A stretch of 59,091 nucleotides of DNA from Candidatus Eiseniibacteriota bacterium (GCA_035601515.1 DATNOD010000001.1:1-59091); one strand, 5' to 3'; positions 1 to 59,091 are shown, counted from the stretch's first letter. Notes: generated from the letters alone by a model not told the origin. Made by a program: numbers and translations.

Positions 1-2
1 AG

Positions 3-158
3 GTCGTCCGCACCAACCTCGACGCACTGCTCGTCGCGCGCCGCGTGCTCGACCAGTACGAAGAGCTGTGGCGGGCTCGGATCGACCGCATGAACGACCT
101 CATCGCCGAGACGGCCGTCGCCATGGACACCGTAGAGACAAAGGAGAGCAAACGATGA
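3..158 (+). CDS. ArsR/SmtB-like regulator, C-terminal fragment (5' end outside window)
   Basis: Open frame from window edge to TGA 156-158. Tail LDQYEELWRARIDRMNDLI resembles the C-terminus (VDEWLGRYRALWEQRLQAL) of the complete ArsR-like gene at 2505-2831. Same ATGA overlap with a downstream SRPBCC gene. Confidence 0.45.
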   Translation, partial: VVRTNLDALLVARRVLDQYEELWRARIDRMNDLIAETAVAMDTVETKESKR

Positions 159-649
159 CCGTCACCGCTGTCCGCAGCGATCCCCAGAGGCTCACCCTGA
201 CCGTTGAGGCGGAATTCGATGCATCGGTCGAGCGCATTTGGCAGCTGTGGGCGGATCCGCGCAAGCTCGGGCGCTGGTGGGGGCCGCCGACCTACCCTGC
301 CAACTTCACCAAACACGATCTGGCGCCCGGCGGTCGCGTCGAGTACCACATGACCGGGCCCACCGGCGACCAGCCGTACGGCTACTGGGACGTCCTCGAG
401 GTCGAGCGTCCGCGTCGCATTCTCTTCCGCGACTGCTGCGCCAACGCGGACGCCACGCCCAGGCCGATAAACACGATCCGCGTCGGCATCGAGGAGGTCG
501 CCCGAGGACGCACGCGCATGTCGATCGAGATCGTGTTCGCCAGCACCGAGGCCATGGAGCAGGCCCTGGCCATGGGCACGGACGAGGGACTGAGCCAGGC
601 CGTCAGCCAGATCGATGCCATCCTCGCCGAAGAAATTATCCGGCGCTAG
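155..649 (+). CDS. SRPBCC / AHSA1-like (activator of Hsp90 ATPase homolog) domain protein
   Basis: ATG 155 preceded by AAGGAGA (141-147). Motif VERIWQLWADPRKLGRWWGP is typical of the SRPBCC/AHSA1 family. The upstream part of the track ORF (68-154) is Arg/His-rich junk. Confidence 0.7.
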   Translation: MTVTAVRSDPQRLTLTVEAEFDASVERIWQLWADPRKLGRWWGPPTYPANFTKHDLAPGGRVEYHMTGPTGDQPYGYWDVLEVERPRRILFRDCCANADATPRPINTIRVGIEEVARGRTRMSIEIVFASTEAMEQALAMGTDEGLSQAVSQIDAILAEEIIRR

Positions 650-723
650 ATCCAGAGGAGAACCGTTGCGACCTCGTCAACCAGCCAACCAACCACAAAC
701 TCAACGAGAAGGGAGCTGCGACC

Positions 724-1362
724 ATGAAACTGACGACCATCACGATGGTAACCGTCGACGGAGTGATGCAAGGACTCGGCGGGGCGGACGAGGACCCCAG
801 CGGCGGATTCGAGCGCGGCGGATGGGTCGCGTCGCTGTTCGACAACGAGGCCACGGCGTCTCTCAACCAGGTCTACCAGCGCGCCGACGCGTTCCTGTTC
901 GGCCGGCGGACCTACGAGATCTTCGCCCGCTCTTGGGGCGCAGTGGAATGGCGCGCACGTGCAGGGATAGATCTGGGCATTCACCCCATCGCAGCGGCCT
1001 TGAACGCGCAGCCTAAGTACGTCGCATCGACCACGCTCACCGAACCGCGGTGGGCGACCACGACCGTCCTCTCCGGTGACGTCGCGGGCGCCATCGGCGA
1101 GCTGAAGGCCAAGCGCGAGGGTGAGCTTCAGGTGCACGGCAGCGGCGCTCTGATCCGCTGGCTGCTCAACAACCAGCTTGTCGACGAGATCACGCTGTTC
1201 GTCTGCCCTGTGGTCATCGGCCAGGGCACGCGGCTGTTCCCCGAAACCGGCCCCGACGCAGCGCTCGACCTGGTCGACTCGCGAGCCACCCCGAAGGGGG
1301 TAACGATCCAGGTCTATCGGCCCACCGGGCGCCCGCAGTATGCAACCGCCACCGCGACCTGA
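724..1362 (+). CDS. Dihydrofolate reductase-like protein (RibD C-terminal domain family)
   Basis: ATG 724 with GAAGGGAG upstream. MKLTTITMVTVDGVMQG... and LQVHGSGALIRWLLNNQLVDEITLFVCPVVIGQGTRLF match the RibD_C/DHFR-like pattern. The 5' 486 nt of track ORF 238-1362 overlap the previous gene and are rejected. Confidence 0.7.
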   Translation: MKLTTITMVTVDGVMQGLGGADEDPSGGFERGGWVASLFDNEATASLNQVYQRADAFLFGRRTYEIFARSWGAVEWRARAGIDLGIHPIAAALNAQPKYVASTTLTEPRWATTTVLSGDVAGAIGELKAKREGELQVHGSGALIRWLLNNQLVDEITLFVCPVVIGQGTRLFPETGPDAALDLVDSRATPKGVTIQVYRPTGRPQYATATAT

Positions 1363-1405
1363 AGCACGTGATGTAGATGCCGCGGTCAGTAAGAGTCAAT
1401 CGCGG

Positions 1406-2149
1406 ATGGGTGCGGGCTGCAGCGTAGACAGAGTGACCGGGATGCCGACGACATGGGGATGGCGCGTGGTGGTGATCGCGTCCATCCTTGTCGTCTTCGG
1501 CAACGCCGCCGGCGTTGCCGCCGGCCCGAACGTTGTCACCTTTTCTTGGGCGGCGATCGCCCAGAGTGCCGGCACGCTGCTGATCGTCATCGTTGCCTCT
1601 CGTTGGTGCGGGCTGACCTGGGCCGAGGCGGGCATCGGCCGGACCAACCTGCTGCGATCCAGCCTGATCGGCGCCGCGATAGGGCTCGGGCTGGCCGCGG
1701 TACTTCTCCTTGCGCTGGAGGTTGGTGCACAGCTAGGGACTCCGATCACCTACCAACCATTGCGTGGAGCGTCGATTGCAGCCGTTCTGACTCACGCCCT
1801 GGTGGGCCTGCCACTGCAGACCGCGATTCCCGAAGAGCTCGCATTTCGCGGACTGGTCCTGGGTTTGTTGATGAGGAAGCTCACGCCATTGCGCGCAACG
1901 CTTGTGACGTCCGCCATCTTTGTCGCCTGGCATGTGGTGGTTCAGGTGCAAACGCTGGCCGTGACCAATTTCACAAGCCCGTGGCAGATCGTTCCGGCCA
2001 TGGGCCTCGCCTTCGCCGGACTCTTCGCCGGCGGAGTGATATTCGCGCTCCTGCGTTTGCGCACACGCAATCTGGCCGGTGCGGTTGTGGCCCACTGGTT
2101 ATTCGATGCCGGTTTGATTACAGGACTGTTTGTCCTGACCCCTTCATGA
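1406..2149 (+). CDS. CPBP family intramembrane glutamic endopeptidase (CAAX protease-like)
   Basis: Multi-TM protein with EELAFRG (EExxxR), FVAWH (FxxxH) and AHWLFD motifs. Start uncertain (ATG 1406 or ATG 1442). Confidence 0.7.
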   Translation: MGAGCSVDRVTGMPTTWGWRVVVIASILVVFGNAAGVAAGPNVVTFSWAAIAQSAGTLLIVIVASRWCGLTWAEAGIGRTNLLRSSLIGAAIGLGLAAVLLLALEVGAQLGTPITYQPLRGASIAAVLTHALVGLPLQTAIPEELAFRGLVLGLLMRKLTPLRATLVTSAIFVAWHVVVQVQTLAVTNFTSPWQIVPAMGLAFAGLFAGGVIFALLRLRTRNLAGAVVAHWLFDAGLITGLFVLTPS

Positions 2150-2189
2150 CGCCCTACTCGGCGGACAGCATCTCCGGCGCCTCTTGACG

Positions 2190-2372
2190 CTACTTGCGCA
2201 GTTTCGAATCTCCCACTTCGGGCACGTTCAGGGGCTCCACGAGGCGCGACGGCGGCGCCATGGCGATCGCGGTGAGGGTGGAGTCGTGGAAGACCACGTA
2301 CGCGGGGACCCTGGCGGCGCGGGTCAGACGTTTCCTAACGCGTCAGGCACGATCACGACTGTGGCTGGTCAT
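2190..2372 (-). pseudogene. HRDC-domain mini-ORF (RecQ C-terminal-like) interrupted by an in-frame TGA
   Basis: My own minus-strand translation: ATG 2372, MTSHSRDRA, TGA (2345-2343), then RVRKRLTRAARVPAYVVFHDSTLTAIAMAPPSRLVEPLNVPEVGDSKLRK, TAG (2192-2190). The VPxYVVFxDxTL...GVGxxKL pattern is the HRDC signature. Not in the ORF track because it is split. Confidence 0.5.
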
Positions 2373-2468
2373 TGTGTCGGGCCGCGGTCAACCCCGACCT
2401 CCTCAAAGCTCCGTCATGAACCGGCGGTTTCTCGGTCGTCATGGCGTAATTGCACTGGCTTATGTACC

Positions 2469-2498
2469 TTGACAGTTACGTAACTACTTTGGTACATT
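2469..2498 (+). promoter_or_regulatory. Sigma-70-like promoter with embedded palindromic operator; apparently leaderless ArsR-like gene
   Basis: TTGACA (2469-2474), 18-nt spacer, TACATT (2493-2498). GTG start at 2505, only 6 nt after the -10. The spacer begins with the perfect palindrome GTTACGTAAC (2475-2484). Confidence 0.5.
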
Positions 2499-2504
2499 CA
2501 CGCC

Positions 2505-2831
2505 GTGGAAGCTGCTTTTCGGGCACTGGCTGACGAGAGCCGGCGGACGCTGCTGGAGACCTTGGTTGGCGGTCCGGCAACGGCGGGAGAGCTGGCGGCG
2601 CTGCTGCCGATTGCTCGCCCCGGCGTATCCCGGCATCTCCGGGTGCTTCGGGAGGCGGGGCTGGTCGAGGTTCGCCAGGAGGCGCAGCGGCGGGTCTACG
2701 GTCTTCGCCCCGAGCCGCTCGCCGAGGTCGATGAATGGCTAGGCCGGTACCGGGCCTTGTGGGAGCAGCGGCTGCAGGCCCTGCACACCGAAGTGGCCCG
2801 GGGGAAACGCGAACGAAGGAGCACCAAATGA
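2505..2831 (+). CDS. ArsR/SmtB family transcriptional regulator
   Basis: Winged HTH: ALADESRRTLLETLVGGPATAGELAALLPIARPGVSRHLRVLREAGLV. GTG start. Stop overlaps the next start (ATGA). Confidence 0.8.
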   Translation: MEAAFRALADESRRTLLETLVGGPATAGELAALLPIARPGVSRHLRVLREAGLVEVRQEAQRRVYGLRPEPLAEVDEWLGRYRALWEQRLQALHTEVARGKRERRSTK

Positions 2832-3376
2832 CCAGAAACGCACGTCCGGGTATCGCCATCCTTGGCAGCCTGAGATCGGCGGACGGCGCCGGCGTCGTGC
2901 GCATCGAAGATCGCTACGACACCGATATCGATGACCTGTGGGCCGCGCTCACCGATCCCGCCCGCCTGGCCCGCTGGTTCGGCCAGGTAGAAGGCGACCT
3001 CCGCCCCGGCGGAGAGTTCCGCCTGTACCTCGAATCCGCTGACCTAGACTGCACCGGGCGCGTGGAAGCGTGCGAGCCCCCACGGCGGCTGCTGGTAACG
3101 ACCAGGGAAACGGACGAGTCGTGGCGGAAGGGTCGCGGTGCACAGCCTTTCGACGAGGCCATCGAGGCCACACTGACCGCTGACGGCGACCAGACCATCC
3201 TGGTCATCGAGGTCCAGGGCATGCCCCTGGACAAGATCGCGTTCTACGGCGCCGGGTGGCAGATCCACGCCGAAAATCTCGTCGCCTACCTCGCCGGGCG
3301 TGAGCGCGGCGACAGCGAGGCGCGGTGGGACGAGCTCGTCCCTCCCTATCAGGAACTGGCGGCCAACGTCCATTAG
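2828..3376 (+). CDS. SRPBCC / AHSA1-like domain protein (paralog of 155-649)
   Basis: ATG 2828 overlapping the ArsR stop. DDLWAALTDPARLARWFG motif. Same gene order as the first pair. Confidence 0.7.
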   Translation: MTRNARPGIAILGSLRSADGAGVVRIEDRYDTDIDDLWAALTDPARLARWFGQVEGDLRPGGEFRLYLESADLDCTGRVEACEPPRRLLVTTRETDESWRKGRGAQPFDEAIEATLTADGDQTILVIEVQGMPLDKIAFYGAGWQIHAENLVAYLAGRERGDSEARWDELVPPYQELAANVH

Positions 3377-3511
3377 GCATCGGCCGCCGTCCAGATCCCT
3401 TCCGGCAGCAACCTCGTCCATCAGCCAAGCAACGCCGGATCACTAGGGGGGCCTACCACTCTCCAGACATCACGGGTCCTCGATCGAGATGGCAAATGCA
3501 GGTAGTGGCGG

Positions 3512-4432
3512 CTAGTGCGCTGCCGTCAAGACCTCGCTCGTCACCGGCGTCGCTTCTTGAGCTGATGTTTCGCGAGCTGTGGTTGGGGCTTGAATCAGCT
3601 TCACTGCTGATAGTGCAACGGCAAAAAGCATTGTGTAGATGCTCACGGTTGCAAGTGATTCGGCGATGCTTCTTGTCTGCCAGACCACACCGGCTGCATC
3701 GGTGACCTGCGCATTGCTGCCGCCGATCACGAATGTAAGGACGGGCGTCAGGCCCATCACCGCATACGTCAAGAGCGCCTGTGCGTAGTGAGACCGCGGG
3801 AAAGTCCGGGCCGTCTCGCTGCCAGGGCGAAACCTGACGAACAGTGCGAACAGCTGGAGGAAGAGGTACACCGTGAAAAACCAGCCCAGGTAGTTTGTTA
3901 GTGGTACGCCGAAGTACCCTCCGCCCTGCTCCCAGATCCACTGGTGCTGGATCGTTGAGGCCCTCGGATCGAAAGTCAGATCCCACATGACCATGGCGAA
4001 GGCAGCGATGAACGGAACCGCAAAAGTCATGAAGGCGCCGGACCCCCGGCGGACTTCACCAATGAGCACGTTCCCGATCACCCACGCGAAATAGCCATTG
4101 GCGAAATAGGCAGGACCGATCAGCAACGGCACCAAGAACAGCTTCGGCCCGAGCGCATCGGTGTAGTGGTAGTGACCGAAGGGAAAGCCGGAAAGGATGC
4201 TCGTGTTTTCCAGGATGTTGCTTACCACGAGACAGATGACGACGAATGCCACGATGCCGCTCCAGCCATAACGGACGGCTCCGTGAATGAGCGCGAACGC
4301 AACCGAGATCAACAGCACGATGGCGATCGGGATGCCGAGCCCAAATGCGATGTTGGCAACCAGGGCTACGGCGTAGGCTGCAGCGAGAGCCCAGAGGATC
4401 GTGGTAATCAAGCCCCTGTTTCTCTCAGTCAT
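3512..4432 (-). CDS. Carotenoid biosynthesis-type integral membrane protein (DUF422/CruF-like family)
   Basis: ATG 4432 (MTERNRG...). About 8 TM helices. SGFPFGHYHYTDALGPKLFLVPLLIGPAYF and WDLTFDP blocks recall the Caroten_synth family. The upstream 131 codons of track ORF 3512-4825 overlap the SDR gene and are rejected. Confidence 0.5.
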   Translation of the reverse strand: MTERNRGLITTILWALAAAYAVALVANIAFGLGIPIAIVLLISVAFALIHGAVRYGWSGIVAFVVICLVVSNILENTSILSGFPFGHYHYTDALGPKLFLVPLLIGPAYFANGYFAWVIGNVLIGEVRRGSGAFMTFAVPFIAAFAMVMWDLTFDPRASTIQHQWIWEQGGGYFGVPLTNYLGWFFTVYLFLQLFALFVRFRPGSETARTFPRSHYAQALLTYAVMGLTPVLTFVIGGSNAQVTDAAGVVWQTRSIAESLATVSIYTMLFAVALSAVKLIQAPTTARETSAQEATPVTSEVLTAAH

Positions 4433-5081
4433 GTTCGACCGCCTCCGCCGCGACGCGTTCTTTGGTCCGTGTCCCTTCTGTGATCCCGACGCTGCGGCGG
4501 CTGAGTTGACTGCTGGTGGCTGCCTGGACCATCCATTTCGCCACGTCCGAGCGTGAGATCCTGTCTGAAATCCGCCACTTTGCCCCCTCGGGAAGTACCT
4601 CCACAGAACCGCTGACGGGGCCGTCCTTGAGCACGCTCGCGTAGATGATGGTCCAATCGAGGTCGCTCTGCCTGAGCCGTTGCTCGCCGGCGCTCTTGTC
4701 CTTGATGACGGAGCCCATAGCGACCCCCGTGAGCAGCCGATGCACCGCGCCGAGGCGATCGCGTTCGACGAAAAATGACGAGAGGACGACCAGACGCCTG
4801 ACTCCTGTCTTATGCGCAGCTTCAACCATCGCCCCGGTGGAGTCGGCGATCACCGATCCGCCGCCGCCGAGCGTACTCAGTACCGCGTCGGCACTTGCCA
4901 GCGCTCGCGCGACGTCTTCAGGATCAGTGGCTCTGCCCGCGACCACGCGAAGGTTGGAGCCGCGAATCGTCAGCTTCTCGGGCGAACGAACCAGCGCGGT
5001 GACGGTGTGGCCGGCGGCGAGCGCCTGCTCGACCACGAGGCGGCCGGTACGGCCAGTGGCTCCGAGGACTAACAGCTTCAT
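4425..5081 (-). CDS. NAD(P)H-binding SDR-like oxidoreductase (NmrA/flavin-reductase-like)
   Basis: MKLLVLGATGRTGRLVV Rossmann motif. GGAGGA RBS upstream of ATG 5081. 8-nt overlap with the downstream membrane protein gene. Confidence 0.7.
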   Translation of the reverse strand: MKLLVLGATGRTGRLVVEQALAAGHTVTALVRSPEKLTIRGSNLRVVAGRATDPEDVARALASADAVLSTLGGGGSVIADSTGAMVEAAHKTGVRRLVVLSSFFVERDRLGAVHRLLTGVAMGSVIKDKSAGEQRLRQSDLDWTIIYASVLKDGPVSGSVEVLPEGAKWRISDRISRSDVAKWMVQAATSSQLSRRSVGITEGTRTKERVAAEAVEHD

Positions 5082-5104
5082 CGACTTCCTCCTGACTCCA
5101 TTTC

Positions 5105-5677
5105 TTGAAGTTGAAGCTTCAAGTTGTTAGTCTGAATAAGTTGAAGCGTCAAGTTATTTCAACCACCAAGCCAGCCAGGTGGCTGAACAACCACGAATGG
5201 AGCGCATGGCTCCACCTGTTGGCCACATTCACCTTGCTGCCTGCGGCGATTGATTCCCAACTGCAGCGAGAAGCCGGCATGAGTCATTTCGAGTTTGGCG
5301 TCATGGCGGCGCTATCCCGGCAGCCAGGTCGGCGCCTTCAGCTCAAAGACCTGGCTGTGGTCGCCAACGGCTCGCTATCTCGGCTATCCCATGTGATCTC
5401 GCGACTCGAGCGGCAGGGATGGGTGCGCCGAGTCAGCGGGGCCAAGGGCCGCGCGACAAACGCCGAATTGACCGACAAGGGATACAGGAAGCTGATGGAG
5501 GCGGGCCCGATTCACTTCGCGGAGGTTCGCCGGCTCGTATTCGACGTGCTGACGCCCGAGGAGGTGAACGAGCTCAGGCGAGTGACCAGCCGAATCAATG
5601 CCGGTCTGATTCCCGAGACGAATCTAGGACCGCTGGCGCGCCGGACCCGAGCAACCGCGCTGCGCCAGTCGAGATAG
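5105..5677 (+). CDS. MarR family transcriptional regulator
   Basis: MarR-like wHTH (GMSHFEFGVMAALSRQPGRRLQLKDLAVVANGSLSRLSHVISRLERQGWVRR). No in-frame ATG near the 5' end. Start is TTG 5105, 5111 or 5141, so the operator repeats may lie upstream of the true start. Confidence 0.7.
   Translation: MKLKLQVVSLNKLKRQVISTTKPARWLNNHEWSAWLHLLATFTLLPAAIDSQLQREAGMSHFEFGVMAALSRQPGRRLQLKDLAVVANGSLSRLSHVISRLERQGWVRRVSGAKGRATNAELTDKGYRKLMEAGPIHFAEVRRLVFDVLTPEEVNELRRVTSRINAGLIPETNLGPLARRTRATALRQSR
5108..5155. promoter_or_regulatory. Twin 18-bp operator-like repeats in the SDR/MarR divergent region
   Basis: AAGTTGAAGCTTCAAGTT (5108-5125, core TTGAAGCTTCAA is a perfect palindrome) and AAGTTGAAGCGTCAAGTT (5138-5155). 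17/18 identical, centres 30 bp apart. Confidence 0.5.
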
Positions 5678-5900
5678 TGTCCGTTACAGGAGCTTCGCCT
5701 TGTATTTTTGTTCAGCCACGCTTCTCAAGCAGCGTCAGGGCGTCTCAGGGTTAAGCTGTCAAACAAGCTGTCAACCGCCTCGAGAAAGGATGTACGAGGC
5801 GGCGAAGTAATCGCGACCGGGATCGGTTCGTTTGACCTTCCGAAACGCACCAGGCGCCGGTCGTGAATTTGCAAAGTCCCTGCGGTACTGTCATGGCGGC

Positions 5901-8765
5901 ATGGCACGACTGCCCGAAGGGACGATCACTTTCATGCTCACCGACCTGCAAGGGTCAACGCAGGCCTGGGAGAAGAAGCCGAAGGCGATGCGCAACGCAA
6001 TGGCGCGCCATGACGCAATCCTGGCCGGCACCATCAGCTATCACGAGGGTCAACGGGTAGAGGCCGGACGCGAAGGGGACAGTGTCCTGGCGGTGTTCAG
6101 GACAGCTGCGACGGCGGCGGCATGCGCACTCGATATCCAGAGGAACTTCGCCACAGAATCCTGGCCCGAAGGTCTGGAGTTAAGGGTGCGGGTTGCACTG
6201 CATACGGGAGAGGCACAACTCCGAGAAGGCCACTACTTTGGTGCGGCGCTGAACCGCTGCGCAAGACTGCTGGCAACCTGTCATCCAGGCCAGATCCTGT
6301 TGACCAAGGCGACCGAGGCAATGCTGGCTGACGAGGTACCGCAGCAAGCCGCGCTTCAAGACCTCGGATTACATCGCCTCAAAGACCTCTCTCGACCGGA
6401 GCAGGTATTCCAACTCAACGATCTAGGGCGTCCGATCGAGTTCCCTCCCATCCACTCGCTGCCGGCGCAGCCGACTAACATGCCGCACTACCTGACCACC
6501 TTCGTCGGGAGAAGCGCGGAACTTTCAGCCCTGCGGTCCCTGCTCCCCCAATCGCGCATGGTCACTCTTACCGGAGCGGGGGGCTCCGGCAAGACCAGGC
6601 TTGCAGCCGAGCTTGGGCAGGCTTGTCTTCAGCTGTGGCCGGGAGGTGTCTGGTGGGTGGACCTGGCACCGGTCGACAACGGCCTCCAGGTGGCCGAGGC
6701 AGTGGTCACCGCGCTCAAACTCCCTGGTCAAGGGCCCGCGCTGGAGGTGGCCATTCTATGGCTGGCCGGCCGGAGAGCCATCCTCGTACTCGACAATTGC
6801 GAGCACCTGGTCGCAGCTTGCGCCGAGTTCTGCCAGGCGGCCCTCGAGCACTGCCCCGAGCTCACCATCATCGCCACCAGCCGAGAGGCCCTGGGGGTGC
6901 CCGGCGAAGTTCGTCGGCCGGTTTCGTCGATGCGCGCAACCGACGCAGTGCAGCTGTTTGAGGCTCGGGCACGACTGGTCATGCCTGACTTCAAGGCCAC
7001 ATCGTCCAGCCTTGAGACTGTCATGCAAATCTGCGAGCGCCTCGATGGCATGCCGCTCGCCATCGAGCTAGCGGCTGCCCGCCTGGGCATGCTGACTGAG
7101 GGCGAGATCCTAGACCAGCTCTCCGACCGTTTCCGTCTGCTGACTGGCGGCAGTCGGACCGCCCCCGCGCGGCAGCAGACGATGGCCGCGACTATCGACT
7201 GGAGCTATCGCCTGCTCACCGAAGACGAGGCCCTGCTGTTCCGCCGCCTGTCGGTATTTCGGGGCGGCTTCACTTTGGAGAGCGCCCAGGCTGTTTGCGC
7301 TGATGCGATTGCCGGTAACGTGCTCGATCTCATCGCCGGTCTTGTCCTGAAATCGATGGTGGTGGCCGAACGGGCGCAGGACGTACGCAGCCGCTACCGA
7401 CTCCTGGAGTCCCAGCTCGCCTATGCCGAAGAACGGTTGCGGGAGAAGGGTGAGCTCGAGTTGACGCGGCGTCGCCACTATGAGTACTTCCGCGACAGCC
7501 TCTCGGCCAATACGGTTTGGCAGGTGGGTCCGCGCAAGGCGGACAGCAGCCCGACAGCCGGTATGGTCGGGTTGGACTGGAAGGCTGAGGAGTCGGGCAA
7601 CCTATGGACCGCCCTGGGGTGGGCACGAAACAATGCCGACGACCTGGGGCTCAGTCTCGCCGTGGGCTTGGAGTACAGGGACCTCACGCACGCAAGGAGC
7701 GTGTTTGCGGATCTGCTGATGCACTCTCCGGCGCAGGGCGTGCTTCGCGTCAAAGGTCTCTCCCACGCCGCCTTCTTTGCGTGGGCACAAGGCGACTATG
7801 AGGCCGCTTTTGAAGCGGCTGAACGCAGCGTCGCGGTGGCGCGCGACGTGGGAGATGCCGACTGGTTAGCTTTTGCACTGACCCAGTTGGGAACCGGGCA
7901 CCGTATCCGCGGGGAGCTTGCAGCTGCGGCCGAGATCTACGTGGAGGCCACGGCTCTTCTCAAAGATTCCACCAACCGAGGCCAACTTGCCATCATCAGG
8001 AACCAAGTCGGACTCATGGCAATTCATAAGGCTGATTACGTTGGCGCTTTTGACATCCTCACCGAGTGTGTAGCAATCGCAAGGGCGGACGGTGACGTCA
8101 TCGCCATCGCCAACTATCTCGATAGCCTCGCTCGTGCTCAGCTGGGTTTGAACGACCATCAGGCAGCCGCCGCCAGCTGGAAGGAAGCCCTCTCTATCTA
8201 CCGTCGTGTCAACGACAACTTCGGAACAGTGGGCTGCCTTGATGGCCTGTCATGTGCCGTCAGCGCCGGTGGAGATGACCAGCGAGCACTGCGACTGGCT
8301 GCGGCTGCCAATCACATGTCGACCGACCTGTCGTTGCGATCCGACGATTGGCTGGTCAGCTGCGCGGAGGAGTCGCAGCGCCAATCCCGATCGAGACTTG
8401 AGACGCGCAAGGGTGAACAGGCCTGGAACCAAGGGTGGGCAATGACCGTTGATCAGGCGCTTGACTATGCCCTTGGTGGAGGTGAGCCCGACACCCTGAG
8501 CGAGGCCAGCGCGCTGAGCCGGCGAGAGCGAGAGGTCGCGACTCTAGTCGCCACCGGCCTGACTAACCGCCAAATCGCCAAGCGCCTATTCATCGCCGAG
8601 CGAACTGCCGAGGGACACGTCGAGCGGATCAGGAACAAGCTGGATGTTCGTTCTCGAACTGAAGTCGCCACGTGGGCCGTCGAGCACGGGCTAATGGCAG
8701 CACCGATAAAGCAGAGAGGGACGCGCCCAGAGCCCCCCTCTACTCAATCACGGCAACCAAGCTAA
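5901..8765 (+). CDS. Class III nucleotidyl-cyclase domain / STAND (AAA) NTPase / TPR / LuxR-type HTH regulator
   Basis: N-term FMLTDLQGST...GDSVLAVF...GAALNRCARL (cyclase fold). FVGRSAEL...LTGAGGSGKTRLA P-loop. TPR-like helical repeats. C-term LSRREREVATLVATGLTNRQIAKRLFIAERTAEGHVERIRNKL (LuxR HTH). ATG 5901. Confidence 0.8.
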   Translation: MARLPEGTITFMLTDLQGSTQAWEKKPKAMRNAMARHDAILAGTISYHEGQRVEAGREGDSVLAVFRTAATAAACALDIQRNFATESWPEGLELRVRVALHTGEAQLREGHYFGAALNRCARLLATCHPGQILLTKATEAMLADEVPQQAALQDLGLHRLKDLSRPEQVFQLNDLGRPIEFPPIHSLPAQPTNMPHYLTTFVGRSAELSALRSLLPQSRMVTLTGAGGSGKTRLAAELGQACLQLWPGGVWWVDLAPVDNGLQVAEAVVTALKLPGQGPALEVAILWLAGRRAILVLDNCEHLVAACAEFCQAALEHCPELTIIATSREALGVPGEVRRPVSSMRATDAVQLFEARARLVMPDFKATSSSLETVMQICERLDGMPLAIELAAARLGMLTEGEILDQLSDRFRLLTGGSRTAPARQQTMAATIDWSYRLLTEDEALLFRRLSVFRGGFTLESAQAVCADAIAGNVLDLIAGLVLKSMVVAERAQDVRSRYRLLESQLAYAEERLREKGELELTRRRHYEYFRDSLSANTVWQVGPRKADSSPTAGMVGLDWKAEESGNLWTALGWARNNADDLGLSLAVGLEYRDLTHARSVFADLLMHSPAQGVLRVKGLSHAAFFAWAQGDYEAAFEAAERSVAVARDVGDADWLAFALTQLGTGHRIRGELAAAAEIYVEATALLKDSTNRGQLAIIRNQVGLMAIHKADYVGAFDILTECVAIARADGDVIAIANYLDSLARAQLGLNDHQAAAASWKEALSIYRRVNDNFGTVGCLDGLSCAVSAGGDDQRALRLAAAANHMSTDLSLRSDDWLVSCAEESQRQSRSRLETRKGEQAWNQGWAMTVDQALDYALGGGEPDTLSEASALSRREREVATLVATGLTNRQIAKRLFIAERTAEGHVERIRNKLDVRSRTEVATWAVEHGLMAAPIKQRGTRPEPPSTQSRQPS

Positions 8766-9019
8766 GGCTGAGGTCCTCCTCGACTGCTCCCTGGTTCTCG
8801 GAACGATGCGCCGGTTGACGACGCGTCGTTCGATGCTGAACCGTCCGACGCCACGGACTGACCCGCCACGATGTGCGCGCTCGGAGCTGCGACCGGAAGG
8901 CTCAATGTTTTGACGAGATAGCCTCCCGTAGCCCCAACCATGAACACCGCCACGATGGCGGCAATGATCGCCACTCTGTTCAAGATCGCCGATCGCCAAC
9001 ACGCTGTCCTCACGTCCAT
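8762..9019 (-). CDS. Hypothetical small membrane-anchored protein
   Basis: ATG 9019 preceded by GGAAGGTGG. One TM helix (VAIIAAIVAVFMVGATGGYLV). No recognisable domain. Confidence 0.35.
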   Translation of the reverse strand: MDVRTACWRSAILNRVAIIAAIVAVFMVGATGGYLVKTLSLPVAAPSAHIVAGQSVASDGSASNDASSTGASFREPGSSRGGPQP

Positions 9020-9238
9020 CGTTGACCACCTTCCGGTTTATTCAGCTCGCTCATCGCGAGCAGTGAGGTCAAACCTAGGAATCGCAAGACACGGTCATAA
9101 GGCGGAAAACACCTGAACCCGCCAGGTCACTACCTGAATTCGGCTACCCGTTTTCCGGAAGGCGTCGACCTGACCGGCAAAATCGCACGTTGGCAGGGCC
9201 GAGCCTACACAACATGTTGGTGCTCGTCTGAAACTTGA

Positions 9239-9285
9239 TGGTGCTCGCGCAGGGAGTCGAACCCTGAACCTTGGGATTAAGAGTC
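9239..9285 (-). repeat. Partial copy of tRNA-Lys 3' half (att-like direct repeat)
   Basis: 47/47 nt identical to 14456-14502 (checked base by base), same orientation. Confidence 0.9.
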
Positions 9286-9294
9286 TCTCGACAT

Positions 9295-9386
9295 ACCGTC
9301 TCAGGGAGTTTCAGCGAGGATCAGCGCGTCTCACTCGAGCTCGAATTTATGACGCAACCGTCTCAGGGAGTCTCAGCGAGGATCAG
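9295..9386 (+). repeat. 30-nt direct repeat pair inside the left arm of the island
   Basis: ACCGTCTCAGGGAGTTTCAGCGAGGATCAG (9295-9324) and ACCGTCTCAGGGAGTCTCAGCGAGGATCAG (9357-9386), 29/30 identical. Confidence 0.85.
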
Positions 9387-9472
9387 GGAGTCTCCCGGTC
9401 AAGGTGTCTAATAGGGTGCGAAGACGTCGTGGCTGCTCCCAATGGCGGCGGGACTCCACACCATCGGCTCGA

Positions 9473-10279
9473 TCAGCCCCGATCGATGATCATCGACGCG
9501 AGGATGGCCTTTAGCTCCGCGAGGTCCGCCTGAGAGGTGGCTGGCATGTGCGAAGCGTCGATCACTAGCGGCCGGCGATCGACATCGACCATGTACACAG
9601 AGTCGAGCTGGCCGCCGGCGTTATGGGAGTTCGCACCATTGCTATGCCACTCGGTCCAGCTTCGGAACTCCCCCTTGTCACAGGTGGAGATGTCCAGCGC
9701 GGCCGGCACTGAGAGATCGATCCGCAGGGCAAGCACGCTCCCCCTTTGTCCGGCCCACAAATCCGTCAGCTTCACTGGGGTCAGCGCACGCGGGAGGGGA
9801 CCCCGAAAGGCCTGGTTGGCCAGCCCCCCGTCATAGGGCGCCAGCACAATCGCACCATTTGCAGCATGGGAATGGTTGGCGAGATCGAGCGGGCTCAGCG
9901 CGCTTCCCTGCCAGTCACAGGGGTCGGCGTACACCTGATCCACGGTCCAGGCGCTGAACGCAACCTCGCCAGGCTGATTCAGGTGCTTGTACACGAGCCC
10001 TTTGCTGCTGGCCCATCCAGGTGGCAGCGTGAAATAGATCCCCGCGTAAGCGGAACATCCTCCTGCGCAGGAAGGATCTGGATTGGCCAGGAAATAGGTC
10101 CCGGGAGCGAGGGCGCCCGACTTCGGGAGGGGAACCGGAATACCCGTAACGACCGGATTCGCCAGAACGACCTGCCTCGAGTGGAGTGACCGCGCGGTGA
10201 GCAGAAGCGTGGCCACAATCGCGACAGCGAGCAGCGCCGCCACCAGGGCGGCCATCTTGACCCTGGTAAGCGTGCTCAT
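9473..10279 (-). CDS. Hypothetical secreted/membrane-anchored protein
   Basis: N-terminal signal-anchor (MAALVAALLAVAIVATLLL), several Cys, no recognised domain. AGGAG RBS. 5' region duplicated upstream of the cupin gene. Confidence 0.6.
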   Translation of the reverse strand: MSTLTRVKMAALVAALLAVAIVATLLLTARSLHSRQVVLANPVVTGIPVPLPKSGALAPGTYFLANPDPSCAGGCSAYAGIYFTLPPGWASSKGLVYKHLNQPGEVAFSAWTVDQVYADPCDWQGSALSPLDLANHSHAANGAIVLAPYDGGLANQAFRGPLPRALTPVKLTDLWAGQRGSVLALRIDLSVPAALDISTCDKGEFRSWTEWHSNGANSHNAGGQLDSVYMVDVDRRPLVIDASHMPATSQADLAELKAILASMIIDRG

Positions 10280-10447
10280 TCGCGACTCCTCATGCGGTTG
10301 TTGACGGTGGCAACGACGAAATCGCCTTCATAGCGATATACGGTCCGTTGCCTCAATTTGCCCCACCTGATTTCGGCCAAGAGATTTGGGGCACATCTGC
10401 CCGCAACGCCCTCTAGGTCGAGTGCGGTGGGCTAAGTGACGTCGTTT
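10277..10447. repeat. Copy A of a ~170-bp duplicated divergent promoter/5' region
   Basis: Aligns by eye at roughly 80% identity with 11005-11176. In this copy the sigma-factor start is reduced to GTG GGC TAA. Confidence 0.8.
10336..10362 (-). promoter_or_regulatory. Candidate ECF-type promoter block (copy A)
   Basis: Minus-strand GGCAAAttgagGCAACggaCCGTATAT, conserved with copy B, about 60 nt upstream of ATG 10279. Confidence 0.3.
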
Positions 10448-10524
10448 GGGCTTCCGACTGGTTGTCGGTCATCGAGTTAGCGAGCGGCGTCCCCATCGAA
10501 GAGCGCGCCGCCGCTCAACAGCCG

Positions 10525-11007
10525 TCAGATGTCCGGGCAAGTACTCGGGTCTGGCACGTCGATCCTCGCGGAGCCACCCTGAGGTACACGCGGGAAAGTG
10601 ACGATGAGTACGTATGGGGTCGTGCCGGTATTGACCACGTCATCCACTTCGCCAGGTCGCTCGATAAACGCCTGCCCTGCGGTGTAGTTGGTGGTCTCGC
10701 ACTGGCTGCCGACCGATCGGTGCACGGTGAGTTCGCCCTGCTCCACGACCACGATTGCACCCCCTGGATGCGCGTGCCAGCCAGAGGAGCCGCCGGGGAT
10801 GACCGTGATCTGCGTCACGACTACGTCCGTTCCCTCTTTGAACGCGATGGTCCCAACCGACAGGTCGGTGCCACGCGCCAAGGTGACGTTTGTCAGACCC
10901 GACGGTGGCGTGGCCGCCCCAGGCACAGCGTTGACTGCGACGAGCAGCCCCGCCAATCCCAACGTCATCAATGCCAGCCGAAAAACCCGTCTCGTAAGTG
11001 TGTCCAT
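10525..11007 (-). CDS. Secreted cupin domain protein
   Basis: Signal peptide (LALMTLGLAGLLVAVNA) plus GGSSGWHAHPGG...VVEQGELTV cupin motifs. AAGGAG RBS. Confidence 0.7.
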   Translation of the reverse strand: MDTLTRRVFRLALMTLGLAGLLVAVNAVPGAATPPSGLTNVTLARGTDLSVGTIAFKEGTDVVVTQITVIPGGSSGWHAHPGGAIVVVEQGELTVHRSVGSQCETTNYTAGQAFIERPGEVDDVVNTGTTPYVLIVTFPRVPQGGSARIDVPDPSTCPDI

Positions 11008-11176
11008 TCGCGACTCCTTATATGGCTGTTGCCGGTGTCAACGAAGAGATCGCCTTCACAGTCATATACGGTCAGTTGCCACTGTTTGCCGCAAATGATT
11101 TCCGGCCAAGAAATTTGGGGCACATCGGCCCGCGACGCCCTATATAGGTCGAGTGCGATGGTCCAAGTGATGTTCG
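11005..11176. repeat. Copy B of the duplicated divergent promoter/5' region
   Basis: See copy A. This copy keeps TATATA (11141-11146) and the ATG 11158 start of the ECF sigma gene. Confidence 0.8.
11064..11090 (-). promoter_or_regulatory. Candidate ECF-type promoter block (copy B)
   Basis: Minus-strand GGCAAAcagtgGCAACtgaCCGTATAT, about 60 nt upstream of ATG 11007. Confidence 0.3.
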
Positions 11177-11697
11177 TCCAGACCGACACCGAATTGATCC
11201 TGGCTGCCAGGGAGGGCGACGGTTCAGCCTTTGCCGAGCTCATTCGTCCCCAGTACAGGGTGGCGTTCCGCGTGGCCTTTGGACTACTCCACAACGCCGA
11301 CGAAGCGGAGGACGCCGTTCAGGAAGCAGCTTTCAAAGCGTGGAGAAGGCTTGGCAACCTTCGCGAGGGCGCCAGCCTACGGCCATGGTTCCTAGCCATC
11401 GTGGCCAATCAATGCCGGACCGTGAGCAGAAGCAGGTGGTGGTCTGTGGTCAAGGCCGAATCGTTTGAGGGTGAGGGACAGTCGGTTGACGTCGCAGCTG
11501 CAGTCGACCTTCGCCGAGCCCTCCTCAGGTTAGGCCACGACGAACGACTGATTGTGGTCCTTCGCTACTACCTCGACATGCCATTTGAGGAGATCGCGAC
11601 AACGCTTGGTATCTCCACCAAGGCGGCCAGGACTCGCGTCGAACGAGCAGTCCGTCGCCTCCGTCCAATCATTCAGATCCAGGGGGCGGCATTCTGA
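11158..11697 (+). CDS. ECF (sigma-70 family) RNA polymerase sigma factor
   Basis: Region 2 (DAVQEAAFKAWRRLGNLREGASLRPWFLAIVANQCR) and region 4 (RLIVVLRYYLDMPFEEIATTLGISTKAARTRVERAVRRL). ATG 11158 (alternative ATG 11170). The upstream 232 codons of track ORF 10462-11697 are rejected. Confidence 0.8.
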   Translation: MVQVMFVQTDTELILAAREGDGSAFAELIRPQYRVAFRVAFGLLHNADEAEDAVQEAAFKAWRRLGNLREGASLRPWFLAIVANQCRTVSRSRWWSVVKAESFEGEGQSVDVAAAVDLRRALLRLGHDERLIVVLRYYLDMPFEEIATTLGISTKAARTRVERAVRRLRPIIQIQGAAF

Positions 11698-12698
11698 TGG
11701 AAGAACGGACTCTGTTTGATCGAATCCACGAAGCACTCGATGTCGAACCGCGACCGGGTGCTTACGAGCGACTGCGGACCGCTCTCGCCAGCAAGCGAGT
11801 CAAGCCGCAGAGATGGCCGGCGTTTCCGATGAGGTCGCCAAAGTTGGGACTCCGACTGGCGGCCGTTATGACTGTCGTGGTGCTGGCGATTGCGGCAGCC
11901 GCCGCCTTCCTGGTCACACACCCTGTGGCAGACCGTGAGACTCCTGCCGACTCGGAGCGCGCGATCGCCGCGTACAAACTGATGCTGTACGACGACTACA
12001 TCAAGATCCCAGATCCAGCCATCGAGTCGGTGTGCTTCGGCAACCAGTTTGCAGCCTGCGATGCCGACGTGAGCGTCCGCATACCTGTCGTGAACCAAAT
12101 CCAAAATGATCTCAATCGGCTCGAACCACCCGCCAGGTTCGCCGTTGCAGTCGGTCAAATGCGTCGCCACAATGCACTACAACTCACGCGCCTCAATGCT
12201 GTGCTTGCTGCCAGCCGGGCGCAGGACGCTGCGGGCATGGATCGCTCGGTTGCGGCCGTCGTCAGCGGGCGTCCATGGATGGACGCGATGTTTACCGGCG
12301 TCCTGAGTTCGCAACAGGGGACCGTGGCAACGTACCTCGGCTCTGTGCGCAACGAAAAACGAAATCTTGATCTATGCGTGGAGTGCCAAGACCTGGCCGG
12401 GCAGAACCAGATCACTTGCACTGGGAGTCAGGCAACCAGCTGCCAGGCCTTGCTCCAAGGCACCGCAGCGCAGGTTGGGAGCTTCCAGAGAGCTGTAGTC
12501 CTGGTCGCTGCCCCGAGCTCCATGGCCACCAGGGACAACCGTCTGCAGGTTGATTTGGCAACGGCCGACACGGCTCTAGTCACGATGGCCGAGGCACTGT
12601 CAGCAGGTGATCAAGCCGGATTCAATGCCGGTCGAGCATCGCTTCAGCAGGCCATGGCTGCGGTCAACGTGGACGCCGCGGACATCTTGAACGGTTAG
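11697..12698 (+). CDS. Putative single-pass anti-sigma factor
   Basis: ATG overlaps the sigma stop (TGATG). Short cytoplasmic N-terminus, one TM (LRLAAVMTVVVLAIAAAAAFLV), Cys-containing extracytoplasmic domain. Assignment by position only. Confidence 0.5.
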   Translation: MEERTLFDRIHEALDVEPRPGAYERLRTALASKRVKPQRWPAFPMRSPKLGLRLAAVMTVVVLAIAAAAAFLVTHPVADRETPADSERAIAAYKLMLYDDYIKIPDPAIESVCFGNQFAACDADVSVRIPVVNQIQNDLNRLEPPARFAVAVGQMRRHNALQLTRLNAVLAASRAQDAAGMDRSVAAVVSGRPWMDAMFTGVLSSQQGTVATYLGSVRNEKRNLDLCVECQDLAGQNQITCTGSQATSCQALLQGTAAQVGSFQRAVVLVAAPSSMATRDNRLQVDLATADTALVTMAEALSAGDQAGFNAGRASLQQAMAAVNVDAADILNG

Positions 12699-12711
12699 GG
12701 CGGCTGGTTGG

Positions 12712-13869
12712 ATGGGGAGGGAATTTCTGTCTGTGGTTGTCGTCGTCGGGCTGTTGGCGGGCGCCTGCGGCTCCTCGTCGTCGCCGGTCGCCCAGACCTA
12801 CAGCCTTGGCCACTTTCCGAATGTGCCAACGGGTTCTTTCTCCCAATCCACGAGGGGTGCACTGCAGGCCGTCCTTGACGCTGCAATCGATCCTGGAGGG
12901 CTGCCTGGCATCACGGCGACCGTATTGGCTGCCGATGGCGAAGCATGGTCCGGGGCGGCCGGTACCGCCGACGGAGTGCATCCGGTCGAGGTGCGTTCAC
13001 AGTTTTCCATCGCTAGCCTCACCAAGACGGTGATCGCAGCCGAAGTCATGCGCCTTTCCGAAAAAGGGTTGCTGCGTTTAATCGACCCAGTTTCGGAACA
13101 TCTCCCGTCGAACGTCCACTTCGACACCAATGGGGCCACCGTCGAAAACCTGCTCCATATGGAGAGCGGCATCCCCGACCCGACATGGTTTGGTCCCAGT
13201 GGCGCGAAGGCAGATCCGCTACGCGCGTGGACACCCCAGGAGGTCCTGGCCACCGTTCCTGCCTACCGTTCGAAACCAGGCGACCACTTTGTCTACGAGG
13301 ACGCCAACTACATGCTGCTTGGTTTGGTAATCGAGGCAACGACCGGAACGAGCGTGGCCGGTGCACTGCGCTCAGACGTCCTTGCCGATCCACGCCTCGG
13401 CTCGATGGTTTATCAGCCTGCGGAGCGTCCGAAGGGTCCGCTCGCGCTTCCGTTCCTCGGAGGGCAGGTTCGGCCTAACATCCTCGAAGTTGGCGGGGGC
13501 TATCTACCTACCAAGGCGGAAGCCAGTTACGCGAATGGGTCCGGGTGCATGGCAAGCGATTCGGGGGCGCTAGCTCTCTGGGGATATCTGCTGTTCGGCG
13601 GCCAGCTCCTCTCTGAAAAGTCTCTGCTGGCAATGACCGACTTCGGGAACGGTTTCTACGGGCTTGGCGTGTTCAACCAGACCAAGGACGGCGCATGGCG
13701 CGGAGCGGGCCAAGCGATCGGCAACGGAGGATGGGAAGACGGCGGTTACTCGTCGGTTCTGGCTGTCCTACCGAGCGAAGGGATCGTCATCTCCGTCATG
13801 ACCAACCATGCCGGCGACCCCAAGGCCTTGGTGTTCCCCACCGCTGAGGCGCTAGCTTCGTCTCTGTGA
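12712..13869 (+). CDS. Lipoprotein serine hydrolase (beta-lactamase/class C-like, PBP4*-type family)
   Basis: Lipobox LLAGAC. SxxK motif SIASLTKT. YEDANY (Y-x-N). Confidence 0.7.
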   Translation: MGREFLSVVVVVGLLAGACGSSSSPVAQTYSLGHFPNVPTGSFSQSTRGALQAVLDAAIDPGGLPGITATVLAADGEAWSGAAGTADGVHPVEVRSQFSIASLTKTVIAAEVMRLSEKGLLRLIDPVSEHLPSNVHFDTNGATVENLLHMESGIPDPTWFGPSGAKADPLRAWTPQEVLATVPAYRSKPGDHFVYEDANYMLLGLVIEATTGTSVAGALRSDVLADPRLGSMVYQPAERPKGPLALPFLGGQVRPNILEVGGGYLPTKAEASYANGSGCMASDSGALALWGYLLFGGQLLSEKSLLAMTDFGNGFYGLGVFNQTKDGAWRGAGQAIGNGGWEDGGYSSVLAVLPSEGIVISVMTNHAGDPKALVFPTAEALASSL

Positions 13870-14455
13870 TGCGGAGCAAGGACCGCTAAGCAGCGGTACT
13901 GGCTAGAAGCCGGCGACTGGGACGCGTCCACCGTTGCGGTCGCGTACTTGATTTGGGGCGCCGTCTCAACCACATGAGGTGCTCGCGCATGCTTGGGACC
14001 GGCGCTGATCTCTCCAGACTGATAGTCGACGCCGAAGCCGGCATCTTGCTTCGTAGCCAAGCGGAGTTCGAGGGACACGTCTTAGGCACTATTCAGGTTG
14101 ACGACATTGCGTTAATGACGGATTCGGCGCAGGCGTGTTCGATCAAGCAGCGGCCAACCTCGAGGAGTGACAGCGTTCTCCCGCATGAGATCCCGCGAAA
14201 AGGCACCTGGTGTGCGGCGGACAAAGTAGCGACACGGTCCGCATGAGGCCGGGGGATTTCACGTCCCCCGATGGGCGATTTTTGTCGATCACCTGAGATC
14301 AAATTGGACCCGTGCGGCTGCGATTGGGGCTCGCATTCTCAACCGCCAAGGTGTCAAACAAGGTGTCAGACGTCGGTTGAGCCTGGACCTCTTGCCAGCA
14401 CTTGAGACTCCCTGCACCACAGAGAGACTCTCTGAGACTCTGTGACACTACATGC

Positions 14456-14531
<76 letters not shown>

Positions 14532-14612
14532 GTGACCAAAAGCCGAGAAACGATTCTAAGGTTCCAAGGGACTTAACACGCTGGGTTCCTAATTGCATCT
14601 GATCCACCTAGC

Positions 14613-14936
14613 GTGCCCTTCATGCCGGCCCGCGTTCCGTTGGATGTCGACCTCGAGGACAAGCTCATCTACGGCTTGACGCCGATGCGTCTCGCATACC
14701 TTGTGGTGTCTCTGCTCGCGGGGTTTGCGCTCTGGTCATCGCCATGGTCTCCACAACCGATCCGGGCCGCGGCGTCTATGGGTGTCATTGCGCTGGGAGT
14801 TGTGATGGCTTGGGGTCGGTGGCGCGCGCGAGCAACCGACCGCTGGCTGTCGGACATCGCGATTTTCACCGCGAGACGCTACCGATTCGAGTGGACTCTT
14901 TCGAAACGACGGCGAGAACCGAAATCAAGCAGTTGA
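14613..14936 (+). CDS. PrgI-like (VirB3-analog) small membrane protein of Gram-positive-type T4SS
   Basis: VPLDVDLEDKLIYGLTPMRLAYLVVSLLAGFALW matches the PrgI family hallmark (DxEDK..GLT.RQ followed by TM helices). Two TM segments. GTG 14613 or ATG 14622. Confidence 0.6.
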   Translation: MPFMPARVPLDVDLEDKLIYGLTPMRLAYLVVSLLAGFALWSSPWSPQPIRAAASMGVIALGVVMAWGRWRARATDRWLSDIAIFTARRYRFEWTLSKRRREPKSSS

Positions 14937-17590
14937 ACGTTGGTCCAATTCGACTTGCCACGCGCGGCCCGTCGCTGCTGTGGCACGGAGCCAATGGCGT
15001 CGTGCAGATGGCCACTCACCCACTTGGTTTCGACGGTGCATCAGATGCGGATCAAATGCGGTGGCTCCACGGCTTTAGGCGACTGCTCGACGGCCTCGAC
15101 GCGCCGTTGCAGGTCGTGATCGAGACCGAGCCGGGATCAGGCGGGGACGACACAATCGCGCTGCCCACACCGCGCGACTTCGACGACATGAGGGGTGCTG
15201 ATCTGCGGTTCGTCGAGCTGATGTCGCGATCACCCTCGGCCCACCGCAGGCTGACTTCATTGGTCACACCGACATCAAATGCGCAACGTCTCGAAGGTGC
15301 GCTCCGCGAGATGGGTATCGGTTTTTCCAGCGCGACACCAGTACACGGCCCGACGTTCGGACTGGAGCGTCCTCACGAATTCTCATTCCACGCGGGGTGG
15401 AGCCGGTCCTGGTACCTCGAGCGCATGCCCGGGACCGAGCTCGAAGCCGGCTGGCTCTTTCGGTTGATCCCTTCCGGCTTGAAGACGCGCCTCTCGTGGC
15501 ATGCCGATCCGCTGCCGGTGGCGTGGATCGTCGATTACCTGCAACGCCAGCTCACCAACATGCGAGTCTCGCGAATGCAGGAGCTCAGCGCGGGGACAAA
15601 CGATCCGATGCTTGCCGGAGCTCTGCCCAACACGGAAGATCTGCAGCGACGCCTGGCCTCAAGCCAGGAGAAGGCGTTTCACGTCTCCGTCTACATCACC
15701 TTGGTCGCGGCCACGAAGCAGGCCCTTGAGGAGGGTTCGGAAGAAATTCGCTCCGCGGCTCGCGCCGCACTTTGTGAGCTCCAGCCGTCCACGTTCCGGA
15801 TGCTCGACGGCCACCTCGCGACCCTTCCTGCGTGCGCCGACCGTCTGGCCCGCAAACGTGTCCTCGACACCAGCGCGCTGGCAACGCTCTTCCCTTGGTG
15901 TGGTGCGGAGATTCAGCAACCAGGTGGTCTCGTCGTCGGCAGCGGCTACGCGAGCGGTGGACCCGTCCTTGTCGACCCTTTCGACCAGACACGGTATGCC
16001 AACGCCAACATCGGCGTGTTCGGCTATTCCGGCGCGGGAAAGACCTACCTGCTTTCGACGCTCCTGATGGGATCACTTGGCCGCGGCATTCAGGTGTATG
16101 TGATCGATCCCGAGCACGAATATGGCAACCTCGCGCGCCACCTCGGCGGCATCGATGTGCAGCTGGCACTGGGCTCGGGCCACTCTCTCAACGTGCTCGA
16201 ACTTCGACCGTCGGAGCGCCGAGACGAGTCGTGGCTGGGCGCTGCGACAGCGGATGCGGTCGACCTCTGCGCGACCATATGCGGCGGACTCGATGAGGCC
16301 GAGCGGGCGGTGGTCGAGGCCGCTGCTCGCGCTGCCTACCACGCTGCAGAGCAGCCGGTGCTGAGCGACGTCGCGATGTTACTTCCGAACGATTCTCGGG
16401 CCTTCGCGATCCTCCAACGCTGGGTAAACGGAAGCCTCGGTCAGATGTTCAGCGCACCGACAAATATCGATCTCGAAGCTCCCATCGTCGTGTTCGGCAT
16501 GCGGGAGCTGCGCGACGAGCTGATCCCGCCGGTCCACTTCCTACTGGCGGAAGCCCTGTGGACCCGAATCAAGCGCAAGGACCGTCGCCGAATGCTCGTC
16601 GTCGACGAGCTGGGCCTTCTGTTTGAGGACCCGACCATCCGGCGCTTCGTGGTGAACCTCGCGCGGAGGATTCGCAAATACGACGGGTCACTGGTGTTCG
16701 CAACTCAGAATCCAGGCGACCTGTTGAGCACCGATGCAGGAGCCGTCGTCGCGACCAACCCAGCTCTGCTCTTTCTTGGCGCTCAGCGGCCGGGCGAGGC
16801 TGCCAAGCTCGAGTCGGCCTTTCATCTCAGCCCCAGGCAGCGCGCGTTCTTGGAGGCGGCCAAGCGTGGCGATTTTTTGCTGTCAGCTGGCCCAGACCGG
16901 CTCACCGTCCGCGTCCAGGCGCCCGGCTGGCAGGAGGAGGCGATGCGGCTGGCGCGGCACACGGCGCGACCGCCGCCCATTACAGGTAGGCTAAATCGCG
17001 TGCGTAGAGTCCTCCACTACCGGCTGTACGGACTTCCCGAGCAGCGTCTCGAGCGGGTGCACGCCCAGTTCGAGGCTCTTGCCGAAGCACGTACATGGCG
17101 CTGCGAGCCGCCGTGGGTGGCCAGCTCGTACTCGCGCGGACTCTTCGAGATGGAGTACTTCCGCCACCTCAAAAACGAGGACGTCGTAAACACCACCGCT
17201 GCGGGTTTCGTGAAGATGGCGGGCGACGAGACCGACGCCCTGATCGTCGCCATCTTCATGCGCGACCTGAGCGCGGAATACGGCATCAAGACGACATTGA
17301 AGGACGAGGATCATCCGCTCGCCAAGCTGCGCCGGCTCGAGTTCGACCACGGCCGGCTTCCGAATGGTCAGTCGCTGGAGGAAGTCCTGGCCAAGCGCCC
17401 GGTGATCAAGAAGGTTCAAGGCGAGCGCATCCTTTTCTACCCGCCGACCTTTCGCCTTCACTCCCAGAGTCCCCCGAGCCCGGAGTGGGCCTACGCCCTG
17501 TTTGGGATCCGGGCCTATGCCCCGACTTTGCTGGAGGCCGAACAAGAAGCGCTCAAGATCCTGAGAGGCTTCGGTCACCTTGCCGGCTGA
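14933..17590 (+). CDS. VirB4/TrsE/PrgJ-like conjugation ATPase with an uncharacterised ~200-aa C-terminal extension
   Basis: TTG 14933 overlaps the PrgI stop (TTGA). Walker A GYSGAGKT, VIDPEHEYGNLARHLGG, Walker B RRMLVVDELG, FATQNPGD. No stop codon between the ATPase core (ends about 16980) and the extra domain. The 5' part of track ORF 14744-17590 overlaps PrgI and is rejected. Confidence 0.7.
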   Translation: MNVGPIRLATRGPSLLWHGANGVVQMATHPLGFDGASDADQMRWLHGFRRLLDGLDAPLQVVIETEPGSGGDDTIALPTPRDFDDMRGADLRFVELMSRSPSAHRRLTSLVTPTSNAQRLEGALREMGIGFSSATPVHGPTFGLERPHEFSFHAGWSRSWYLERMPGTELEAGWLFRLIPSGLKTRLSWHADPLPVAWIVDYLQRQLTNMRVSRMQELSAGTNDPMLAGALPNTEDLQRRLASSQEKAFHVSVYITLVAATKQALEEGSEEIRSAARAALCELQPSTFRMLDGHLATLPACADRLARKRVLDTSALATLFPWCGAEIQQPGGLVVGSGYASGGPVLVDPFDQTRYANANIGVFGYSGAGKTYLLSTLLMGSLGRGIQVYVIDPEHEYGNLARHLGGIDVQLALGSGHSLNVLELRPSERRDESWLGAATADAVDLCATICGGLDEAERAVVEAAARAAYHAAEQPVLSDVAMLLPNDSRAFAILQRWVNGSLGQMFSAPTNIDLEAPIVVFGMRELRDELIPPVHFLLAEALWTRIKRKDRRRMLVVDELGLLFEDPTIRRFVVNLARRIRKYDGSLVFATQNPGDLLSTDAGAVVATNPALLFLGAQRPGEAAKLESAFHLSPRQRAFLEAAKRGDFLLSAGPDRLTVRVQAPGWQEEAMRLARHTARPPPITGRLNRVRRVLHYRLYGLPEQRLERVHAQFEALAEARTWRCEPPWVASSYSRGLFEMEYFRHLKNEDVVNTTAAGFVKMAGDETDALIVAIFMRDLSAEYGIKTTLKDEDHPLAKLRRLEFDHGRLPNGQSLEEVLAKRPVIKKVQGERILFYPPTFRLHSQSPPSPEWAYALFGIRAYAPTLLEAEQEALKILRGFGHLAG

Positions 17591-18419
17591 AGGCGCCCTC
17601 GCCCGCGAAGGCACGATCGACTCGGCTGACGGTACCAAGCTCTCGTACCGTGCCTGGCCGAAAGCGGGTGCAGGAATCACGTTCGCGGTCGTGCACGGAC
17701 TTGGCGAGCACGCGCGGCGATACGAGCGCTTCGCCCTCGGGATGTCGCGGCACGGTTTCGCGACATTCGCGGTCGATCTGCGCGGTCATGGCAAGAGTCC
17801 CGGCCCACGAGGACATGTCGACAAATGGAGCCAATGGACTGAGGACGCGGCAGCATTTGTGGGGTACGTGGAGGGAATTGCCGGTGGAGAGGTGGTGCCG
17901 CTTGGGCATTCATTCGGCGGCGCCACTCTGCTGAGCACGGTTCTCGCTGACAAGCTGCCCGGAACCAGAAGGTTCATCTTGTCCAGCCCGGCGCTAAGGG
18001 TGAAGGCAGCCGTGCCTGGCTGGAAAATTGCGCTTGCCAGGGCGACTTCGACGATCGTTCCGAAACTGGCTCTCGAGAATGAGGTCGACCCGAAGGTGCT
18101 CTCCCGGATTCCTGAGGTGGTCGAGGCCTATCGCACCGATCCGCTTGTGCACAGCAAGATCTCCAGCCGCCTCTATTCGGAATGGAGGGCCGCCTGCAAG
18201 CGCATCTTCGAGCGCGCCGGCAAGATCAGCATCCCGTTCTTGATCCTGGCCGGGACCGACGATGGGTTGATCGACCCCGATGGCAGCAAGGAACTGCACC
18301 GCCTGTCGGACTCGGTGAGCCAACTCACGCTATTGGAGGGCCGCTACCATGAGCCCTTCAACGACCTGGACAACGAGGAGGTCTTCGCTGTGATTGCTGA
18401 TTGGTTGTCGAAGTCGTGA
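17580..18419 (+). CDS. Alpha/beta hydrolase (lysophospholipase/monoacylglycerol lipase-like)
   Basis: HGLGEHARRYERFA...VDLRGHGKS...GHSFGG nucleophile elbow. TTG start overlaps the previous gene by 11 nt. Confidence 0.7.
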   Translation: MPAEGALAREGTIDSADGTKLSYRAWPKAGAGITFAVVHGLGEHARRYERFALGMSRHGFATFAVDLRGHGKSPGPRGHVDKWSQWTEDAAAFVGYVEGIAGGEVVPLGHSFGGATLLSTVLADKLPGTRRFILSSPALRVKAAVPGWKIALARATSTIVPKLALENEVDPKVLSRIPEVVEAYRTDPLVHSKISSRLYSEWRAACKRIFERAGKISIPFLILAGTDDGLIDPDGSKELHRLSDSVSQLTLLEGRYHEPFNDLDNEEVFAVIADWLSKS

Positions 18420-18685
18420 ACCTCGAGCCCGGATCATGGGTCGCCTGGATCGTCGTCGGGCTGATATCGGGTGCGGTTGCGGCTCGTGTGGTGACGGGCC
18501 GTGGGTTTGGCTGCATCGCGGACATCGTCGTCGGCGTCGCAGGCGCGATCATCGGCGGTTTTCTGCTGAACGCCCTTTTTCATATGACGGGAACAGTCGG
18601 CTTCTTGGGAAGCATCGTGGTCGCATTCATCGGCGCCGCGGTATTACTGGCCGGGCTGAAGCTGCTATCCGGCGGGCGGCTCTGA
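18416..18685 (+). CDS. GlsB/YeaQ/YmgE family stress-response membrane protein
   Basis: GTG 18416 overlapping the hydrolase stop (GTGA). WIVVGLISGAVAARVV...DIVVGVAGAIIGGFL pattern. Confidence 0.7.
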   Translation: MNLEPGSWVAWIVVGLISGAVAARVVTGRGFGCIADIVVGVAGAIIGGFLLNALFHMTGTVGFLGSIVVAFIGAAVLLAGLKLLSGGRL

Positions 18686-19564
18686 CTCCGAGCCGACTCC
18701 GACTGACCGGCTGACTCGTTCGATCTCCGCCGCCACCTGGGCCGGCGCGAAGAGCGGTATGTCATGCGGAGTGTCGAACCAGCGGACTTCGACGCTGGGC
18801 GCGATCGTGGCCACGCGCGCCGCTCCCTGTTCCTTCCAACCGCCGACCCGGCCTGGGCCCCCACGGGCAAGCAGTGCGATGGCCGCAACCTCGACGCGAG
18901 GCCAGAGCACATCGGGCTGGGAGTCGTAGAGGCCGCGTAGAAGGTCGAGCCGAGCCGATGCGGTCAAGGTCAGAACGAAGGCCTCTCCGTCTTTTATGAG
19001 GCGAGCTCGAACAAACGGCTCCAGGTCGTCGGCCCATGCGCCGTCGAAATCGCGCGCGGACTCGGCCATCGCGTCGGCAAAGGTGGCAAAGCGAGGCAGT
19101 GGCGGCTGCATGAAGCGTTGTGCGTCCTCCCAGCTGAACATGTTGGACGCGCTCTGAATCGGTCCGTCGATGAATACAAGTGCAGAAGCAAGAGCCGGAC
19201 GGGCGCCGACCAGCTCGAGCGCAACGGTCGCTCCCCAGGAGTGGCCAACGACAACAGCTTTGCCTAGCGCCAGGTCATCGATCACGAAAGACGCGTCTTC
19301 CAGGAGCTCGTCCATGGCATATCCGTGGTCGGCCTGCGGAGCGTGAGGCGGGCGGCCGGTCAAGCCATGCCCGCGCTGGTCGAGGGCGACGATTCGCCGG
19401 TTCGGAAGGTTTTGGGCGAGCCGATCCCAATACCGAGAGTTCGAGCTCAAGCCGTGGAGGAGGAGCACCGGCGGCAAGTGCTCAGCGCCGGCGTCAGGTC
19501 TCCACTCGACGTAGTGGAGACTGACGCCATCTCGCTCTAACCATCCGTCGACCGGCTGCGTCAC
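18665..19564 (-). CDS. Alpha/beta hydrolase
   Basis: LLLHGLSSNSRYWD...LDQRGHG...GHSWGA. Confidence 0.7.
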   Translation of the reverse strand: MTQPVDGWLERDGVSLHYVEWRPDAGAEHLPPVLLLHGLSSNSRYWDRLAQNLPNRRIVALDQRGHGLTGRPPHAPQADHGYAMDELLEDASFVIDDLALGKAVVVGHSWGATVALELVGARPALASALVFIDGPIQSASNMFSWEDAQRFMQPPLPRFATFADAMAESARDFDGAWADDLEPFVRARLIKDGEAFVLTLTASARLDLLRGLYDSQPDVLWPRVEVAAIALLARGGPGRVGGWKEQGAARVATIAPSVEVRWFDTPHDIPLFAPAQVAAEIERVSRSVGVGSESEPPAG

Positions 19565-19574
19565 CGGTCTTAGC

Positions 19575-21215
19575 CTAGACCGCGGCGGCGGTCACCTTCT
19601 CTTCGACCGGCACGCCCTGGGCGGCAGACGGGCGCTGGCGCCGCTTGATCAGCAGCGTCGTAAGCGCGGTGAACGCAAGGAACGCAATCGGCACCACCAG
19701 GGTTGCCTTCATCGCGTCGATGTACCCGCTTACGAACACATCGTGGGCCAGGGCAGCGAGCTGTTGCTGCACGGCCGGTGGCAGGCCTGCCGGCAGCTGA
19801 GCTCCGTTCTGTCCGGTCCCGATTTGGAAGCCGTTGCTCGCGACGGAGCTGAAGGCCTTGATGAATTGGTCTCGGAAGCTGGCCGGCAGCGCGCCGGCGT
19901 GGCTGACGGCCTGGTTGTGCAGCGTGGTCGCGAGCTGGTTTTGCAGCAAGGCACCGACGACTGCGCTTCCGATCGCCGCGCCGAGCTGACGAGTGGTGTT
20001 CAGAATTCCGGAGGCGGCGCCCGCCATCTGCGGCGTGATGTTGCGCATGGCCACCGTCGTCATTGGCGCGAAGGTCATGCCCATGCCGGCGCCGGCGATG
20101 ATCGCCGGGCCCAGGAAATTGATGAAGGTGGAGTCGGGTCCAGCCACCAAGGTCACCAGGCCGAATCCAAGGGTGAACAGGGAAATACCCGTCAGCAGGA
20201 TGTACTTCCCGCCAACTTTGTCGGCAAAGCGTCCGGCAAATGGCGCCACGACCATCGACATAAGCGACATGGGCGCGAACGTCAGGCCGGCGACGAGCGC
20301 GGTGAATCCGCGCACCGACTGCAAGTAAATGACGAGGGGCAGGAACAGGCTCAGCATGCCGAAGCTGATGGCGGCGGCGATCCAGTTGGCGACGGCGAAG
20401 TTGCGGTCTCGGAAAAGTGAAAGCGGCATCAGTGGCTCGGCCTGGAAGCGTTCCCAGACTATGAATACGACCAGAAGCACGACGCCGCCGACGATCACCT
20501 CAGGGATCGTGATCCCGTAGGAGCCGATCTCGCCCCAGCTGTAGCGCTGCCCTTCGATAAGCCCGAATACGACCGCGAACAGGCCTGCGGTAGAGAGGAA
20601 GACGCCCATGAAGTCCCAGCCGTGGCGCCGGCCCGGCCGGATGTCGGGGATGATCACGAAGGTGGCGATCAGCGCGGCGATCCCGATGGGGACGTTGACG
20701 AAGAAGATCCAGCGCCAGTTGATGTAGGTGACGATGGCGCCACCCAGGGTCGGCCCGGCGATGGTCGCGAGACCGGCCACGCCACCCCAGATGCCAAATG
20801 CGGCTCCGCGCCGCTCAGGAGGAAAAAGGGTCGTGATGATGGAAAGCGTCTGGGGCGTGAGGATCGCGCCTCCGACTCCCTGCAGGACGCGGGCAGCGAT
20901 GAGCTCGTTCGCGTTCTGAGAAATGCCACACAACGCGGACGCGAACGTGAACACGAACAGCCCGATGGCAAACAGGTTGCGCTGTCCATAAAGGTCGCCT
21001 AGCCGGCCGGCAGTGATCAACAGCACTGCATAGACGAGGATGTAGGCGTTCAACACCCACAAGATCTGGTCGAGCGTTGTGTTGAGCCCGTCTCCTTTGT
21101 TGCTGCTCATGGCCGGTATGGCAACGTTGACGATGGTGGTGTCCAGCAGGATCATGAAAAATCCCATCGTGAGCACCAACAGGACCAGCCAGGGATTAGT
21201 GCGTGCTTGCGCCAT
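19575..21215 (-). CDS. MFS transporter, DHA2 (EmrB/QacA-like, 14-TMS) drug efflux family
   Basis: 546 aa, about 14 TM helices. GRLGDLYGQR motif. Downstream of and overlapping a PadR gene. Confidence 0.75.
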   Translation of the reverse strand: MAQARTNPWLVLLVLTMGFFMILLDTTIVNVAIPAMSSNKGDGLNTTLDQILWVLNAYILVYAVLLITAGRLGDLYGQRNLFAIGLFVFTFASALCGISQNANELIAARVLQGVGGAILTPQTLSIITTLFPPERRGAAFGIWGGVAGLATIAGPTLGGAIVTYINWRWIFFVNVPIGIAALIATFVIIPDIRPGRRHGWDFMGVFLSTAGLFAVVFGLIEGQRYSWGEIGSYGITIPEVIVGGVVLLVVFIVWERFQAEPLMPLSLFRDRNFAVANWIAAAISFGMLSLFLPLVIYLQSVRGFTALVAGLTFAPMSLMSMVVAPFAGRFADKVGGKYILLTGISLFTLGFGLVTLVAGPDSTFINFLGPAIIAGAGMGMTFAPMTTVAMRNITPQMAGAASGILNTTRQLGAAIGSAVVGALLQNQLATTLHNQAVSHAGALPASFRDQFIKAFSSVASNGFQIGTGQNGAQLPAGLPPAVQQQLAALAHDVFVSGYIDAMKATLVVPIAFLAFTALTTLLIKRRQRPSAAQGVPVEEKVTAAAV

Positions 21216-21825
21216 GACTCCTCCTTAACGTCGTGTGACTCGCGTCAATTCCGACTTTCCACTCCAGCTTTCCGTCGATGATTTCCTTCTCCACCTTGCG
21301 AACCCACTTGCGCTCGGCATCGAGCATCGCGATCTTGTGTTCCATCTCGATCAGGGCCAGACGGCTCAGTCCCTGTTTGTGAAGCTCGTCGAGCACGTGC
21401 TCGAACTTCGTGACCTGCGCGTCGAGCAAAGAGGCGCGTTCGTTGAGATGGCCCGCGGCCTCAGTCGCGCCGAGGTGATGCATGAACATGAGGCCGGCGA
21501 CGAAGTGGGGATATTCGCGCATCGGTTTGCGAAGCAGCTCGCCCAGCGTTCGACTCAAGACCTGGCTGCCTGCCTCCGTGAGCTTGTAAATGGTGCGCTC
21601 GGGGCGCCGGCCTTCCTTCTCGCGCTCGGCGGAGACGATCCAGCCGTTGCGTTCGAGCACGTCAACTGTGTGGTAGAGGGTTCCGAAGTTGAGTCGGATG
21701 AACTCGTCCTGATGGCGGATCCTCATCGTTGAAGACATTTCGTAGGGGTGCATGGGCCGCTCGTCGAGCAGCTCGAGGATCGATAGCGCCAGGGGTGAGA
21801 GCGTGTCTGCGTCGGGTTCGGTCAT
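21196..21825 (-). CDS. PadR family transcriptional regulator
   Basis: ATG 21825 (MTEPDADTLSPLALSILELLDERPMHPYEM...LERNGWI...RTIYKLTEAG). The upstream 47 codons of the track ORF are rejected. Confidence 0.75.
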   Translation of the reverse strand: MTEPDADTLSPLALSILELLDERPMHPYEMSSTMRIRHQDEFIRLNFGTLYHTVDVLERNGWIVSAEREKEGRRPERTIYKLTEAGSQVLSRTLGELLRKPMREYPHFVAGLMFMHHLGATEAAGHLNERASLLDAQVTKFEHVLDELHKQGLSRLALIEMEHKIAMLDAERKWVRKVEKEIIDGKLEWKVGIDASHTTLRRSHGASTH

Positions 21826-22047
21826 ATATTCGAGATGGAGTATACGAAGACGGATATACGGTGTCAAGTACCCCGTTTGGAGTGTCTTAACGACCAGGGT
21901 TGGCCGGCCGCAGGCGTCTGAACTAGGCTCGCCACAAGGTGCGAAGGCTTGGGGGAGGGAAGCCAATCAAAAGGGAGGGCCCCCCAAAGGTGTGGCCGAA
22001 CTCGGGCGGCGGCAACCGGTAACCGGCCGCAGGGGTAGTTACCGTAG

Positions 22048-22635
22048 ATGCATGCGCAGGCGGCGGCCCAGGCCCTCCCCATGACCGGGACTCCCGACGC
22101 CCGAGCACTAGCTGCGGGCCAGCTTGCTCACCAGGCGACCGGCGGCGACCTGGATGCATTCGAAGAGTTGGTCCGCCGCATGCAGCGCCGCGTCTACGGG
22201 TTCGCATATCAGCATCTACGAGACCTCGACGAGGCCCACGACCTCACCCAGGAGATCTTCGTCAAGCTCTATCGCAACCTCGCCCGCTACGACGCCGACC
22301 GGCCATTCGAGCCCTGGTTCTGGAAGCTCGCCGCCAACAGCACGATCAACTACCGGCGGAAGCGCGTGCCCATGCCAACCGACCAATCCGCGGACCAAGC
22401 CACAACCGGATCTGAGTCAGGCTTCCCCGCCCACGATCCCGCGCTCATCGACGCGCTGGCCCAGCTCGACCCCGCCTACCGCCTGCCCATCCTTCTTCAC
22501 TATTACGCCGACCTTCCCCTCGACCAGGTCGCCCAGAGCCTGAGTCTCAGCGTGCCGGCCATCAAGTCGCGGCTTCACCGCGCCCGCGCTCTGCTCCGCA
22601 ACTCGCTGGCGGAGTCCGAGGAAGCCGGCCAGTAA
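22048..22635 (+). CDS. ECF (sigma-70 family) sigma factor
   Basis: Region 2 DLTQEIFVKLYRNLARYDADRPFEPWFWKLAANSTINYRRK. Region 4 LLHYYADLPLDQVAQSLSLSVPAIKSRLHRAR. Start ATG 22048 or 22081. Confidence 0.8.
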   Translation: MHAQAAAQALPMTGTPDARALAAGQLAHQATGGDLDAFEELVRRMQRRVYGFAYQHLRDLDEAHDLTQEIFVKLYRNLARYDADRPFEPWFWKLAANSTINYRRKRVPMPTDQSADQATTGSESGFPAHDPALIDALAQLDPAYRLPILLHYYADLPLDQVAQSLSLSVPAIKSRLHRARALLRNSLAESEEAGQ

Positions 22636-23174
22636 TGAATGCCCTCGCGTGCGCGCGCGTGCGCGTACTTCTGGAGCCGTACGTCGATGGCGACCTCGCT
22701 CACAACGATCCTGAGACGGCACGAGCCGTCGGCGACCACCTGGTCACTTGTGCGGACTGCCGCCGCCAGCATCAACAAGCGGTATCCCTGCCTTTCCGGA
22801 TGAAAGCGCTTCGGTCGCCAGCACCCCGCGCAACCCTGGTCGCCGGCGTGATGGGCTCGATCGCACCGCAACCGCAAGCCGCACGCGCCGCGTGGGGCCT
22901 GCTCGTCCCCGAGGCGCTGCTCGGCGCGTTCATCCTCTGGTACGTCTCCGGCCTCGACGGCCTTACCGCTCTAGCATCGGGGGCCTGGAGCAACCTGCAG
23001 GGCCTCGCGTTCTGGGGTTCGGGCACGGCGCCGCTCCCGAGCGTCCCCGTGGCCGACGTCCTGCTGCTCGGAGCCTTCATCACGCTGACAGCAATCGCGG
23101 CGTATCACCTGTCTCTGCTCGCAAAGCTCGACCAGAGCGCGACACCACGCTTCACTGAGCATCGCGGCGCGTGA
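22635..23174 (+). CDS. Zinc-binding (ZAS, zf-HC2) anti-sigma factor, membrane anchored
   Basis: H-x3-C-x2-C motif (DHLVTCADC). TAATG overlap with the sigma gene. C-terminal TM helices. Confidence 0.7.
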   Translation: MNALACARVRVLLEPYVDGDLAHNDPETARAVGDHLVTCADCRRQHQQAVSLPFRMKALRSPAPRATLVAGVMGSIAPQPQAARAAWGLLVPEALLGAFILWYVSGLDGLTALASGAWSNLQGLAFWGSGTAPLPSVPVADVLLLGAFITLTAIAAYHLSLLAKLDQSATPRFTEHRGA

Positions 23175-23992
23175 GCGAACGGAACGAAGGTGAAGGCGCG
23201 TCGCCCGGCGACGCGCAGCAGCCGCCTGCACGACCAGCCGGACCGCCCATGTTGCGACGTTGGGGTTGGCCGATCCTGGTCGCGGTACTTGCCGCGCTCG
23301 GCGTGCTTCTGGCGATAGCCGACACCGCGCTCTACGGCCCGACGCTTGGGCCTTACGCGACTTTCTTGATCGGCCCCTCCCAAGGGGTCAACTTCGTCCC
23401 GCGGCAGAGTCCGGATTCCGGGCGATTCATCAAGAACAGGTTTCCCGAGAAGGTCAGCTTCGGATCGCCGTTCGGCCGGCTCGGCACGATGAGCCCTTTG
23501 CAAGCGCTTCGCGCCTTTCTCAGCAATGGAGCCGGCCTCGTGCTCCTCGCCTTGGCCGTGCTGCTTCTGTTTCCCAACCGGGCGCGAGTCGCGGTCCAGC
23601 GGCTGGAAGGCCGGCATGGAATCGAGATCGCGCTCGCCGCGGGCATCGCCGCGTTTTTGCTCGCCATCGGGGCCGTCGCCTTGCTGAGGTTCACCTTGAT
23701 CTTCCTGGCGGTCATCCCGTTTGTGATCCTGATCGCGGTTGCGGTCGCGCTTTTCGGGATCGCGTGCATAGCGCTGGCGCTTGGCCGCCTGTTGCAGCGG
23801 CGCCTCCATCTGGGACCGGCGCACCCGCTCGTCGCGGCGGTCGCCGGCGCCCTGCTCGTTTTCGACCTCGCAGTCATCCCCTACCTCGGCGCGGTGGCGC
23901 TGGCGGCGGTTGCGATCGCTGGCCTGGGACTCGCCGCGGTCACTCGCTTCGGATCCGAAACCGGATGGTCCTTCGGAGACCCCGACTGGTGA
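23171..23992 (+). CDS. Polytopic membrane protein of unknown function (positional analog of YknW)
   Basis: GTG overlapping the previous stop (GTGA). 5-6 predicted TM helices. No recognised motif. Confidence 0.5.
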   Translation: MSERNEGEGASPGDAQQPPARPAGPPMLRRWGWPILVAVLAALGVLLAIADTALYGPTLGPYATFLIGPSQGVNFVPRQSPDSGRFIKNRFPEKVSFGSPFGRLGTMSPLQALRAFLSNGAGLVLLALAVLLLFPNRARVAVQRLEGRHGIEIALAAGIAAFLLAIGAVALLRFTLIFLAVIPFVILIAVAVALFGIACIALALGRLLQRRLHLGPAHPLVAAVAGALLVFDLAVIPYLGAVALAAVAIAGLGLAAVTRFGSETGWSFGDPDW

Positions 23993-24020
23993 TGTCAAAA
24001 GCAATGGAGGTGAGAGTCGG

Positions 24021-25637
24021 TTGTTGAAGAACACAAGGCTGGTGGTGGCAGCGCTCGCTGTGATCGCGCTGGTGCTCGGAGGCCTCATTTATCGCGACGT
24101 TTTCGTCGGCACCAAAAACGCGGGCAGCACTCTCAATCTCTATACGGTCGGCCGGCGAACGGTAACTTCCAGCGTCACCGGCACCGGCAACCTGGTGCCG
24201 ATGCAACAGGCCAACGTGAGCTTCAAAGTCAGCGGCTCGCTGACCGAGATCGACGTCAGAGTTGGCGATCACGTCGCCGCCGGGCAGGTGCTCGCCAAGA
24301 TCGATCCGACCAATTACCAAAACGCGCTCGCGAGCTCACAGGCCAACCTCGCCCTGGCCCAGGCCAACCTGCAATCGGCGGAAACGCCGCTGACGCAAGC
24401 TCAGATCACCCAGCTTCGCAACAACCTGGCCAACGCGCAGCAGCAATACAACGACACCGTCGCGCAGGTGAACCTGACCAACACGCAGGATGCGAACCAG
24501 GTCACCTCGGACCAGAACCAGCTGACCGCTGACCAGCAGGCACTAACCTTCAACTCCGCATATCAGGCGGCCAAACAGACCCTGACCAGCGACCAGGCGA
24601 CGCTCCAGACAGCCATCAACCAGTTCCAGGCCGACGGCTGCAACACTCAGACCTACCCATATTCAGGCCTGTGCGTGGCGGACTTCTCAGCGGTGTCCAG
24701 CGACCAAACCAAGGTCAACTCGGACCAGTTGGCCGTCAACGGGTTCGCGACCCAGGTCAACGCCGACCAGGCCAAGCTCAACCTCGACACCGTCAAGCAG
24801 CAAACCGACAAGACGAGCGGCCAGCGCAGCATCAACGCGGCCGCTGCCTCGGTCACAAGCGCTCAGGACACCCTCAACACGCAGACGGAGGCCAAGCCGA
24901 ATCAGATCCTCTCCGCCCAGGCCTCGATGGCCAGCGCCCAGGTCGCGGTGCAAACGGCACAGCAGAACGTGACCAACACCACCCTCGTCGCTCCGATGGA
25001 CGGGGTGGTCAACAGCATCAACGGTGTCGTCGGAGAGACCGCGATCACCGGTTCCGGCACGACATCCGAGGCCCCGGGCTCGCAAGCCCCGCTGCCGACC
25101 AGCGGCGCGTCGAGCGCATTCATGGTCATCGGCAACATCAGCGGCCTGGAGGTCGTGATCCCCTTCGCCGAGTCCGACGCCTCCAAGCTCGCAGTCAACC
25201 AGGACACGCAGGTCACCTTCGACGCCGTCCCCAGCCTCACCATCAGCGGGCACGTCGTCGCCGTGGCAAGCGCGGCGATCGTGCAGAGCGGGGTCGTCAA
25301 CTACTACGCCACCGTAGCTTTGAACCAGACCAACGCCGCGCTCAAGCAAGGCATGACCTCCAACGCCACCGTGACCGTGAGCAAGGCGACGAACGCAGTC
25401 GTCGTGCCCAACCTGGCGATCACAAGGCTCGCCGGCCAGGCCTATGTCAACGTCTATGTCGGCGGCAAAGAGGTCCAGACCGCGATCCAGACCGGCGTCG
25501 TCGGCGACCAGTTCACCGAGATCACGGGCGGCCTCAGTGAAGGGGCCGAGGTCGTGATTCCGACATTGAGAGTCTCCGGCAGCGGAGGCACGAATCGTTT
25601 CAATGGCGGCGGGGTCCGCATCGGCGGCGGCGGATGA
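24021..25637 (+). CDS. HlyD/MacA-type periplasmic adaptor (membrane fusion protein) with unusually long coiled-coil hairpin
   Basis: TTG 24021 after GGAGGTGA. N-terminal [28 protein letters not shown] lipoyl-like motif. About 220-aa Q/N/T/A-rich coiled coil. C-terminal beta-barrel/MP domains. Confidence 0.75.
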
Positions 25638-26311
25638 TCAGGCTGGAGGCCGTCACCAAGACCTACCGCATGGGCAGGGTCGAGGTCCAGGCGCTCCGCG
25701 GAATTGACCTGCATATCGAAAGCGGCGACTTCGTCGCGATCATGGGCGCCAGCGGCTCTGGCAAATCGACACTGATGAACATCGTCGGCTGCCTGGACGT
25801 GCCGACCAGCGGACGCTACTTCCTCGACGGGACCGACGTCGCCAGGCTCGACGACGACCAGCTTGCGATCATCCGCAACCGCAAGATCGGTTTTGTCTTC
25901 CAGAGCTTCAACCTCATCCCGCGTACGACCGCGCTGCACAACGTCGAGATGCCGCTGATCTACGCGGGGGCGCCTAACCGCCGTCCGCGTGCGCTCGAAG
26001 CACTGGACGCGGTCGGTCTTGCCAACCGCGCAGACCACCAGCCTACCGAGCTCTCGGGCGGCCAGCAGCAGCGTGCCGCGATCGCCCGCGCGCTCGTCAC
26101 CGACCCGGCGATCCTGCTCGCCGACGAGCCCACCGGCAACCTCGACAGCGGGTCGAGCGTCGAGATCATGAAGTTGCTGGTGGAGTTGAACGAACAGCAC
26201 GCCCGCACGATCGTCCTGATCACCCACGAACGCGATATCGCCGCGTTCGCGAAGCGAACGGTGGAGCTGCGCGACGGATTGATCGTCCGCGATGAGCGGC
26301 GCGCTGCATGA
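25634..26311 (+). CDS. ABC transporter ATP-binding protein (MacB/LolD-type)
   Basis: Walker [10 protein letters not shown], signature LSGGQQQR, Walker B LLADEPT. ATGA overlap with the adaptor gene. Confidence 0.9.
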
Positions 26312-27555
26312 ACATCTTCGAGGCGCTTCGAGTCGCATTCGCCGGCTTGCTTGCGAATCGCTTGCGCAGCTCGCTGACGATGCTCGGGATCCTCATCGGC
26401 GTCGCCGCTGTGATTCTTCTGGTCGCGGTCGGCAACGGCGCCAGCGTCCAGATCAACAATCAGATCCAGGGGCTGGGCGCAAACGTCATCTTCGTTTACC
26501 CGGCCAACGCCAAAGGCGCCGGCGGGGTCTCGCAGGGCTTCGGCACCAGCCAGTCGCTGACGATGGCTGACGTCGACGCCATCAACAACCGCCAGCAGGA
26601 CCAGGATGTCGTGGCCGCGATTCCGATTGCGAATAGCGGTGGACAGATCACGTACCAGAACCAGAACTACTTCGCGCCGACCACCGGCACCACTGTCGAT
26701 TTCCCGCAGGTACGTGACTATCAGATCGCCGAAGGTTCTTTCTTCACACAAGACGATGTGACCGCGCAGCATCGCGTCGTCGTCCTCGGTCAGACCGTGG
26801 TCCAGAACCTCTTCGGTGCCAACGACCCGATCGGCCAGACGATCAAGATCAATCGCCAGAGCTTCCGGGTCATCGGCGTCTTCGCGACCAAAGGCGGCAG
26901 CGGGTTCGGATCTCAGGACAACGTCCTCGTCGCGCCGATCACCGCTGTCTGGGCGTACTTGAGCGGCGGGCGCGGCAAGGGCATCAGCCAGATCGTCGCC
27001 TCGGCCTCATCGGCGGGAACGGTCAGCCAGGCCGAAACCGAGATCACGACCATCCTCTTGCAGCGCCACCAGATCTCCGATCCATCTCTCGCTGACTTTC
27101 AGCTGCAGAGCCAGCAGGACATCCTCACCCAGGCCAACTCCATCGCGACCGCGCTCACCCTCGTGCTTGGGGCGATCGCCGGCATTTCCCTGGTCGTAGG
27201 CGGGATCGGAATCATGAACATCATGCTGGTCACCGTCACAGAGCGGACCCGCGAGATCGGAATCCGCAAAGCGATCGGCGCGCGGTGGCGTGACGTGCTC
27301 ATGCAGTTCCTCATCGAGGCGATGTTCCTGAGCGGGCTCGGCGGCGCGCTCGGTATCGCCCTCGGAGCCGCGCTTGCGGTCGAGGCACCACACATCCCCG
27401 CGATCGCGAGCTCGACATTTCCGCCGCCGGTGGTCTCGATCCCGTCGGTGCTGCTCGCTTTCGGGGTCTCCGTCGGCATCGGCTTGTTCTTCGGCATCTA
27501 TCCCGCCAATCGCGCCGCCCGCCTGCACCCGATTGAAGCTTTGAGACACGAGTAG
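26308..27555 (+). CDS. ABC transporter permease (MacB periplasmic domain + FtsX)
   Basis: 415 aa. N-terminal TM, large extracytoplasmic domain, C-terminal FtsX-like 3 TM with [11 protein letters not shown] motif. Confidence 0.85.
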
Positions 27556-27567
27556 AGGAGCGAATTG

Positions 27568-28041
27568 ATGAAGACGTATGTGATTGCCCTGGCCGTTCTT
27601 ATCGGCGTTCTGGGCGGGTTCTACGGCGGCTACAAGGTCGGGCAGAACAACGTGAGCGCGAGCTCTACTGCCGCCTCTACGCGCACGGGTGCCTCAAACG
27701 GATCCAGCAACTTCACCGGAGCTGGACGTGGATTGGCCGCGGCCTGCCCATCACCTGGAGCCACGCCAGCGGCCGGCGGCCAGAGCCTCGCCCGCGGGAC
27801 TGTGACCAATCTCAACAGCACGTCGATGACCGTCACCAGCACGAGCTGTGACGTGAAGGTGACGTTCGGCCCCACCGTGACCATCTCGAAGCAGGCGCTG
27901 GGCACGACCTCCGACCTGCAGGACAACCAGACCGTGACCATCACGGGAACGCGTCAGCCCGACGGGTCGATCCTCGCGCAGACGATTCAGATCGGCACGG
28001 CAGGCGGCGGAGTGCGTACTGGCACTGGCACCGGCGGCTAG
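27568..28041 (+). CDS. Membrane-anchored small protein (DUF5666-like beta domain)
   Basis: GAGGAG RBS, ATG 27568, N-terminal TM. GTVTNLNSTSMTVTS...QTVTITGTRQPDGSILAQTIQIG pattern. Confidence 0.5.
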   Translation: MKTYVIALAVLIGVLGGFYGGYKVGQNNVSASSTAASTRTGASNGSSNFTGAGRGLAAACPSPGATPAAGGQSLARGTVTNLNSTSMTVTSTSCDVKVTFGPTVTISKQALGTTSDLQDNQTVTITGTRQPDGSILAQTIQIGTAGGGVRTGTGTGG

Positions 28042-28050
28042 GGCTTCAGC

Positions 28051-28236
28051 GTGCCGACGCGGCTGGTCTGGGCGCTGGTGGCGCTGGTCCTCGGCCTTGG
28101 CGGCTGGCTGATGCTGATTGACGGCGTGCTGGGCAGCGCCGGCTACGTCCTGGCGGGCGTCGGCGCGGGCATCGGCTGCGCTTTGTTAGGGAGCCTCGCC
28201 CACGATGCCCTGGCCGGTCCGCGCGAGCGTCTGTGA
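28051..28236 (+). CDS. Hypothetical two-TM mini-protein
   Basis: GTG start. 61 aa, entirely hydrophobic/Gly-rich. Only positional support. Confidence 0.3.
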   Translation: MPTRLVWALVALVLGLGGWLMLIDGVLGSAGYVLAGVGAGIGCALLGSLAHDALAGPRERL

Positions 28237-28237
28237 C

Positions 28238-28759
28238 TCACGAACCACCGAGAGGCTTTTCGTACCAGCCCACGTCCCAGTACCGGTCGAACTTGCGTCC
28301 CTGCTCGGTGAAGTGCGCGACCCGCTTGAAGCCGAACCGCTCATGGAGTGCGATCGACGCCTGGTTGGGCAAAGCGATGCCGGCGTAGGCACGGTGCACG
28401 TCCTCGCCCTGCAACTGCTTGAAGAGCTCCTCATAGAGCCGAGTCCCGATGCCGCGTCCAACCTGGTCGGGCGTGACGTAGATGCTTGTCTCGACAGAGG
28501 TCTCGTAGCCGGGTTTGCTTCGGAAGCGACTGGTGGTCGCGTAGCCGATCACCGACCCGTCGGAAACGCCGACCACGACCCGATACCGCCCGGAGGTGCC
28601 GTGCTGCGCGAACCATTCGCGCCGCTCCTCCATCGTCATCGGGTCGAAGTCGAACGTGAAGTGGGTCTCGAGCACGTAACGGTTGTAGATGTCATTGAGC
28701 TTGCCGAGGTCTTCCTCGGCAGCGGGGCGCACCGTGACTTTGGCGTTGCTGACTTGCAT
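28238..28759 (-). CDS. GNAT N-acetyltransferase (phosphinothricin acetyltransferase-like)
   Basis: VRPAAEEDLGKLNDIYN...VTPDQVGRGIGTRLYEEL...ASIALHERFGFKRV. Confidence 0.75.
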   Translation of the reverse strand: MQVSNAKVTVRPAAEEDLGKLNDIYNRYVLETHFTFDFDPMTMEERREWFAQHGTSGRYRVVVGVSDGSVIGYATTSRFRSKPGYETSVETSIYVTPDQVGRGIGTRLYEELFKQLQGEDVHRAYAGIALPNQASIALHERFGFKRVAHFTEQGRKFDRYWDVGWYEKPLGGS

Positions 28760-28802
28760 GCATCCAGTTTATTCACGGCGGTCAGGGCGCGAGAATTGCT
28801 GG

Positions 28803-29159
28803 ATGGACCGGATCATGCTCCAGGGCATGTCGTTCAGCGGGCGGCACGGAGTTCGCCCGGCCGAGCGCGAGCACGTCCAGGACTTCGAGGTCGACATCGA
28901 CATGGAGGCCGACCTGGCAGTGCCGGGGTCCACCGACCGAATCGAGGACACGGTCGACTACCGAGCGGCGCACGCGATCGCCAAACAAACCATCGAAGGC
29001 GAGTCGGTGAAGCTGCTCGAGACACTGGCGGCTCGGATTGCAGACCGCGTCCTTACCCTGCCCGGAGTCAACGCCGTGAGCGTTCGCGTCGCCAAGCGAC
29101 CCGCGAGCATGGTACCGATCACATCCGCCGCGGTGCACATTAGAAGGACGCGCGCATGA
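28803..29159 (+). CDS. folB: Dihydroneopterin aldolase
   Basis: MDRIMLQGMSFSGRHGVRPAEREHVQDFEVDIDM...DRIEDTVDY. ATG 28803 (alternative 28815). Confidence 0.75.
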   Translation: MDRIMLQGMSFSGRHGVRPAEREHVQDFEVDIDMEADLAVPGSTDRIEDTVDYRAAHAIAKQTIEGESVKLLETLAARIADRVLTLPGVNAVSVRVAKRPASMVPITSAAVHIRRTRA

Positions 29160-30310
29160 CGATCGCTTACTTCGACTGCTTCGCCGGCATTTCCGGCGAC
29201 ATGACGCTGGGGGCCTTGATCGATGCCGGCGCCGATCGGGCGATCCTCGACGCCACGGTCGAGGCGCTGCGCCTGGGCGATGAGGTCACCGTCGAGGTAC
29301 GCCACGAGGAGCGTGGTCATGCAGGAGGCACTCGGGTCGTCGTCCACGCCCGCGATCGAGTTGCGCGAACGGTGCCGGCGCTGCGGAGCGCCATCGCGAC
29401 CGCCGAGGTGCCGGAAGAGGTCAAGCGCCCGGCACTCGCCGCCATCGAGCGGCTCGGCGCTGCCGAATCACGGCTCCATGGTCTTGATGAGGCTGACCTT
29501 CATCTCCACGAGCTCGGCGGCGCGGACACTCTCGTCGACCTGGTCGGTGCTTTCTGGCTGCTTCACAACCTGAGCGTCGGGCAGGTCTACGCGTCAGCGT
29601 TGCCTGCGCCGTCCGGCCGCGCCGGCCAGTTGCCTTTGCCGGCTCCGGCCAGCGTGCGCGTGCTGGAAGGCACGGGCGCGGTGTTTGTCTCTACGGACGA
29701 GACTCGGGAGCTGGTCACCCCGACCGGCGCTGCGATCCTGGCGGTCACGGCCAGGTTCACCCGCCCAGCGATGTCGTTGCAATCGATCGGCTACGGCATC
29801 GGTTCTCGCGACGTTCCGGGGAATGCGCTCGCGGTCTGGATCGGTGATGAGGTGGCCGCCCAGACGGGAGTTACATTGATCGAGACCAACGTCGACGACA
29901 TGGCTCCCAACCTCATCGCCGCGTTGAGCGAGGATCTCATGGCGCTGGGCGCGCTCGACGTGAGCGTGATGCCGGTGGTTATGAAAAAGGGCCGTGCCGG
30001 CCACCTGCTGGCGATCATGGCGGCGCCGGACATGGTGGGGCAGCTCACCGAGCACGTCCTGCGCCACAGCACGACGTTGGGAGTACGTCTGACCAAGGCC
30101 GATCGCGTCATCGCCGAGCGAAGGGTGATCGAGGTTCGGACCGCTTTCGGCATCGCGCGGGCCAAGGTCAAAGAGCTAGGAGGCAAGGCTGTCGACGTCT
30201 CACCTGAGTACGAAGACTGCCGGCGGCTGGCGCGCGAATCGGGCCGCGATCTGCGCGACGTGATCCGTGCGGTGACCGAGGCCGCGCGGAGAGAGTTGGG
30301 TCTGGACTAG
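29156..30310 (+). CDS. larC: LarC family nickel insertion protein (nickel-pincer cofactor biosynthesis; DUF111)
   Basis: MTIAYFDCFAGISGDMTLGALIDAGAD N-terminal signature. ATGA overlap with folB. Confidence 0.8.
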   Translation: MTIAYFDCFAGISGDMTLGALIDAGADRAILDATVEALRLGDEVTVEVRHEERGHAGGTRVVVHARDRVARTVPALRSAIATAEVPEEVKRPALAAIERLGAAESRLHGLDEADLHLHELGGADTLVDLVGAFWLLHNLSVGQVYASALPAPSGRAGQLPLPAPASVRVLEGTGAVFVSTDETRELVTPTGAAILAVTARFTRPAMSLQSIGYGIGSRDVPGNALAVWIGDEVAAQTGVTLIETNVDDMAPNLIAALSEDLMALGALDVSVMPVVMKKGRAGHLLAIMAAPDMVGQLTEHVLRHSTTLGVRLTKADRVIAERRVIEVRTAFGIARAKVKELGGKAVDVSPEYEDCRRLARESGRDLRDVIRAVTEAARRELGLD

Positions 30311-30369
30311 AACAGCGCCTATCGGTCGATCAGCGCGGGCGCTTTGGGGCACCCGCGACAATAGGCCGC

Positions 30370-31221
30370 GTGGCAGCTCGTGTGCTCGACGGCAAGGCCG
30401 TGGCGCAGCAAATCCTCGATGACGTCGCTACGAAGGTCGGGGCTCGAGTAGCGAGCGGCAAGCCGCGGCCCAAGCTGGCGACGATCATCGTCGGCGACGA
30501 CCCCGCCTCAGCGCTGTACGTCCGCAGCAAGCAGAAGAATGCCCGCCAGGTCGGTATCGACAGCGAAGACCATCGCTTGCCCACCGAGACCTCCACTGAG
30601 CAGCTCGTCGAGCTGATCGGTGTCTTGAATGGGGACGAGTCGGTGAGCGGCATCCTCGTCCAGCAGCCACTGCCGGCCCACATCGACGTCGGGCGGATTG
30701 TCGTCGCGGTGGATCCGGTCAAGGACGTCGATGGGTTCCATCCGTTCAACGCGGGTCTGGTGGCGCTGGGCCTTCCCGGCGGAATCCAGCCTTGCACGCC
30801 GACAGGGATCGTCGAGCTGCTCGAGCGCGGTGGAGTTCGAATCGATGGCGCCAACGCCGTCGTCGTCGGCAGGAGCAACATCGTCGGCAAACCGACGGCA
30901 CTTTTGCTTTTGAAACGCAACGCGACCGTCATCGTGTGTCATACGCACACCAAGTACCTCGCCGGCCACACGCTGAATGCGGACATCCTCGTTGCGGCGG
31001 CCGGAAAGCCCAACCTCATCACCAAGGAAATGGTCAAAATCGGCGCCGCCGTCGTCGATGTGAGCGCCAACCGCACTGAGCTGGGCCAGGTGGGCGACCT
31101 GGCTCCTGGCGTAGCGGACGTCGCGGGATGGCTGACGCCGAATCCCGGCGGTGTGGGTCCGATGACCAGGGCCGTGTTGGTTCGCAACACATACGAGGCC
31201 GAGGTCCGCCGACGCCCCTAG
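30370..31221 (+). CDS. folD: Bifunctional methylenetetrahydrofolate dehydrogenase/methenyl-THF cyclohydrolase
   Basis: LDGKAVAQQI...SGILVQQPLPAHID...VVVGRSNIVGKP...PGGVGPMT. Confidence 0.9.
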   Translation: MAARVLDGKAVAQQILDDVATKVGARVASGKPRPKLATIIVGDDPASALYVRSKQKNARQVGIDSEDHRLPTETSTEQLVELIGVLNGDESVSGILVQQPLPAHIDVGRIVVAVDPVKDVDGFHPFNAGLVALGLPGGIQPCTPTGIVELLERGGVRIDGANAVVVGRSNIVGKPTALLLLKRNATVIVCHTHTKYLAGHTLNADILVAAAGKPNLITKEMVKIGAAVVDVSANRTELGQVGDLAPGVADVAGWLTPNPGGVGPMTRAVLVRNTYEAEVRRRP

Positions 31222-31250
31222 AACGAGTTCGTCTGTACGATGCCAAATCC

Positions 31251-32519
31251 GTGACCTACCCCGAGGCCCTCGCTTATATATCCCGACTCGGCCGCTTCGG
31301 GATGAAGCTCGGGACCGAACGAACGCGGGCGATCCTGGATCGCATCGGCCAACCAGACCGCGGTCTCCGGGGTGCGCTGATTGCGGGCACGAATGGCAAG
31401 GGTTCAACCGGGGCGTGCCTCGCCTCGATTCTTCGGGCCTCAGGGCACAGGGTCGGCTTCATGCCCAAGCCGCACCTGATCTCATACACGGAGCGCATCC
31501 AGGTCGATGGCACTCCTATCAGCGAGAGCGATTTCGTCGAAACACTGCAGGACCTCGAGCCAACGCTGGACGCAATCGCCGGCGAGATGGGCCAGGCGAC
31601 AGAGTTCGAGATGCTCACGGTGATGGCGCTCGCGTACCTCGCGCCGCGGATTGACCGATTGGTCTGCGAAGTCGGACTCGGTGGGAGGCTCGATGCGACC
31701 AACGCGCTGGATCTGGGCGTGGCCGTCATCACGAACGTCGATCTGGACCATCAGAAGTACCTCGGCAACACCATCGAGCAGATCGCCCGTGAAAAGGCCG
31801 CGATCATCAAGCCGGGCAATCAGGTCGTCACCGGTTGCGAAGGTCCGGCCCTGGCGATCGTCGAAGAGCATTCGCGCAATGCCGGAGCGAGCCTTTGGAG
31901 GCTCGGACGCGAGATCAATGTCGAATCGGAGTCCCGAGGTTGGAACGGTCACGATGTCTCTGTCACCGGCCCCGGCTTTGAGCACAGGCGTCTTGCCCTA
32001 CCGCTGGTTGGCGACTACCAGCCTGCCAACGCGGCCCTGGCCGTGGCGGCCGCGCACGCGCTCGACGATGTCACCGACGAGGCGGTGCGCGAGGGCCTCG
32101 CGTCGACCAGGTGGCCAGGCCGGCTGCAATCGATTGCGACGAATCCGCGCGTTGTTCTCGACGGTGGGCACAACCCTGCGGCCATGACGAAGTCAGGAGT
32201 TTCGCTGCGGCGGTTGATCGGAGCGGAGCGACTTGTGACGGTGTTCGCAATGCTCAGTGAGCGAGATCCGGTGGAGCTACTGGCGGCATTGCGCACCCTC
32301 AGGCCAGATCGTTCGGTTTTCACAGAGCCGGCGAGCGCCAGCGGACATGTGGTACCAGCTCAAGAGCTCGCGACGAGATTCGGTGACGACGCGGAGGCTG
32401 TCTTGCCTGCGCGCGATGCGCTCGAGCGAGCCAAGAACCTGGCCGGTGAGAATGGGAACGTGCTCGTATGCGGCTCGCTGTATCTGGTCGGTGAGATCCT
32501 GTCCACGGTGGCCAGGTGA
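31251..32519 (+). CDS. folC: Folylpolyglutamate synthase/dihydrofolate synthase
   Basis: GTG 31251 (VTYPEALAYISRL...). GTNGKGST P-loop. Mur-ligase architecture. Confidence 0.8.
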   Translation: MTYPEALAYISRLGRFGMKLGTERTRAILDRIGQPDRGLRGALIAGTNGKGSTGACLASILRASGHRVGFMPKPHLISYTERIQVDGTPISESDFVETLQDLEPTLDAIAGEMGQATEFEMLTVMALAYLAPRIDRLVCEVGLGGRLDATNALDLGVAVITNVDLDHQKYLGNTIEQIAREKAAIIKPGNQVVTGCEGPALAIVEEHSRNAGASLWRLGREINVESESRGWNGHDVSVTGPGFEHRRLALPLVGDYQPANAALAVAAAHALDDVTDEAVREGLASTRWPGRLQSIATNPRVVLDGGHNPAAMTKSGVSLRRLIGAERLVTVFAMLSERDPVELLAALRTLRPDRSVFTEPASASGHVVPAQELATRFGDDAEAVLPARDALERAKNLAGENGNVLVCGSLYLVGEILSTVAR

Positions 32520-32989
32520 ACGGACCGCGGTTGTACCGCAGCAGCGACAGGATCATCGGCGGGGTGTGCGCGGGTCTGGCCGAAGGGTTTCACGTCGATG
32601 CCCTATGGGTCCGCGTGGCCTTCCTCATCCTGATCTTCATCCAGGGGATCGGAGTGTTCCTCTACATCGTCCTCTGGCTGGTCATGCCGGAGCGAGTGGA
32701 GGGCGGCGGCCATCGGAGCGGTTTCGACGCAATGACCGCCGACATCAGGCGCCTCTGGGGCGAGCTTCAGCACTCAACGGCCGGCAAGTCGCAAGCAGGG
32801 GCCTCCGCGCCGGCGTCCCCAGGCGTCTTTCAGAACCAGAGCCTGGTTTTCGGTCTCATCCTGGACGTCATCGGCCTTGTTCTGCTCGGGGGCAACGTTG
32901 GGATCATCAACTGGTCGGTCGTATGGCCGGCGGCATTGATCACACTTGGGATAGTGGTCCTGGTTCGGAATCTCGAAAAGCGGCCCTGA
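32516..32989 (+). CDS. PspC domain-containing membrane protein
   Basis: LYRSSDRIIGGVCAGLAEGFHVDALWVRVAFLILIF. GTGA overlap with folC. Confidence 0.75.
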   Translation: MNGPRLYRSSDRIIGGVCAGLAEGFHVDALWVRVAFLILIFIQGIGVFLYIVLWLVMPERVEGGGHRSGFDAMTADIRRLWGELQHSTAGKSQAGASAPASPGVFQNQSLVFGLILDVIGLVLLGGNVGIINWSVVWPAALITLGIVVLVRNLEKRP

Positions 32990-33001
32990 TCGCCTGAAAG
33001 G

Positions 33002-33445
33002 TCAGCGATTTCCCCTCAGCTTCTGGAAGTCGATCGTCCACTCGCGGCGCTCGGCCCGAGCGAATGAGACGCATAGATAGACGCAGCCGGCGATCATCGG
33101 CAGGAGCAAGACGCCGCCCAGCAACGCCCACAGCAAGCCCGCTGTCGCCGCTATTCCGCCCACCAAGACCGCCGATATCACCAAGCCGGCGACTCCGACG
33201 AGCAGCTCGCCCGCGTTATGGACGCCCTGAGTCACTGGAGGTGCCACCGGCGGGGATTGCGGAGTGCGTCCGGCACGGCTCATCGGCGCCACCAGGCCGT
33301 ACAGCAAGAGGCTGACGCCCGCAAGGCCCGCCAGGAGCGTGACCACTTCGTAGATGAGGCCCTCGCGCGTGTCCGCTACGCGGCTCCCGGCCAAAAAGGC
33401 GACCACGACGAGGATCACACCCGCGGCCAGGGCCGCCCAACGCAT
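33002..33445 (-). CDS. Hypothetical polytopic membrane protein
   Basis: ATG 33445 (MRWAALAAGVILVVVAF...). 4 TM helices. No domain recognised. Confidence 0.45.
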   Translation of the reverse strand: MRWAALAAGVILVVVAFLAGSRVADTREGLIYEVVTLLAGLAGVSLLLYGLVAPMSRAGRTPQSPPVAPPVTQGVHNAGELLVGVAGLVISAVLVGGIAATAGLLWALLGGVLLLPMIAGCVYLCVSFARAERREWTIDFQKLRGNR

Positions 33446-33446
33446 C

Positions 33447-34244
33447 CTAGTTGGCGCTGGCGAGGAGGTTGGCTCGCAGCCTGCGCATGCCACGCAGCCA
33501 ACGGTCGTAGTCCTGGGCCTTGCGGTTGAAGTATTCGGCCACCTCGGGATGCGGAAGGATCAGGAACTTTTCGGCTCTGATGCCCTCGACGACCAGGTCA
33601 GCCACATGCTCGGGTTCCAGAGCGCCTTGGGTCAAGAAATTGCGACCAAGGACGCGCTCCTCGGCCGCAAGCATGTCGGTCTTCACACCTTGCGGGCACA
33701 GGCAGGAGACCCGGACCCCATCATCGCCATGCGCGATCGCGAGCCACTCGAAGAACGAGAGCGCCGCCGCTTTCGTCACTCCGTATGGAGCTGCGAAGAC
33801 GTGGTTGAGCAGGCCCGCCGCGGACACAGTGCCGAGGAGGTAACCCTCCTTGCGGTCGAGCATGCGGGGCAGGACGTGCCGCGCCGCGAACACGTGCGAC
33901 ATCACATTCACGTCCCATATGCGCTGCCAGTCAGCGGTGGCCGCTTCGGGTCCGCCACCAACTCCGATGCCGGCGTTGGAGCAGTAGAGATCGATGCGTC
34001 CGTGCGCGGTCTGAGCTTTATCCACAAGGTCGGCGACCTCGTCCTCACGGGAGACGTCGCACTTGATCGCCATGCCACCGATCTCTCGCGCGACCGCCCA
34101 GGCGCTGTCTCCGTCGATGTCCGCAACGACGACCGCTTCCGCACCCTCTTTGGCGAATTTCCGCGCCAGCGCGCGCCCAATGCCTCGGGCTCCGCCAGTC
34201 ACGACGACGACGCGATTAGTTACGTCCACGCAACATAGCCTCAT
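33447..34244 (-). CDS. Short-chain dehydrogenase/reductase (SDR)
   Basis: VVVTGGARGIG, NAG, YGVTK (YxxxK). Start ATG 34244 or GTG 34229. Confidence 0.8.
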   Translation of the reverse strand: MRLCCVDVTNRVVVVTGGARGIGRALARKFAKEGAEAVVVADIDGDSAWAVAREIGGMAIKCDVSREDEVADLVDKAQTAHGRIDLYCSNAGIGVGGGPEAATADWQRIWDVNVMSHVFAARHVLPRMLDRKEGYLLGTVSAAGLLNHVFAAPYGVTKAAALSFFEWLAIAHGDDGVRVSCLCPQGVKTDMLAAEERVLGRNFLTQGALEPEHVADLVVEGIRAEKFLILPHPEVAEYFNRKAQDYDRWLRGMRRLRANLLASAN

Positions 34245-34374
34245 GCGAGTCTATCCCGCGAGGCGTCTTGGCCGGTGTGGGCCTGAAGGGACGGCAACCG
34301 TCACAGAATTTTTTTGCGAAATTGCGAAAACGGATGGTTTCCGAGACGAGCGATACCGCATAGAATCTCTCCCC

Positions 34375-34713
34375 ATGGTCGGTGGGGGTCTCGACTACAG
34401 CGCGCCCTTTCAACGCGCTATCGAGCTGATAGGGAAGCGCTGGACCGGGGCCGTCGTCAAAGCCTTGCTCCCAGGACCTGCGCGGTTCAACCAGCTGCTC
34501 GCGGGCATACCCGGAATCAGTGATCGAGTGCTCACCGAGCGATTGCGCGAGCTGGAGACCGAGGGCATCGTCGAGCGGCTCGTAGATCCCGGGCCGCCGG
34601 TGCGCGTGAGCTACAGACTCACCTCGCGTGGCCGCGCGCTGCAGCCGGTGCTGGCCGCGATCGCGGACTGGGCTGAGAGTTGGCTCGTGACCGCCGCGGC
34701 CGCCGTCGGCTGA
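34375..34713 (+). CDS. HxlR-type winged-helix transcriptional regulator
   Basis: ATG 34375. IELIGKRWTGAVVKALLPGPARFNQLLAGIPGISDRVLTERLRELETEGIVER. Divergent from the SDR gene. Confidence 0.75.
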   Translation: MVGGGLDYSAPFQRAIELIGKRWTGAVVKALLPGPARFNQLLAGIPGISDRVLTERLRELETEGIVERLVDPGPPVRVSYRLTSRGRALQPVLAAIADWAESWLVTAAAAVG

Positions 34714-34893
34714 GCGGGCATACGTTTATCGGGCCCTCCCTCTCCCGTTGGGCCCCTCCCCCAGCCCGACTCACCGTACGCGCCGACTCTATTCGCCTCG
34801 ACGCGGCCTCACAAGCCTGATTGTTAAGGCTTGATTCGCGGCACTAAAGGGCCCTCCTCAGCCGTCCGTACTCCGGCTGATAGGCTTTACCGA

Positions 34894-35478
34894 ATGCCGA
34901 TTGGCGACTTCCTGCGGCGCCGGCCGGACGCTCTGACCTGCCAAGCCTGCGGCTCACCTCTTCCCCCGGGCGCGATCTTCTGTCCCTCGTGTGGAGTCAG
35001 GGTCGATGACCCACAGGCCGAGCCCCTTCATATCGTCGACCGCACGACCGGCCTCTTCAACGATCGCTTCGTGCGACCTGTGCTCGAGGATGAGCTTGCA
35101 CGCGCTCATCGATACCAGCGCAACCTTGGCGTCCTTCTCATCGAGGCCAATGGCGTCGGCACAGCGGACGAAGCCCTGAAGACCATGGCTGCCGCCCTGG
35201 CTGGCACGGTTCGCGACGTCGACACTCCGGGAGTCCTCGGACGCACGCCGCCCCAATTGCTGGCGATACTCCCCGACACCGACGTCGCTGGCACGGCGCA
35301 CGCCGCCAATCGCGTTCTTTCCGCTGTCAACGAAGCCCTGAAGTCGACGGGCGGCCATGCCGCTGTCGGACTCGTCTGCATCCGTCCCGGCCAGCGTGTT
35401 CGCGCCGGAGCGGTCATCGAGAGTGCGAGCCGCTCGCTGCGTTCGGGCCGGCCCGAGATGATGGGCAAGCCCGCCTGA
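34894..35478 (+). CDS. Zinc-ribbon + degenerate GGDEF-like domain protein
   Basis: CQACGSPLPPGAIFCPSCG ribbon. DRTTGLFNDRF...ARAHRYQRNLGVLLIE resembles the GGDEF fold, but the GGDEF position reads GRTPPQLLAILPDTD. Confidence 0.55.
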   Translation: MPIGDFLRRRPDALTCQACGSPLPPGAIFCPSCGVRVDDPQAEPLHIVDRTTGLFNDRFVRPVLEDELARAHRYQRNLGVLLIEANGVGTADEALKTMAAALAGTVRDVDTPGVLGRTPPQLLAILPDTDVAGTAHAANRVLSAVNEALKSTGGHAAVGLVCIRPGQRVRAGAVIESASRSLRSGRPEMMGKPA

Positions 35479-36041
35479 CGCTCGACATCTACCTCGTTCG
35501 GCACGGCGAGACGCAGTGGAGCCTCTCCGGCCAGCACACAGGAGTCACCGATCTTGCCCTCACGGCCCAGGGCGAAGCCGAAGCCCGCGCCCTCGGTGCG
35601 CGGCTCAGTGGATTGACCTTCGATGCTGTTCTCTCCAGCCCCCTTCAGCGGGCCTGGCGCACGGCCGAGATCGCCGGTTTCCCGGACCCGACGCTGACGC
35701 CACTGCTCCGCGAAATCGATTACGGCGAGTACGAAGGGATCACAACCGCGGACATTCACGAACGGCAGCCAGGCTGGGAGCTGTTCAAAGACGGATGTCC
35801 CGGTGGGGAGACCCCCGCTCAGGTCTATGCCCGCGCGCTCGGGTTCATCAGCCTGTGTGAGGCTGCCGGCGGCCGCGTGCTCGCGTTTGCCCACGGCCAC
35901 ATCCTTCGAGCGGTCGCTGTCGCCTGGCTCGAGCTCGACATCACAGTCGCCGCGCGCCTGCAGCTCGACGTGGCCACGCTGAGCCGTATTCAGCAGGACC
36001 CTGAGCACGGCCGCCTGCTCGCCATGTGGAACTCGCCATAG
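35475..36041 (+). CDS. Histidine phosphatase family protein (phosphoglycerate mutase-like)
   Basis: LDIYLVRHGETQWS (RHG motif) lies upstream of the track start (TTG 35613). The only nearby in-frame candidate is CTG 35475, overlapping the upstream TGA. Start uncertain. Confidence 0.6.
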   Translation: MTLDIYLVRHGETQWSLSGQHTGVTDLALTAQGEAEARALGARLSGLTFDAVLSSPLQRAWRTAEIAGFPDPTLTPLLREIDYGEYEGITTADIHERQPGWELFKDGCPGGETPAQVYARALGFISLCEAAGGRVLAFAHGHILRAVAVAWLELDITVAARLQLDVATLSRIQQDPEHGRLLAMWNSP

Positions 36042-36050
36042 GTAGCGGCG

Positions 36051-36398
36051 TCAGCGCCTTCGGCGCAGGCTCCAGGGGCGGCTTCGGACTCCGGGCAGGC
36101 CGGCGAACACCAGGTACGCCGACGTCTCGACGTCCGCTCGATACGTATGCCGCTCCCCCGGGTTGATGAGCAGCATCTCTCCGACGCCGACCTCGCCTCG
36201 CTTCAACCCGTCGTCGAAATGCAGGCGGCCCTCGGTCACGATCAACGCCACCGGGATGGCGTTTCGGTGCTCGGGCACGTTTTGCCCCGGTTCCAGTCGC
36301 AGTCCGACCACTCGCATCGATCCACAGTCGGCGATCTGCTCGAAACCAAATGCGCGACGACTCTCGCCCGGGCCTGTCGATGACACTCGCGATATCAT
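36051..36398 (-). CDS. Cupin domain protein
   Basis: 115 aa. GQNVPEHRNAIPVALIVTEGRLHF...NPGERHTY cupin-2-like motifs. Confidence 0.55.
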   Translation of the reverse strand: MISRVSSTGPGESRRAFGFEQIADCGSMRVVGLRLEPGQNVPEHRNAIPVALIVTEGRLHFDDGLKRGEVGVGEMLLINPGERHTYRADVETSAYLVFAGLPGVRSRPWSLRRRR

Positions 36399-37110
36399 GC
36401 CGCCCTCCGCGAGGCCTCAACATCGACGCGTGGAGATCGTTCACGCCACGGGGCTCGAGGGCGCTCGCAACGCCAAGGGTGTTGTCGTCGTCATCGACGT
36501 GCTGCGCTCCTTCACCGTCAGCGCTTACGCTCTTGCAGGCGGGGCTCGCGAATGCCTCCTCGTCTCCACTGTCGACGATGCACGCGAGCTCGCAAACCAA
36601 ATTCCCGACTCAACGATCTGCGCAGAGGAGAACGCGCTTCCCGTCCCCGGGATCGCGATCAGCAACTCGCCGACACAGGTCGCGGCAGCGCGCGTGCGAG
36701 GCAGGACGCTCATCCAGCGCTCGACCGCCGGCACTCCGGTCATAAGCGCTGTCAAATCTGACGAGGGCATCTTCGCTGGGAGTCTGGTCGTCGCCAGGGC
36801 GACGGCACAAGCCTGCCTGTTAAGGCGCCCGGATACGGTCACCCTGATCGCGTCGGCCGACTTTCCCGAAGACCATGCGTGCGCCAAGTTCATCGAGGCG
36901 GCGTTGCAAGGCCGGCACATCGATCTCGAACCGCTCCTGCAGCCGCTGCGCGAGAGCGATCGCTATCGGAAGGTCATGGCCGGCGAGTGGCCTGGCTTTC
37001 CGGCCACAGACATCGAGCTGGCGATGTCGGTGGACCGCTTCGACTTCGCGATGCCGGCCACCAGGCGCGATGGCCACGTCATCTTGAACGCACGCTTTCC
37101 GCTCCGTTGA
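36397..37110 (+). CDS. 2-phosphosulfolactate phosphatase (ComB) family protein
   Basis: VVVIDVLRSFTVSAYAL and NSPT motifs typical of the ComB family. Start ATG 36397 or GTG 36430. Confidence 0.6.
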   Translation: MPPSARPQHRRVEIVHATGLEGARNAKGVVVVIDVLRSFTVSAYALAGGARECLLVSTVDDARELANQIPDSTICAEENALPVPGIAISNSPTQVAAARVRGRTLIQRSTAGTPVISAVKSDEGIFAGSLVVARATAQACLLRRPDTVTLIASADFPEDHACAKFIEAALQGRHIDLEPLLQPLRESDRYRKVMAGEWPGFPATDIELAMSVDRFDFAMPATRRDGHVILNARFPLR

Positions 37111-37123
37111 ACGTCTTATTGCT

Positions 37124-37618
37124 TTGGGGGCCGTGCGTATTTACCTCGTTGCCGGCATCACGCTGGCTGTGTTCGCAGCCGGTTGCAGCTCGCCTCGAGA
37201 GAGCTCATCCGCGGGCCAGTTCACCTCCTGTGTGAACGGCGCCGCCGCGCACCACGCTTATGTCGTCGTCGAGCATCTTTCCGGCGAGTTTCTCCAGCGC
37301 TGCATCGGGTTCGACAGCTCAGAGATAGACGGCCAAACTCTCATGGATCAATCTGGCATTCAATATGGGGCGCATACTCTAACCTCGGGCAAAGCGGTTT
37401 GCCAGGTCGACCACGAACCCCAGCAATACAGCCAGTGTTTCCCACAGAACCAGCCCTACTGGGCCCTGTTTGTTGAGACGAACGGCAAGTGGGCCAGCGC
37501 TGCGGGCGGTATCACGGACACGAAGCTGCACGACGCCGACGCGCTGGGATGGCACTACGTTTCCGCCGGCGACTCCTCTCCGGCACCGCCGCCGCTCCCG
37601 CATCCCGCGGCGGAGTAG
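37124..37618 (+). CDS. Lipoprotein, DUF4430-like (transcobalamin-like fold) domain
   Basis: Lipobox VFAAGC. C-terminal PYWALFVETNGKWASAAGGITDTKLHDADALGWHYV resembles DUF4430. Start TTG 37124 or GTG 37133. Confidence 0.45.
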   Translation: MGAVRIYLVAGITLAVFAAGCSSPRESSSAGQFTSCVNGAAAHHAYVVVEHLSGEFLQRCIGFDSSEIDGQTLMDQSGIQYGAHTLTSGKAVCQVDHEPQQYSQCFPQNQPYWALFVETNGKWASAAGGITDTKLHDADALGWHYVSAGDSSPAPPPLPHPAAE

Positions 37619-37636
37619 CCAGCAGCTAGGGCGCCA

Positions 37637-38203
37637 TCAGAAATCGATCCCGCGAATCGCGCGGACACCGCGATCGAACGCGTGCTTCACATTCCTCATC
37701 TCAGTCACCGTGTCCGCGAGGTCGATCAGCTCCGCCGGCGCATCGCGGCCCGTGGCGATGATGTTCACCGACGGGGGCCGATTGCGGATCACATCGATCA
37801 CATCCGATATCGGAATCCAGCCCCAGTTCATGGGATACGTGATCTCGTCGAGCACGACCAGACCGTAAGCGCCCGACCGGATCTTCTGCTTGCTCACGGT
37901 CCAGGCGTGGCGGGCGATCGCCTCCGTGCGGTCCATGTTCTTGCTGTCCCAGGTGAAGCCGTCCCCGATCGTCAGCCATTCGACGCCCAGGCTGGTCGCC
38001 GCCTTCTCCTCGCCCACCTTCCATTTCCCTGACTTGACGAATTGGATGATGCACACCTTCCAGCCACGCGCCACCGCGCGCATGGCGGTCCCGAACGCGG
38101 CGGTCGACTTTCCCTTTCCGTCGCCGGTGTTCACTATCACGATCGAGGGCGCCCTCTTGGTTGCGCGCGCCGGCCCTTCAGTTGGAACGTTTTGCGGTTC
38201 CAT
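37637..38203 (-). CDS. cobO: Cob(I)yrinic acid a,c-diamide / cob(I)alamin adenosyltransferase (CobA/CobO/BtuR type)
   Basis: VNTGDGKGKSTAAFG P-loop, IQFVKSG, LVVLDEITY, ATGRDAP, MRNVKHAFD. Confidence 0.85.
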   Translation of the reverse strand: MEPQNVPTEGPARATKRAPSIVIVNTGDGKGKSTAAFGTAMRAVARGWKVCIIQFVKSGKWKVGEEKAATSLGVEWLTIGDGFTWDSKNMDRTEAIARHAWTVSKQKIRSGAYGLVVLDEITYPMNWGWIPISDVIDVIRNRPPSVNIIATGRDAPAELIDLADTVTEMRNVKHAFDRGVRAIRGIDF

Positions 38204-38259
38204 TGGTGCGGACCCGAATGCTAGTCGAGGGAGCCTTCGCGCCGTGTCCGCTTACACAG

Positions 38260-38280
38260 GGCTCAGATCGAGGCTGAGCC
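38260..38280 (-). terminator. Candidate stem-loop terminator after the tandem GlsB genes
   Basis: GGCTCAG (38260-38266) / CTGAGCC (38274-38280), 7-bp stem with 7-nt loop abutting the stop codon. No clear U-tract. Confidence 0.3.
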
Positions 38281-38600
38281 TATGTCCAGGAGCGGCGCCG
38301 AGCCCCGCCACCGGCAAACAGGCGCACGACCAGGAGCAGGATCACCGCGCCCGCGAACGCCACGACCATCTCGCTGATGATCGGGTGGCCGATCACCTGC
38401 ACGTTGATGTGGAAAACGCTCGCGAGAAAGCCACCGATGAACGCGCCGATGATCCCGACGACGATGTCGCCGAAAAGCCCCAACCCGTGGCCCAACGCGA
38501 CGCGGCTGGCGAGAAAGCCCGCCACCAACCCGACGAGACACCAGATCAGGATCGTGTCCAGATCGAGGTTGATCGTGGAACCGTTGATGGTAATGGCCAT
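38280..38600 (-). CDS. GlsB/YeaQ/YmgE family membrane protein
   Basis: ILIWCLVGLVAGFLASRVALGHGLGLFGDIVVGIIGAFIGGFLA. Tandem paralog of 38649-38942. Confidence 0.75.
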   Translation of the reverse strand: MAITINGSTINLDLDTILIWCLVGLVAGFLASRVALGHGLGLFGDIVVGIIGAFIGGFLASVFHINVQVIGHPIISEMVVAFAGAVILLLVVRLFAGGGARRRSWT

Positions 38601-38648
38601 GTTTCGTCCTCCCTATTACTGGAAGAACGCACAGCCGGCCGCGTTTCC

Positions 38649-38942
38649 CTACTCGTGCCTCCGGCCGCCGAATCCGATCATCCTCAAGAGGAACAAGAGG
38701 ATCACGGCACCCACGAACGCAACCACCATCGCCGTGATCAGCGGGTGTCCGGTGATCTGAAAGTTGATCTTGAAGACCTGGGCGAGTATGCCTCCGAGGA
38801 ACGCGCCGAGCACGCCGGCCACGAGGTCGCCCAGCAAGCCCAAGCCGTGGCCAAGCGCGACCCGGCTGGCGAGCGCTCCGGCGACAAGGCCGACGAGTAC
38901 CCAAACGAGGATCGTGTCGACGTCGAGGCGGATGTCAATCAC
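38649..38942 (-). CDS. GlsB/YeaQ/YmgE family membrane protein
   Basis: ILVWVLVGLVAGALASRVALGHGLGLLGDLVAGVLGAFLGGILA. GTG start after AAGGGAG. Confidence 0.75.
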   Translation of the reverse strand: MIDIRLDVDTILVWVLVGLVAGALASRVALGHGLGLLGDLVAGVLGAFLGGILAQVFKINFQITGHPLITAMVVAFVGAVILLFLLRMIGFGGRRHE

Positions 38943-38982
38943 TTCATCGACTCCCTTCTAAACGAAAGACTGCCTAGGAAGA

Positions 38983-40347
38983 TCATGCGGCTTTGGCCGC
39001 CAGTTCCTGCAGCACAGCGCCCAGAACCCGGTTGAACGCTGGGAAGGGATGGATCACATCGGCCAGTGTGCGCAGCGGGGTGCCGGCCTTCAACGCCAGC
39101 ACCAGCTCACCGAGGATCTCCCCCGCCCGCGGCGTCACGAGCGTCGCCCCGATCAAGACGCCGCGATCGCGGTCGGCGACCAGCTTGAGCGCCCCGTCGT
39201 GGAAATCGTGGATATAGCCGCGCGCGGTTTCGGCGGGATCGGCTGAGGCGGTGATGACGTTCAATCCGTGCTCCCTGGCGGCGGCCTCGGAGATTCCGAC
39301 CGACGCGACCTCGGGGTCGGTGAAGGTCACCCGCGGCACCGCGGAGTGGTCGGCATGAGCATCTTCACCACGCAGGCGGCGGGCAACGATTTGACCGTGG
39401 TAGAAGGCGAGGTGCGTGAAGCCGCCGATGCCGGTCACATCGCCCGCGCCGAAAACACCGACCCGGGCCTCGAGGGTTGCGGGGTCCACCTTGAGCCAGC
39501 CGCGATCGGTTTGCTGCAGACCTGCTCCCTGCCAGGCCTCGAAATTCGCCCGTCTGCCGGTGGCGACCAACAAACGCTCGGCGTGCAGAGTCGCCCCGGA
39601 CTTGAAGGTCACGATCACACCTCCGCTTTCCTTCTCGACCCCGGCGACCGGATCGCCGGCGAGCAGCTGCATGCCGTCCGCGAGCAGGTGTGGCCGCAGC
39701 GCGATGGCGGCCTCCGGCTCCTCCGCGCCGAGGATGCGTGGGCCCGCCTCGATCACGGTCACCTTCGAGCCGAGCCGCGCGAACGCCTGGCCAAGCTCCA
39801 CGCCCACGGCGCCGCCGCCCAGGACGGCAAGCGATCCTGGCAGCTCGCGCGGGAGCGTCGCCTGGCGGTTGGTCCAGAAGTCGACCTTGTCGAGACCTGG
39901 GATCGGCGGGATCACGGCCGTCCCGCCGTTGGCTATCACAACCGCCTTCCGGGCGACCAGCTGCTCTCCGCCCACCTCCACGGTCCGGAGGTCGACGAGC
40001 TTGCCTGCTCCGCGCACGAGCTTGGCGCCAGTCGCCTCCATGGCCGCGGCCGGGCGGGTGTCGTCGAGGTCTCGCGCCATCCAGTAGACGCGCTTGGAGA
40101 CCTTCGGGAAATCCACGTCCCACTCGACCCACGAAGCCGCCAGAGTGCGGGCCCGCCCCGCCTCCTCGAGGGTCTCACCAGACCGCAACAACGTCTTCGA
40201 CGGTATGCAGCCCCAGTAAGGACATTCGCCGCCAACGAGCTCGCGTTCGACAACTGCGAGGCTCAGCCCGCTGCCCTGGAGTCCGCCGGCGATCGCCTCT
40301 CCGGCGACACCGCCGCCGAGGCACACGACGTCAAATTCCTGCGGCAA
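38983..40347 (-). CDS. FAD-dependent pyridine nucleotide-disulfide oxidoreductase (dihydrolipoamide dehydrogenase/mercuric reductase-like family)
   Basis: TTG 40347 after GGAGGTGA. FDVVCLGGGVAGE dinucleotide fold. Redox-active CPYWGC (C-x4-C) followed by IPSK. The upstream 33 codons of the track ORF overlap the ABC gene and are rejected. Confidence 0.75.
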   Translation of the reverse strand: MPQEFDVVCLGGGVAGEAIAGGLQGSGLSLAVVERELVGGECPYWGCIPSKTLLRSGETLEEAGRARTLAASWVEWDVDFPKVSKRVYWMARDLDDTRPAAAMEATGAKLVRGAGKLVDLRTVEVGGEQLVARKAVVIANGGTAVIPPIPGLDKVDFWTNRQATLPRELPGSLAVLGGGAVGVELGQAFARLGSKVTVIEAGPRILGAEEPEAAIALRPHLLADGMQLLAGDPVAGVEKESGGVIVTFKSGATLHAERLLVATGRRANFEAWQGAGLQQTDRGWLKVDPATLEARVGVFGAGDVTGIGGFTHLAFYHGQIVARRLRGEDAHADHSAVPRVTFTDPEVASVGISEAAAREHGLNVITASADPAETARGYIHDFHDGALKLVADRDRGVLIGATLVTPRAGEILGELVLALKAGTPLRTLADVIHPFPAFNRVLGAVLQELAAKAA

Positions 40348-41314
40348 CCTGATCACCTCCGCCCGCGCTCGCGCGGCGCAACGACTCCAACAGGGACGTG
40401 GCCGTGAAGGCACCGACGTAGCGGTCGCTGTCGAACACTGCGGCACGTTCGGTCGGACTGGCGAGCGCCGCCGCGAACGCTTCCGTGAGCGCGGTGCCGA
40501 GCTTGATTCGCGGCTCGCCGGGTCGCGGCTCGCCTACACGGTCGAGGGTCTGCGCGTCGATGGTGACGACGGACATCCGGCGCGCCAGTGTCTCGCTCCC
40601 CAAAAAGTCGGAAACGTACTGGCTCGCGGGACGCGTGAGTATGGCTTCGGGCGTGTCGTACTGGGCGACCTTGGCCTGCATCTCGAGCAGGCAGATGCGG
40701 TCTCCCACCAGCACCGCCTCATCGATGTCGTGCGTCACGAAGACGACCGTTTTGCGTAGCGAACGCTGGATGTTGATGAACTCATGCTGCAAGCGTTCGC
40801 GTGTGATGCGGTCGATGGCGCCGAACGGCTCGTCCATGAGAAGGATCGGCGGGTCCGCGCCCAGCGCGCGTGCGAAACCGACCCGCTGGCGCTGGCCGCC
40901 CGACAGCTGGTGCGGATAGCGGTGACGGTACTCGGCCGGGTCGAGGCCGACGAGTGTCAGGAGCTCGTTGACGCGATCGTTGATGCGCGCCTTGTCCCAG
41001 TTCCACAGCCGAGGCACCGTGCCGACGTTGTCGCCGACGGTCATATGCGGAAAGAGGCCCGTGCTCTGGATGACGTAGCCCATCTTCAAACGCAGCTGCG
41101 CGGGATCGACGCCATGGGTGTCCTGGCCGTCGACCAGTATCCGGCCCGAGTCTGGCTCGATGAGCCGGTTGATCATCCGCAGCGTCGTCGTCTTGCCGCA
41201 TCCCGATGGGCCGATCAAGACGCACGTCTGGCCGTCGGCGATGTCGAGCGAAAGGTCCATGACGGCGTTGGCCCCGCCAGGGAACCCCTTGGTGACGTGC
41301 TCCAGCCGGATCAC
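40331..41314 (-). CDS. Osmoprotectant (glycine betaine/choline/proline-type) ABC transporter ATP-binding protein with C-terminal CBS-like region
   Basis: GTG start. GPSGCGKTT, LSGGQRQRV, LLMDEPF. OpuCA/OsmV-like length and tail. Confidence 0.8.
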   Translation of the reverse strand: MIRLEHVTKGFPGGANAVMDLSLDIADGQTCVLIGPSGCGKTTTLRMINRLIEPDSGRILVDGQDTHGVDPAQLRLKMGYVIQSTGLFPHMTVGDNVGTVPRLWNWDKARINDRVNELLTLVGLDPAEYRHRYPHQLSGGQRQRVGFARALGADPPILLMDEPFGAIDRITRERLQHEFINIQRSLRKTVVFVTHDIDEAVLVGDRICLLEMQAKVAQYDTPEAILTRPASQYVSDFLGSETLARRMSVVTIDAQTLDRVGEPRPGEPRIKLGTALTEAFAAALASPTERAAVFDSDRYVGAFTATSLLESLRRASAGGGDQVAAGI

Positions 41315-41318
41315 TGCG

Positions 41319-41335
41319 TCAATTACCGTAATTGA
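41319..41335. promoter_or_regulatory. 17-bp AT-rich palindrome filling the 21-bp divergent intergenic gap
   Basis: TCAATTAC-C-GTAATTGA (8-bp arms) ends immediately before ATG 41336 and starts 4 nt beyond GTG 41314 (minus-strand start). Confidence 0.45.
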
Positions 41336-42013
41336 ATGCCGAGCGGGCTATTCCTCGACTACGTCGATCCGTGGGTCAACTGGACCTGGCTTTCGACCCA
41401 CGTCCCGCTGTTCGTGGCCGCGGTCGAGCAGCATCTCACGCTCACGGTCATCGCGGTCGCGGGTGGCCTCGCGATCTCGATTCCTCTGGGAATTGCGGCG
41501 CATCGATGGCGGTCGCTGCGCAATCCCGTGCTCGCCTTTTTCGACGTGGTCTACACGATTCCCTCGCTCGCTCTATTCGCGTTGCTCGTGCCATACACCG
41601 GATTGGGCGTCGTCACCGCCGAGATCGGGCTCATCGGCTACACCGTGTTGATCCTGGTCCGCAACCTGCTGGTCGGCCTCGAGTCGGTGTCGCCCGACGT
41701 GCTCGACGCCGCCGATGGAATGGGCTACCGGCCGCTGGCGCGACTGTTCCGTGTGGAGCTGCCACTCGCATTGCCCGCGATCTTCGCCGGCGTCCGCATC
41801 GCCACGGTCACGACGATCGGTCTGGTGACGATCACGGCGCTGATCGGGCTTGGCGGGCTCGGGCAGCTGATCGACAGAGGCTTGATCGAGAACTTCCACA
41901 CGCCACTGGTCGTTGCGACCGTGCTCTCGATCGCGCTCGCGTTGGTGGCCGACCTACTGCTCGTCGGAGCGCAGCGGCTGGCCGTCCCCTGGTCGCGGGG
42001 CGCAGCTTCATGA
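41336..42013 (+). CDS. Osmoprotectant ABC transporter permease
   Basis: 6 TM. EAA-like loop DAADGMGYRPLARLFRVELPLALP. Confidence 0.8.
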   Translation: MPSGLFLDYVDPWVNWTWLSTHVPLFVAAVEQHLTLTVIAVAGGLAISIPLGIAAHRWRSLRNPVLAFFDVVYTIPSLALFALLVPYTGLGVVTAEIGLIGYTVLILVRNLLVGLESVSPDVLDAADGMGYRPLARLFRVELPLALPAIFAGVRIATVTTIGLVTITALIGLGGLGQLIDRGLIENFHTPLVVATVLSIALALVADLLLVGAQRLAVPWSRGAAS

Positions 42014-42717
42014 GCGTCATTTCTCTGGTCGTGCAGTGGTTCGCGGATCCCGCCCATTGGAGCGGTCCAGACGGCATCCCCCAGCGACTGGTTGAGCATC
42101 TGCAGATCTCTGCCGAGTCGGTAGCGATCGGGGCTGTGATCGCCCTGCCCATCGGGATCGCTCTCGGCCACTACGGACGTTTCGGAAACGTGGCCATCAA
42201 CATCTCCAACGTCGGGCGCGCACTGCCCTCGTTCGGCGTGCTCGTCATCGCCTTCCAGGTGCTCGGCCTCGGCAACCTGCCGATCCTCGTCGCTCTTGTC
42301 GCACTGGCGATTCCCCCGATGGTCACCAACAGCTACGTCGGCCTTCGCGAGGTCGACCCCGACGTCAAAGAGGCGGCGCGGGGAATGGGCTATCGCGAGC
42401 TGGCGCAGCTGTTGCGTGTCGAGTTACCGCTCGCTGTACCGCTTGTGATGGCCGGCATCAGGACCTCTGCCGTGCAGGTGGTGGCGACGGCGACGCTGGC
42501 CGCCCTGATCGCAGGCGGCGGTTTCGGGCGGTATATCATCGACGGCTTCGCCCAGCAGGACTACACGAAATTGGCCGCGGGAGCGGTGCTCGTGGCCGCC
42601 CTGGCGATGGCCACCGAGCTCTCGCTTTCGGCTTTAGAACGGGTGCTCGTCCCACGTGGGATCCGGCTCCAGCGGGCGCCCGTCGGCCGGCGCGCGACAA
42701 CTTTCAAGACCGCATAA
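42010..42717 (+). CDS. Osmoprotectant ABC transporter permease (second subunit)
   Basis: ATG 42010 overlapping the previous stop (ATGA). EAARGMGYRELAQLLRVELPLAVP. Only this part of track ORF 41332-42717 is credible. Confidence 0.8.
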   Translation: MSVISLVVQWFADPAHWSGPDGIPQRLVEHLQISAESVAIGAVIALPIGIALGHYGRFGNVAINISNVGRALPSFGVLVIAFQVLGLGNLPILVALVALAIPPMVTNSYVGLREVDPDVKEAARGMGYRELAQLLRVELPLAVPLVMAGIRTSAVQVVATATLAALIAGGGFGRYIIDGFAQQDYTKLAAGAVLVAALAMATELSLSALERVLVPRGIRLQRAPVGRRATTFKTA

Positions 42718-42783
42718 ATGGAAGAATCAAGCCAGGCGTGCGGTTGGATCGGCAAACACACGGGTGGCAAGGAGAAGGGTTCG

Positions 42784-43710
42784 ATGAATTCAAAGCTCGG
42801 TTTAGGGAGATTCCTCGCGGCGATGGCCGCGCTCGTTTTCGTTGCCGCCGCGTGTGGAAGCAGCGGCGGGGGCGGTAATCCGAGCCCGGCTTCCAAGGGC
42901 ACTCTCACGGTTGCCGGTTTCAACTTCCCCGAGAGCAGCATCCTGGCCGAGATCTACGGCCAGGCCCTCGCGCATGACGGTTACACGATCAACTACAAGC
43001 TGCTTCTGGGCACGCGCGAGGTCGTGGCCCCCGCGCTCGAGTCAGGCCAGATCGACCTGTATCCCGGATACGCCGCAACCGACCTCGAGTTCTACAACAA
43101 GAGCGCGGGAGAGGCCAACGGGGACGCGACCGCCACCACAGCCAAGCTCAACAGCCACCTGTCGCCGCTTGGGCTCGTCGCGCTCGACCCCTCGGCAGCC
43201 GTCGACCAGAACGCGTTTGCGGTCACCAAGGCCACCCAGACCAAATACAACCTCACGTCGCTGTCCGACCTCGCGGCCATCGGCGGCCAGCTCACCCTCG
43301 GCGCCGGCCCGGAATGCCCGACCCGGCCCTTCTGCCAGCCCGGACTCAAGAGCACATACGGCATCACCTTCAAGGCCTTCAAGGCACTCGACACCGATGG
43401 ACCGCTGACCCGCGCGGCCTTCAAGAACGGGAGCATCGACGTCGGCCTGGTCTTCAGCAGCGACGGCGACCTGAACTCGCTCGGGCTGGTCGTGCTCAAG
43501 GACGACAAGCACCTGGAGAACGCGGACAACGTGGTTCCGATCCTCCGGCAAGCCGCTTCCAGCGACGAGGTCAAAAAAGTCCTGAACGCCATCGACGCCA
43601 AGCTGACGACGGCAGACCTGGTGACGCTGAACTCCCAGGTGTCGATTCAGCACCAGGATGCGGATGCCGTCGCGACGGCGTGGCTGCAGCAGCACAACTA
43701 CGCGAGCTAG
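42784..43710 (+). CDS. Osmoprotectant-binding lipoprotein (OpuAC/OpuCC family substrate-binding protein)
   Basis: ATG 42784 after AAGGAGAAGGG. Lipobox VAAAC. LTVAGFNFPESSILAEIYGQAL...LYPGY pattern. Confidence 0.75.
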   Translation: MNSKLGLGRFLAAMAALVFVAAACGSSGGGGNPSPASKGTLTVAGFNFPESSILAEIYGQALAHDGYTINYKLLLGTREVVAPALESGQIDLYPGYAATDLEFYNKSAGEANGDATATTAKLNSHLSPLGLVALDPSAAVDQNAFAVTKATQTKYNLTSLSDLAAIGGQLTLGAGPECPTRPFCQPGLKSTYGITFKAFKALDTDGPLTRAAFKNGSIDVGLVFSSDGDLNSLGLVVLKDDKHLENADNVVPILRQAASSDEVKKVLNAIDAKLTTADLVTLNSQVSIQHQDADAVATAWLQQHNYAS

Positions 43711-43713
43711 CGG

Positions 43714-45288
43714 CTAAGCGACCGCCTTTGTCACCGACGGCTCGGACTCGGGCTGCTTCCGAGCGACGCCGATGGCGTTGGCCGCCGCGCCCGCCAACAG
43801 CAGGCCGGCCGAGATGAGCATCGCCGTGTGAAACGCGTCGGCTGACGCGTAGCGCGCCTGGGCGGCCACATCCGCGGGCGCGCTTGTCGTCGGCCTGTTG
43901 AGAGGGCTCACCTCCGCTCGCAGTACCGTGGAGTTGGGGTCGAGGCCAGAGACCTTCGCCGCCAGTGACGCATAGAAGACGGCCGTCACAGCGATGAAGA
44001 CCACGGCGCCGGCAAGCTGCGGGCCGATGCGCGAGATGGCGTTGTTGATCGAAGACGCGAGTCCGGCGTTGGCGACGGGCACCGACGCCATCAGCGCCGC
44101 CGTCAGGGGCGCCACCATGATCCCGAGTCCGATGCCGAAGATGATCGTCGCGGGAAAGAAGTCCACGAGGTAGGACACGGGCGGTAGGACGCTAGAGGCC
44201 GAGCCCGGTTTTAGCATCCAGGCCGTGCTCGTAGCCGGGACCCGCGCGTACAGGAGACACGCGGCGGCCATCACCAGCGGCCCGACGATCAGGAACGGCC
44301 GCGCTCCGTATCTGCCGACCAGGGTCCCTACTCGGGGTGACATCACGGTCAGCAGCAGTCCACCGGGGATGAACATCAGCCCGGCCGCCACCGCCGTATA
44401 GCCCAGCGTGCCCTGCACGAAAAGAGCCTGGTTGTAGCCGGACACGTACAGCGCGCCATAGATGAGCAGGGTCGAGATGTTGATGGTCGTGAACGCGCGC
44501 GACTTGAACAGGCTCAGAGGGATGAGCGGGTTGCGCGCCCTTGACATGTAAAAGGGAAGGCCTATTGTCGCGATCGCCCCGACGGCGAGCATCACGTAAG
44601 CGACCGGGTCACGCCACTCGCGCTGCTGGCCGTACACCGCGCCGAACGCAAGCCCGCCCACCGCGACGCCGACGATGATCGCGCCCAGCCAGTCGAAGCC
44701 GGTTGCCGGGCGCTCGGCGCGGCTCTCGGGCACGTGGCGCCAGGTGGCGTACAGGGCGATTGCTGTGATCGGGAGGTTGATGAAGAATGCGGCGCGCCAC
44801 GAAATCGTGTCCACCAGAAGCCCACCGACCGCCGGCCCGATCAAAGTGGTTCCGGAAGACGCCCCAGACCAGATCCCGAAGGCGCGGCCCTGTAGCGGTC
44901 CGCTGAACGTGGTGGTGATGAGCGCCAGCGAGCCTGGAACCAGGAAGGCGCCCGCGATCCCTTGCAGGACCCTCAGTACCACCAGGGACTCCAGGTTGGG
45001 CGCCAGCCCGCAAAGTCCGGACGTGATGCCGAAGCCTGCAAGGCCGAGCATGAACACGCGGCGCCGCCCGAAGGCGTCGGTCAGCGCACCGGCGAGGATC
45101 AGGAGCGTGCTCAGCGACAGCAGGTACCCGGTGTAGACGTACGTCTGGCCCTCGAGCACGCCGAGCAGTGGGTGGGGGAGCTCGCGGCCGATCCGCGGCA
45201 AGGCGACGTTGACGACGGTGGAATCGAGAAAGACCGTGGCTGACGCCAGTACGGCCGCAACCAGCGTCCACCTCTCCATGCGGGTCAT
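43714..45288 (-). CDS. MFS transporter, DHA2-like (14-TMS)
   Basis: 524 aa polytopic. LTDAFGRRRVF motif. Confidence 0.75.
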   Translation of the reverse strand: MTRMERWTLVAAVLASATVFLDSTVVNVALPRIGRELPHPLLGVLEGQTYVYTGYLLSLSTLLILAGALTDAFGRRRVFMLGLAGFGITSGLCGLAPNLESLVVLRVLQGIAGAFLVPGSLALITTTFSGPLQGRAFGIWSGASSGTTLIGPAVGGLLVDTISWRAAFFINLPITAIALYATWRHVPESRAERPATGFDWLGAIIVGVAVGGLAFGAVYGQQREWRDPVAYVMLAVGAIATIGLPFYMSRARNPLIPLSLFKSRAFTTINISTLLIYGALYVSGYNQALFVQGTLGYTAVAAGLMFIPGGLLLTVMSPRVGTLVGRYGARPFLIVGPLVMAAACLLYARVPATSTAWMLKPGSASSVLPPVSYLVDFFPATIIFGIGLGIMVAPLTAALMASVPVANAGLASSINNAISRIGPQLAGAVVFIAVTAVFYASLAAKVSGLDPNSTVLRAEVSPLNRPTTSAPADVAAQARYASADAFHTAMLISAGLLLAGAAANAIGVARKQPESEPSVTKAVA

Positions 45289-45308
45289 GACGCTGTACCT
45301 TAGCCCCC

Positions 45309-45815
45309 GTGGACCGAGACGCCGCCCTGTCCGACTTCGACTCCGCTCGCGCCGAGTGGGAGGCGGTCTTCGCGCAGGTACCGGATGCCGCTCTCTCGTA
45401 CCTCAAGCCTGGCGACGATTACGCGCTCGGTGGTCTTCAGGTACATGTCAACTGGGTCCTCGTCCATTACAGTCGCGTGCTCGACGGCATCAAAGCCGAC
45501 CCGTATCACCAAATGCAACCGCTGGACCCTCCAGGAGAGTCCACAGAGGTAAACAAGAGGGCGAAAGGGGGGCTCACCGCTCCCGAGCGCAAGCCCACTC
45601 TCGACGAAATGTCCAGGCTGCACCGGTCGGTGAGGGAGGCCGCGGCGGGAATTGCCGAAGCGGACTGGTCGCGAAAGACGCCGGTTGTGTATGGCGAGGG
45701 GCAGGACCCGTATCCGACCAGCCCCGACGACGTCTTGGGTTGGCTGCGCGAGCACTACCGCGAACACGTGCACCAGTGCCCGGAGCTGATCGCCTCGTGG
45801 CGGGAGATGAGCTAA
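45309..45815 (+). CDS. DinB-like four-helix-bundle family protein (uncertain)
   Basis: GTG start. Helical protein with conserved-looking His residues (HVNWVLVHY...EHYREHVHQ). Weak family assignment. Confidence 0.35.
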   Translation: MDRDAALSDFDSARAEWEAVFAQVPDAALSYLKPGDDYALGGLQVHVNWVLVHYSRVLDGIKADPYHQMQPLDPPGESTEVNKRAKGGLTAPERKPTLDEMSRLHRSVREAAAGIAEADWSRKTPVVYGEGQDPYPTSPDDVLGWLREHYREHVHQCPELIASWREMS

Positions 45816-45823
45816 GAGGTCCT

Positions 45824-46600
45824 CTAGGGCACCCGGTTGATCCAGCCGGCGGTAGCGTACTTGGTCGACTCCAGCTCGCGCGCCGCGTCGAGCTCGTCGG
45901 TGGTCACCTTGCTTTTGCGGACGTGGAAGTCTGACGCGAACGACCGCTCCATGTGACGCGCGACGCCGGCGCAGTCCGTAGAGGTGAACCACGAAAGTGG
46001 TGAGACGGGCTTTTCCGCGCTGCGCACACCGCGTTCAGACAATCGATCGCGCCCGACCCGGATCAGCCTCGGCACCAGGTTCGGGTCCATCGTGTGCGCG
46101 ATGGTCGTGTGGTGCAGGACGAAGCCGCGCCTTCGCGCCTGCGCCGCGCCGGCGATCTTTCCCCGCGGCGAGATGATGTCGTTGATCTCGCGATAGGTCG
46201 CCGGCACTCCGAGGGCGACGAACGAGCGCACCGCCCAGGCGTCGAGCGCGGCATACGACTGCCGGAACGAGAGGCCCGCCACGGCCATCGCGGGAACGTA
46301 GAGCGAGTAAGTGATCGTACGGTCCGGCTCACAGAGCATCGTTCCGCCGCCGCTCATGCGGCGCGTGATCGTGAATCCGAGCTTTTTGGCCGCGATGATG
46401 TCGACCTCGTTCACCACCGATTGGTGTGACCCGATCACGAGAGCGGGCTGCACCCATTCCCAGAAGCGCACGGTCGGCCGCCGCGCGCCGGCGATGACTC
46501 GCTGCAGCAAAATCTCGTCCAACGCCATGTGCATGTGGGCCGGCTGCGGCGAATATCCGATGAGATCCCACTCGAGATCTGCCAGGCGCTCCTCGCTCAT
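45824..46600 (-). CDS. Lipoate-protein ligase A family protein
   Basis: ATG 46600. MALDEILL..., RFWEW..PALVIGSHQ, RRMSGGGTM motif. Confidence 0.7.
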   Translation of the reverse strand: MSEERLADLEWDLIGYSPQPAHMHMALDEILLQRVIAGARRPTVRFWEWVQPALVIGSHQSVVNEVDIIAAKKLGFTITRRMSGGGTMLCEPDRTITYSLYVPAMAVAGLSFRQSYAALDAWAVRSFVALGVPATYREINDIISPRGKIAGAAQARRRGFVLHHTTIAHTMDPNLVPRLIRVGRDRLSERGVRSAEKPVSPLSWFTSTDCAGVARHMERSFASDFHVRKSKVTTDELDAARELESTKYATAGWINRVP

Positions 46601-46653
46601 TTGCTGCCAGATTTGATTGAATATGCGCCCTGCGCGCGCCCGGCGCCGATGCA

Positions 46654-47820
46654 ATGCAGCGACGAACCCTGTGGACGCTCTACGGATGCAACCTGCTGGC
46701 CTCCGTGGGCTTCTGGTTCTTCCTACCCCTGCTGCCCATCTTCCTGTCGCGCCGTGGTGGCTCTGCGACGCTGGTTGGCGCCGTTTTCGCCTCGGGGCTG
46801 CTCGCCAACGCCCTGATCCGTTATCCGGCGGGCTGGGCCGCGGATCGCTTCGGCACCCGTCCGGTCATGATCGTGTCCCTGGCGGGCGAGGCCGTATTGT
46901 TTCTCGGCTACCTGCCGCACCTTCCGCTGGCCGCATTCATCGCGCTGCGCTTCGTGCACGGGGCTGCGGCGGGCGCATTCTGGCCCGCGGCCAACGGGCT
47001 CATCGCCGAGGTCGCTCCGCCTAAAGAGCTGGGCAGGGCGTTCGGTGTCATGCAGTCGACGAACATGGTCGGCATCATCATCGGTCCGGCCATCGGCGGG
47101 TTCATCGCGCTGGCGAACCTCAGCGTCGTCTTCGTCGTTGCAGCCATTGTCTCTGGGCTTGCCGCCATCCCGATCGCCACGGTGCCGAATGTGCGCCTGG
47201 CGCGAAGTGCCGAAGCTCCGGTCGGCGCGCTACGGATCGCACGAAGGCTGTTGCCGCTCATCATCCTCGGCGTAGGAACGTCGTACATGATTGGGACGTT
47301 CGACACGATCTGGTCGCTCTACATGACGTATCGAGGCGCCACCACGCTCGCGGTCGGGATCTCGTTCGCGACGTTTGGAATTCCAGCTCTGCTCGTGAGC
47401 GCGCGCGCAGGCGCGCTCGGCGATCGGTTCGGCGCCCAGAAGCTGATCGTCGGCTCGCTGTTCGTCACCGCGTTCTTCTCGTCCATCTATCCATTCATCG
47501 CGTCGGTGCCATGGCTCATCGGTCTCGGTCTCATCGAGGGCGCCTTCACGATCTCGGGAGCTCCGAGCCTGATCGCAGAGGTGAGCCGCAATGCCGAGCC
47601 GGGCTATCAGGGCCGCACCCAGGGCGTGTTTCAGGCCGTCCAGTCATCGATCCAGATCGCCGGCGCGCTGGCGGGCGGTTACCTGTTCACGATCGGACCT
47701 GCATATGCGTTCCTCGCCATCACGGCGTTCTGCGTGTTGGGTGCGGCGTCCGGCACCTGGCTTAGTAGCGCACGTCGTCGAGCCGCCGCCATCCGTACGA
47801 AACCTCTTCGAGAGTCGTGA
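46654..47820 (+). CDS. MFS transporter (12-TMS)
   Basis: 388 aa polytopic. AGWAADRFGTRPV motif-A-like loop. Confidence 0.7.
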   Translation: MQRRTLWTLYGCNLLASVGFWFFLPLLPIFLSRRGGSATLVGAVFASGLLANALIRYPAGWAADRFGTRPVMIVSLAGEAVLFLGYLPHLPLAAFIALRFVHGAAAGAFWPAANGLIAEVAPPKELGRAFGVMQSTNMVGIIIGPAIGGFIALANLSVVFVVAAIVSGLAAIPIATVPNVRLARSAEAPVGALRIARRLLPLIILGVGTSYMIGTFDTIWSLYMTYRGATTLAVGISFATFGIPALLVSARAGALGDRFGAQKLIVGSLFVTAFFSSIYPFIASVPWLIGLGLIEGAFTISGAPSLIAEVSRNAEPGYQGRTQGVFQAVQSSIQIAGALAGGYLFTIGPAYAFLAITAFCVLGAASGTWLSSARRRAAAIRTKPLRES

Positions 47821-48274
47821 GGCCGATGGTGATCGGCTGCGCGCGCACGTAGATGCCGCCCAGCCGCTCGTAAAAGGATCTAGCGGGCTGGTTGTCGCGC
47901 AAGACCCAGATGATCATGTCGCTCAGGCCCAGCTCGCGAAGGCCGGTGACGGTGGCCCTGACGAGCTCGCGACCGAATCCGCTCCGCTGCGCGCGGTCGA
48001 GCACGTAGATGGCGTAGAGCTCGCCCTCAAAGCCGGTCTCGCCCGCGCGCTCGCGGCCGCCGGACGAGAATCCCAACACCTCACCTCCGTCTTCGGCGAC
48101 GTAGACCTTCGACGTTCCCTCGGCGATCACGCGCTTCCATCGCTCCGCATAGCCGGTCTCGCTCAGCGAGAGTAGGAAGTCGTCGGGCAGGAGGTCGCGA
48201 TAAGTTGTTCGCCAGCTCGCCACATGCACACGGGCGATCGCAGGTGCGTCATTCAGCGTCGCCGGACGGATCAC
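47762..48274 (-). CDS. GNAT family N-acetyltransferase
   Basis: IRPATLNDAPAIARVHVASW...RSGFGRELV...FYERLGG. Confidence 0.75.
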   Translation of the reverse strand: MIRPATLNDAPAIARVHVASWRTTYRDLLPDDFLLSLSETGYAERWKRVIAEGTSKVYVAEDGGEVLGFSSGGRERAGETGFEGELYAIYVLDRAQRSGFGRELVRATVTGLRELGLSDMIIWVLRDNQPARSFYERLGGIYVRAQPITIGLTTLEEVSYGWRRLDDVRY

Positions 48275-48711
48275 TACGCCTTGGTGTAGGCGATCACCGC
48301 GCGCGCCTCGGCAACGACGGTTCCATCGTCCTGCTCGACGGTCGCCTCGCAGAACGCAAGCCTCCGCGTGCGATGGCGAACCGTGGCGCGGCAGATGAGA
48401 CGGCCCGGCTTTCCAGGCCGGTAGTAATCGACCTTCAGGTCGGCGGTCGCCGTCGTCTCACCCTCTTCGGCGAGGGTGTAGGCGACCGAAGCCAGCGTTT
48501 CGTCAGCCAGCGTCGCGATCGCACCGCCGTGGACGATCGGTCCCCTGCTCGTCGGAAAACTGTGGGCGTCCACCGTGAGGTTGCCTTCGAGCACGAGCGT
48601 GCCCAAGCCGACTTCGACCAGCCGGCCCCCGATGTTGGCGATCATCCCGACCGAGGCCCACTGCTTGTAGAGCTCCGGCAGGGTGCGAACGCCGTACGGA
48701 ACATCGCTCAC
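48274..48711 (-). CDS. PaaI/hotdog-fold thioesterase
   Basis: GTG 48711 overlapping the upstream stop (GTGA). IVHGGAIATLADETL motif. Confidence 0.7.
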   Translation of the reverse strand: MSDVPYGVRTLPELYKQWASVGMIANIGGRLVEVGLGTLVLEGNLTVDAHSFPTSRGPIVHGGAIATLADETLASVAYTLAEEGETTATADLKVDYYRPGKPGRLICRATVRHRTRRLAFCEATVEQDDGTVVAEARAVIAYTKA

Positions 48712-49688
48712 GGGGCTAGCGTGCGGTGCAGCTCGAGCACCGGATCGATTGGCCCGTAGCCCATATCGGCGTTCACGTGGAGGATCGGAGCGTTCTCCCC
48801 GTCGTTCTCGGTGCGGATCCGCTCGGCGCCGAAAGCAATCGCCTGCGCGACCGTCTCGTATTTCAATGCCCGAGCGATGCCGCGACCTCGAACGCTCCGC
48901 GCGGTGGCTGTGAAGGCGGTCCACGGGCAGCCGTGGGTAGGTGGATACTCGAGCGCAGACAGGCCCACTATCGCCGCACCCTCACGCGCGATCCACATGC
49001 GATCGGTTCGGATGCCTGGGTTGTCAAACCAGAGGTGGTGCCATTCGTCGTACGGCATCACGGGTGTCGGCACGGTGGTTGGGATGTCCTGCTCGGCTCC
49101 AACGGTCATCTCGTACAGCTTGGCCAAGCGGTCTGGGTCGTCGTCTTCGTCGAGCTTGAGTACACGTACGCCCTGTTCCTGCATCCGTTTTCGGCTGACG
49201 TCAGCGCCGGCCAGCAGGCCGGCGCGATTCGCGACAAGGTCCAGCTCCCACCGGCGCCCCCGCCGAACCTCGCTGTAGCCGCGGGCCTCGATGAAGCGAC
49301 GCTCGTCGGCAAAAGTCGCCAACAGGCGGATGACGGCGACCGAGCCACGCTGGGCTCGCAGCCACGACTCAGCGAGGTCGACGAGGCCCCCGTAACGATC
49401 AGGGCTCCACAGGTCGGGATGCAACAGGATTCGCATCGACCCGAAACGCTCGGCACCATCGACCCATGGCCGGTGGCGGGCCATCACGTAAGCGACGGCA
49501 AAACCGTCACGAACGGCAATGAGCCGCGTATATACCTCGTCAGCCGGCGTGGTCGACCACCAGAACCGAAGCATGGCGGGATCGGCCGGATCGTCGGGTT
49601 TTCGCTCCGTCTCGAGATCGGCGACGGTTCGGGAATCCGACGTGGTCGCCGGGCGCAGGTCGAGATCGATTTGGGCTCTGCTCATCAA
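48708..49688 (-). CDS. GNAT family acetyltransferase (two-domain)
   Basis: 326 aa. C-terminal RGRGIARALKYETVAQAIAFGAERIRTENDGEN acetyl-CoA-binding-like motif. Confidence 0.6.
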   Translation of the reverse strand: MMSRAQIDLDLRPATTSDSRTVADLETERKPDDPADPAMLRFWWSTTPADEVYTRLIAVRDGFAVAYVMARHRPWVDGAERFGSMRILLHPDLWSPDRYGGLVDLAESWLRAQRGSVAVIRLLATFADERRFIEARGYSEVRRGRRWELDLVANRAGLLAGADVSRKRMQEQGVRVLKLDEDDDPDRLAKLYEMTVGAEQDIPTTVPTPVMPYDEWHHLWFDNPGIRTDRMWIAREGAAIVGLSALEYPPTHGCPWTAFTATARSVRGRGIARALKYETVAQAIAFGAERIRTENDGENAPILHVNADMGYGPIDPVLELHRTLAP

Positions 49689-49732
49689 CGACGGACCAGC
49701 CTAGCATTCACCATCCGGTTAATCTCTGGGCC

Positions 49733-50659
49733 GTGATTGGCCGCGCTTTGCAGAGGGTTCCCGGCCGTCGAACTTCGCCTGATCGGGGGGGTTTGCGCAT
49801 CGCACTTTCGCCCGCGTCGTGGGGCGTGAGCGACGTGCCGGAGTGGGGTCACCAGCTCGATGCGGAGCGGGTCCTTTCCGAGGTGTGGTCGCTGGGAATC
49901 GCGGCGATCGAGGCGGGACCGCCGGGCTTCCTGCCGGATCGAAGCGACCAGGCCAAGCTGCTGATCCGGCGCCACTGGCTACGCGTCGTGTCGGGTCAGG
50001 CTCACGCGGTCCTTCATCACTACGACATCCGCGCCTCGGAGCTGGCCCACATCGACGGGCACGCCAGCTGGCTTGCAGCCGTGGGCGCCGAGACGCTGGT
50101 TCTGTCCGCCATCGCGCCGCGTGGCGCGAGCACCGCCCATGGCATCGTGCTCGACAGCGCGGGCTGGGCGCACCTCCTGCATTTGATCGGCTCCGTCGAG
50201 CACGTCTGCGCTCGTCACCGGCTCAGGCTCGCTGTGCTGCCGCGTTTCGGCACCATGATCCAGGGACCGTCCGACATCGAAAGGCTTCTGGTCGGCACGG
50301 AGGCGGGTCTGTGCTTCGACCCCGGGCACCTGGTCATGGTCGGGGCCGATCCGATGGAGGTGCTCGAGCTGGCCGCGGGCCGCATCCATCATGTCCGCCT
50401 GAACGACGTCGACGCCAAACTCGCGCGCCAGGTTCGTGAGAACCGCATCGATTATCCGCAGGCGGTGAGCCAGGGCCTGTTCAAGGCATTGGGCGGTGGA
50501 GACGCACGCGTGGACGACATCATCGAGACGCTGCGACGCTCGAGATACCGCGGTTGGTACGCCATCGATCAGGACATCCGGCTCGAATCGAATGAGGACA
50601 AACCCCTGTCAGGCGTCAAGCGCGCTCTCGACCACGTGCGCAGGCTCGTCGCGGCGTAA
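49733..50659 (+). CDS. Sugar phosphate isomerase/epimerase (xylose isomerase-like TIM barrel)
   Basis: GTG start. FDPGHLVMVGADPME...HHVRLND pattern typical of the AP_endonuc_2 family. Confidence 0.55.
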   Translation: MIGRALQRVPGRRTSPDRGGLRIALSPASWGVSDVPEWGHQLDAERVLSEVWSLGIAAIEAGPPGFLPDRSDQAKLLIRRHWLRVVSGQAHAVLHHYDIRASELAHIDGHASWLAAVGAETLVLSAIAPRGASTAHGIVLDSAGWAHLLHLIGSVEHVCARHRLRLAVLPRFGTMIQGPSDIERLLVGTEAGLCFDPGHLVMVGADPMEVLELAAGRIHHVRLNDVDAKLARQVRENRIDYPQAVSQGLFKALGGGDARVDDIIETLRRSRYRGWYAIDQDIRLESNEDKPLSGVKRALDHVRRLVAA

Positions 50660-50674
50660 GCGCAGGACGCTCGG

Positions 50675-52201
50675 CTAGATCTTTCGGGTCATCCCCTCCC
50701 AATAGGGCTCGCGGACGTTGCGCTTCAGGAGCTTGCCGGCGGCATCGCGCGGGAGCTCGATGACGAAATCGACCGAGCGTGGCTTCTTGTAGCCGGCCAA
50801 TCGCGCGTCACAAAAAGCGATCAGCTCTTCCGCTGTCGCGTTCATGCCGGCTCTCAGCTGGACCACCGCCTTCAAGGACTCGCCCCACTCGGCGTCCGGC
50901 ACCCCGATCACAGCCGCGTCCATCACGGCTGGATGTCCATAAAGCACAGCCTCGATCTCCGCGGGGTAGATGTTGACCCCGCCGGAGATGACCATGTCGA
51001 TTTGGCGGTCGCAGATGTAGTAGTAGCCCTCCGCGTCTCGGTAGGCGACGTCGCCGACCGAGAAGAAACCGTCGTGGAGGCTTTTGCCGGTCGCGTCGGG
51101 GCGGTTGTAGTACTCGGCCAGCCACGTGTTGCGGACCATGAACTCGCCGGGCTCCCCGTCGTGCACGTCCCGGCCGTCTGGCCCGACGAGACGGATCTCC
51201 TGGCCTGGAACCCCGGTCCCACAGGATCCCGGCTTGCGGAGCTGGTCCTCGGGCCGCAGCACGGTGTTGATGCCGGTTTCGGTCGCCCCGTAAAACTCCC
51301 AGATGACCTGGCCGAGCACTGCTTCGGCTCGCACTTTGAGCGCCTGAGGGCATGGAGCCGCGCCGAGGATCAATGCGCGCAGTGATGAAAGGTCGCGTGG
51401 CCTTCGCTCCTGAGCGTCAACCAGACGCTGCAGCAGCGTCGGAGCCATGAAAGCCGTCGTCACGCGGTGACTCTCGATCAGGTCGTGGGCTCCATCGGCT
51501 TCGAACTTTGGCTGGATGACGTCCATCGCGCCGAGCACCTGGTGCAGCGCGGCAAAGAACGAGACCGCGCTGTGATATCCCGGGCCGCACATCAGATGCA
51601 CGTCCGATTGTGTGAGGCCGAAGATGGAGATGACCTGCAGCACATTCTCGATGTTCACCCCGTTCGGGCGCCATGCGCCCTTCGGATGGCCCGTGGTCCC
51701 CGAGGTGTAGATCATCGACGCTCCCAGCCCGCCCGAACCCTGCGCCTCGATCGGGTCATCGGGCGCGCCCGACATGAGCTCCTCGTAGGAGCTCCAACCA
51801 TCTGGTCTCCTGCTCCCGGTGGCGACGAAGTGACGGTGGCCTTTCACCTCCGGCCGCGCCGCTTCGAGGATGTCCACGTGATCGTCATCCGCGCATACGA
51901 CGCTGGCGCCCGAATCGTTCAGGAGATACGCGACCTCCGATCCGCGCAGCCTGTAGTTGACGGGGACCGCAATCAGTTTCACGCGGCGCAGGCCGTTGGA
52001 GATCTCGAAACCCTGGATCGAGTTGAAGGACATGATGGCGACGCGGTCTTGCGCCTCGCAGCCAAGCTCGGTGAACACATGGGCAGCCTTGTTGGCGCGC
52101 CTGTTCAAAGTGGCGAAGTCGACCGAGCGCTCGCCGAGGATCAGCGCTGGTTTATGCGGGCTGCCTTCTGCGTGAACCGCCAGGAAATCGATATCGGCCA
52201 T
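50675..52201 (-). CDS. AMP-dependent acyl-CoA synthetase/ligase
   Basis: MIYTSGTTGHPKG (AMP-binding motif), YGATE, GDVAYRDAEGYYYICDR, PRDAAGKLLKR. Confidence 0.85.
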   Translation of the reverse strand: MADIDFLAVHAEGSPHKPALILGERSVDFATLNRRANKAAHVFTELGCEAQDRVAIMSFNSIQGFEISNGLRRVKLIAVPVNYRLRGSEVAYLLNDSGASVVCADDDHVDILEAARPEVKGHRHFVATGSRRPDGWSSYEELMSGAPDDPIEAQGSGGLGASMIYTSGTTGHPKGAWRPNGVNIENVLQVISIFGLTQSDVHLMCGPGYHSAVSFFAALHQVLGAMDVIQPKFEADGAHDLIESHRVTTAFMAPTLLQRLVDAQERRPRDLSSLRALILGAAPCPQALKVRAEAVLGQVIWEFYGATETGINTVLRPEDQLRKPGSCGTGVPGQEIRLVGPDGRDVHDGEPGEFMVRNTWLAEYYNRPDATGKSLHDGFFSVGDVAYRDAEGYYYICDRQIDMVISGGVNIYPAEIEAVLYGHPAVMDAAVIGVPDAEWGESLKAVVQLRAGMNATAEELIAFCDARLAGYKKPRSVDFVIELPRDAAGKLLKRNVREPYWEGMTRKI

Positions 52202-52219
52202 GGCTCAATCCTAGGCCGG

Positions 52220-53689
52220 TCATTTGCTTGGGCTTGGGCTGGGGGTCGGAGTGACGGCGGGTGCGTTGCAGGCGGTATTCGACGCAAGGCCAACCGTGGA
52301 CGCGGTCGGCGGCACGCTGCCTGTGATCACGATGCGGTAGCGGAAGCAACCACCGAGCAGCTGCCAGGAGTTCGACGCGGTCCAGTGGTGCAGGCTGACA
52401 CGGGCCGGCAGCGGCGGGTACTGCTGAAGAATGTCCGGCGTTGCGTCCGCGATGTTGGCAATCGGCGACGGCCTCGAGGAGTCGTACTGCCAGAGGTAGA
52501 CCTTGGTCAGCGGTCGGTTCGCGGCTGTGTCCGCAGCCGCCGGCAGCTTGGTCTCGTCCACCAGCGCGTCGACGAACGATTGCGGCCCGGTGTCGGGTTT
52601 GACGAGGGCGAGGCTCTGGTTCGATATCGGGGCGGACCAGTCGATGCCGACGACGTTGTTGCCTGTCAGATACCGACCGACAGGGGCGGCGCCGTCGGCG
52701 CCGCTGGCTGCATAGATCTCGATCTCGCCGTTGACGGCCAGCGCCAGCTGCTTCGCGTCTGGACTCCACGCGAGGCCATCAGCGTGAGGCAGCCTGGAGT
52801 TCACATGTCGCGGCGCCGCTGAGGGCACAGGGCTTGCGTGGGTGGGCGTAGCCGCCGGAGCCGCTGTCCCGCTGGTCACGGGTGAGGGCGAGGCAACCGG
52901 AGTCGCCACGTTGATGGGTTCGATGATGGGACCCTGGTCAGGCAGGGAGATAGCGGCCAGCGTGCCGTCGGCGCTGATCGCGATCGGTCCATCCTCAGGT
53001 CCCGGAGACAGGGGAAATGGATTCAGCACCGCCGCAGACGCGTTCAGCCAGTACCACGCGCCCGTTCCAACCACCCGGACGGCGATCAATCCATCAGGCC
53101 CAGGCGCAGCCCCTTCTGTGAAGAGCGCCGCCTGGGTGGGCGGCTTGGCGAGCACCTTCAACCCGGCCGATGGGCGCGTCAGATCGATGGCGTCGACCTC
53201 GTAGTTGGCGCAGCAGCCAGTGGTCAAAGCGAGGTATCGCGCATTCGCGACCAGGCCGAACGGGCCTTCGCTCTGGAGGTCTGCGGATGCCGCCAGCGGC
53301 TCGATCGTGCCGGCGAAGGGATCGGCGCGGAATAGCCAGTCATACGGAATCACTCCCGGTGGGGCGGTCCGGCTCTCGGCCGGCCTGTCGTCGTGGATCG
53401 TGAAGTAAAGAACCGGGTACGGCAGTCCTGGCGCCGGCGCCCACACCGGCCCGGACACGCGAAAGGCCCCGCCCGCTGGAAGCGGGGCCACGAGCGTCGA
53501 TTTGCCGGATGTGGGATCAAGCACGCCGACACCCTTGTCGCTGAGGTACGCGATCAGCCCTTTGGTCAACGCGCCTTGCACCGACGAAGGTGAGTGGGTC
53601 ACGACCGGCGCGCCTCCGCCGCACGCGCTCGCCAGGATGGTTGCCAGCGCGACGACCAAATCGAGGCGCTTGCCGAGGGAGAATCGCAT
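52220..53689 (-). CDS. Hypothetical lipoprotein (beta-propeller-like repeats)
   Basis: ATG 53689. Lipobox ILASAC. Large secreted Pro/Ala/Gly-rich beta protein. No confident family. Confidence 0.5.
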   Translation of the reverse strand: MRFSLGKRLDLVVALATILASACGGGAPVVTHSPSSVQGALTKGLIAYLSDKGVGVLDPTSGKSTLVAPLPAGGAFRVSGPVWAPAPGLPYPVLYFTIHDDRPAESRTAPPGVIPYDWLFRADPFAGTIEPLAASADLQSEGPFGLVANARYLALTTGCCANYEVDAIDLTRPSAGLKVLAKPPTQAALFTEGAAPGPDGLIAVRVVGTGAWYWLNASAAVLNPFPLSPGPEDGPIAISADGTLAAISLPDQGPIIEPINVATPVASPSPVTSGTAAPAATPTHASPVPSAAPRHVNSRLPHADGLAWSPDAKQLALAVNGEIEIYAASGADGAAPVGRYLTGNNVVGIDWSAPISNQSLALVKPDTGPQSFVDALVDETKLPAAADTAANRPLTKVYLWQYDSSRPSPIANIADATPDILQQYPPLPARVSLHHWTASNSWQLLGGCFRYRIVITGSVPPTASTVGLASNTACNAPAVTPTPSPSPSK

Positions 53690-53760
53690 GTGAATCGCCG
53701 ATGTTAACGGGCGCAACCGGTCTGTTGTTACCCGGCGCGAGGCGCGCGCGTTGCGTATTC

Positions 53761-54180
53761 ATGGTCAAGACCGCGCTGCTTGCCGCAGCCGCCGGGTTGC
53801 TGATTACCTCATGCGGCACCGTCCAAACCGGCATCGGGCCGGCTCCAAGCCCATCGACCGGGCCCGGGCTTGGCTTCGACGCGATGGTGACGGAGAAGGA
53901 CAAGGCCATCACCATTCACCTCGGCCAGAAGCTCGAGGTCGTGCTTCACGCGAATCCGGGGATGACCAACTGGAGCAACGTACGTTCGAGCGACACGTCG
54001 GTGCTGACCCCGATCGTGAACCCGGCCGCCACCGCGGTTCGTGGCGTGACCCTGGCGGCGTTTCAGGCCGAGGCGCGCGGCCAGGCCGTCATCACGGCCA
54101 GCGCGGGCGCGGACTGCTCGCCGGGTCAGGCCTGCCCGATGTACGCGATCCTCTACTCGGTAACGGTGACTGTTACCTAG
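53761..54180 (+). CDS. Small lipoprotein (possibly chagasin/inhibitor I42-like)
   Basis: ATG 53761. Lipobox LLITSC. LHANPGMTNWSNVRSSDTSVL is reminiscent of the I42 family. Weak. Confidence 0.45.
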   Translation: MVKTALLAAAAGLLITSCGTVQTGIGPAPSPSTGPGLGFDAMVTEKDKAITIHLGQKLEVVLHANPGMTNWSNVRSSDTSVLTPIVNPAATAVRGVTLAAFQAEARGQAVITASAGADCSPGQACPMYAILYSVTVTVT

Positions 54181-54601
54181 CCGCTGGCGGCGCGAAGCGC
54201 GGCCGCTATGGTCTCGAGCTCGGCTCGACCCGGCGGCGTCTCATAGCTCTTCGGAAAGGTCAGCCCGAAGCCGTCGCCCGCATAGCGGGGAATCACGTGG
54301 ATGTGGAAGTGGGGCACGTCCGGAAGGCGGCCTCGCCATCCATCACCAGCAGGTTGGCGCCCGCCGCTCCCAGAGTTTGCCGGGCAAGGGCCGCCATATG
54401 TCGCGCCACCCTGAAGGCCCGCATCGCGGCGGTCTCGTCGACGTCCTGCATGAGCACCGCGTGGGCCCGTGGCACGACGAGCATGTGGCCGTACGTGATC
54501 GGCTGGATGTCCATGAAGGCGACAACGCTGTCGTCCTGGTGGGTGAAGCTGGCGGGGGCTTCGCCCTTGACGATCGCGCAGAAGATGCAGTCGTCACTCA
54601 A
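54177..54601 (-). pseudogene. HIT (histidine triad) family hydrolase with a -1/+1 frameshift before the catalytic motif
   Basis: Frame A: (L)SDDCIFCAIVKGEAP...GANLLVMDGEAA, then FRTCPTSTST stop (54293). Frame B continues DVPHFHIHVIPRYAGDGFGL... to TAG 54177-54179. The shift lies within about 54318-54335. Confidence 0.6.
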
Positions 54602-54820
54602 TCTGATTGAGTGTCCGGCGCCGGAGGTCCGTCGCAGATTCGCGGCATCGACGGCCGGAGCCAAGGAGAGGGTGGCGCGAGGAGGAGCGCATCTTCAGAT
54701 GCGTGACGACGAAGCGCCGGGCCCCTCGACGCAGGCTTCAGCGCCGCAGGCGCCCGGCCGTCTAGGTCGCGAAGATGCACGGAACTTCGGTGCTGGACAC
54801 TCCAGAAGCTTAAGGGAGCG

Positions 54821-57250
54821 TTACTCGACTGGTGAAGGCGCTTCGGGCGCCGCGGGCTCGGGCGCGGGCGCGGCGTCGGAACCGTTCGTGTAGAGCGGTG
54901 CCTCGACATCGGTACCTGGTTCAACGCTCGCAGGCGTCTCTCCATTGCTGCCGGCTTCCAACGGGAGCCGCTGCCCACGGCGCCGCCTACGCGTGCGCCG
55001 GTCGCCGCGATGGGGTCTGGACAGCCGCTGCACCTGCGAGCGGATGCCGACGCGCTGGCACGCGGTGACCACGGCGCCGACCCCTGCGACCAGCCCGTCC
55101 TCTTTGCAGTGCTCAAACAGCGGCCCGAACAGCTCGGGCGCTCCACCGATCACGGTCTTCGAGTCGCCGACGATGACCAGCAGCTTCTTGGCGCGCGAGA
55201 TGGCCACATTGACGCGGTTGGGGTCGTTGAGGAAGCCGATGGCCGCGCGATCGTTCGAGCGGACGAGAGAAAGGATGACCGCGTCCGACTCGCGGCCTTC
55301 GAACGCGTCGACCGACTCGATGTCATCCGGCGGCACGATGCCCTTGAGAGATCCCTGCAGCCGGTTGACCTGTGAGTTGTACATCGCGATCACGGCCAGG
55401 TGCGCCTTGCGTACGCGCCTCCGGATGATCGAGGTGATGTCTTTGCAAAGCGCAACCTCGAACTCGTTGGCGACCGAGCGCTGCGCATCGCGGTATTCGT
55501 CCTGCGCACCCGTGTCGACCCATACGAGCTCTCGGTCGAACGGCCACGGCAGTGGCATTCGCGGATGCGGCGCCTCGTGGATGAGCTTGGCATCGTAAAA
55601 GAGATCGGAGACGACGCGACCGATCGGCTCGCGCATTCGGTACTGGCGCGGCAGCATGATCTTTGACGCGGGCGGGACTTTGTCCCAGATCCAGCCATAG
55701 AAGCTGTCGTCGCGCACGACCTCGTCGAGCGGCTGCTCGATCTTGAAGGTCGACGCCGCCTCCTCCATCACAGGCGGCAGCTGCTTGAGGTCGCCGATCA
55801 TCACCCAGCGCTTCGCGATCGGCATCAGCGCGAGCGCCTCGTTTGCGCGCACCTTGTTGGCCTCGTCGAGGATCAGCCAGTCGAACGTCTTGAATCGCAA
55901 ACGCGAGTCGATGGCCAGGCGGTTGCAAGTGCCGGCGACGAGGTTGTACGGCTCGAGGTCGTCACCCTCGACCAGCGTAGGTCGGAGCCTGCGGGGCACC
56001 TTACCGGGCTCGGCGATGCGCGCCTGCCGCACGTGCGAGAAGCCCAGCAAGCGTTCCTGGCCCGTGTCGACGGCGTCGTTGGAGTGAGAGGAGAGAAGGA
56101 TCGAGGCGCCGGGATTGCGGCCGAGGATCCGGCGGATCGATTCCACGATCGCGGTCGTCTTGCCGGTTCCGGGCGGTCCCTGGATGAGGTAGAGCTGGCC
56201 CGGGCGCATCCCCATCACGCGTGCGACGGCTTCGGCCTGCTCCTCGTTGGGGTCGGGCAGGTGGTGCGCCTTCTTGCCGTCTAGCGTGACGCGCGGCGGG
56301 CTGCCGAGCCAGCCGGTGTCCGCGAGCTCGGCCGCGAGCGCTCCGCTGCGAGGGCTGCCGATCTGCAGCTGGCGGATGACCGAGCGCTGGGCTTCGAACA
56401 TCTCCACGCTCGCGGTCGGCAGGACGATGCCTTCGTCCGGGAGCGGGTCATAGCGCCGGAAGCTCACCGACAGGTTGGAGCCCTGGATCCGGTCCAACGA
56501 CATGCCGCGGTACTCGGGGAATCCCGCCGAGCGGACGGTCAGCGAGTCGATGCCGCGGTAAATGCGGCCGTCGGCATCGTCGACAAGGTGGAGGATCGCG
56601 CGGACGTACTCGCCCCCTCGCATGTCCTCGCCGCACTCAGGGCAATGGATGCCGTTCGAGGTCGGGACCTCGGTCTCGCACTTCGGGCACTCGATCCACT
56701 GCTCGGTCGCCTCGTACCGGCGCACCGCGGCTTCGGCGAGCTTCTCGCGATAGTCGCGCAGGTGCTCGATGAAGCGAAGGGTCGAATCGAGGATGGGGAG
56801 CGTCTTCGCCTTCTCCCGGAGGACGATCGCGGTGAACCCCTCTAGGTCGCCGTCCCACTCCTTGACCAGCTGCAGCTCCTGGAAGCCGAGCCGGAGGCGG
56901 TTCTTCTCCATCTCGAACTCGCCGTCGAGGTCCTGCCAGTCGGTGATCTCCAGGGCGAGGCCCATCGGCGTGCGCCCCAGCCTCCCGGTGAGCAGTGACT
57001 GCCGGACCTGGCCGACGAACTCCAGCGGCTTTTCGGGCTTGATGATCGTGTAGATACCGTCGATGGTCCGCTGCTCTTCGAGGACCTGGCGGAGCAGCTC
57101 GGCGCCGCCGGCCGCTTCCAGGGCGGCGACCTTCGCCGCCGCGGGCGTGCCGGGACGGACGCGGATGCCGAGCCGGCCGGTCTGCACCTCTTCACCCGGA
57201 ATGTCCGGGTTCCAGAGCAAAAGGACGTCGCCGGGGTTGGGCGTGCTCAT
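54821..57250 (-). CDS. Upf1-like SF1B helicase (AAA_11/AAA_12) with ~330-aa unknown N-terminal domain containing a zinc ribbon
   Basis: GPPGTGKT, LILDEANKV, IGDLKQLPPV, LPRQYRM, VDAFEGRESDAVILSLVRSN, VNVAISRAKKLLVIVGD. CPKCETEVPTSNGIHCPEC (C-x2-C-x11-C-x2-C). Arg-rich then Pro/Ala/Glu-rich tail. Confidence 0.8.
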   Translation of the reverse strand: MSTPNPGDVLLLWNPDIPGEEVQTGRLGIRVRPGTPAAAKVAALEAAGGAELLRQVLEEQRTIDGIYTIIKPEKPLEFVGQVRQSLLTGRLGRTPMGLALEITDWQDLDGEFEMEKNRLRLGFQELQLVKEWDGDLEGFTAIVLREKAKTLPILDSTLRFIEHLRDYREKLAEAAVRRYEATEQWIECPKCETEVPTSNGIHCPECGEDMRGGEYVRAILHLVDDADGRIYRGIDSLTVRSAGFPEYRGMSLDRIQGSNLSVSFRRYDPLPDEGIVLPTASVEMFEAQRSVIRQLQIGSPRSGALAAELADTGWLGSPPRVTLDGKKAHHLPDPNEEQAEAVARVMGMRPGQLYLIQGPPGTGKTTAIVESIRRILGRNPGASILLSSHSNDAVDTGQERLLGFSHVRQARIAEPGKVPRRLRPTLVEGDDLEPYNLVAGTCNRLAIDSRLRFKTFDWLILDEANKVRANEALALMPIAKRWVMIGDLKQLPPVMEEAASTFKIEQPLDEVVRDDSFYGWIWDKVPPASKIMLPRQYRMREPIGRVVSDLFYDAKLIHEAPHPRMPLPWPFDRELVWVDTGAQDEYRDAQRSVANEFEVALCKDITSIIRRRVRKAHLAVIAMYNSQVNRLQGSLKGIVPPDDIESVDAFEGRESDAVILSLVRSNDRAAIGFLNDPNRVNVAISRAKKLLVIVGDSKTVIGGAPELFGPLFEHCKEDGLVAGVGAVVTACQRVGIRSQVQRLSRPHRGDRRTRRRRRGQRLPLEAGSNGETPASVEPGTDVEAPLYTNGSDAAPAPEPAAPEAPSPVE

Positions 57251-57398
57251 ATCAAGAAGACCTAAGGGTCGATGCGCGGGTGGGACATGAAAATGGGATC
57301 AACTGAGTTCAAAAAGTGGGTCCCCAGGCGGGACCTAGCACCCCAATGGGCAAGGTCTACGTTAGCACATAGCTCGCGTATTGCACTATTGACGCGCG

Positions 57399-58847
57399 GT
57401 GTGGAAGAACCGGCTCAAGCCGTACGACATCCTCAGCCCGGACGATGTCGAGGCGATCCACGGCCAGGCCATGGACATCCTGGAGGAGATCGGAATCGAC
57501 TTCCTCCACGAGCGGGCCCGGGAGGTCTTCGGAAAAGCCGGGATGAAGGTCGACGAAATGCGCGTCCGGTTCGACCGCGACTTCATTTTGGAGACCGTTG
57601 CCAAGACTCCCGCCACCTTCGAGCTCCAGGCCCGCAAGGATTCGCGGTCGGTAGTGCTCGGCGGCGACAACGTGGTCACCGCCCCGGTATATGGGCCGCC
57701 GTTCATAACCGACCTCGAGCGGGGTCGCCGAGGAGCCACCATCGAGGACTTCAACAACTTCGACAAGATGGCGCAGGCGATCGATCAGATCCATTGCGCC
57801 GGCGGCACGACGGTCGAGCCGGAGGACCTGCCGCTGGGGTCGCGGCACCTCGACATGGTGTATTCCCACATCCGGTGGACCGATAAACCATTCATGGGCA
57901 GCGTCATCTCGTCTGAGAACGCTCGCGACACCATCGAGATGGCCTCGATCGTTTTCGGCGGGCGGGAAAAGATCGAGAAGACTCCCGCGGTGATCAGCCT
58001 CATCAACGTCAACAGCCCGCTCCGATACGACGACCGCATGCTGGGGGCGCTGCTCGAGTACTCGGAAGCCGGCCAGCCGGTGATCGTCACCCCCTTCTTG
58101 ATGGCGGGCGCGATGTCGCCGATGGGGCTTGCGGGGACGCTTGCCCAGCAGACCGCGGAGGCGCTGGCGGGCATCGCGCTGGTTCAGCTCATCCGGCCCG
58201 GCACGCCGAGCGTGTACGGGTCGTTTCTCACCAACACCGACATGCAGTCGGGCAGCCCGGCGTTCGGAACGCCGGAGTCTTCGATGGGGATTCTCGCGAG
58301 CGCGCAGATGGCGCGCCACTACAACCTTCCTTTCCGTGGGGGCGGCGCGCTCACATCCTCGAAGGCGCCCGACGCGCAGGCCGCGTACGAATCGATGATG
58401 TGCATGTGGCCGACCATCCTCGGCCGCGTCAACTTCGTGCTGCACGCTGCGGGCTGGCTGGAGAGCGCGCTGCTCGCGTCCTACGAGAAATTCATCATCG
58501 ACGTCGAGGTCCTGCGGATGTTCGAGTGGATCTTGACTCGGGGCTTGCCGGTCGACGAAGAGGGCATGGCGATGGATGCGCTGCGCGAGGTCGGCCCCGG
58601 TGGGCACTTCCTGGGCGCCGAGCACACGCTGCGCAACTACCGCACGGGCTTCTACCGCCCGTGGATCTCGTCGACCGAGAACTTCGACCGCTGGAATCGT
58701 TTCGGCGCGCGAACCACGGACATGGTCGCGGCCGAGAAATGGAAGCAGTTGCTGGCGGAATATCCAGACCCCGGAATCGAACCTGGCGTCGACGAGCAGC
58801 TGCGCGAGTTCATCGCCAGGCGCAAACAGGAGCTCGGCGACGGCTGA
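57399..58847 (+). CDS. MttB superfamily methyltransferase, non-pyrrolysine type (quaternary amine:corrinoid methyltransferase-like)
   Basis: 482-aa uninterrupted ORF (no in-frame TAG). ILSPDDVEAIHGQAMDILEEIGIDF...NVNSPLRYD...FLGAEHT pattern of the trimethylamine methyltransferase family. GTG start. Confidence 0.75.
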   Translation: MWKNRLKPYDILSPDDVEAIHGQAMDILEEIGIDFLHERAREVFGKAGMKVDEMRVRFDRDFILETVAKTPATFELQARKDSRSVVLGGDNVVTAPVYGPPFITDLERGRRGATIEDFNNFDKMAQAIDQIHCAGGTTVEPEDLPLGSRHLDMVYSHIRWTDKPFMGSVISSENARDTIEMASIVFGGREKIEKTPAVISLINVNSPLRYDDRMLGALLEYSEAGQPVIVTPFLMAGAMSPMGLAGTLAQQTAEALAGIALVQLIRPGTPSVYGSFLTNTDMQSGSPAFGTPESSMGILASAQMARHYNLPFRGGGALTSSKAPDAQAAYESMMCMWPTILGRVNFVLHAAGWLESALLASYEKFIIDVEVLRMFEWILTRGLPVDEEGMAMDALREVGPGGHFLGAEHTLRNYRTGFYRPWISSTENFDRWNRFGARTTDMVAAEKWKQLLAEYPDPGIEPGVDEQLREFIARRKQELGDG

Positions 58848-58878
58848 GCGGCAGGCGCGGGCTCGCCTCGATTACCTT

Positions 58879-59091
58879 TTGACCGAGATTGCCTCCGAGG
58901 CACCCGCGCCCGCGAGCGGTTCGGCGGCGGCGGCCGTGGTCGCGACCGCGGCGGCCCTGTTGCAGAAGGTGGCGAAGCTCTCGGGCAAGCAGTGGCCCGA
59001 GGCCGCCGAGATGCATGGGCGCGCCGAGCGCCTGCGCCTCCACGGAGAGGAGCTCATCGAGCGTGACTCGACGGCGTTTCTCGAGTACGTC
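58879..59091 (+). CDS. Cyclodeaminase/cyclohydrolase family protein (FTCD C-terminal-like; methenyl-THF cyclohydrolase-type), 3' end outside window
   Basis: LTEIASEAPAPASGSAAAAVVATAAALLQKVAKLSGK matches the family N-terminal signature (S..PAPGGGSAAA). The frame is open back to about 58843. First canonical start is TTG 58879. Confidence 0.55.
   Translation, partial: MTEIASEAPAPASGSAAAAVVATAAALLQKVAKLSGKQWPEAAEMHGRAERLRLHGEELIERDSTAFLEYV

Follow-up and report, generated by a model that had tools for sequence, protein, structure and literature searches.

A chromosomal PrgI (VirB3)-VirB4 gene pair, probably vertically inherited and kept as a working unit in a large clade of Candidatus Dormibacterota

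To our knowledge, VirB4 is the one protein that no type IV secretion or conjugation system lacks. It serves surveys as a marker of type IV secretion systems (T4SS), and an isolated virB4 gene is usually scored as a decaying element. The archaeal Ced system for DNA import consists of a VirB4/HerA-like ATPase, small membrane proteins and a polytopic channel, CedA, encoded beside the ATPase. We know of no cultured member of the Dormibacterota, a soil phylum. Among annotated gene clusters, the nearest found to the one described here lies on an Embleya sp. plasmid (NZ_CP108778), with the order PrgI family, XF1762, VirB4 ATPase, T4CP, relaxase and NlpC/P60. In Patescibacteria, a monoderm-type VirB4 with a PrgI-like VirB3 belongs to a lineage-conserved T4SS that is rarely exchanged, has no obligatory relaxase and serves a function other than the conjugation of mobile elements, with VirB6-, TrsD- and VirB2-like genes mostly beside virB4 (PMC12102498).

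Here, we describe two genes on the plus strand of a 59,091-nucleotide stretch of DNA (hereafter the window), in which a gene for a PrgI/VirB3-like small membrane protein (14622 to 14936) directly precedes one for a VirB4-type ATPase (14933 to 16978). The pair resembles the MPF-FATA PrgI-PrgJ core, as found in Embleya, in placing a small PrgI-family protein with two transmembrane (TM) segments directly upstream of a VirB4 ATPase; the two ATPases are 32% identical over 526 aa, and the N-terminal motif of the Embleya PrgI aligns with the small protein of the window. Unlike the Embleya cluster and MPF-FATA systems, however, the pair has in its vicinity no gene for a coupling protein, a relaxase, a channel-size membrane protein or a hydrolase of the cell wall, stays below the curated VirB4 and PrgI cut-offs, and is chromosomal, fixed and syntenic in the best 80 of 131 relatives rather than mobile. 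With Patescibacteria it shares a monoderm-type VirB4, a PrgI-like VirB3 and conservation within a lineage, but VirB6-, TrsD- or VirB2-like genes are not found beside the Dormibacterota pair. With Ced it shares a minimal, host-owned VirB4-like ATPase and small two-TM protein outside a mobile element, but no polytopic channel gene adjoins it, and the NCBIfam CedD model matches the ATPase marginally (18.8 bits) and over the Walker region only. VirB6, VirB8 and VirB10, under which the VirB4 of R388 sits, were likewise not found here.

The small protein is 104 aa long when read from its conserved start. The open reading frame called mechanically (14613 to 14936, plus strand) opens at GTG 14613, whereas comparison of homologues places the start at ATG 14622; the sequence-only reading had described a 107-aa two-TM protein, which was right as to its two hydrophobic segments (residues 15 to 37 and 47 to 65, Kyte-Doolittle) and slightly too long. 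An invariant motif, DVDLEDxLxYGL, runs through the family. PF12666 (PrgI) scores 21.6 to 21.8 bits against the protein (E 3e-4), below its cut-off of 27, and matches 32 of 32 tested homologues at E < 0.01 (best 4.7e-7); hhalign pairs the protein with the annotated PrgI-family protein of the Embleya plasmid at E 1.7e-4 and a probability of 49%. The layout is that of a PrgI/VirB3-like gene, which encodes about 100 aa with two TM segments and sits, coupled, immediately ahead of virB4. The coupling, already noted from the sequence alone, can be read directly in the TTGA overlap, where TTG at 14933 starts VirB4 and TGA at 14934 to 14936 stops PrgI, and most related loci show an overlap or a gap of 0 to 23 nt. 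Values of dN/dS for PrgI (0.09 to 0.34) lie inside the span seen for the hydrolase and MFS genes that flank the pair. In one clade, the PrgI-like protein carries an extra C-terminal extension of about 130 aa, with a marginal ParA/MinD (CbiA) hint (E 0.19).

The ATPase, 682 aa from its TTG start to a conserved ...ARPPP end and free of TM segments, forms the VirB4 part of a large plus-strand frame (14744/14933 to 17590, 885 aa) that also takes in the next gene. Its P-loop NTPase domain is of the VirB4/TraG type and carries Walker A (GYSGAGKT) and Walker B (MLVVDELG); these, together with VIDPEHEY and ATQNPGD, the other motifs first noted from the sequence alone, are all present in the translation. 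The VirB4 assignment was borne out by profiles of the domain and not by those of the whole protein: PF19044 (P-loop_TraG, 39.2 bits, cut-off 25.8) and DUF87 (PF01935, 27.5 bits, cut-off 23.2) exceed their cut-offs, but the best NCBIfam model, NF045971 for CD1110-family VirB4-like ATPases (244.5 bits, cut-off 325), and TIGR00929 VirB4_CagE (114 bits, cut-off 643) fall below theirs, TraC and TrbE score far under, PF03135 gave no match in the Pfam scan, and none of the curated whole-protein VirB4 cut-offs is reached. A sequence search of the PDB returned the VirB4 of T. pseudethanolicus (4AG5, E 3.7e-29). The top 17 Foldseek matches of the AF2 model are all VirB4, headed by full-length R388 TrwK/VirB4 (E 1e-23 to 1e-16) and then the C-terminal domain of T. 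pseudethanolicus VirB4; the best, R388 TrwM/VirB3-TrwK/VirB4 (PDB 7O41, 8RTB, 8RTD), span both domains (E 1e-23, 720 to 746 columns), at 15 to 18% identity between TrwK and a window ATPase whose model is of low confidence. Because of that low confidence (pLDDT 61.5, TM ~0.4), the full-length fold match is no more than indicative. The model nonetheless predicts the two-domain VirB4 architecture, an N-terminal domain followed by a C-terminal ATPase, nearer to VirB4 than to HerA or T4CP.

HerA/VirB4-like ATPases also occur in anti-phage defence, and the pair might be read as a module related to MADS or Sir2-HerA. The ATPase matches PADLOC mad8 (65 bits over the P-loop domain) and, weakly, HerA and DndH, and Foldseek lists DndH-C and HerA defence complexes. 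The mad8 match, however, spans the shared ATPase fold only, VirB4 models and structures score far above HerA or DndH (DndH, HerA and TrwB stand behind VirB4 in Foldseek at E 1e-11 or weaker), and no further PADLOC match, such as to the companion genes mad1-7, Sir2 or a nuclease, arose in the four neighbouring proteins scanned. Defence islands are moreover patchy and variable, as opposed to the fixed, syntenic locus found here. We reject a MADS/HerA defence system and consider a defence role extremely improbable.

Peptide patterns of the window protein were scanned against species-representative genomes, which yielded 131 relatives, of which the best 80 were retrieved; since the patterns derive from the window protein, our claim concerns a large Dormibacterota clade rather than the whole phylum. 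In these 80, at 60 to 85% protein identity, the pair occupies the same chromosomal position. Their record titles mostly give Dormibacterota or "Chloroflexi CF_" MAGs, and we read the approximately 16 titles naming other taxa as probable mislabelling. The order tRNA-Lys, PrgI, VirB4, 196-aa gene, hydrolase, Transgly_assoc, MFS and PadR holds in nearly all 80, and synteny runs on for over 15 kb, taking in folate and further housekeeping genes. None of the 80 full-length VirB4 copies contains an internal stop, and Walker A, Walker B and ATQNPGD are strongly conserved. VirB4 dN/dS is 0.08 to 0.14 in 11 of 12 pairs and 0.23 in the closest pair, like that of flanking genes. VirB4 diverges in step with its surroundings, its pairwise identities correlating with those of flank genes (r = 0.64 to 0.70) as strongly as those of the flanks do with each other (VirB4 against MFS, r = 0.70; MFS against hydrolase, r = 0.63), the G+C content of the pair does not deviate, and neither patchy distribution nor pseudogenization nor relaxed selection was observed in the best 80 of the 131 relatives. 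Intact at the same spot in at least 80 species, the genes are best read as a retained working pair and not as the wreckage of a mobile element. The argument of the sequence-only reading that open frames and intact Walker motifs speak against decay, made there from a single copy, holds in 80 of 80, and its suggestion of a retained module gains the support of retention and selection. We conclude that this is probably a chromosomal, vertically inherited PrgI(VirB3)-VirB4 pair of Candidatus Dormibacterota that descends from a conjugation machine and has been kept as a working unit.

The pair abuts tRNA-Lys (anticodon CTT; 14456 to 14531, minus strand; ARAGORN, Rfam tRNA 67 bits), and the same tRNA lies upstream of it in 72 of 83 loci, the remainder being mostly cut contigs. 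As the tRNA is on the minus strand, it is transcribed away from the pair: its 5' end faces the PrgI-like gene, and its 3' end (14456) faces a variable island. A 47-nt stretch in the 3' part of the tRNA (14456 to 14502) recurs exactly, as a direct repeat, on the plus strand at 9239 to 9285 (matched in 0 of 100 shuffles); this copy is, on sequence grounds, the distal attachment site of an island of 5.2 kb integrated there (9286 to 14455). The island encodes a 268-aa protein, a cupin, an ECF sigma factor, a 333-aa protein and a beta-lactamase-fold protein, has GAGACTC-type repeats near both ends, and contains no integrase gene; none of the other loci has these genes upstream of the tRNA, and 17 of those loci show one or two extra partial tRNA copies there. 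Translated N-termini of frames in 10 islands at this site, judged by eye, included nothing conjugative-looking and resembled regulators, transporters, an antitoxin and an IS481-type transposase. The idea that such islands bring a relaxase, integrase or T4SS parts that use the resident VirB4 was dropped, none being recognized in the 10.

The proposed tRNA-Lys hot spot is therefore real, as the repeat attests, but the island sits on the 3' side and the pair on the 5' side, outside both repeats. This geometry bears on whether the pair is the last fragment of a decaying integrative and conjugative element (ICE) that entered at tRNA-Lys, as the sequence-only reading had offered as one of its two options. 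Given that the closest mobile relatives are conjugative (the Embleya plasmid, with its PrgI, VirB4, T4CP, relaxase and NlpC/P60) and that tRNA-Lys is a true integration site, an ancient ICE origin is plausible. Decay in progress is contradicted by the intact frames and motifs of all 80 copies, a fixed position in the best 80 of 131 relatives and a dN/dS of ~0.1; co-divergence with the flanks, normal composition, and the finding of an integrase or relaxase neither in the window nor at 86 loci also count against it, and we regard the degraded-ICE option as very unlikely.

Downstream, an alpha/beta hydrolase gene (Hydrolase_4; 17580 to 18419, plus strand) overlaps the large frame and is itself overlapped by a gene for a Transgly_assoc small membrane protein (18401 to 18685, plus strand), both assigned by Pfam and syntenic with the pair. 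Partners were sought with Pfam among the ~55 ORFs of the window and in precomputed Pfam annotations of the syntenic stretch at one related locus (L001). No coupling protein, relaxase, VirB6/VirB8-like protein, cell-wall hydrolase, adhesin or integrase was found among the window ORFs, in agreement with what had been said of the window at first sight. When every protein of the closest plasmid T4SS cluster (the channel-size hypothetical, T4CP, relaxase, NlpC/P60 and others) was searched by tblastn against 1.3 Mb covering 86 related loci with 10 kb on either side, only VirB4 matched, and at none of the 86 does virB4 stand with MPF genes and a relaxase as a CONJScan-type T4SS definition has it. Within 10 kb on either side in 86 loci, the pair stands alone in cis.

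A pair of this kind on its own would be without precedent, because all VirB4 proteins known so far act together with a VirB6-type channel and further components. It is conceivable, at somewhat worse than even chances, that the pair is one part of a chromosomal T4SS, complete but scattered, with VirB6-, VirB8- and VirB2-like and perhaps coupling proteins elsewhere in the genome, that would act in conjugation-like transfer, DNA uptake or secretion as in Patescibacteria. VirB4 action without a channel is not known (PMC4027160), a monoderm-type T4SS is passed on vertically in the Patescibacteria, relatives within the Terrabacteria (PMC12102498), and a pair under selection must have something to energize. 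Against such dispersal, virB4 has its partner genes clustered around it throughout the MPF classes, as it does in Patescibacteria (PMC12102498, PMC4027160), whereas no partner was found within 10 kb in 86 loci or in the 59-kb window. A truly stand-alone two-protein membrane motor, taken over from a conjugative element ahead of the clade's radiation and given a host function without a T4SS, is in our estimate rather unlikely; it might serve in DNA uptake or exchange, or in extracting or inserting membrane or envelope proteins.

The description of the locus as a two-gene module holds for PrgI and VirB4 but needs amending, since the large frame consists of VirB4 fused to an otherwise separate 196-aa gene, here called Cdom (17000 to 17590, plus strand, GTG start). 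The two are joined in the window because the VirB4 stop codon has been lost, leaving a linker (16979 to 16999, plus strand) that holds the -10-like hexamer TAGGCT. In a comparison of this junction across 25 loci, the stop is TGA, TAG or TAA by lineage, is missing in frame in the window, and is missing with out-of-frame read-through in ~11 loci; overall, Cdom is separate in 72 of 82 related loci and fused in 10. Stand-alone 196-aa homologues are 76 to 93% identical to it. Cdom has no Pfam match at E up to 10 and no PADLOC match; its AF2 model (pLDDT 59) has a ferredoxin-like beta-alpha-beta core, for which Foldseek returned nothing from the PDB below E 0.1. A profile search gave 59 matches among 1.84 billion representative proteins, and those inspected were Dormibacterota-type homologues, fragments, frame-shifted gene calls and two long repeat proteins that we take as spurious; by sequence, Cdom appears so far as known only in Dormibacterota.

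The fusion could be taken as a Rosetta-stone signal that VirB4 and Cdom form one functional unit, with Cdom as substrate, regulator or adaptor of the ATPase. The two adjoin in the same order in ~80 loci, the 10 in-frame fusions go back to no fewer than two independent events, one in the window clade and one at L062, and Cdom is the most conserved gene of the block (dN/dS 0.03 to 0.12). Yet in 76 of 77 loci Cdom retains a start codon and a -10-like element of its own, small indels flip the fused and unfused states within one clade while ~11 loci read through out of frame, and the pattern resembles neutral loss of stop codons in a genome rich in G+C. A 1.9-kb glycosidase gene separates VirB4 from Cdom at locus L082, and in another Dormibacterota lineage a Cdom homologue lies beside dtd and tRNA-Phe with no VirB4 nearby. 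We judge a single functional unit unlikely. That other lineage, with tRNA-Phe rather than tRNA-Lys, also led us to reject a simple insertion of the pair between the tRNA and Cdom.

Between tRNA-Lys and the PrgI-like gene lies a conserved, predicted divergent promoter region (14532 to 14621; right-aligned intergenic regions, 70 loci). It contains ATTCTA (14553 to 14558), the reverse complement of TAGAAT, likely the -10 element of tRNA-Lys, and a block conserved in the same 70-locus alignment, TTAACAnnCTGGGTTCC (14573 to 14589). A -10-like TAGCGT (14609 to 14614) ends 7 nt ahead of ATG 14622, and a TANNNT hexamer ends 6 to 7 nt ahead of the PrgI start in 71 of 74 loci and 8 nt ahead in one more, as against 0.7% at random positions. 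Ahead of Cdom, TAGGCT (16987 to 16992) is conserved and lies 7 nt before GTG 17000; of 77 loci, 76 have a TANNNT hexamer that ends 6 to 11 nt ahead of the Cdom start, and in 70 its sequence is TAGGCT. A search for canonical sigma-70 promoters and terminators gave no match above chance, and an Rfam scan found only the tRNA and no other RNA family. We infer promoter function for the -10-like elements from their placement.

Returning to the reading that we favor, a vertically inherited working pair, we propose that it derived from a monoderm-type conjugation machine (MPF-FATA-like, of actinobacterial or Firmicute style), was fixed in the ancestor of a large Dormibacterota clade and was retained thereafter. 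A leaderless mRNA beginning at ATG 14622 would encode the pair, with VirB4 translated by coupling at TTGA, and Cdom may also be made alone from the internal TAGGCT promoter. The two-TM PrgI-like protein would tether a VirB4 oligomer to the cytoplasmic membrane, where ATP hydrolysis at the conserved Walker sites would drive movement of a substrate. Our best guess, a speculative one drawn by analogy, is that the pair forms the energizing core of a non-conjugative, host-owned translocation apparatus whose channel components might be encoded elsewhere or lie beyond sequence recognition, in a role perhaps comparable to the DNA import and cell contact proposed for archaeal Ced and the chromosomal T4SS of Patescibacteria.

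A literature search linked Dormibacterota to VirB4 or conjugation nowhere beyond passing taxonomic mention, and the isolated VirB3/VirB4 pair is here a stable, selected, core-genome feature across the best 80 of 131 relatives. Studies of gene exchange in Dormibacterota gain a defined target in it, alongside further leads in the putative leaderless-type promoters, the 196-aa protein that appears restricted to the phylum and the busy tRNA-Lys integration site. If a dispersed or unrecognizable T4SS is the true explanation, the Patescibacteria finding would extend to a second Terrabacteria phylum; otherwise, the ATPase may, together with its membrane anchor, have taken on a new task, and a stand-alone motor, if true, would be the first instance of the universal T4SS ATPase working outside a T4SS. 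Either outcome would bear on how orphan virB4 genes are read in censuses of mobile elements.

A PrgI/VirB3-like small gene and an adjoining gene for a VirB4-type ATPase, situated beside tRNA-Lys(CTT), are fixed across a large clade of Dormibacterota. In the window the tRNA occupies 14456-14531 on the minus strand and the pair runs on the plus strand from 14613, confirming its proposed position on the 5' side of the tRNA. The small ORF spans 14613-14936, and its TGA (14934-14936) overlaps TTG 14933, which opens the frame of the long VirB4-like ORF ending at 17590 on the plus strand; the TTGA junction described from the sequence alone is thus real, and stop and start codons of the two genes overlap or are closely spaced in most loci. 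Comparison with relatives places the start of the small gene at ATG 14622 (M-P-A-R-V-P-L-D-V-D-L-E-D), giving a protein of 104 aa rather than the 107 aa originally read, with the expected two transmembrane segments represented by two hydrophobic stretches. Against the Pfam PrgI model (PF12666) it scored 21.8 bits, below the cut-off of 27, and 32 of the 32 PrgI-like homologues tested matched that model at E < 0.01; the N-terminus of an annotated PrgI-family protein can also be aligned with it. In one clade (loci L016, L022, L025, L030, L031, L039, L044, L057, L059, L071, and L082), the PrgI-like protein is enlarged to 220-280 aa by an additional cytoplasmic domain with the motif VVIVVTGRAPKAGATTVA..., bearing a faint resemblance to a degenerate ParA/MinD P-loop (CbiA, E 0.19).

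The four ATPase motifs cited in the sequence-only reading are all found in the translation of the window ORF. Pfam assigned the ATPase to P-loop_TraG (39.2 bits) and DUF87 (27.5 bits), both above their cut-offs, and the top NCBIfam model was the CD1110-family VirB4-like conjugal transfer ATPase (244 bits, below its cut-off of 325), followed by Mycoplasma-ICE VirB4, TraC, and VirB4_CagE. A sequence search of the PDB retrieved the VirB4 C-terminal domain of Thermoanaerobacter pseudethanolicus (E 3.7e-29) and also TrwK. The AlphaFold model, of modest quality (pLDDT 61.5), had the full-length TrwK/VirB4 of R388 as its top matches (E 1e-23, 720-746 aligned columns), with DndH, HerA, and TrwB far behind. 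The VirB4 protein is soluble, has conserved catalytic motifs, and is co-encoded with a two-TM PrgI-like protein. The identity of the gene was already known, as some homologues are publicly annotated as 'VirB4 family type IV secretion system protein' or 'DUF87'. A role in defence would draw on a match to mad8, but this is limited to the shared ATPase fold and no companion genes were found among the four neighbouring proteins scanned, making a defence system unlikely.

Candidatus Dormibacteraeota/Dormibacterales is the source of the named homologues. When one genome per GTDB species was scanned, 131 relatives emerged, the best 80 of which share 60-85% identity. Across these 80 species and two metagenome loci, the gene order in nearly all is tRNA-Lys(CTT, minus strand), PrgI-like, VirB4, Cdom (the 196-aa protein discussed below), Hydrolase_4, Transgly_assoc, in some cases a second hydrolase, MFS, and PadR, with synteny extending to GNAT, FolB, LarC, FolD, FolC, and PspC. 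Of 83 loci, 72 include the tRNA, and most of the remainder are truncated contigs. Between PadR and the GNAT gene, the window (22048-27555) and loci L001 and L002 carry a block of ECF sigma, anti-sigma, RND-adaptor, ABC, and FtsX genes that is absent from L087-L089, where GNAT-FolB directly follows PadR or MFS. In about 16 of the 80 records the title refers to unrelated taxa, archaea included; odd titles (L007, L018, L024, L027, L032, L038, L042, L049, L071, L079, and L082) include Nitrosopolaris, Nitrosotalea, Micrarchaeaceae archaeon, Eisenbacteria, Verrucomicrobiia, and Acidoferrum. As these contigs have the same gene order at 60-80% identity, mislabelling or mis-binning of the MAGs is the probable explanation. 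The complete locus is present twice in each of two bins, SMAG_U5031 and SMAG_U13908, suggesting that they mix strains.

None of the 80 full-length VirB4 genes contains an internal stop, and the Walker A, Walker B, and ATQNPGD blocks are strongly conserved among them. Nei-Gojobori estimates for 12 pairs gave dN/dS of 0.08-0.14 for VirB4 (0.23 in one very close pair), 0.09-0.34 for the PrgI-like gene, and 0.03-0.12 for Cdom, alongside 0.09-0.23 for Hydrolase_4 and 0.05-0.13 for MFS. For pairwise identities, VirB4 correlated at r = 0.70 with MFS, 0.66 with Cdom, and 0.64 with the hydrolase, at least as strongly as flank genes correlate with one another, and the G+C content is unremarkable. Intact frames, low dN/dS, co-divergence, and normal G+C together indicate a vertically inherited functional gene, upholding the earlier argument from open frames and intact Walker motifs against simple decay.

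The tRNA-Lys hot spot proposed from the sequence alone also stands, although the pair is not part of an element there, as the island lies on the other side of the tRNA. An exact second copy of the 3' 47 nt of the tRNA is found at 9239-9285 (matched by 0 of 100 shuffles). Since the tRNA is encoded on the minus strand, this copy identifies 9286-14455 as an island inserted at the tRNA 3' end. This 5.2-kb island encodes a cupin, an ECF sigma factor, a beta-lactamase-fold protein, and two unknowns, with no integrase among its genes. Just inside both ends (9295-9394 and 14404-14445) are repeats containing GAGACTC/GAGTCTC, comprising a 38-nt direct repeat (9295-9332 and 9357-9394) and a 35-nt inverted match (9360-9394 versus 14404-14438), which could be recombinase arm-type sites. 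Within the island, a duplication of ~180 nt (10263-10442 and 10991-11173; 77-89% identity, 729 nt apart) flanks the cupin gene and could be a doubled promoter or regulatory region. In seventeen other loci the tRNA is preceded, 1-9 kb upstream, by partial copies of itself (one or two per locus), forming tandem islands, and many contigs break just upstream of it; tRNA-Lys(CTT) is a recurrent integration site (loci listed: the window, L001, L002, L003, L014, L017, L026, L038, L040, L046, L047, L055, L061, L071, and L075). The window genes upstream of the tRNA occur in no other locus compared. Inspection by eye of translated N-termini from ten loci revealed no apparent conjugation genes among the island ORFs, which resemble regulators, transporters, an antitoxin, and an IS481-type transposase. 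Large AAA/TPR/LuxR-type regulators sit by or inside the islands in the window (5832-8765, also with an adenylate-cyclase domain), L040 (5917-8244), L046 (6218-8518), L055 (4494-6788), and L061 (2421-4733). The PrgI-VirB4 pair, which sits in a conserved block beyond the 5' end of the tRNA, cannot belong to the cargo of any element that uses this site. The suggestion that the pair is a remnant of an ICE in ongoing decay is contradicted by a pair that is syntenic in 80 retrieved species, intact, under selection, and outside the attachment repeats, and we regard it as scarcely credible.

The description as a two-gene module has to be modified, since the large ORF is not a single VirB4 gene. The 885-aa ORF has homologues of two sizes, one group at ~685 aa and the other at 885-930 aa; in L002, for example, VirB4 terminates at ...ARPPP*, with a distinct 196-aa gene downstream. 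This gene, Cdom (17000-17590 in the window), stands apart from VirB4 in 72 of 82 loci; the 10 in-frame fusions are those of the window, eight close relatives, and L062, where it arose independently. The VirB4 stop at the junction is TGA, TAG, or TAA depending on lineage, with no in-frame stop in the window, and within one clade 1-2 nt indels switch the fused and unfused states. In ~11 loci (L029, L045, L046, L052, L054, L064, L066, L067, L070, L074, and L077) the stop is lost and the VirB4 frame continues out of frame for 58-892 nt over the next gene; this would give VirB4 a junk tail, so that its C-terminus seems tolerant of extension. Cdom (also represented by proteins P0122-P0240 and loci L083-L086) occurs as a stand-alone protein in hundreds of contigs (76-93% identity) and is 76-97% identical across the clade. 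It has no match in Pfam or PADLOC and no significant fold match, has only 59 matches among 1.84 billion representative proteins, and is confined to Dormibacterota. The two most divergent loci, L082 (12060-13904) and L080 (about 2980-4880), have a 1.3-1.9 kb insert between VirB4 and Cdom, in L082 a melibiase-family glycosidase, with dtd following the hydrolase. In another Dormibacterota lineage a Cdom homologue (36-39% identity) lies between tRNA-Phe and dtd with no VirB4 nearby, indicating that Cdom is not intrinsically a VirB4 partner; there it is translationally coupled to dtd, the D-aminoacyl-tRNA deacylase gene.

The junction further contains the DNA motif GTAGGCT(A/T)A, kept irrespective of reading frame. 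In 76 of 77 loci the Cdom start has a TANNNT hexamer in front of it whose end lies 6-11 nt upstream (random-position rate 0.7%), and in 70 the hexamer is TAGGCT; in the window this -10-like element lies at 16987-16992 on the plus strand, before a GTG start at 17000. We read it from sequence conservation as a retained leaderless or short-leader promoter, so that Cdom is probably still made separately in the window. In L055 (12030-12100) the element is triplicated between VirB4 and Cdom as a short tandem repeat (TCTCAGGCTTAG x3). That VirB4 and Cdom constitute a true functional unit, as the fusions might imply, is improbable given the promoter-like element of Cdom, the back-and-forth flipping of the fusion state, and the Cdom homologues without VirB4. 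The PrgI-like start is likewise preceded by a TANNNT hexamer (window 14609-14621), which ends 6-7 nt before it in 71 of 74 loci and 8 nt before it in another; the mRNA is therefore probably leaderless. With no Shine-Dalgarno sequence before the PrgI-like and Cdom starts in L001-L082 and the window, this suggests leaderless or near-leaderless transcription in Dormibacterota. Signal and Rfam scans detected no canonical sigma-70 promoter, terminator, or Rfam element. The region between the tRNA and the PrgI-like gene (14552-14589) has two strongly conserved blocks, CGATTCTAAGG and TTAACAnnCTGGGTTCC, the former being the reverse complement of TAGAAT at a position fitting the -10 of the tRNA.

The claimed lack of other T4SS components in the window was corroborated by Pfam scans of ~45 further ORFs over 59 kb, together with precomputed Pfam assignments for a relative's syntenic stretch: no coupling protein, relaxase, VirB6/VirB8-like protein, peptidoglycan hydrolase, adhesin, or integrase was found among the scanned window ORFs, and the neighbours are ordinary folate/cofactor enzymes, transporters, regulators, acetyltransferases, and a helicase. 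The closest plasmid-borne relatives of VirB4 are actinobacterial (Streptomyces, Embleya; ~31% identity), followed by Firmicute conjugative plasmids (22-27%). The Embleya homologue sits in a canonical cluster (753-aa hypothetical, PrgI family protein, XF1762, VirB4, T4CP, replication-relaxation protein, and NlpC/P60), yet when all its proteins were searched against 1.3 Mb of Dormibacterota loci, VirB4 alone matched, in 86 loci. PrgI-type VirB3 homologues characterise the MPF-FATA class (PMC4027160). The most economical origin is that the VirB3-VirB4 core was captured once, before the clade diversified, from a monoderm-type conjugative system.

By analogy with TrwM and TrwK in R388, the PrgI-like protein would anchor a VirB4 oligomer at the membrane, and ATP hydrolysis would drive substrate movement. 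A channel would be needed; none is linked at these loci, and it may lie elsewhere in the genome. A full T4SS with dispersed genes, compatible with most findings on the pair, is the main alternative and a serious possibility, if short of an even prospect; a truly stand-alone motor with a non-T4SS function we consider rather unlikely. Our best guess, which is speculation, is a host-owned role in DNA uptake, DNA exchange, or envelope translocation, by analogy with the archaeal Ced system and with the chromosomal T4SS of Patescibacteria (PMC12102498).

Our literature search found no paper linking Dormibacterota to VirB4 or conjugation. An isolated virB4 is normally scored by surveys as a degraded element, as this one would be (PMC4027160); the novelty here lies in the setting, in which an isolated VirB3/VirB4 pair shows synteny, selection, and vertical inheritance over the 80 retrieved species.
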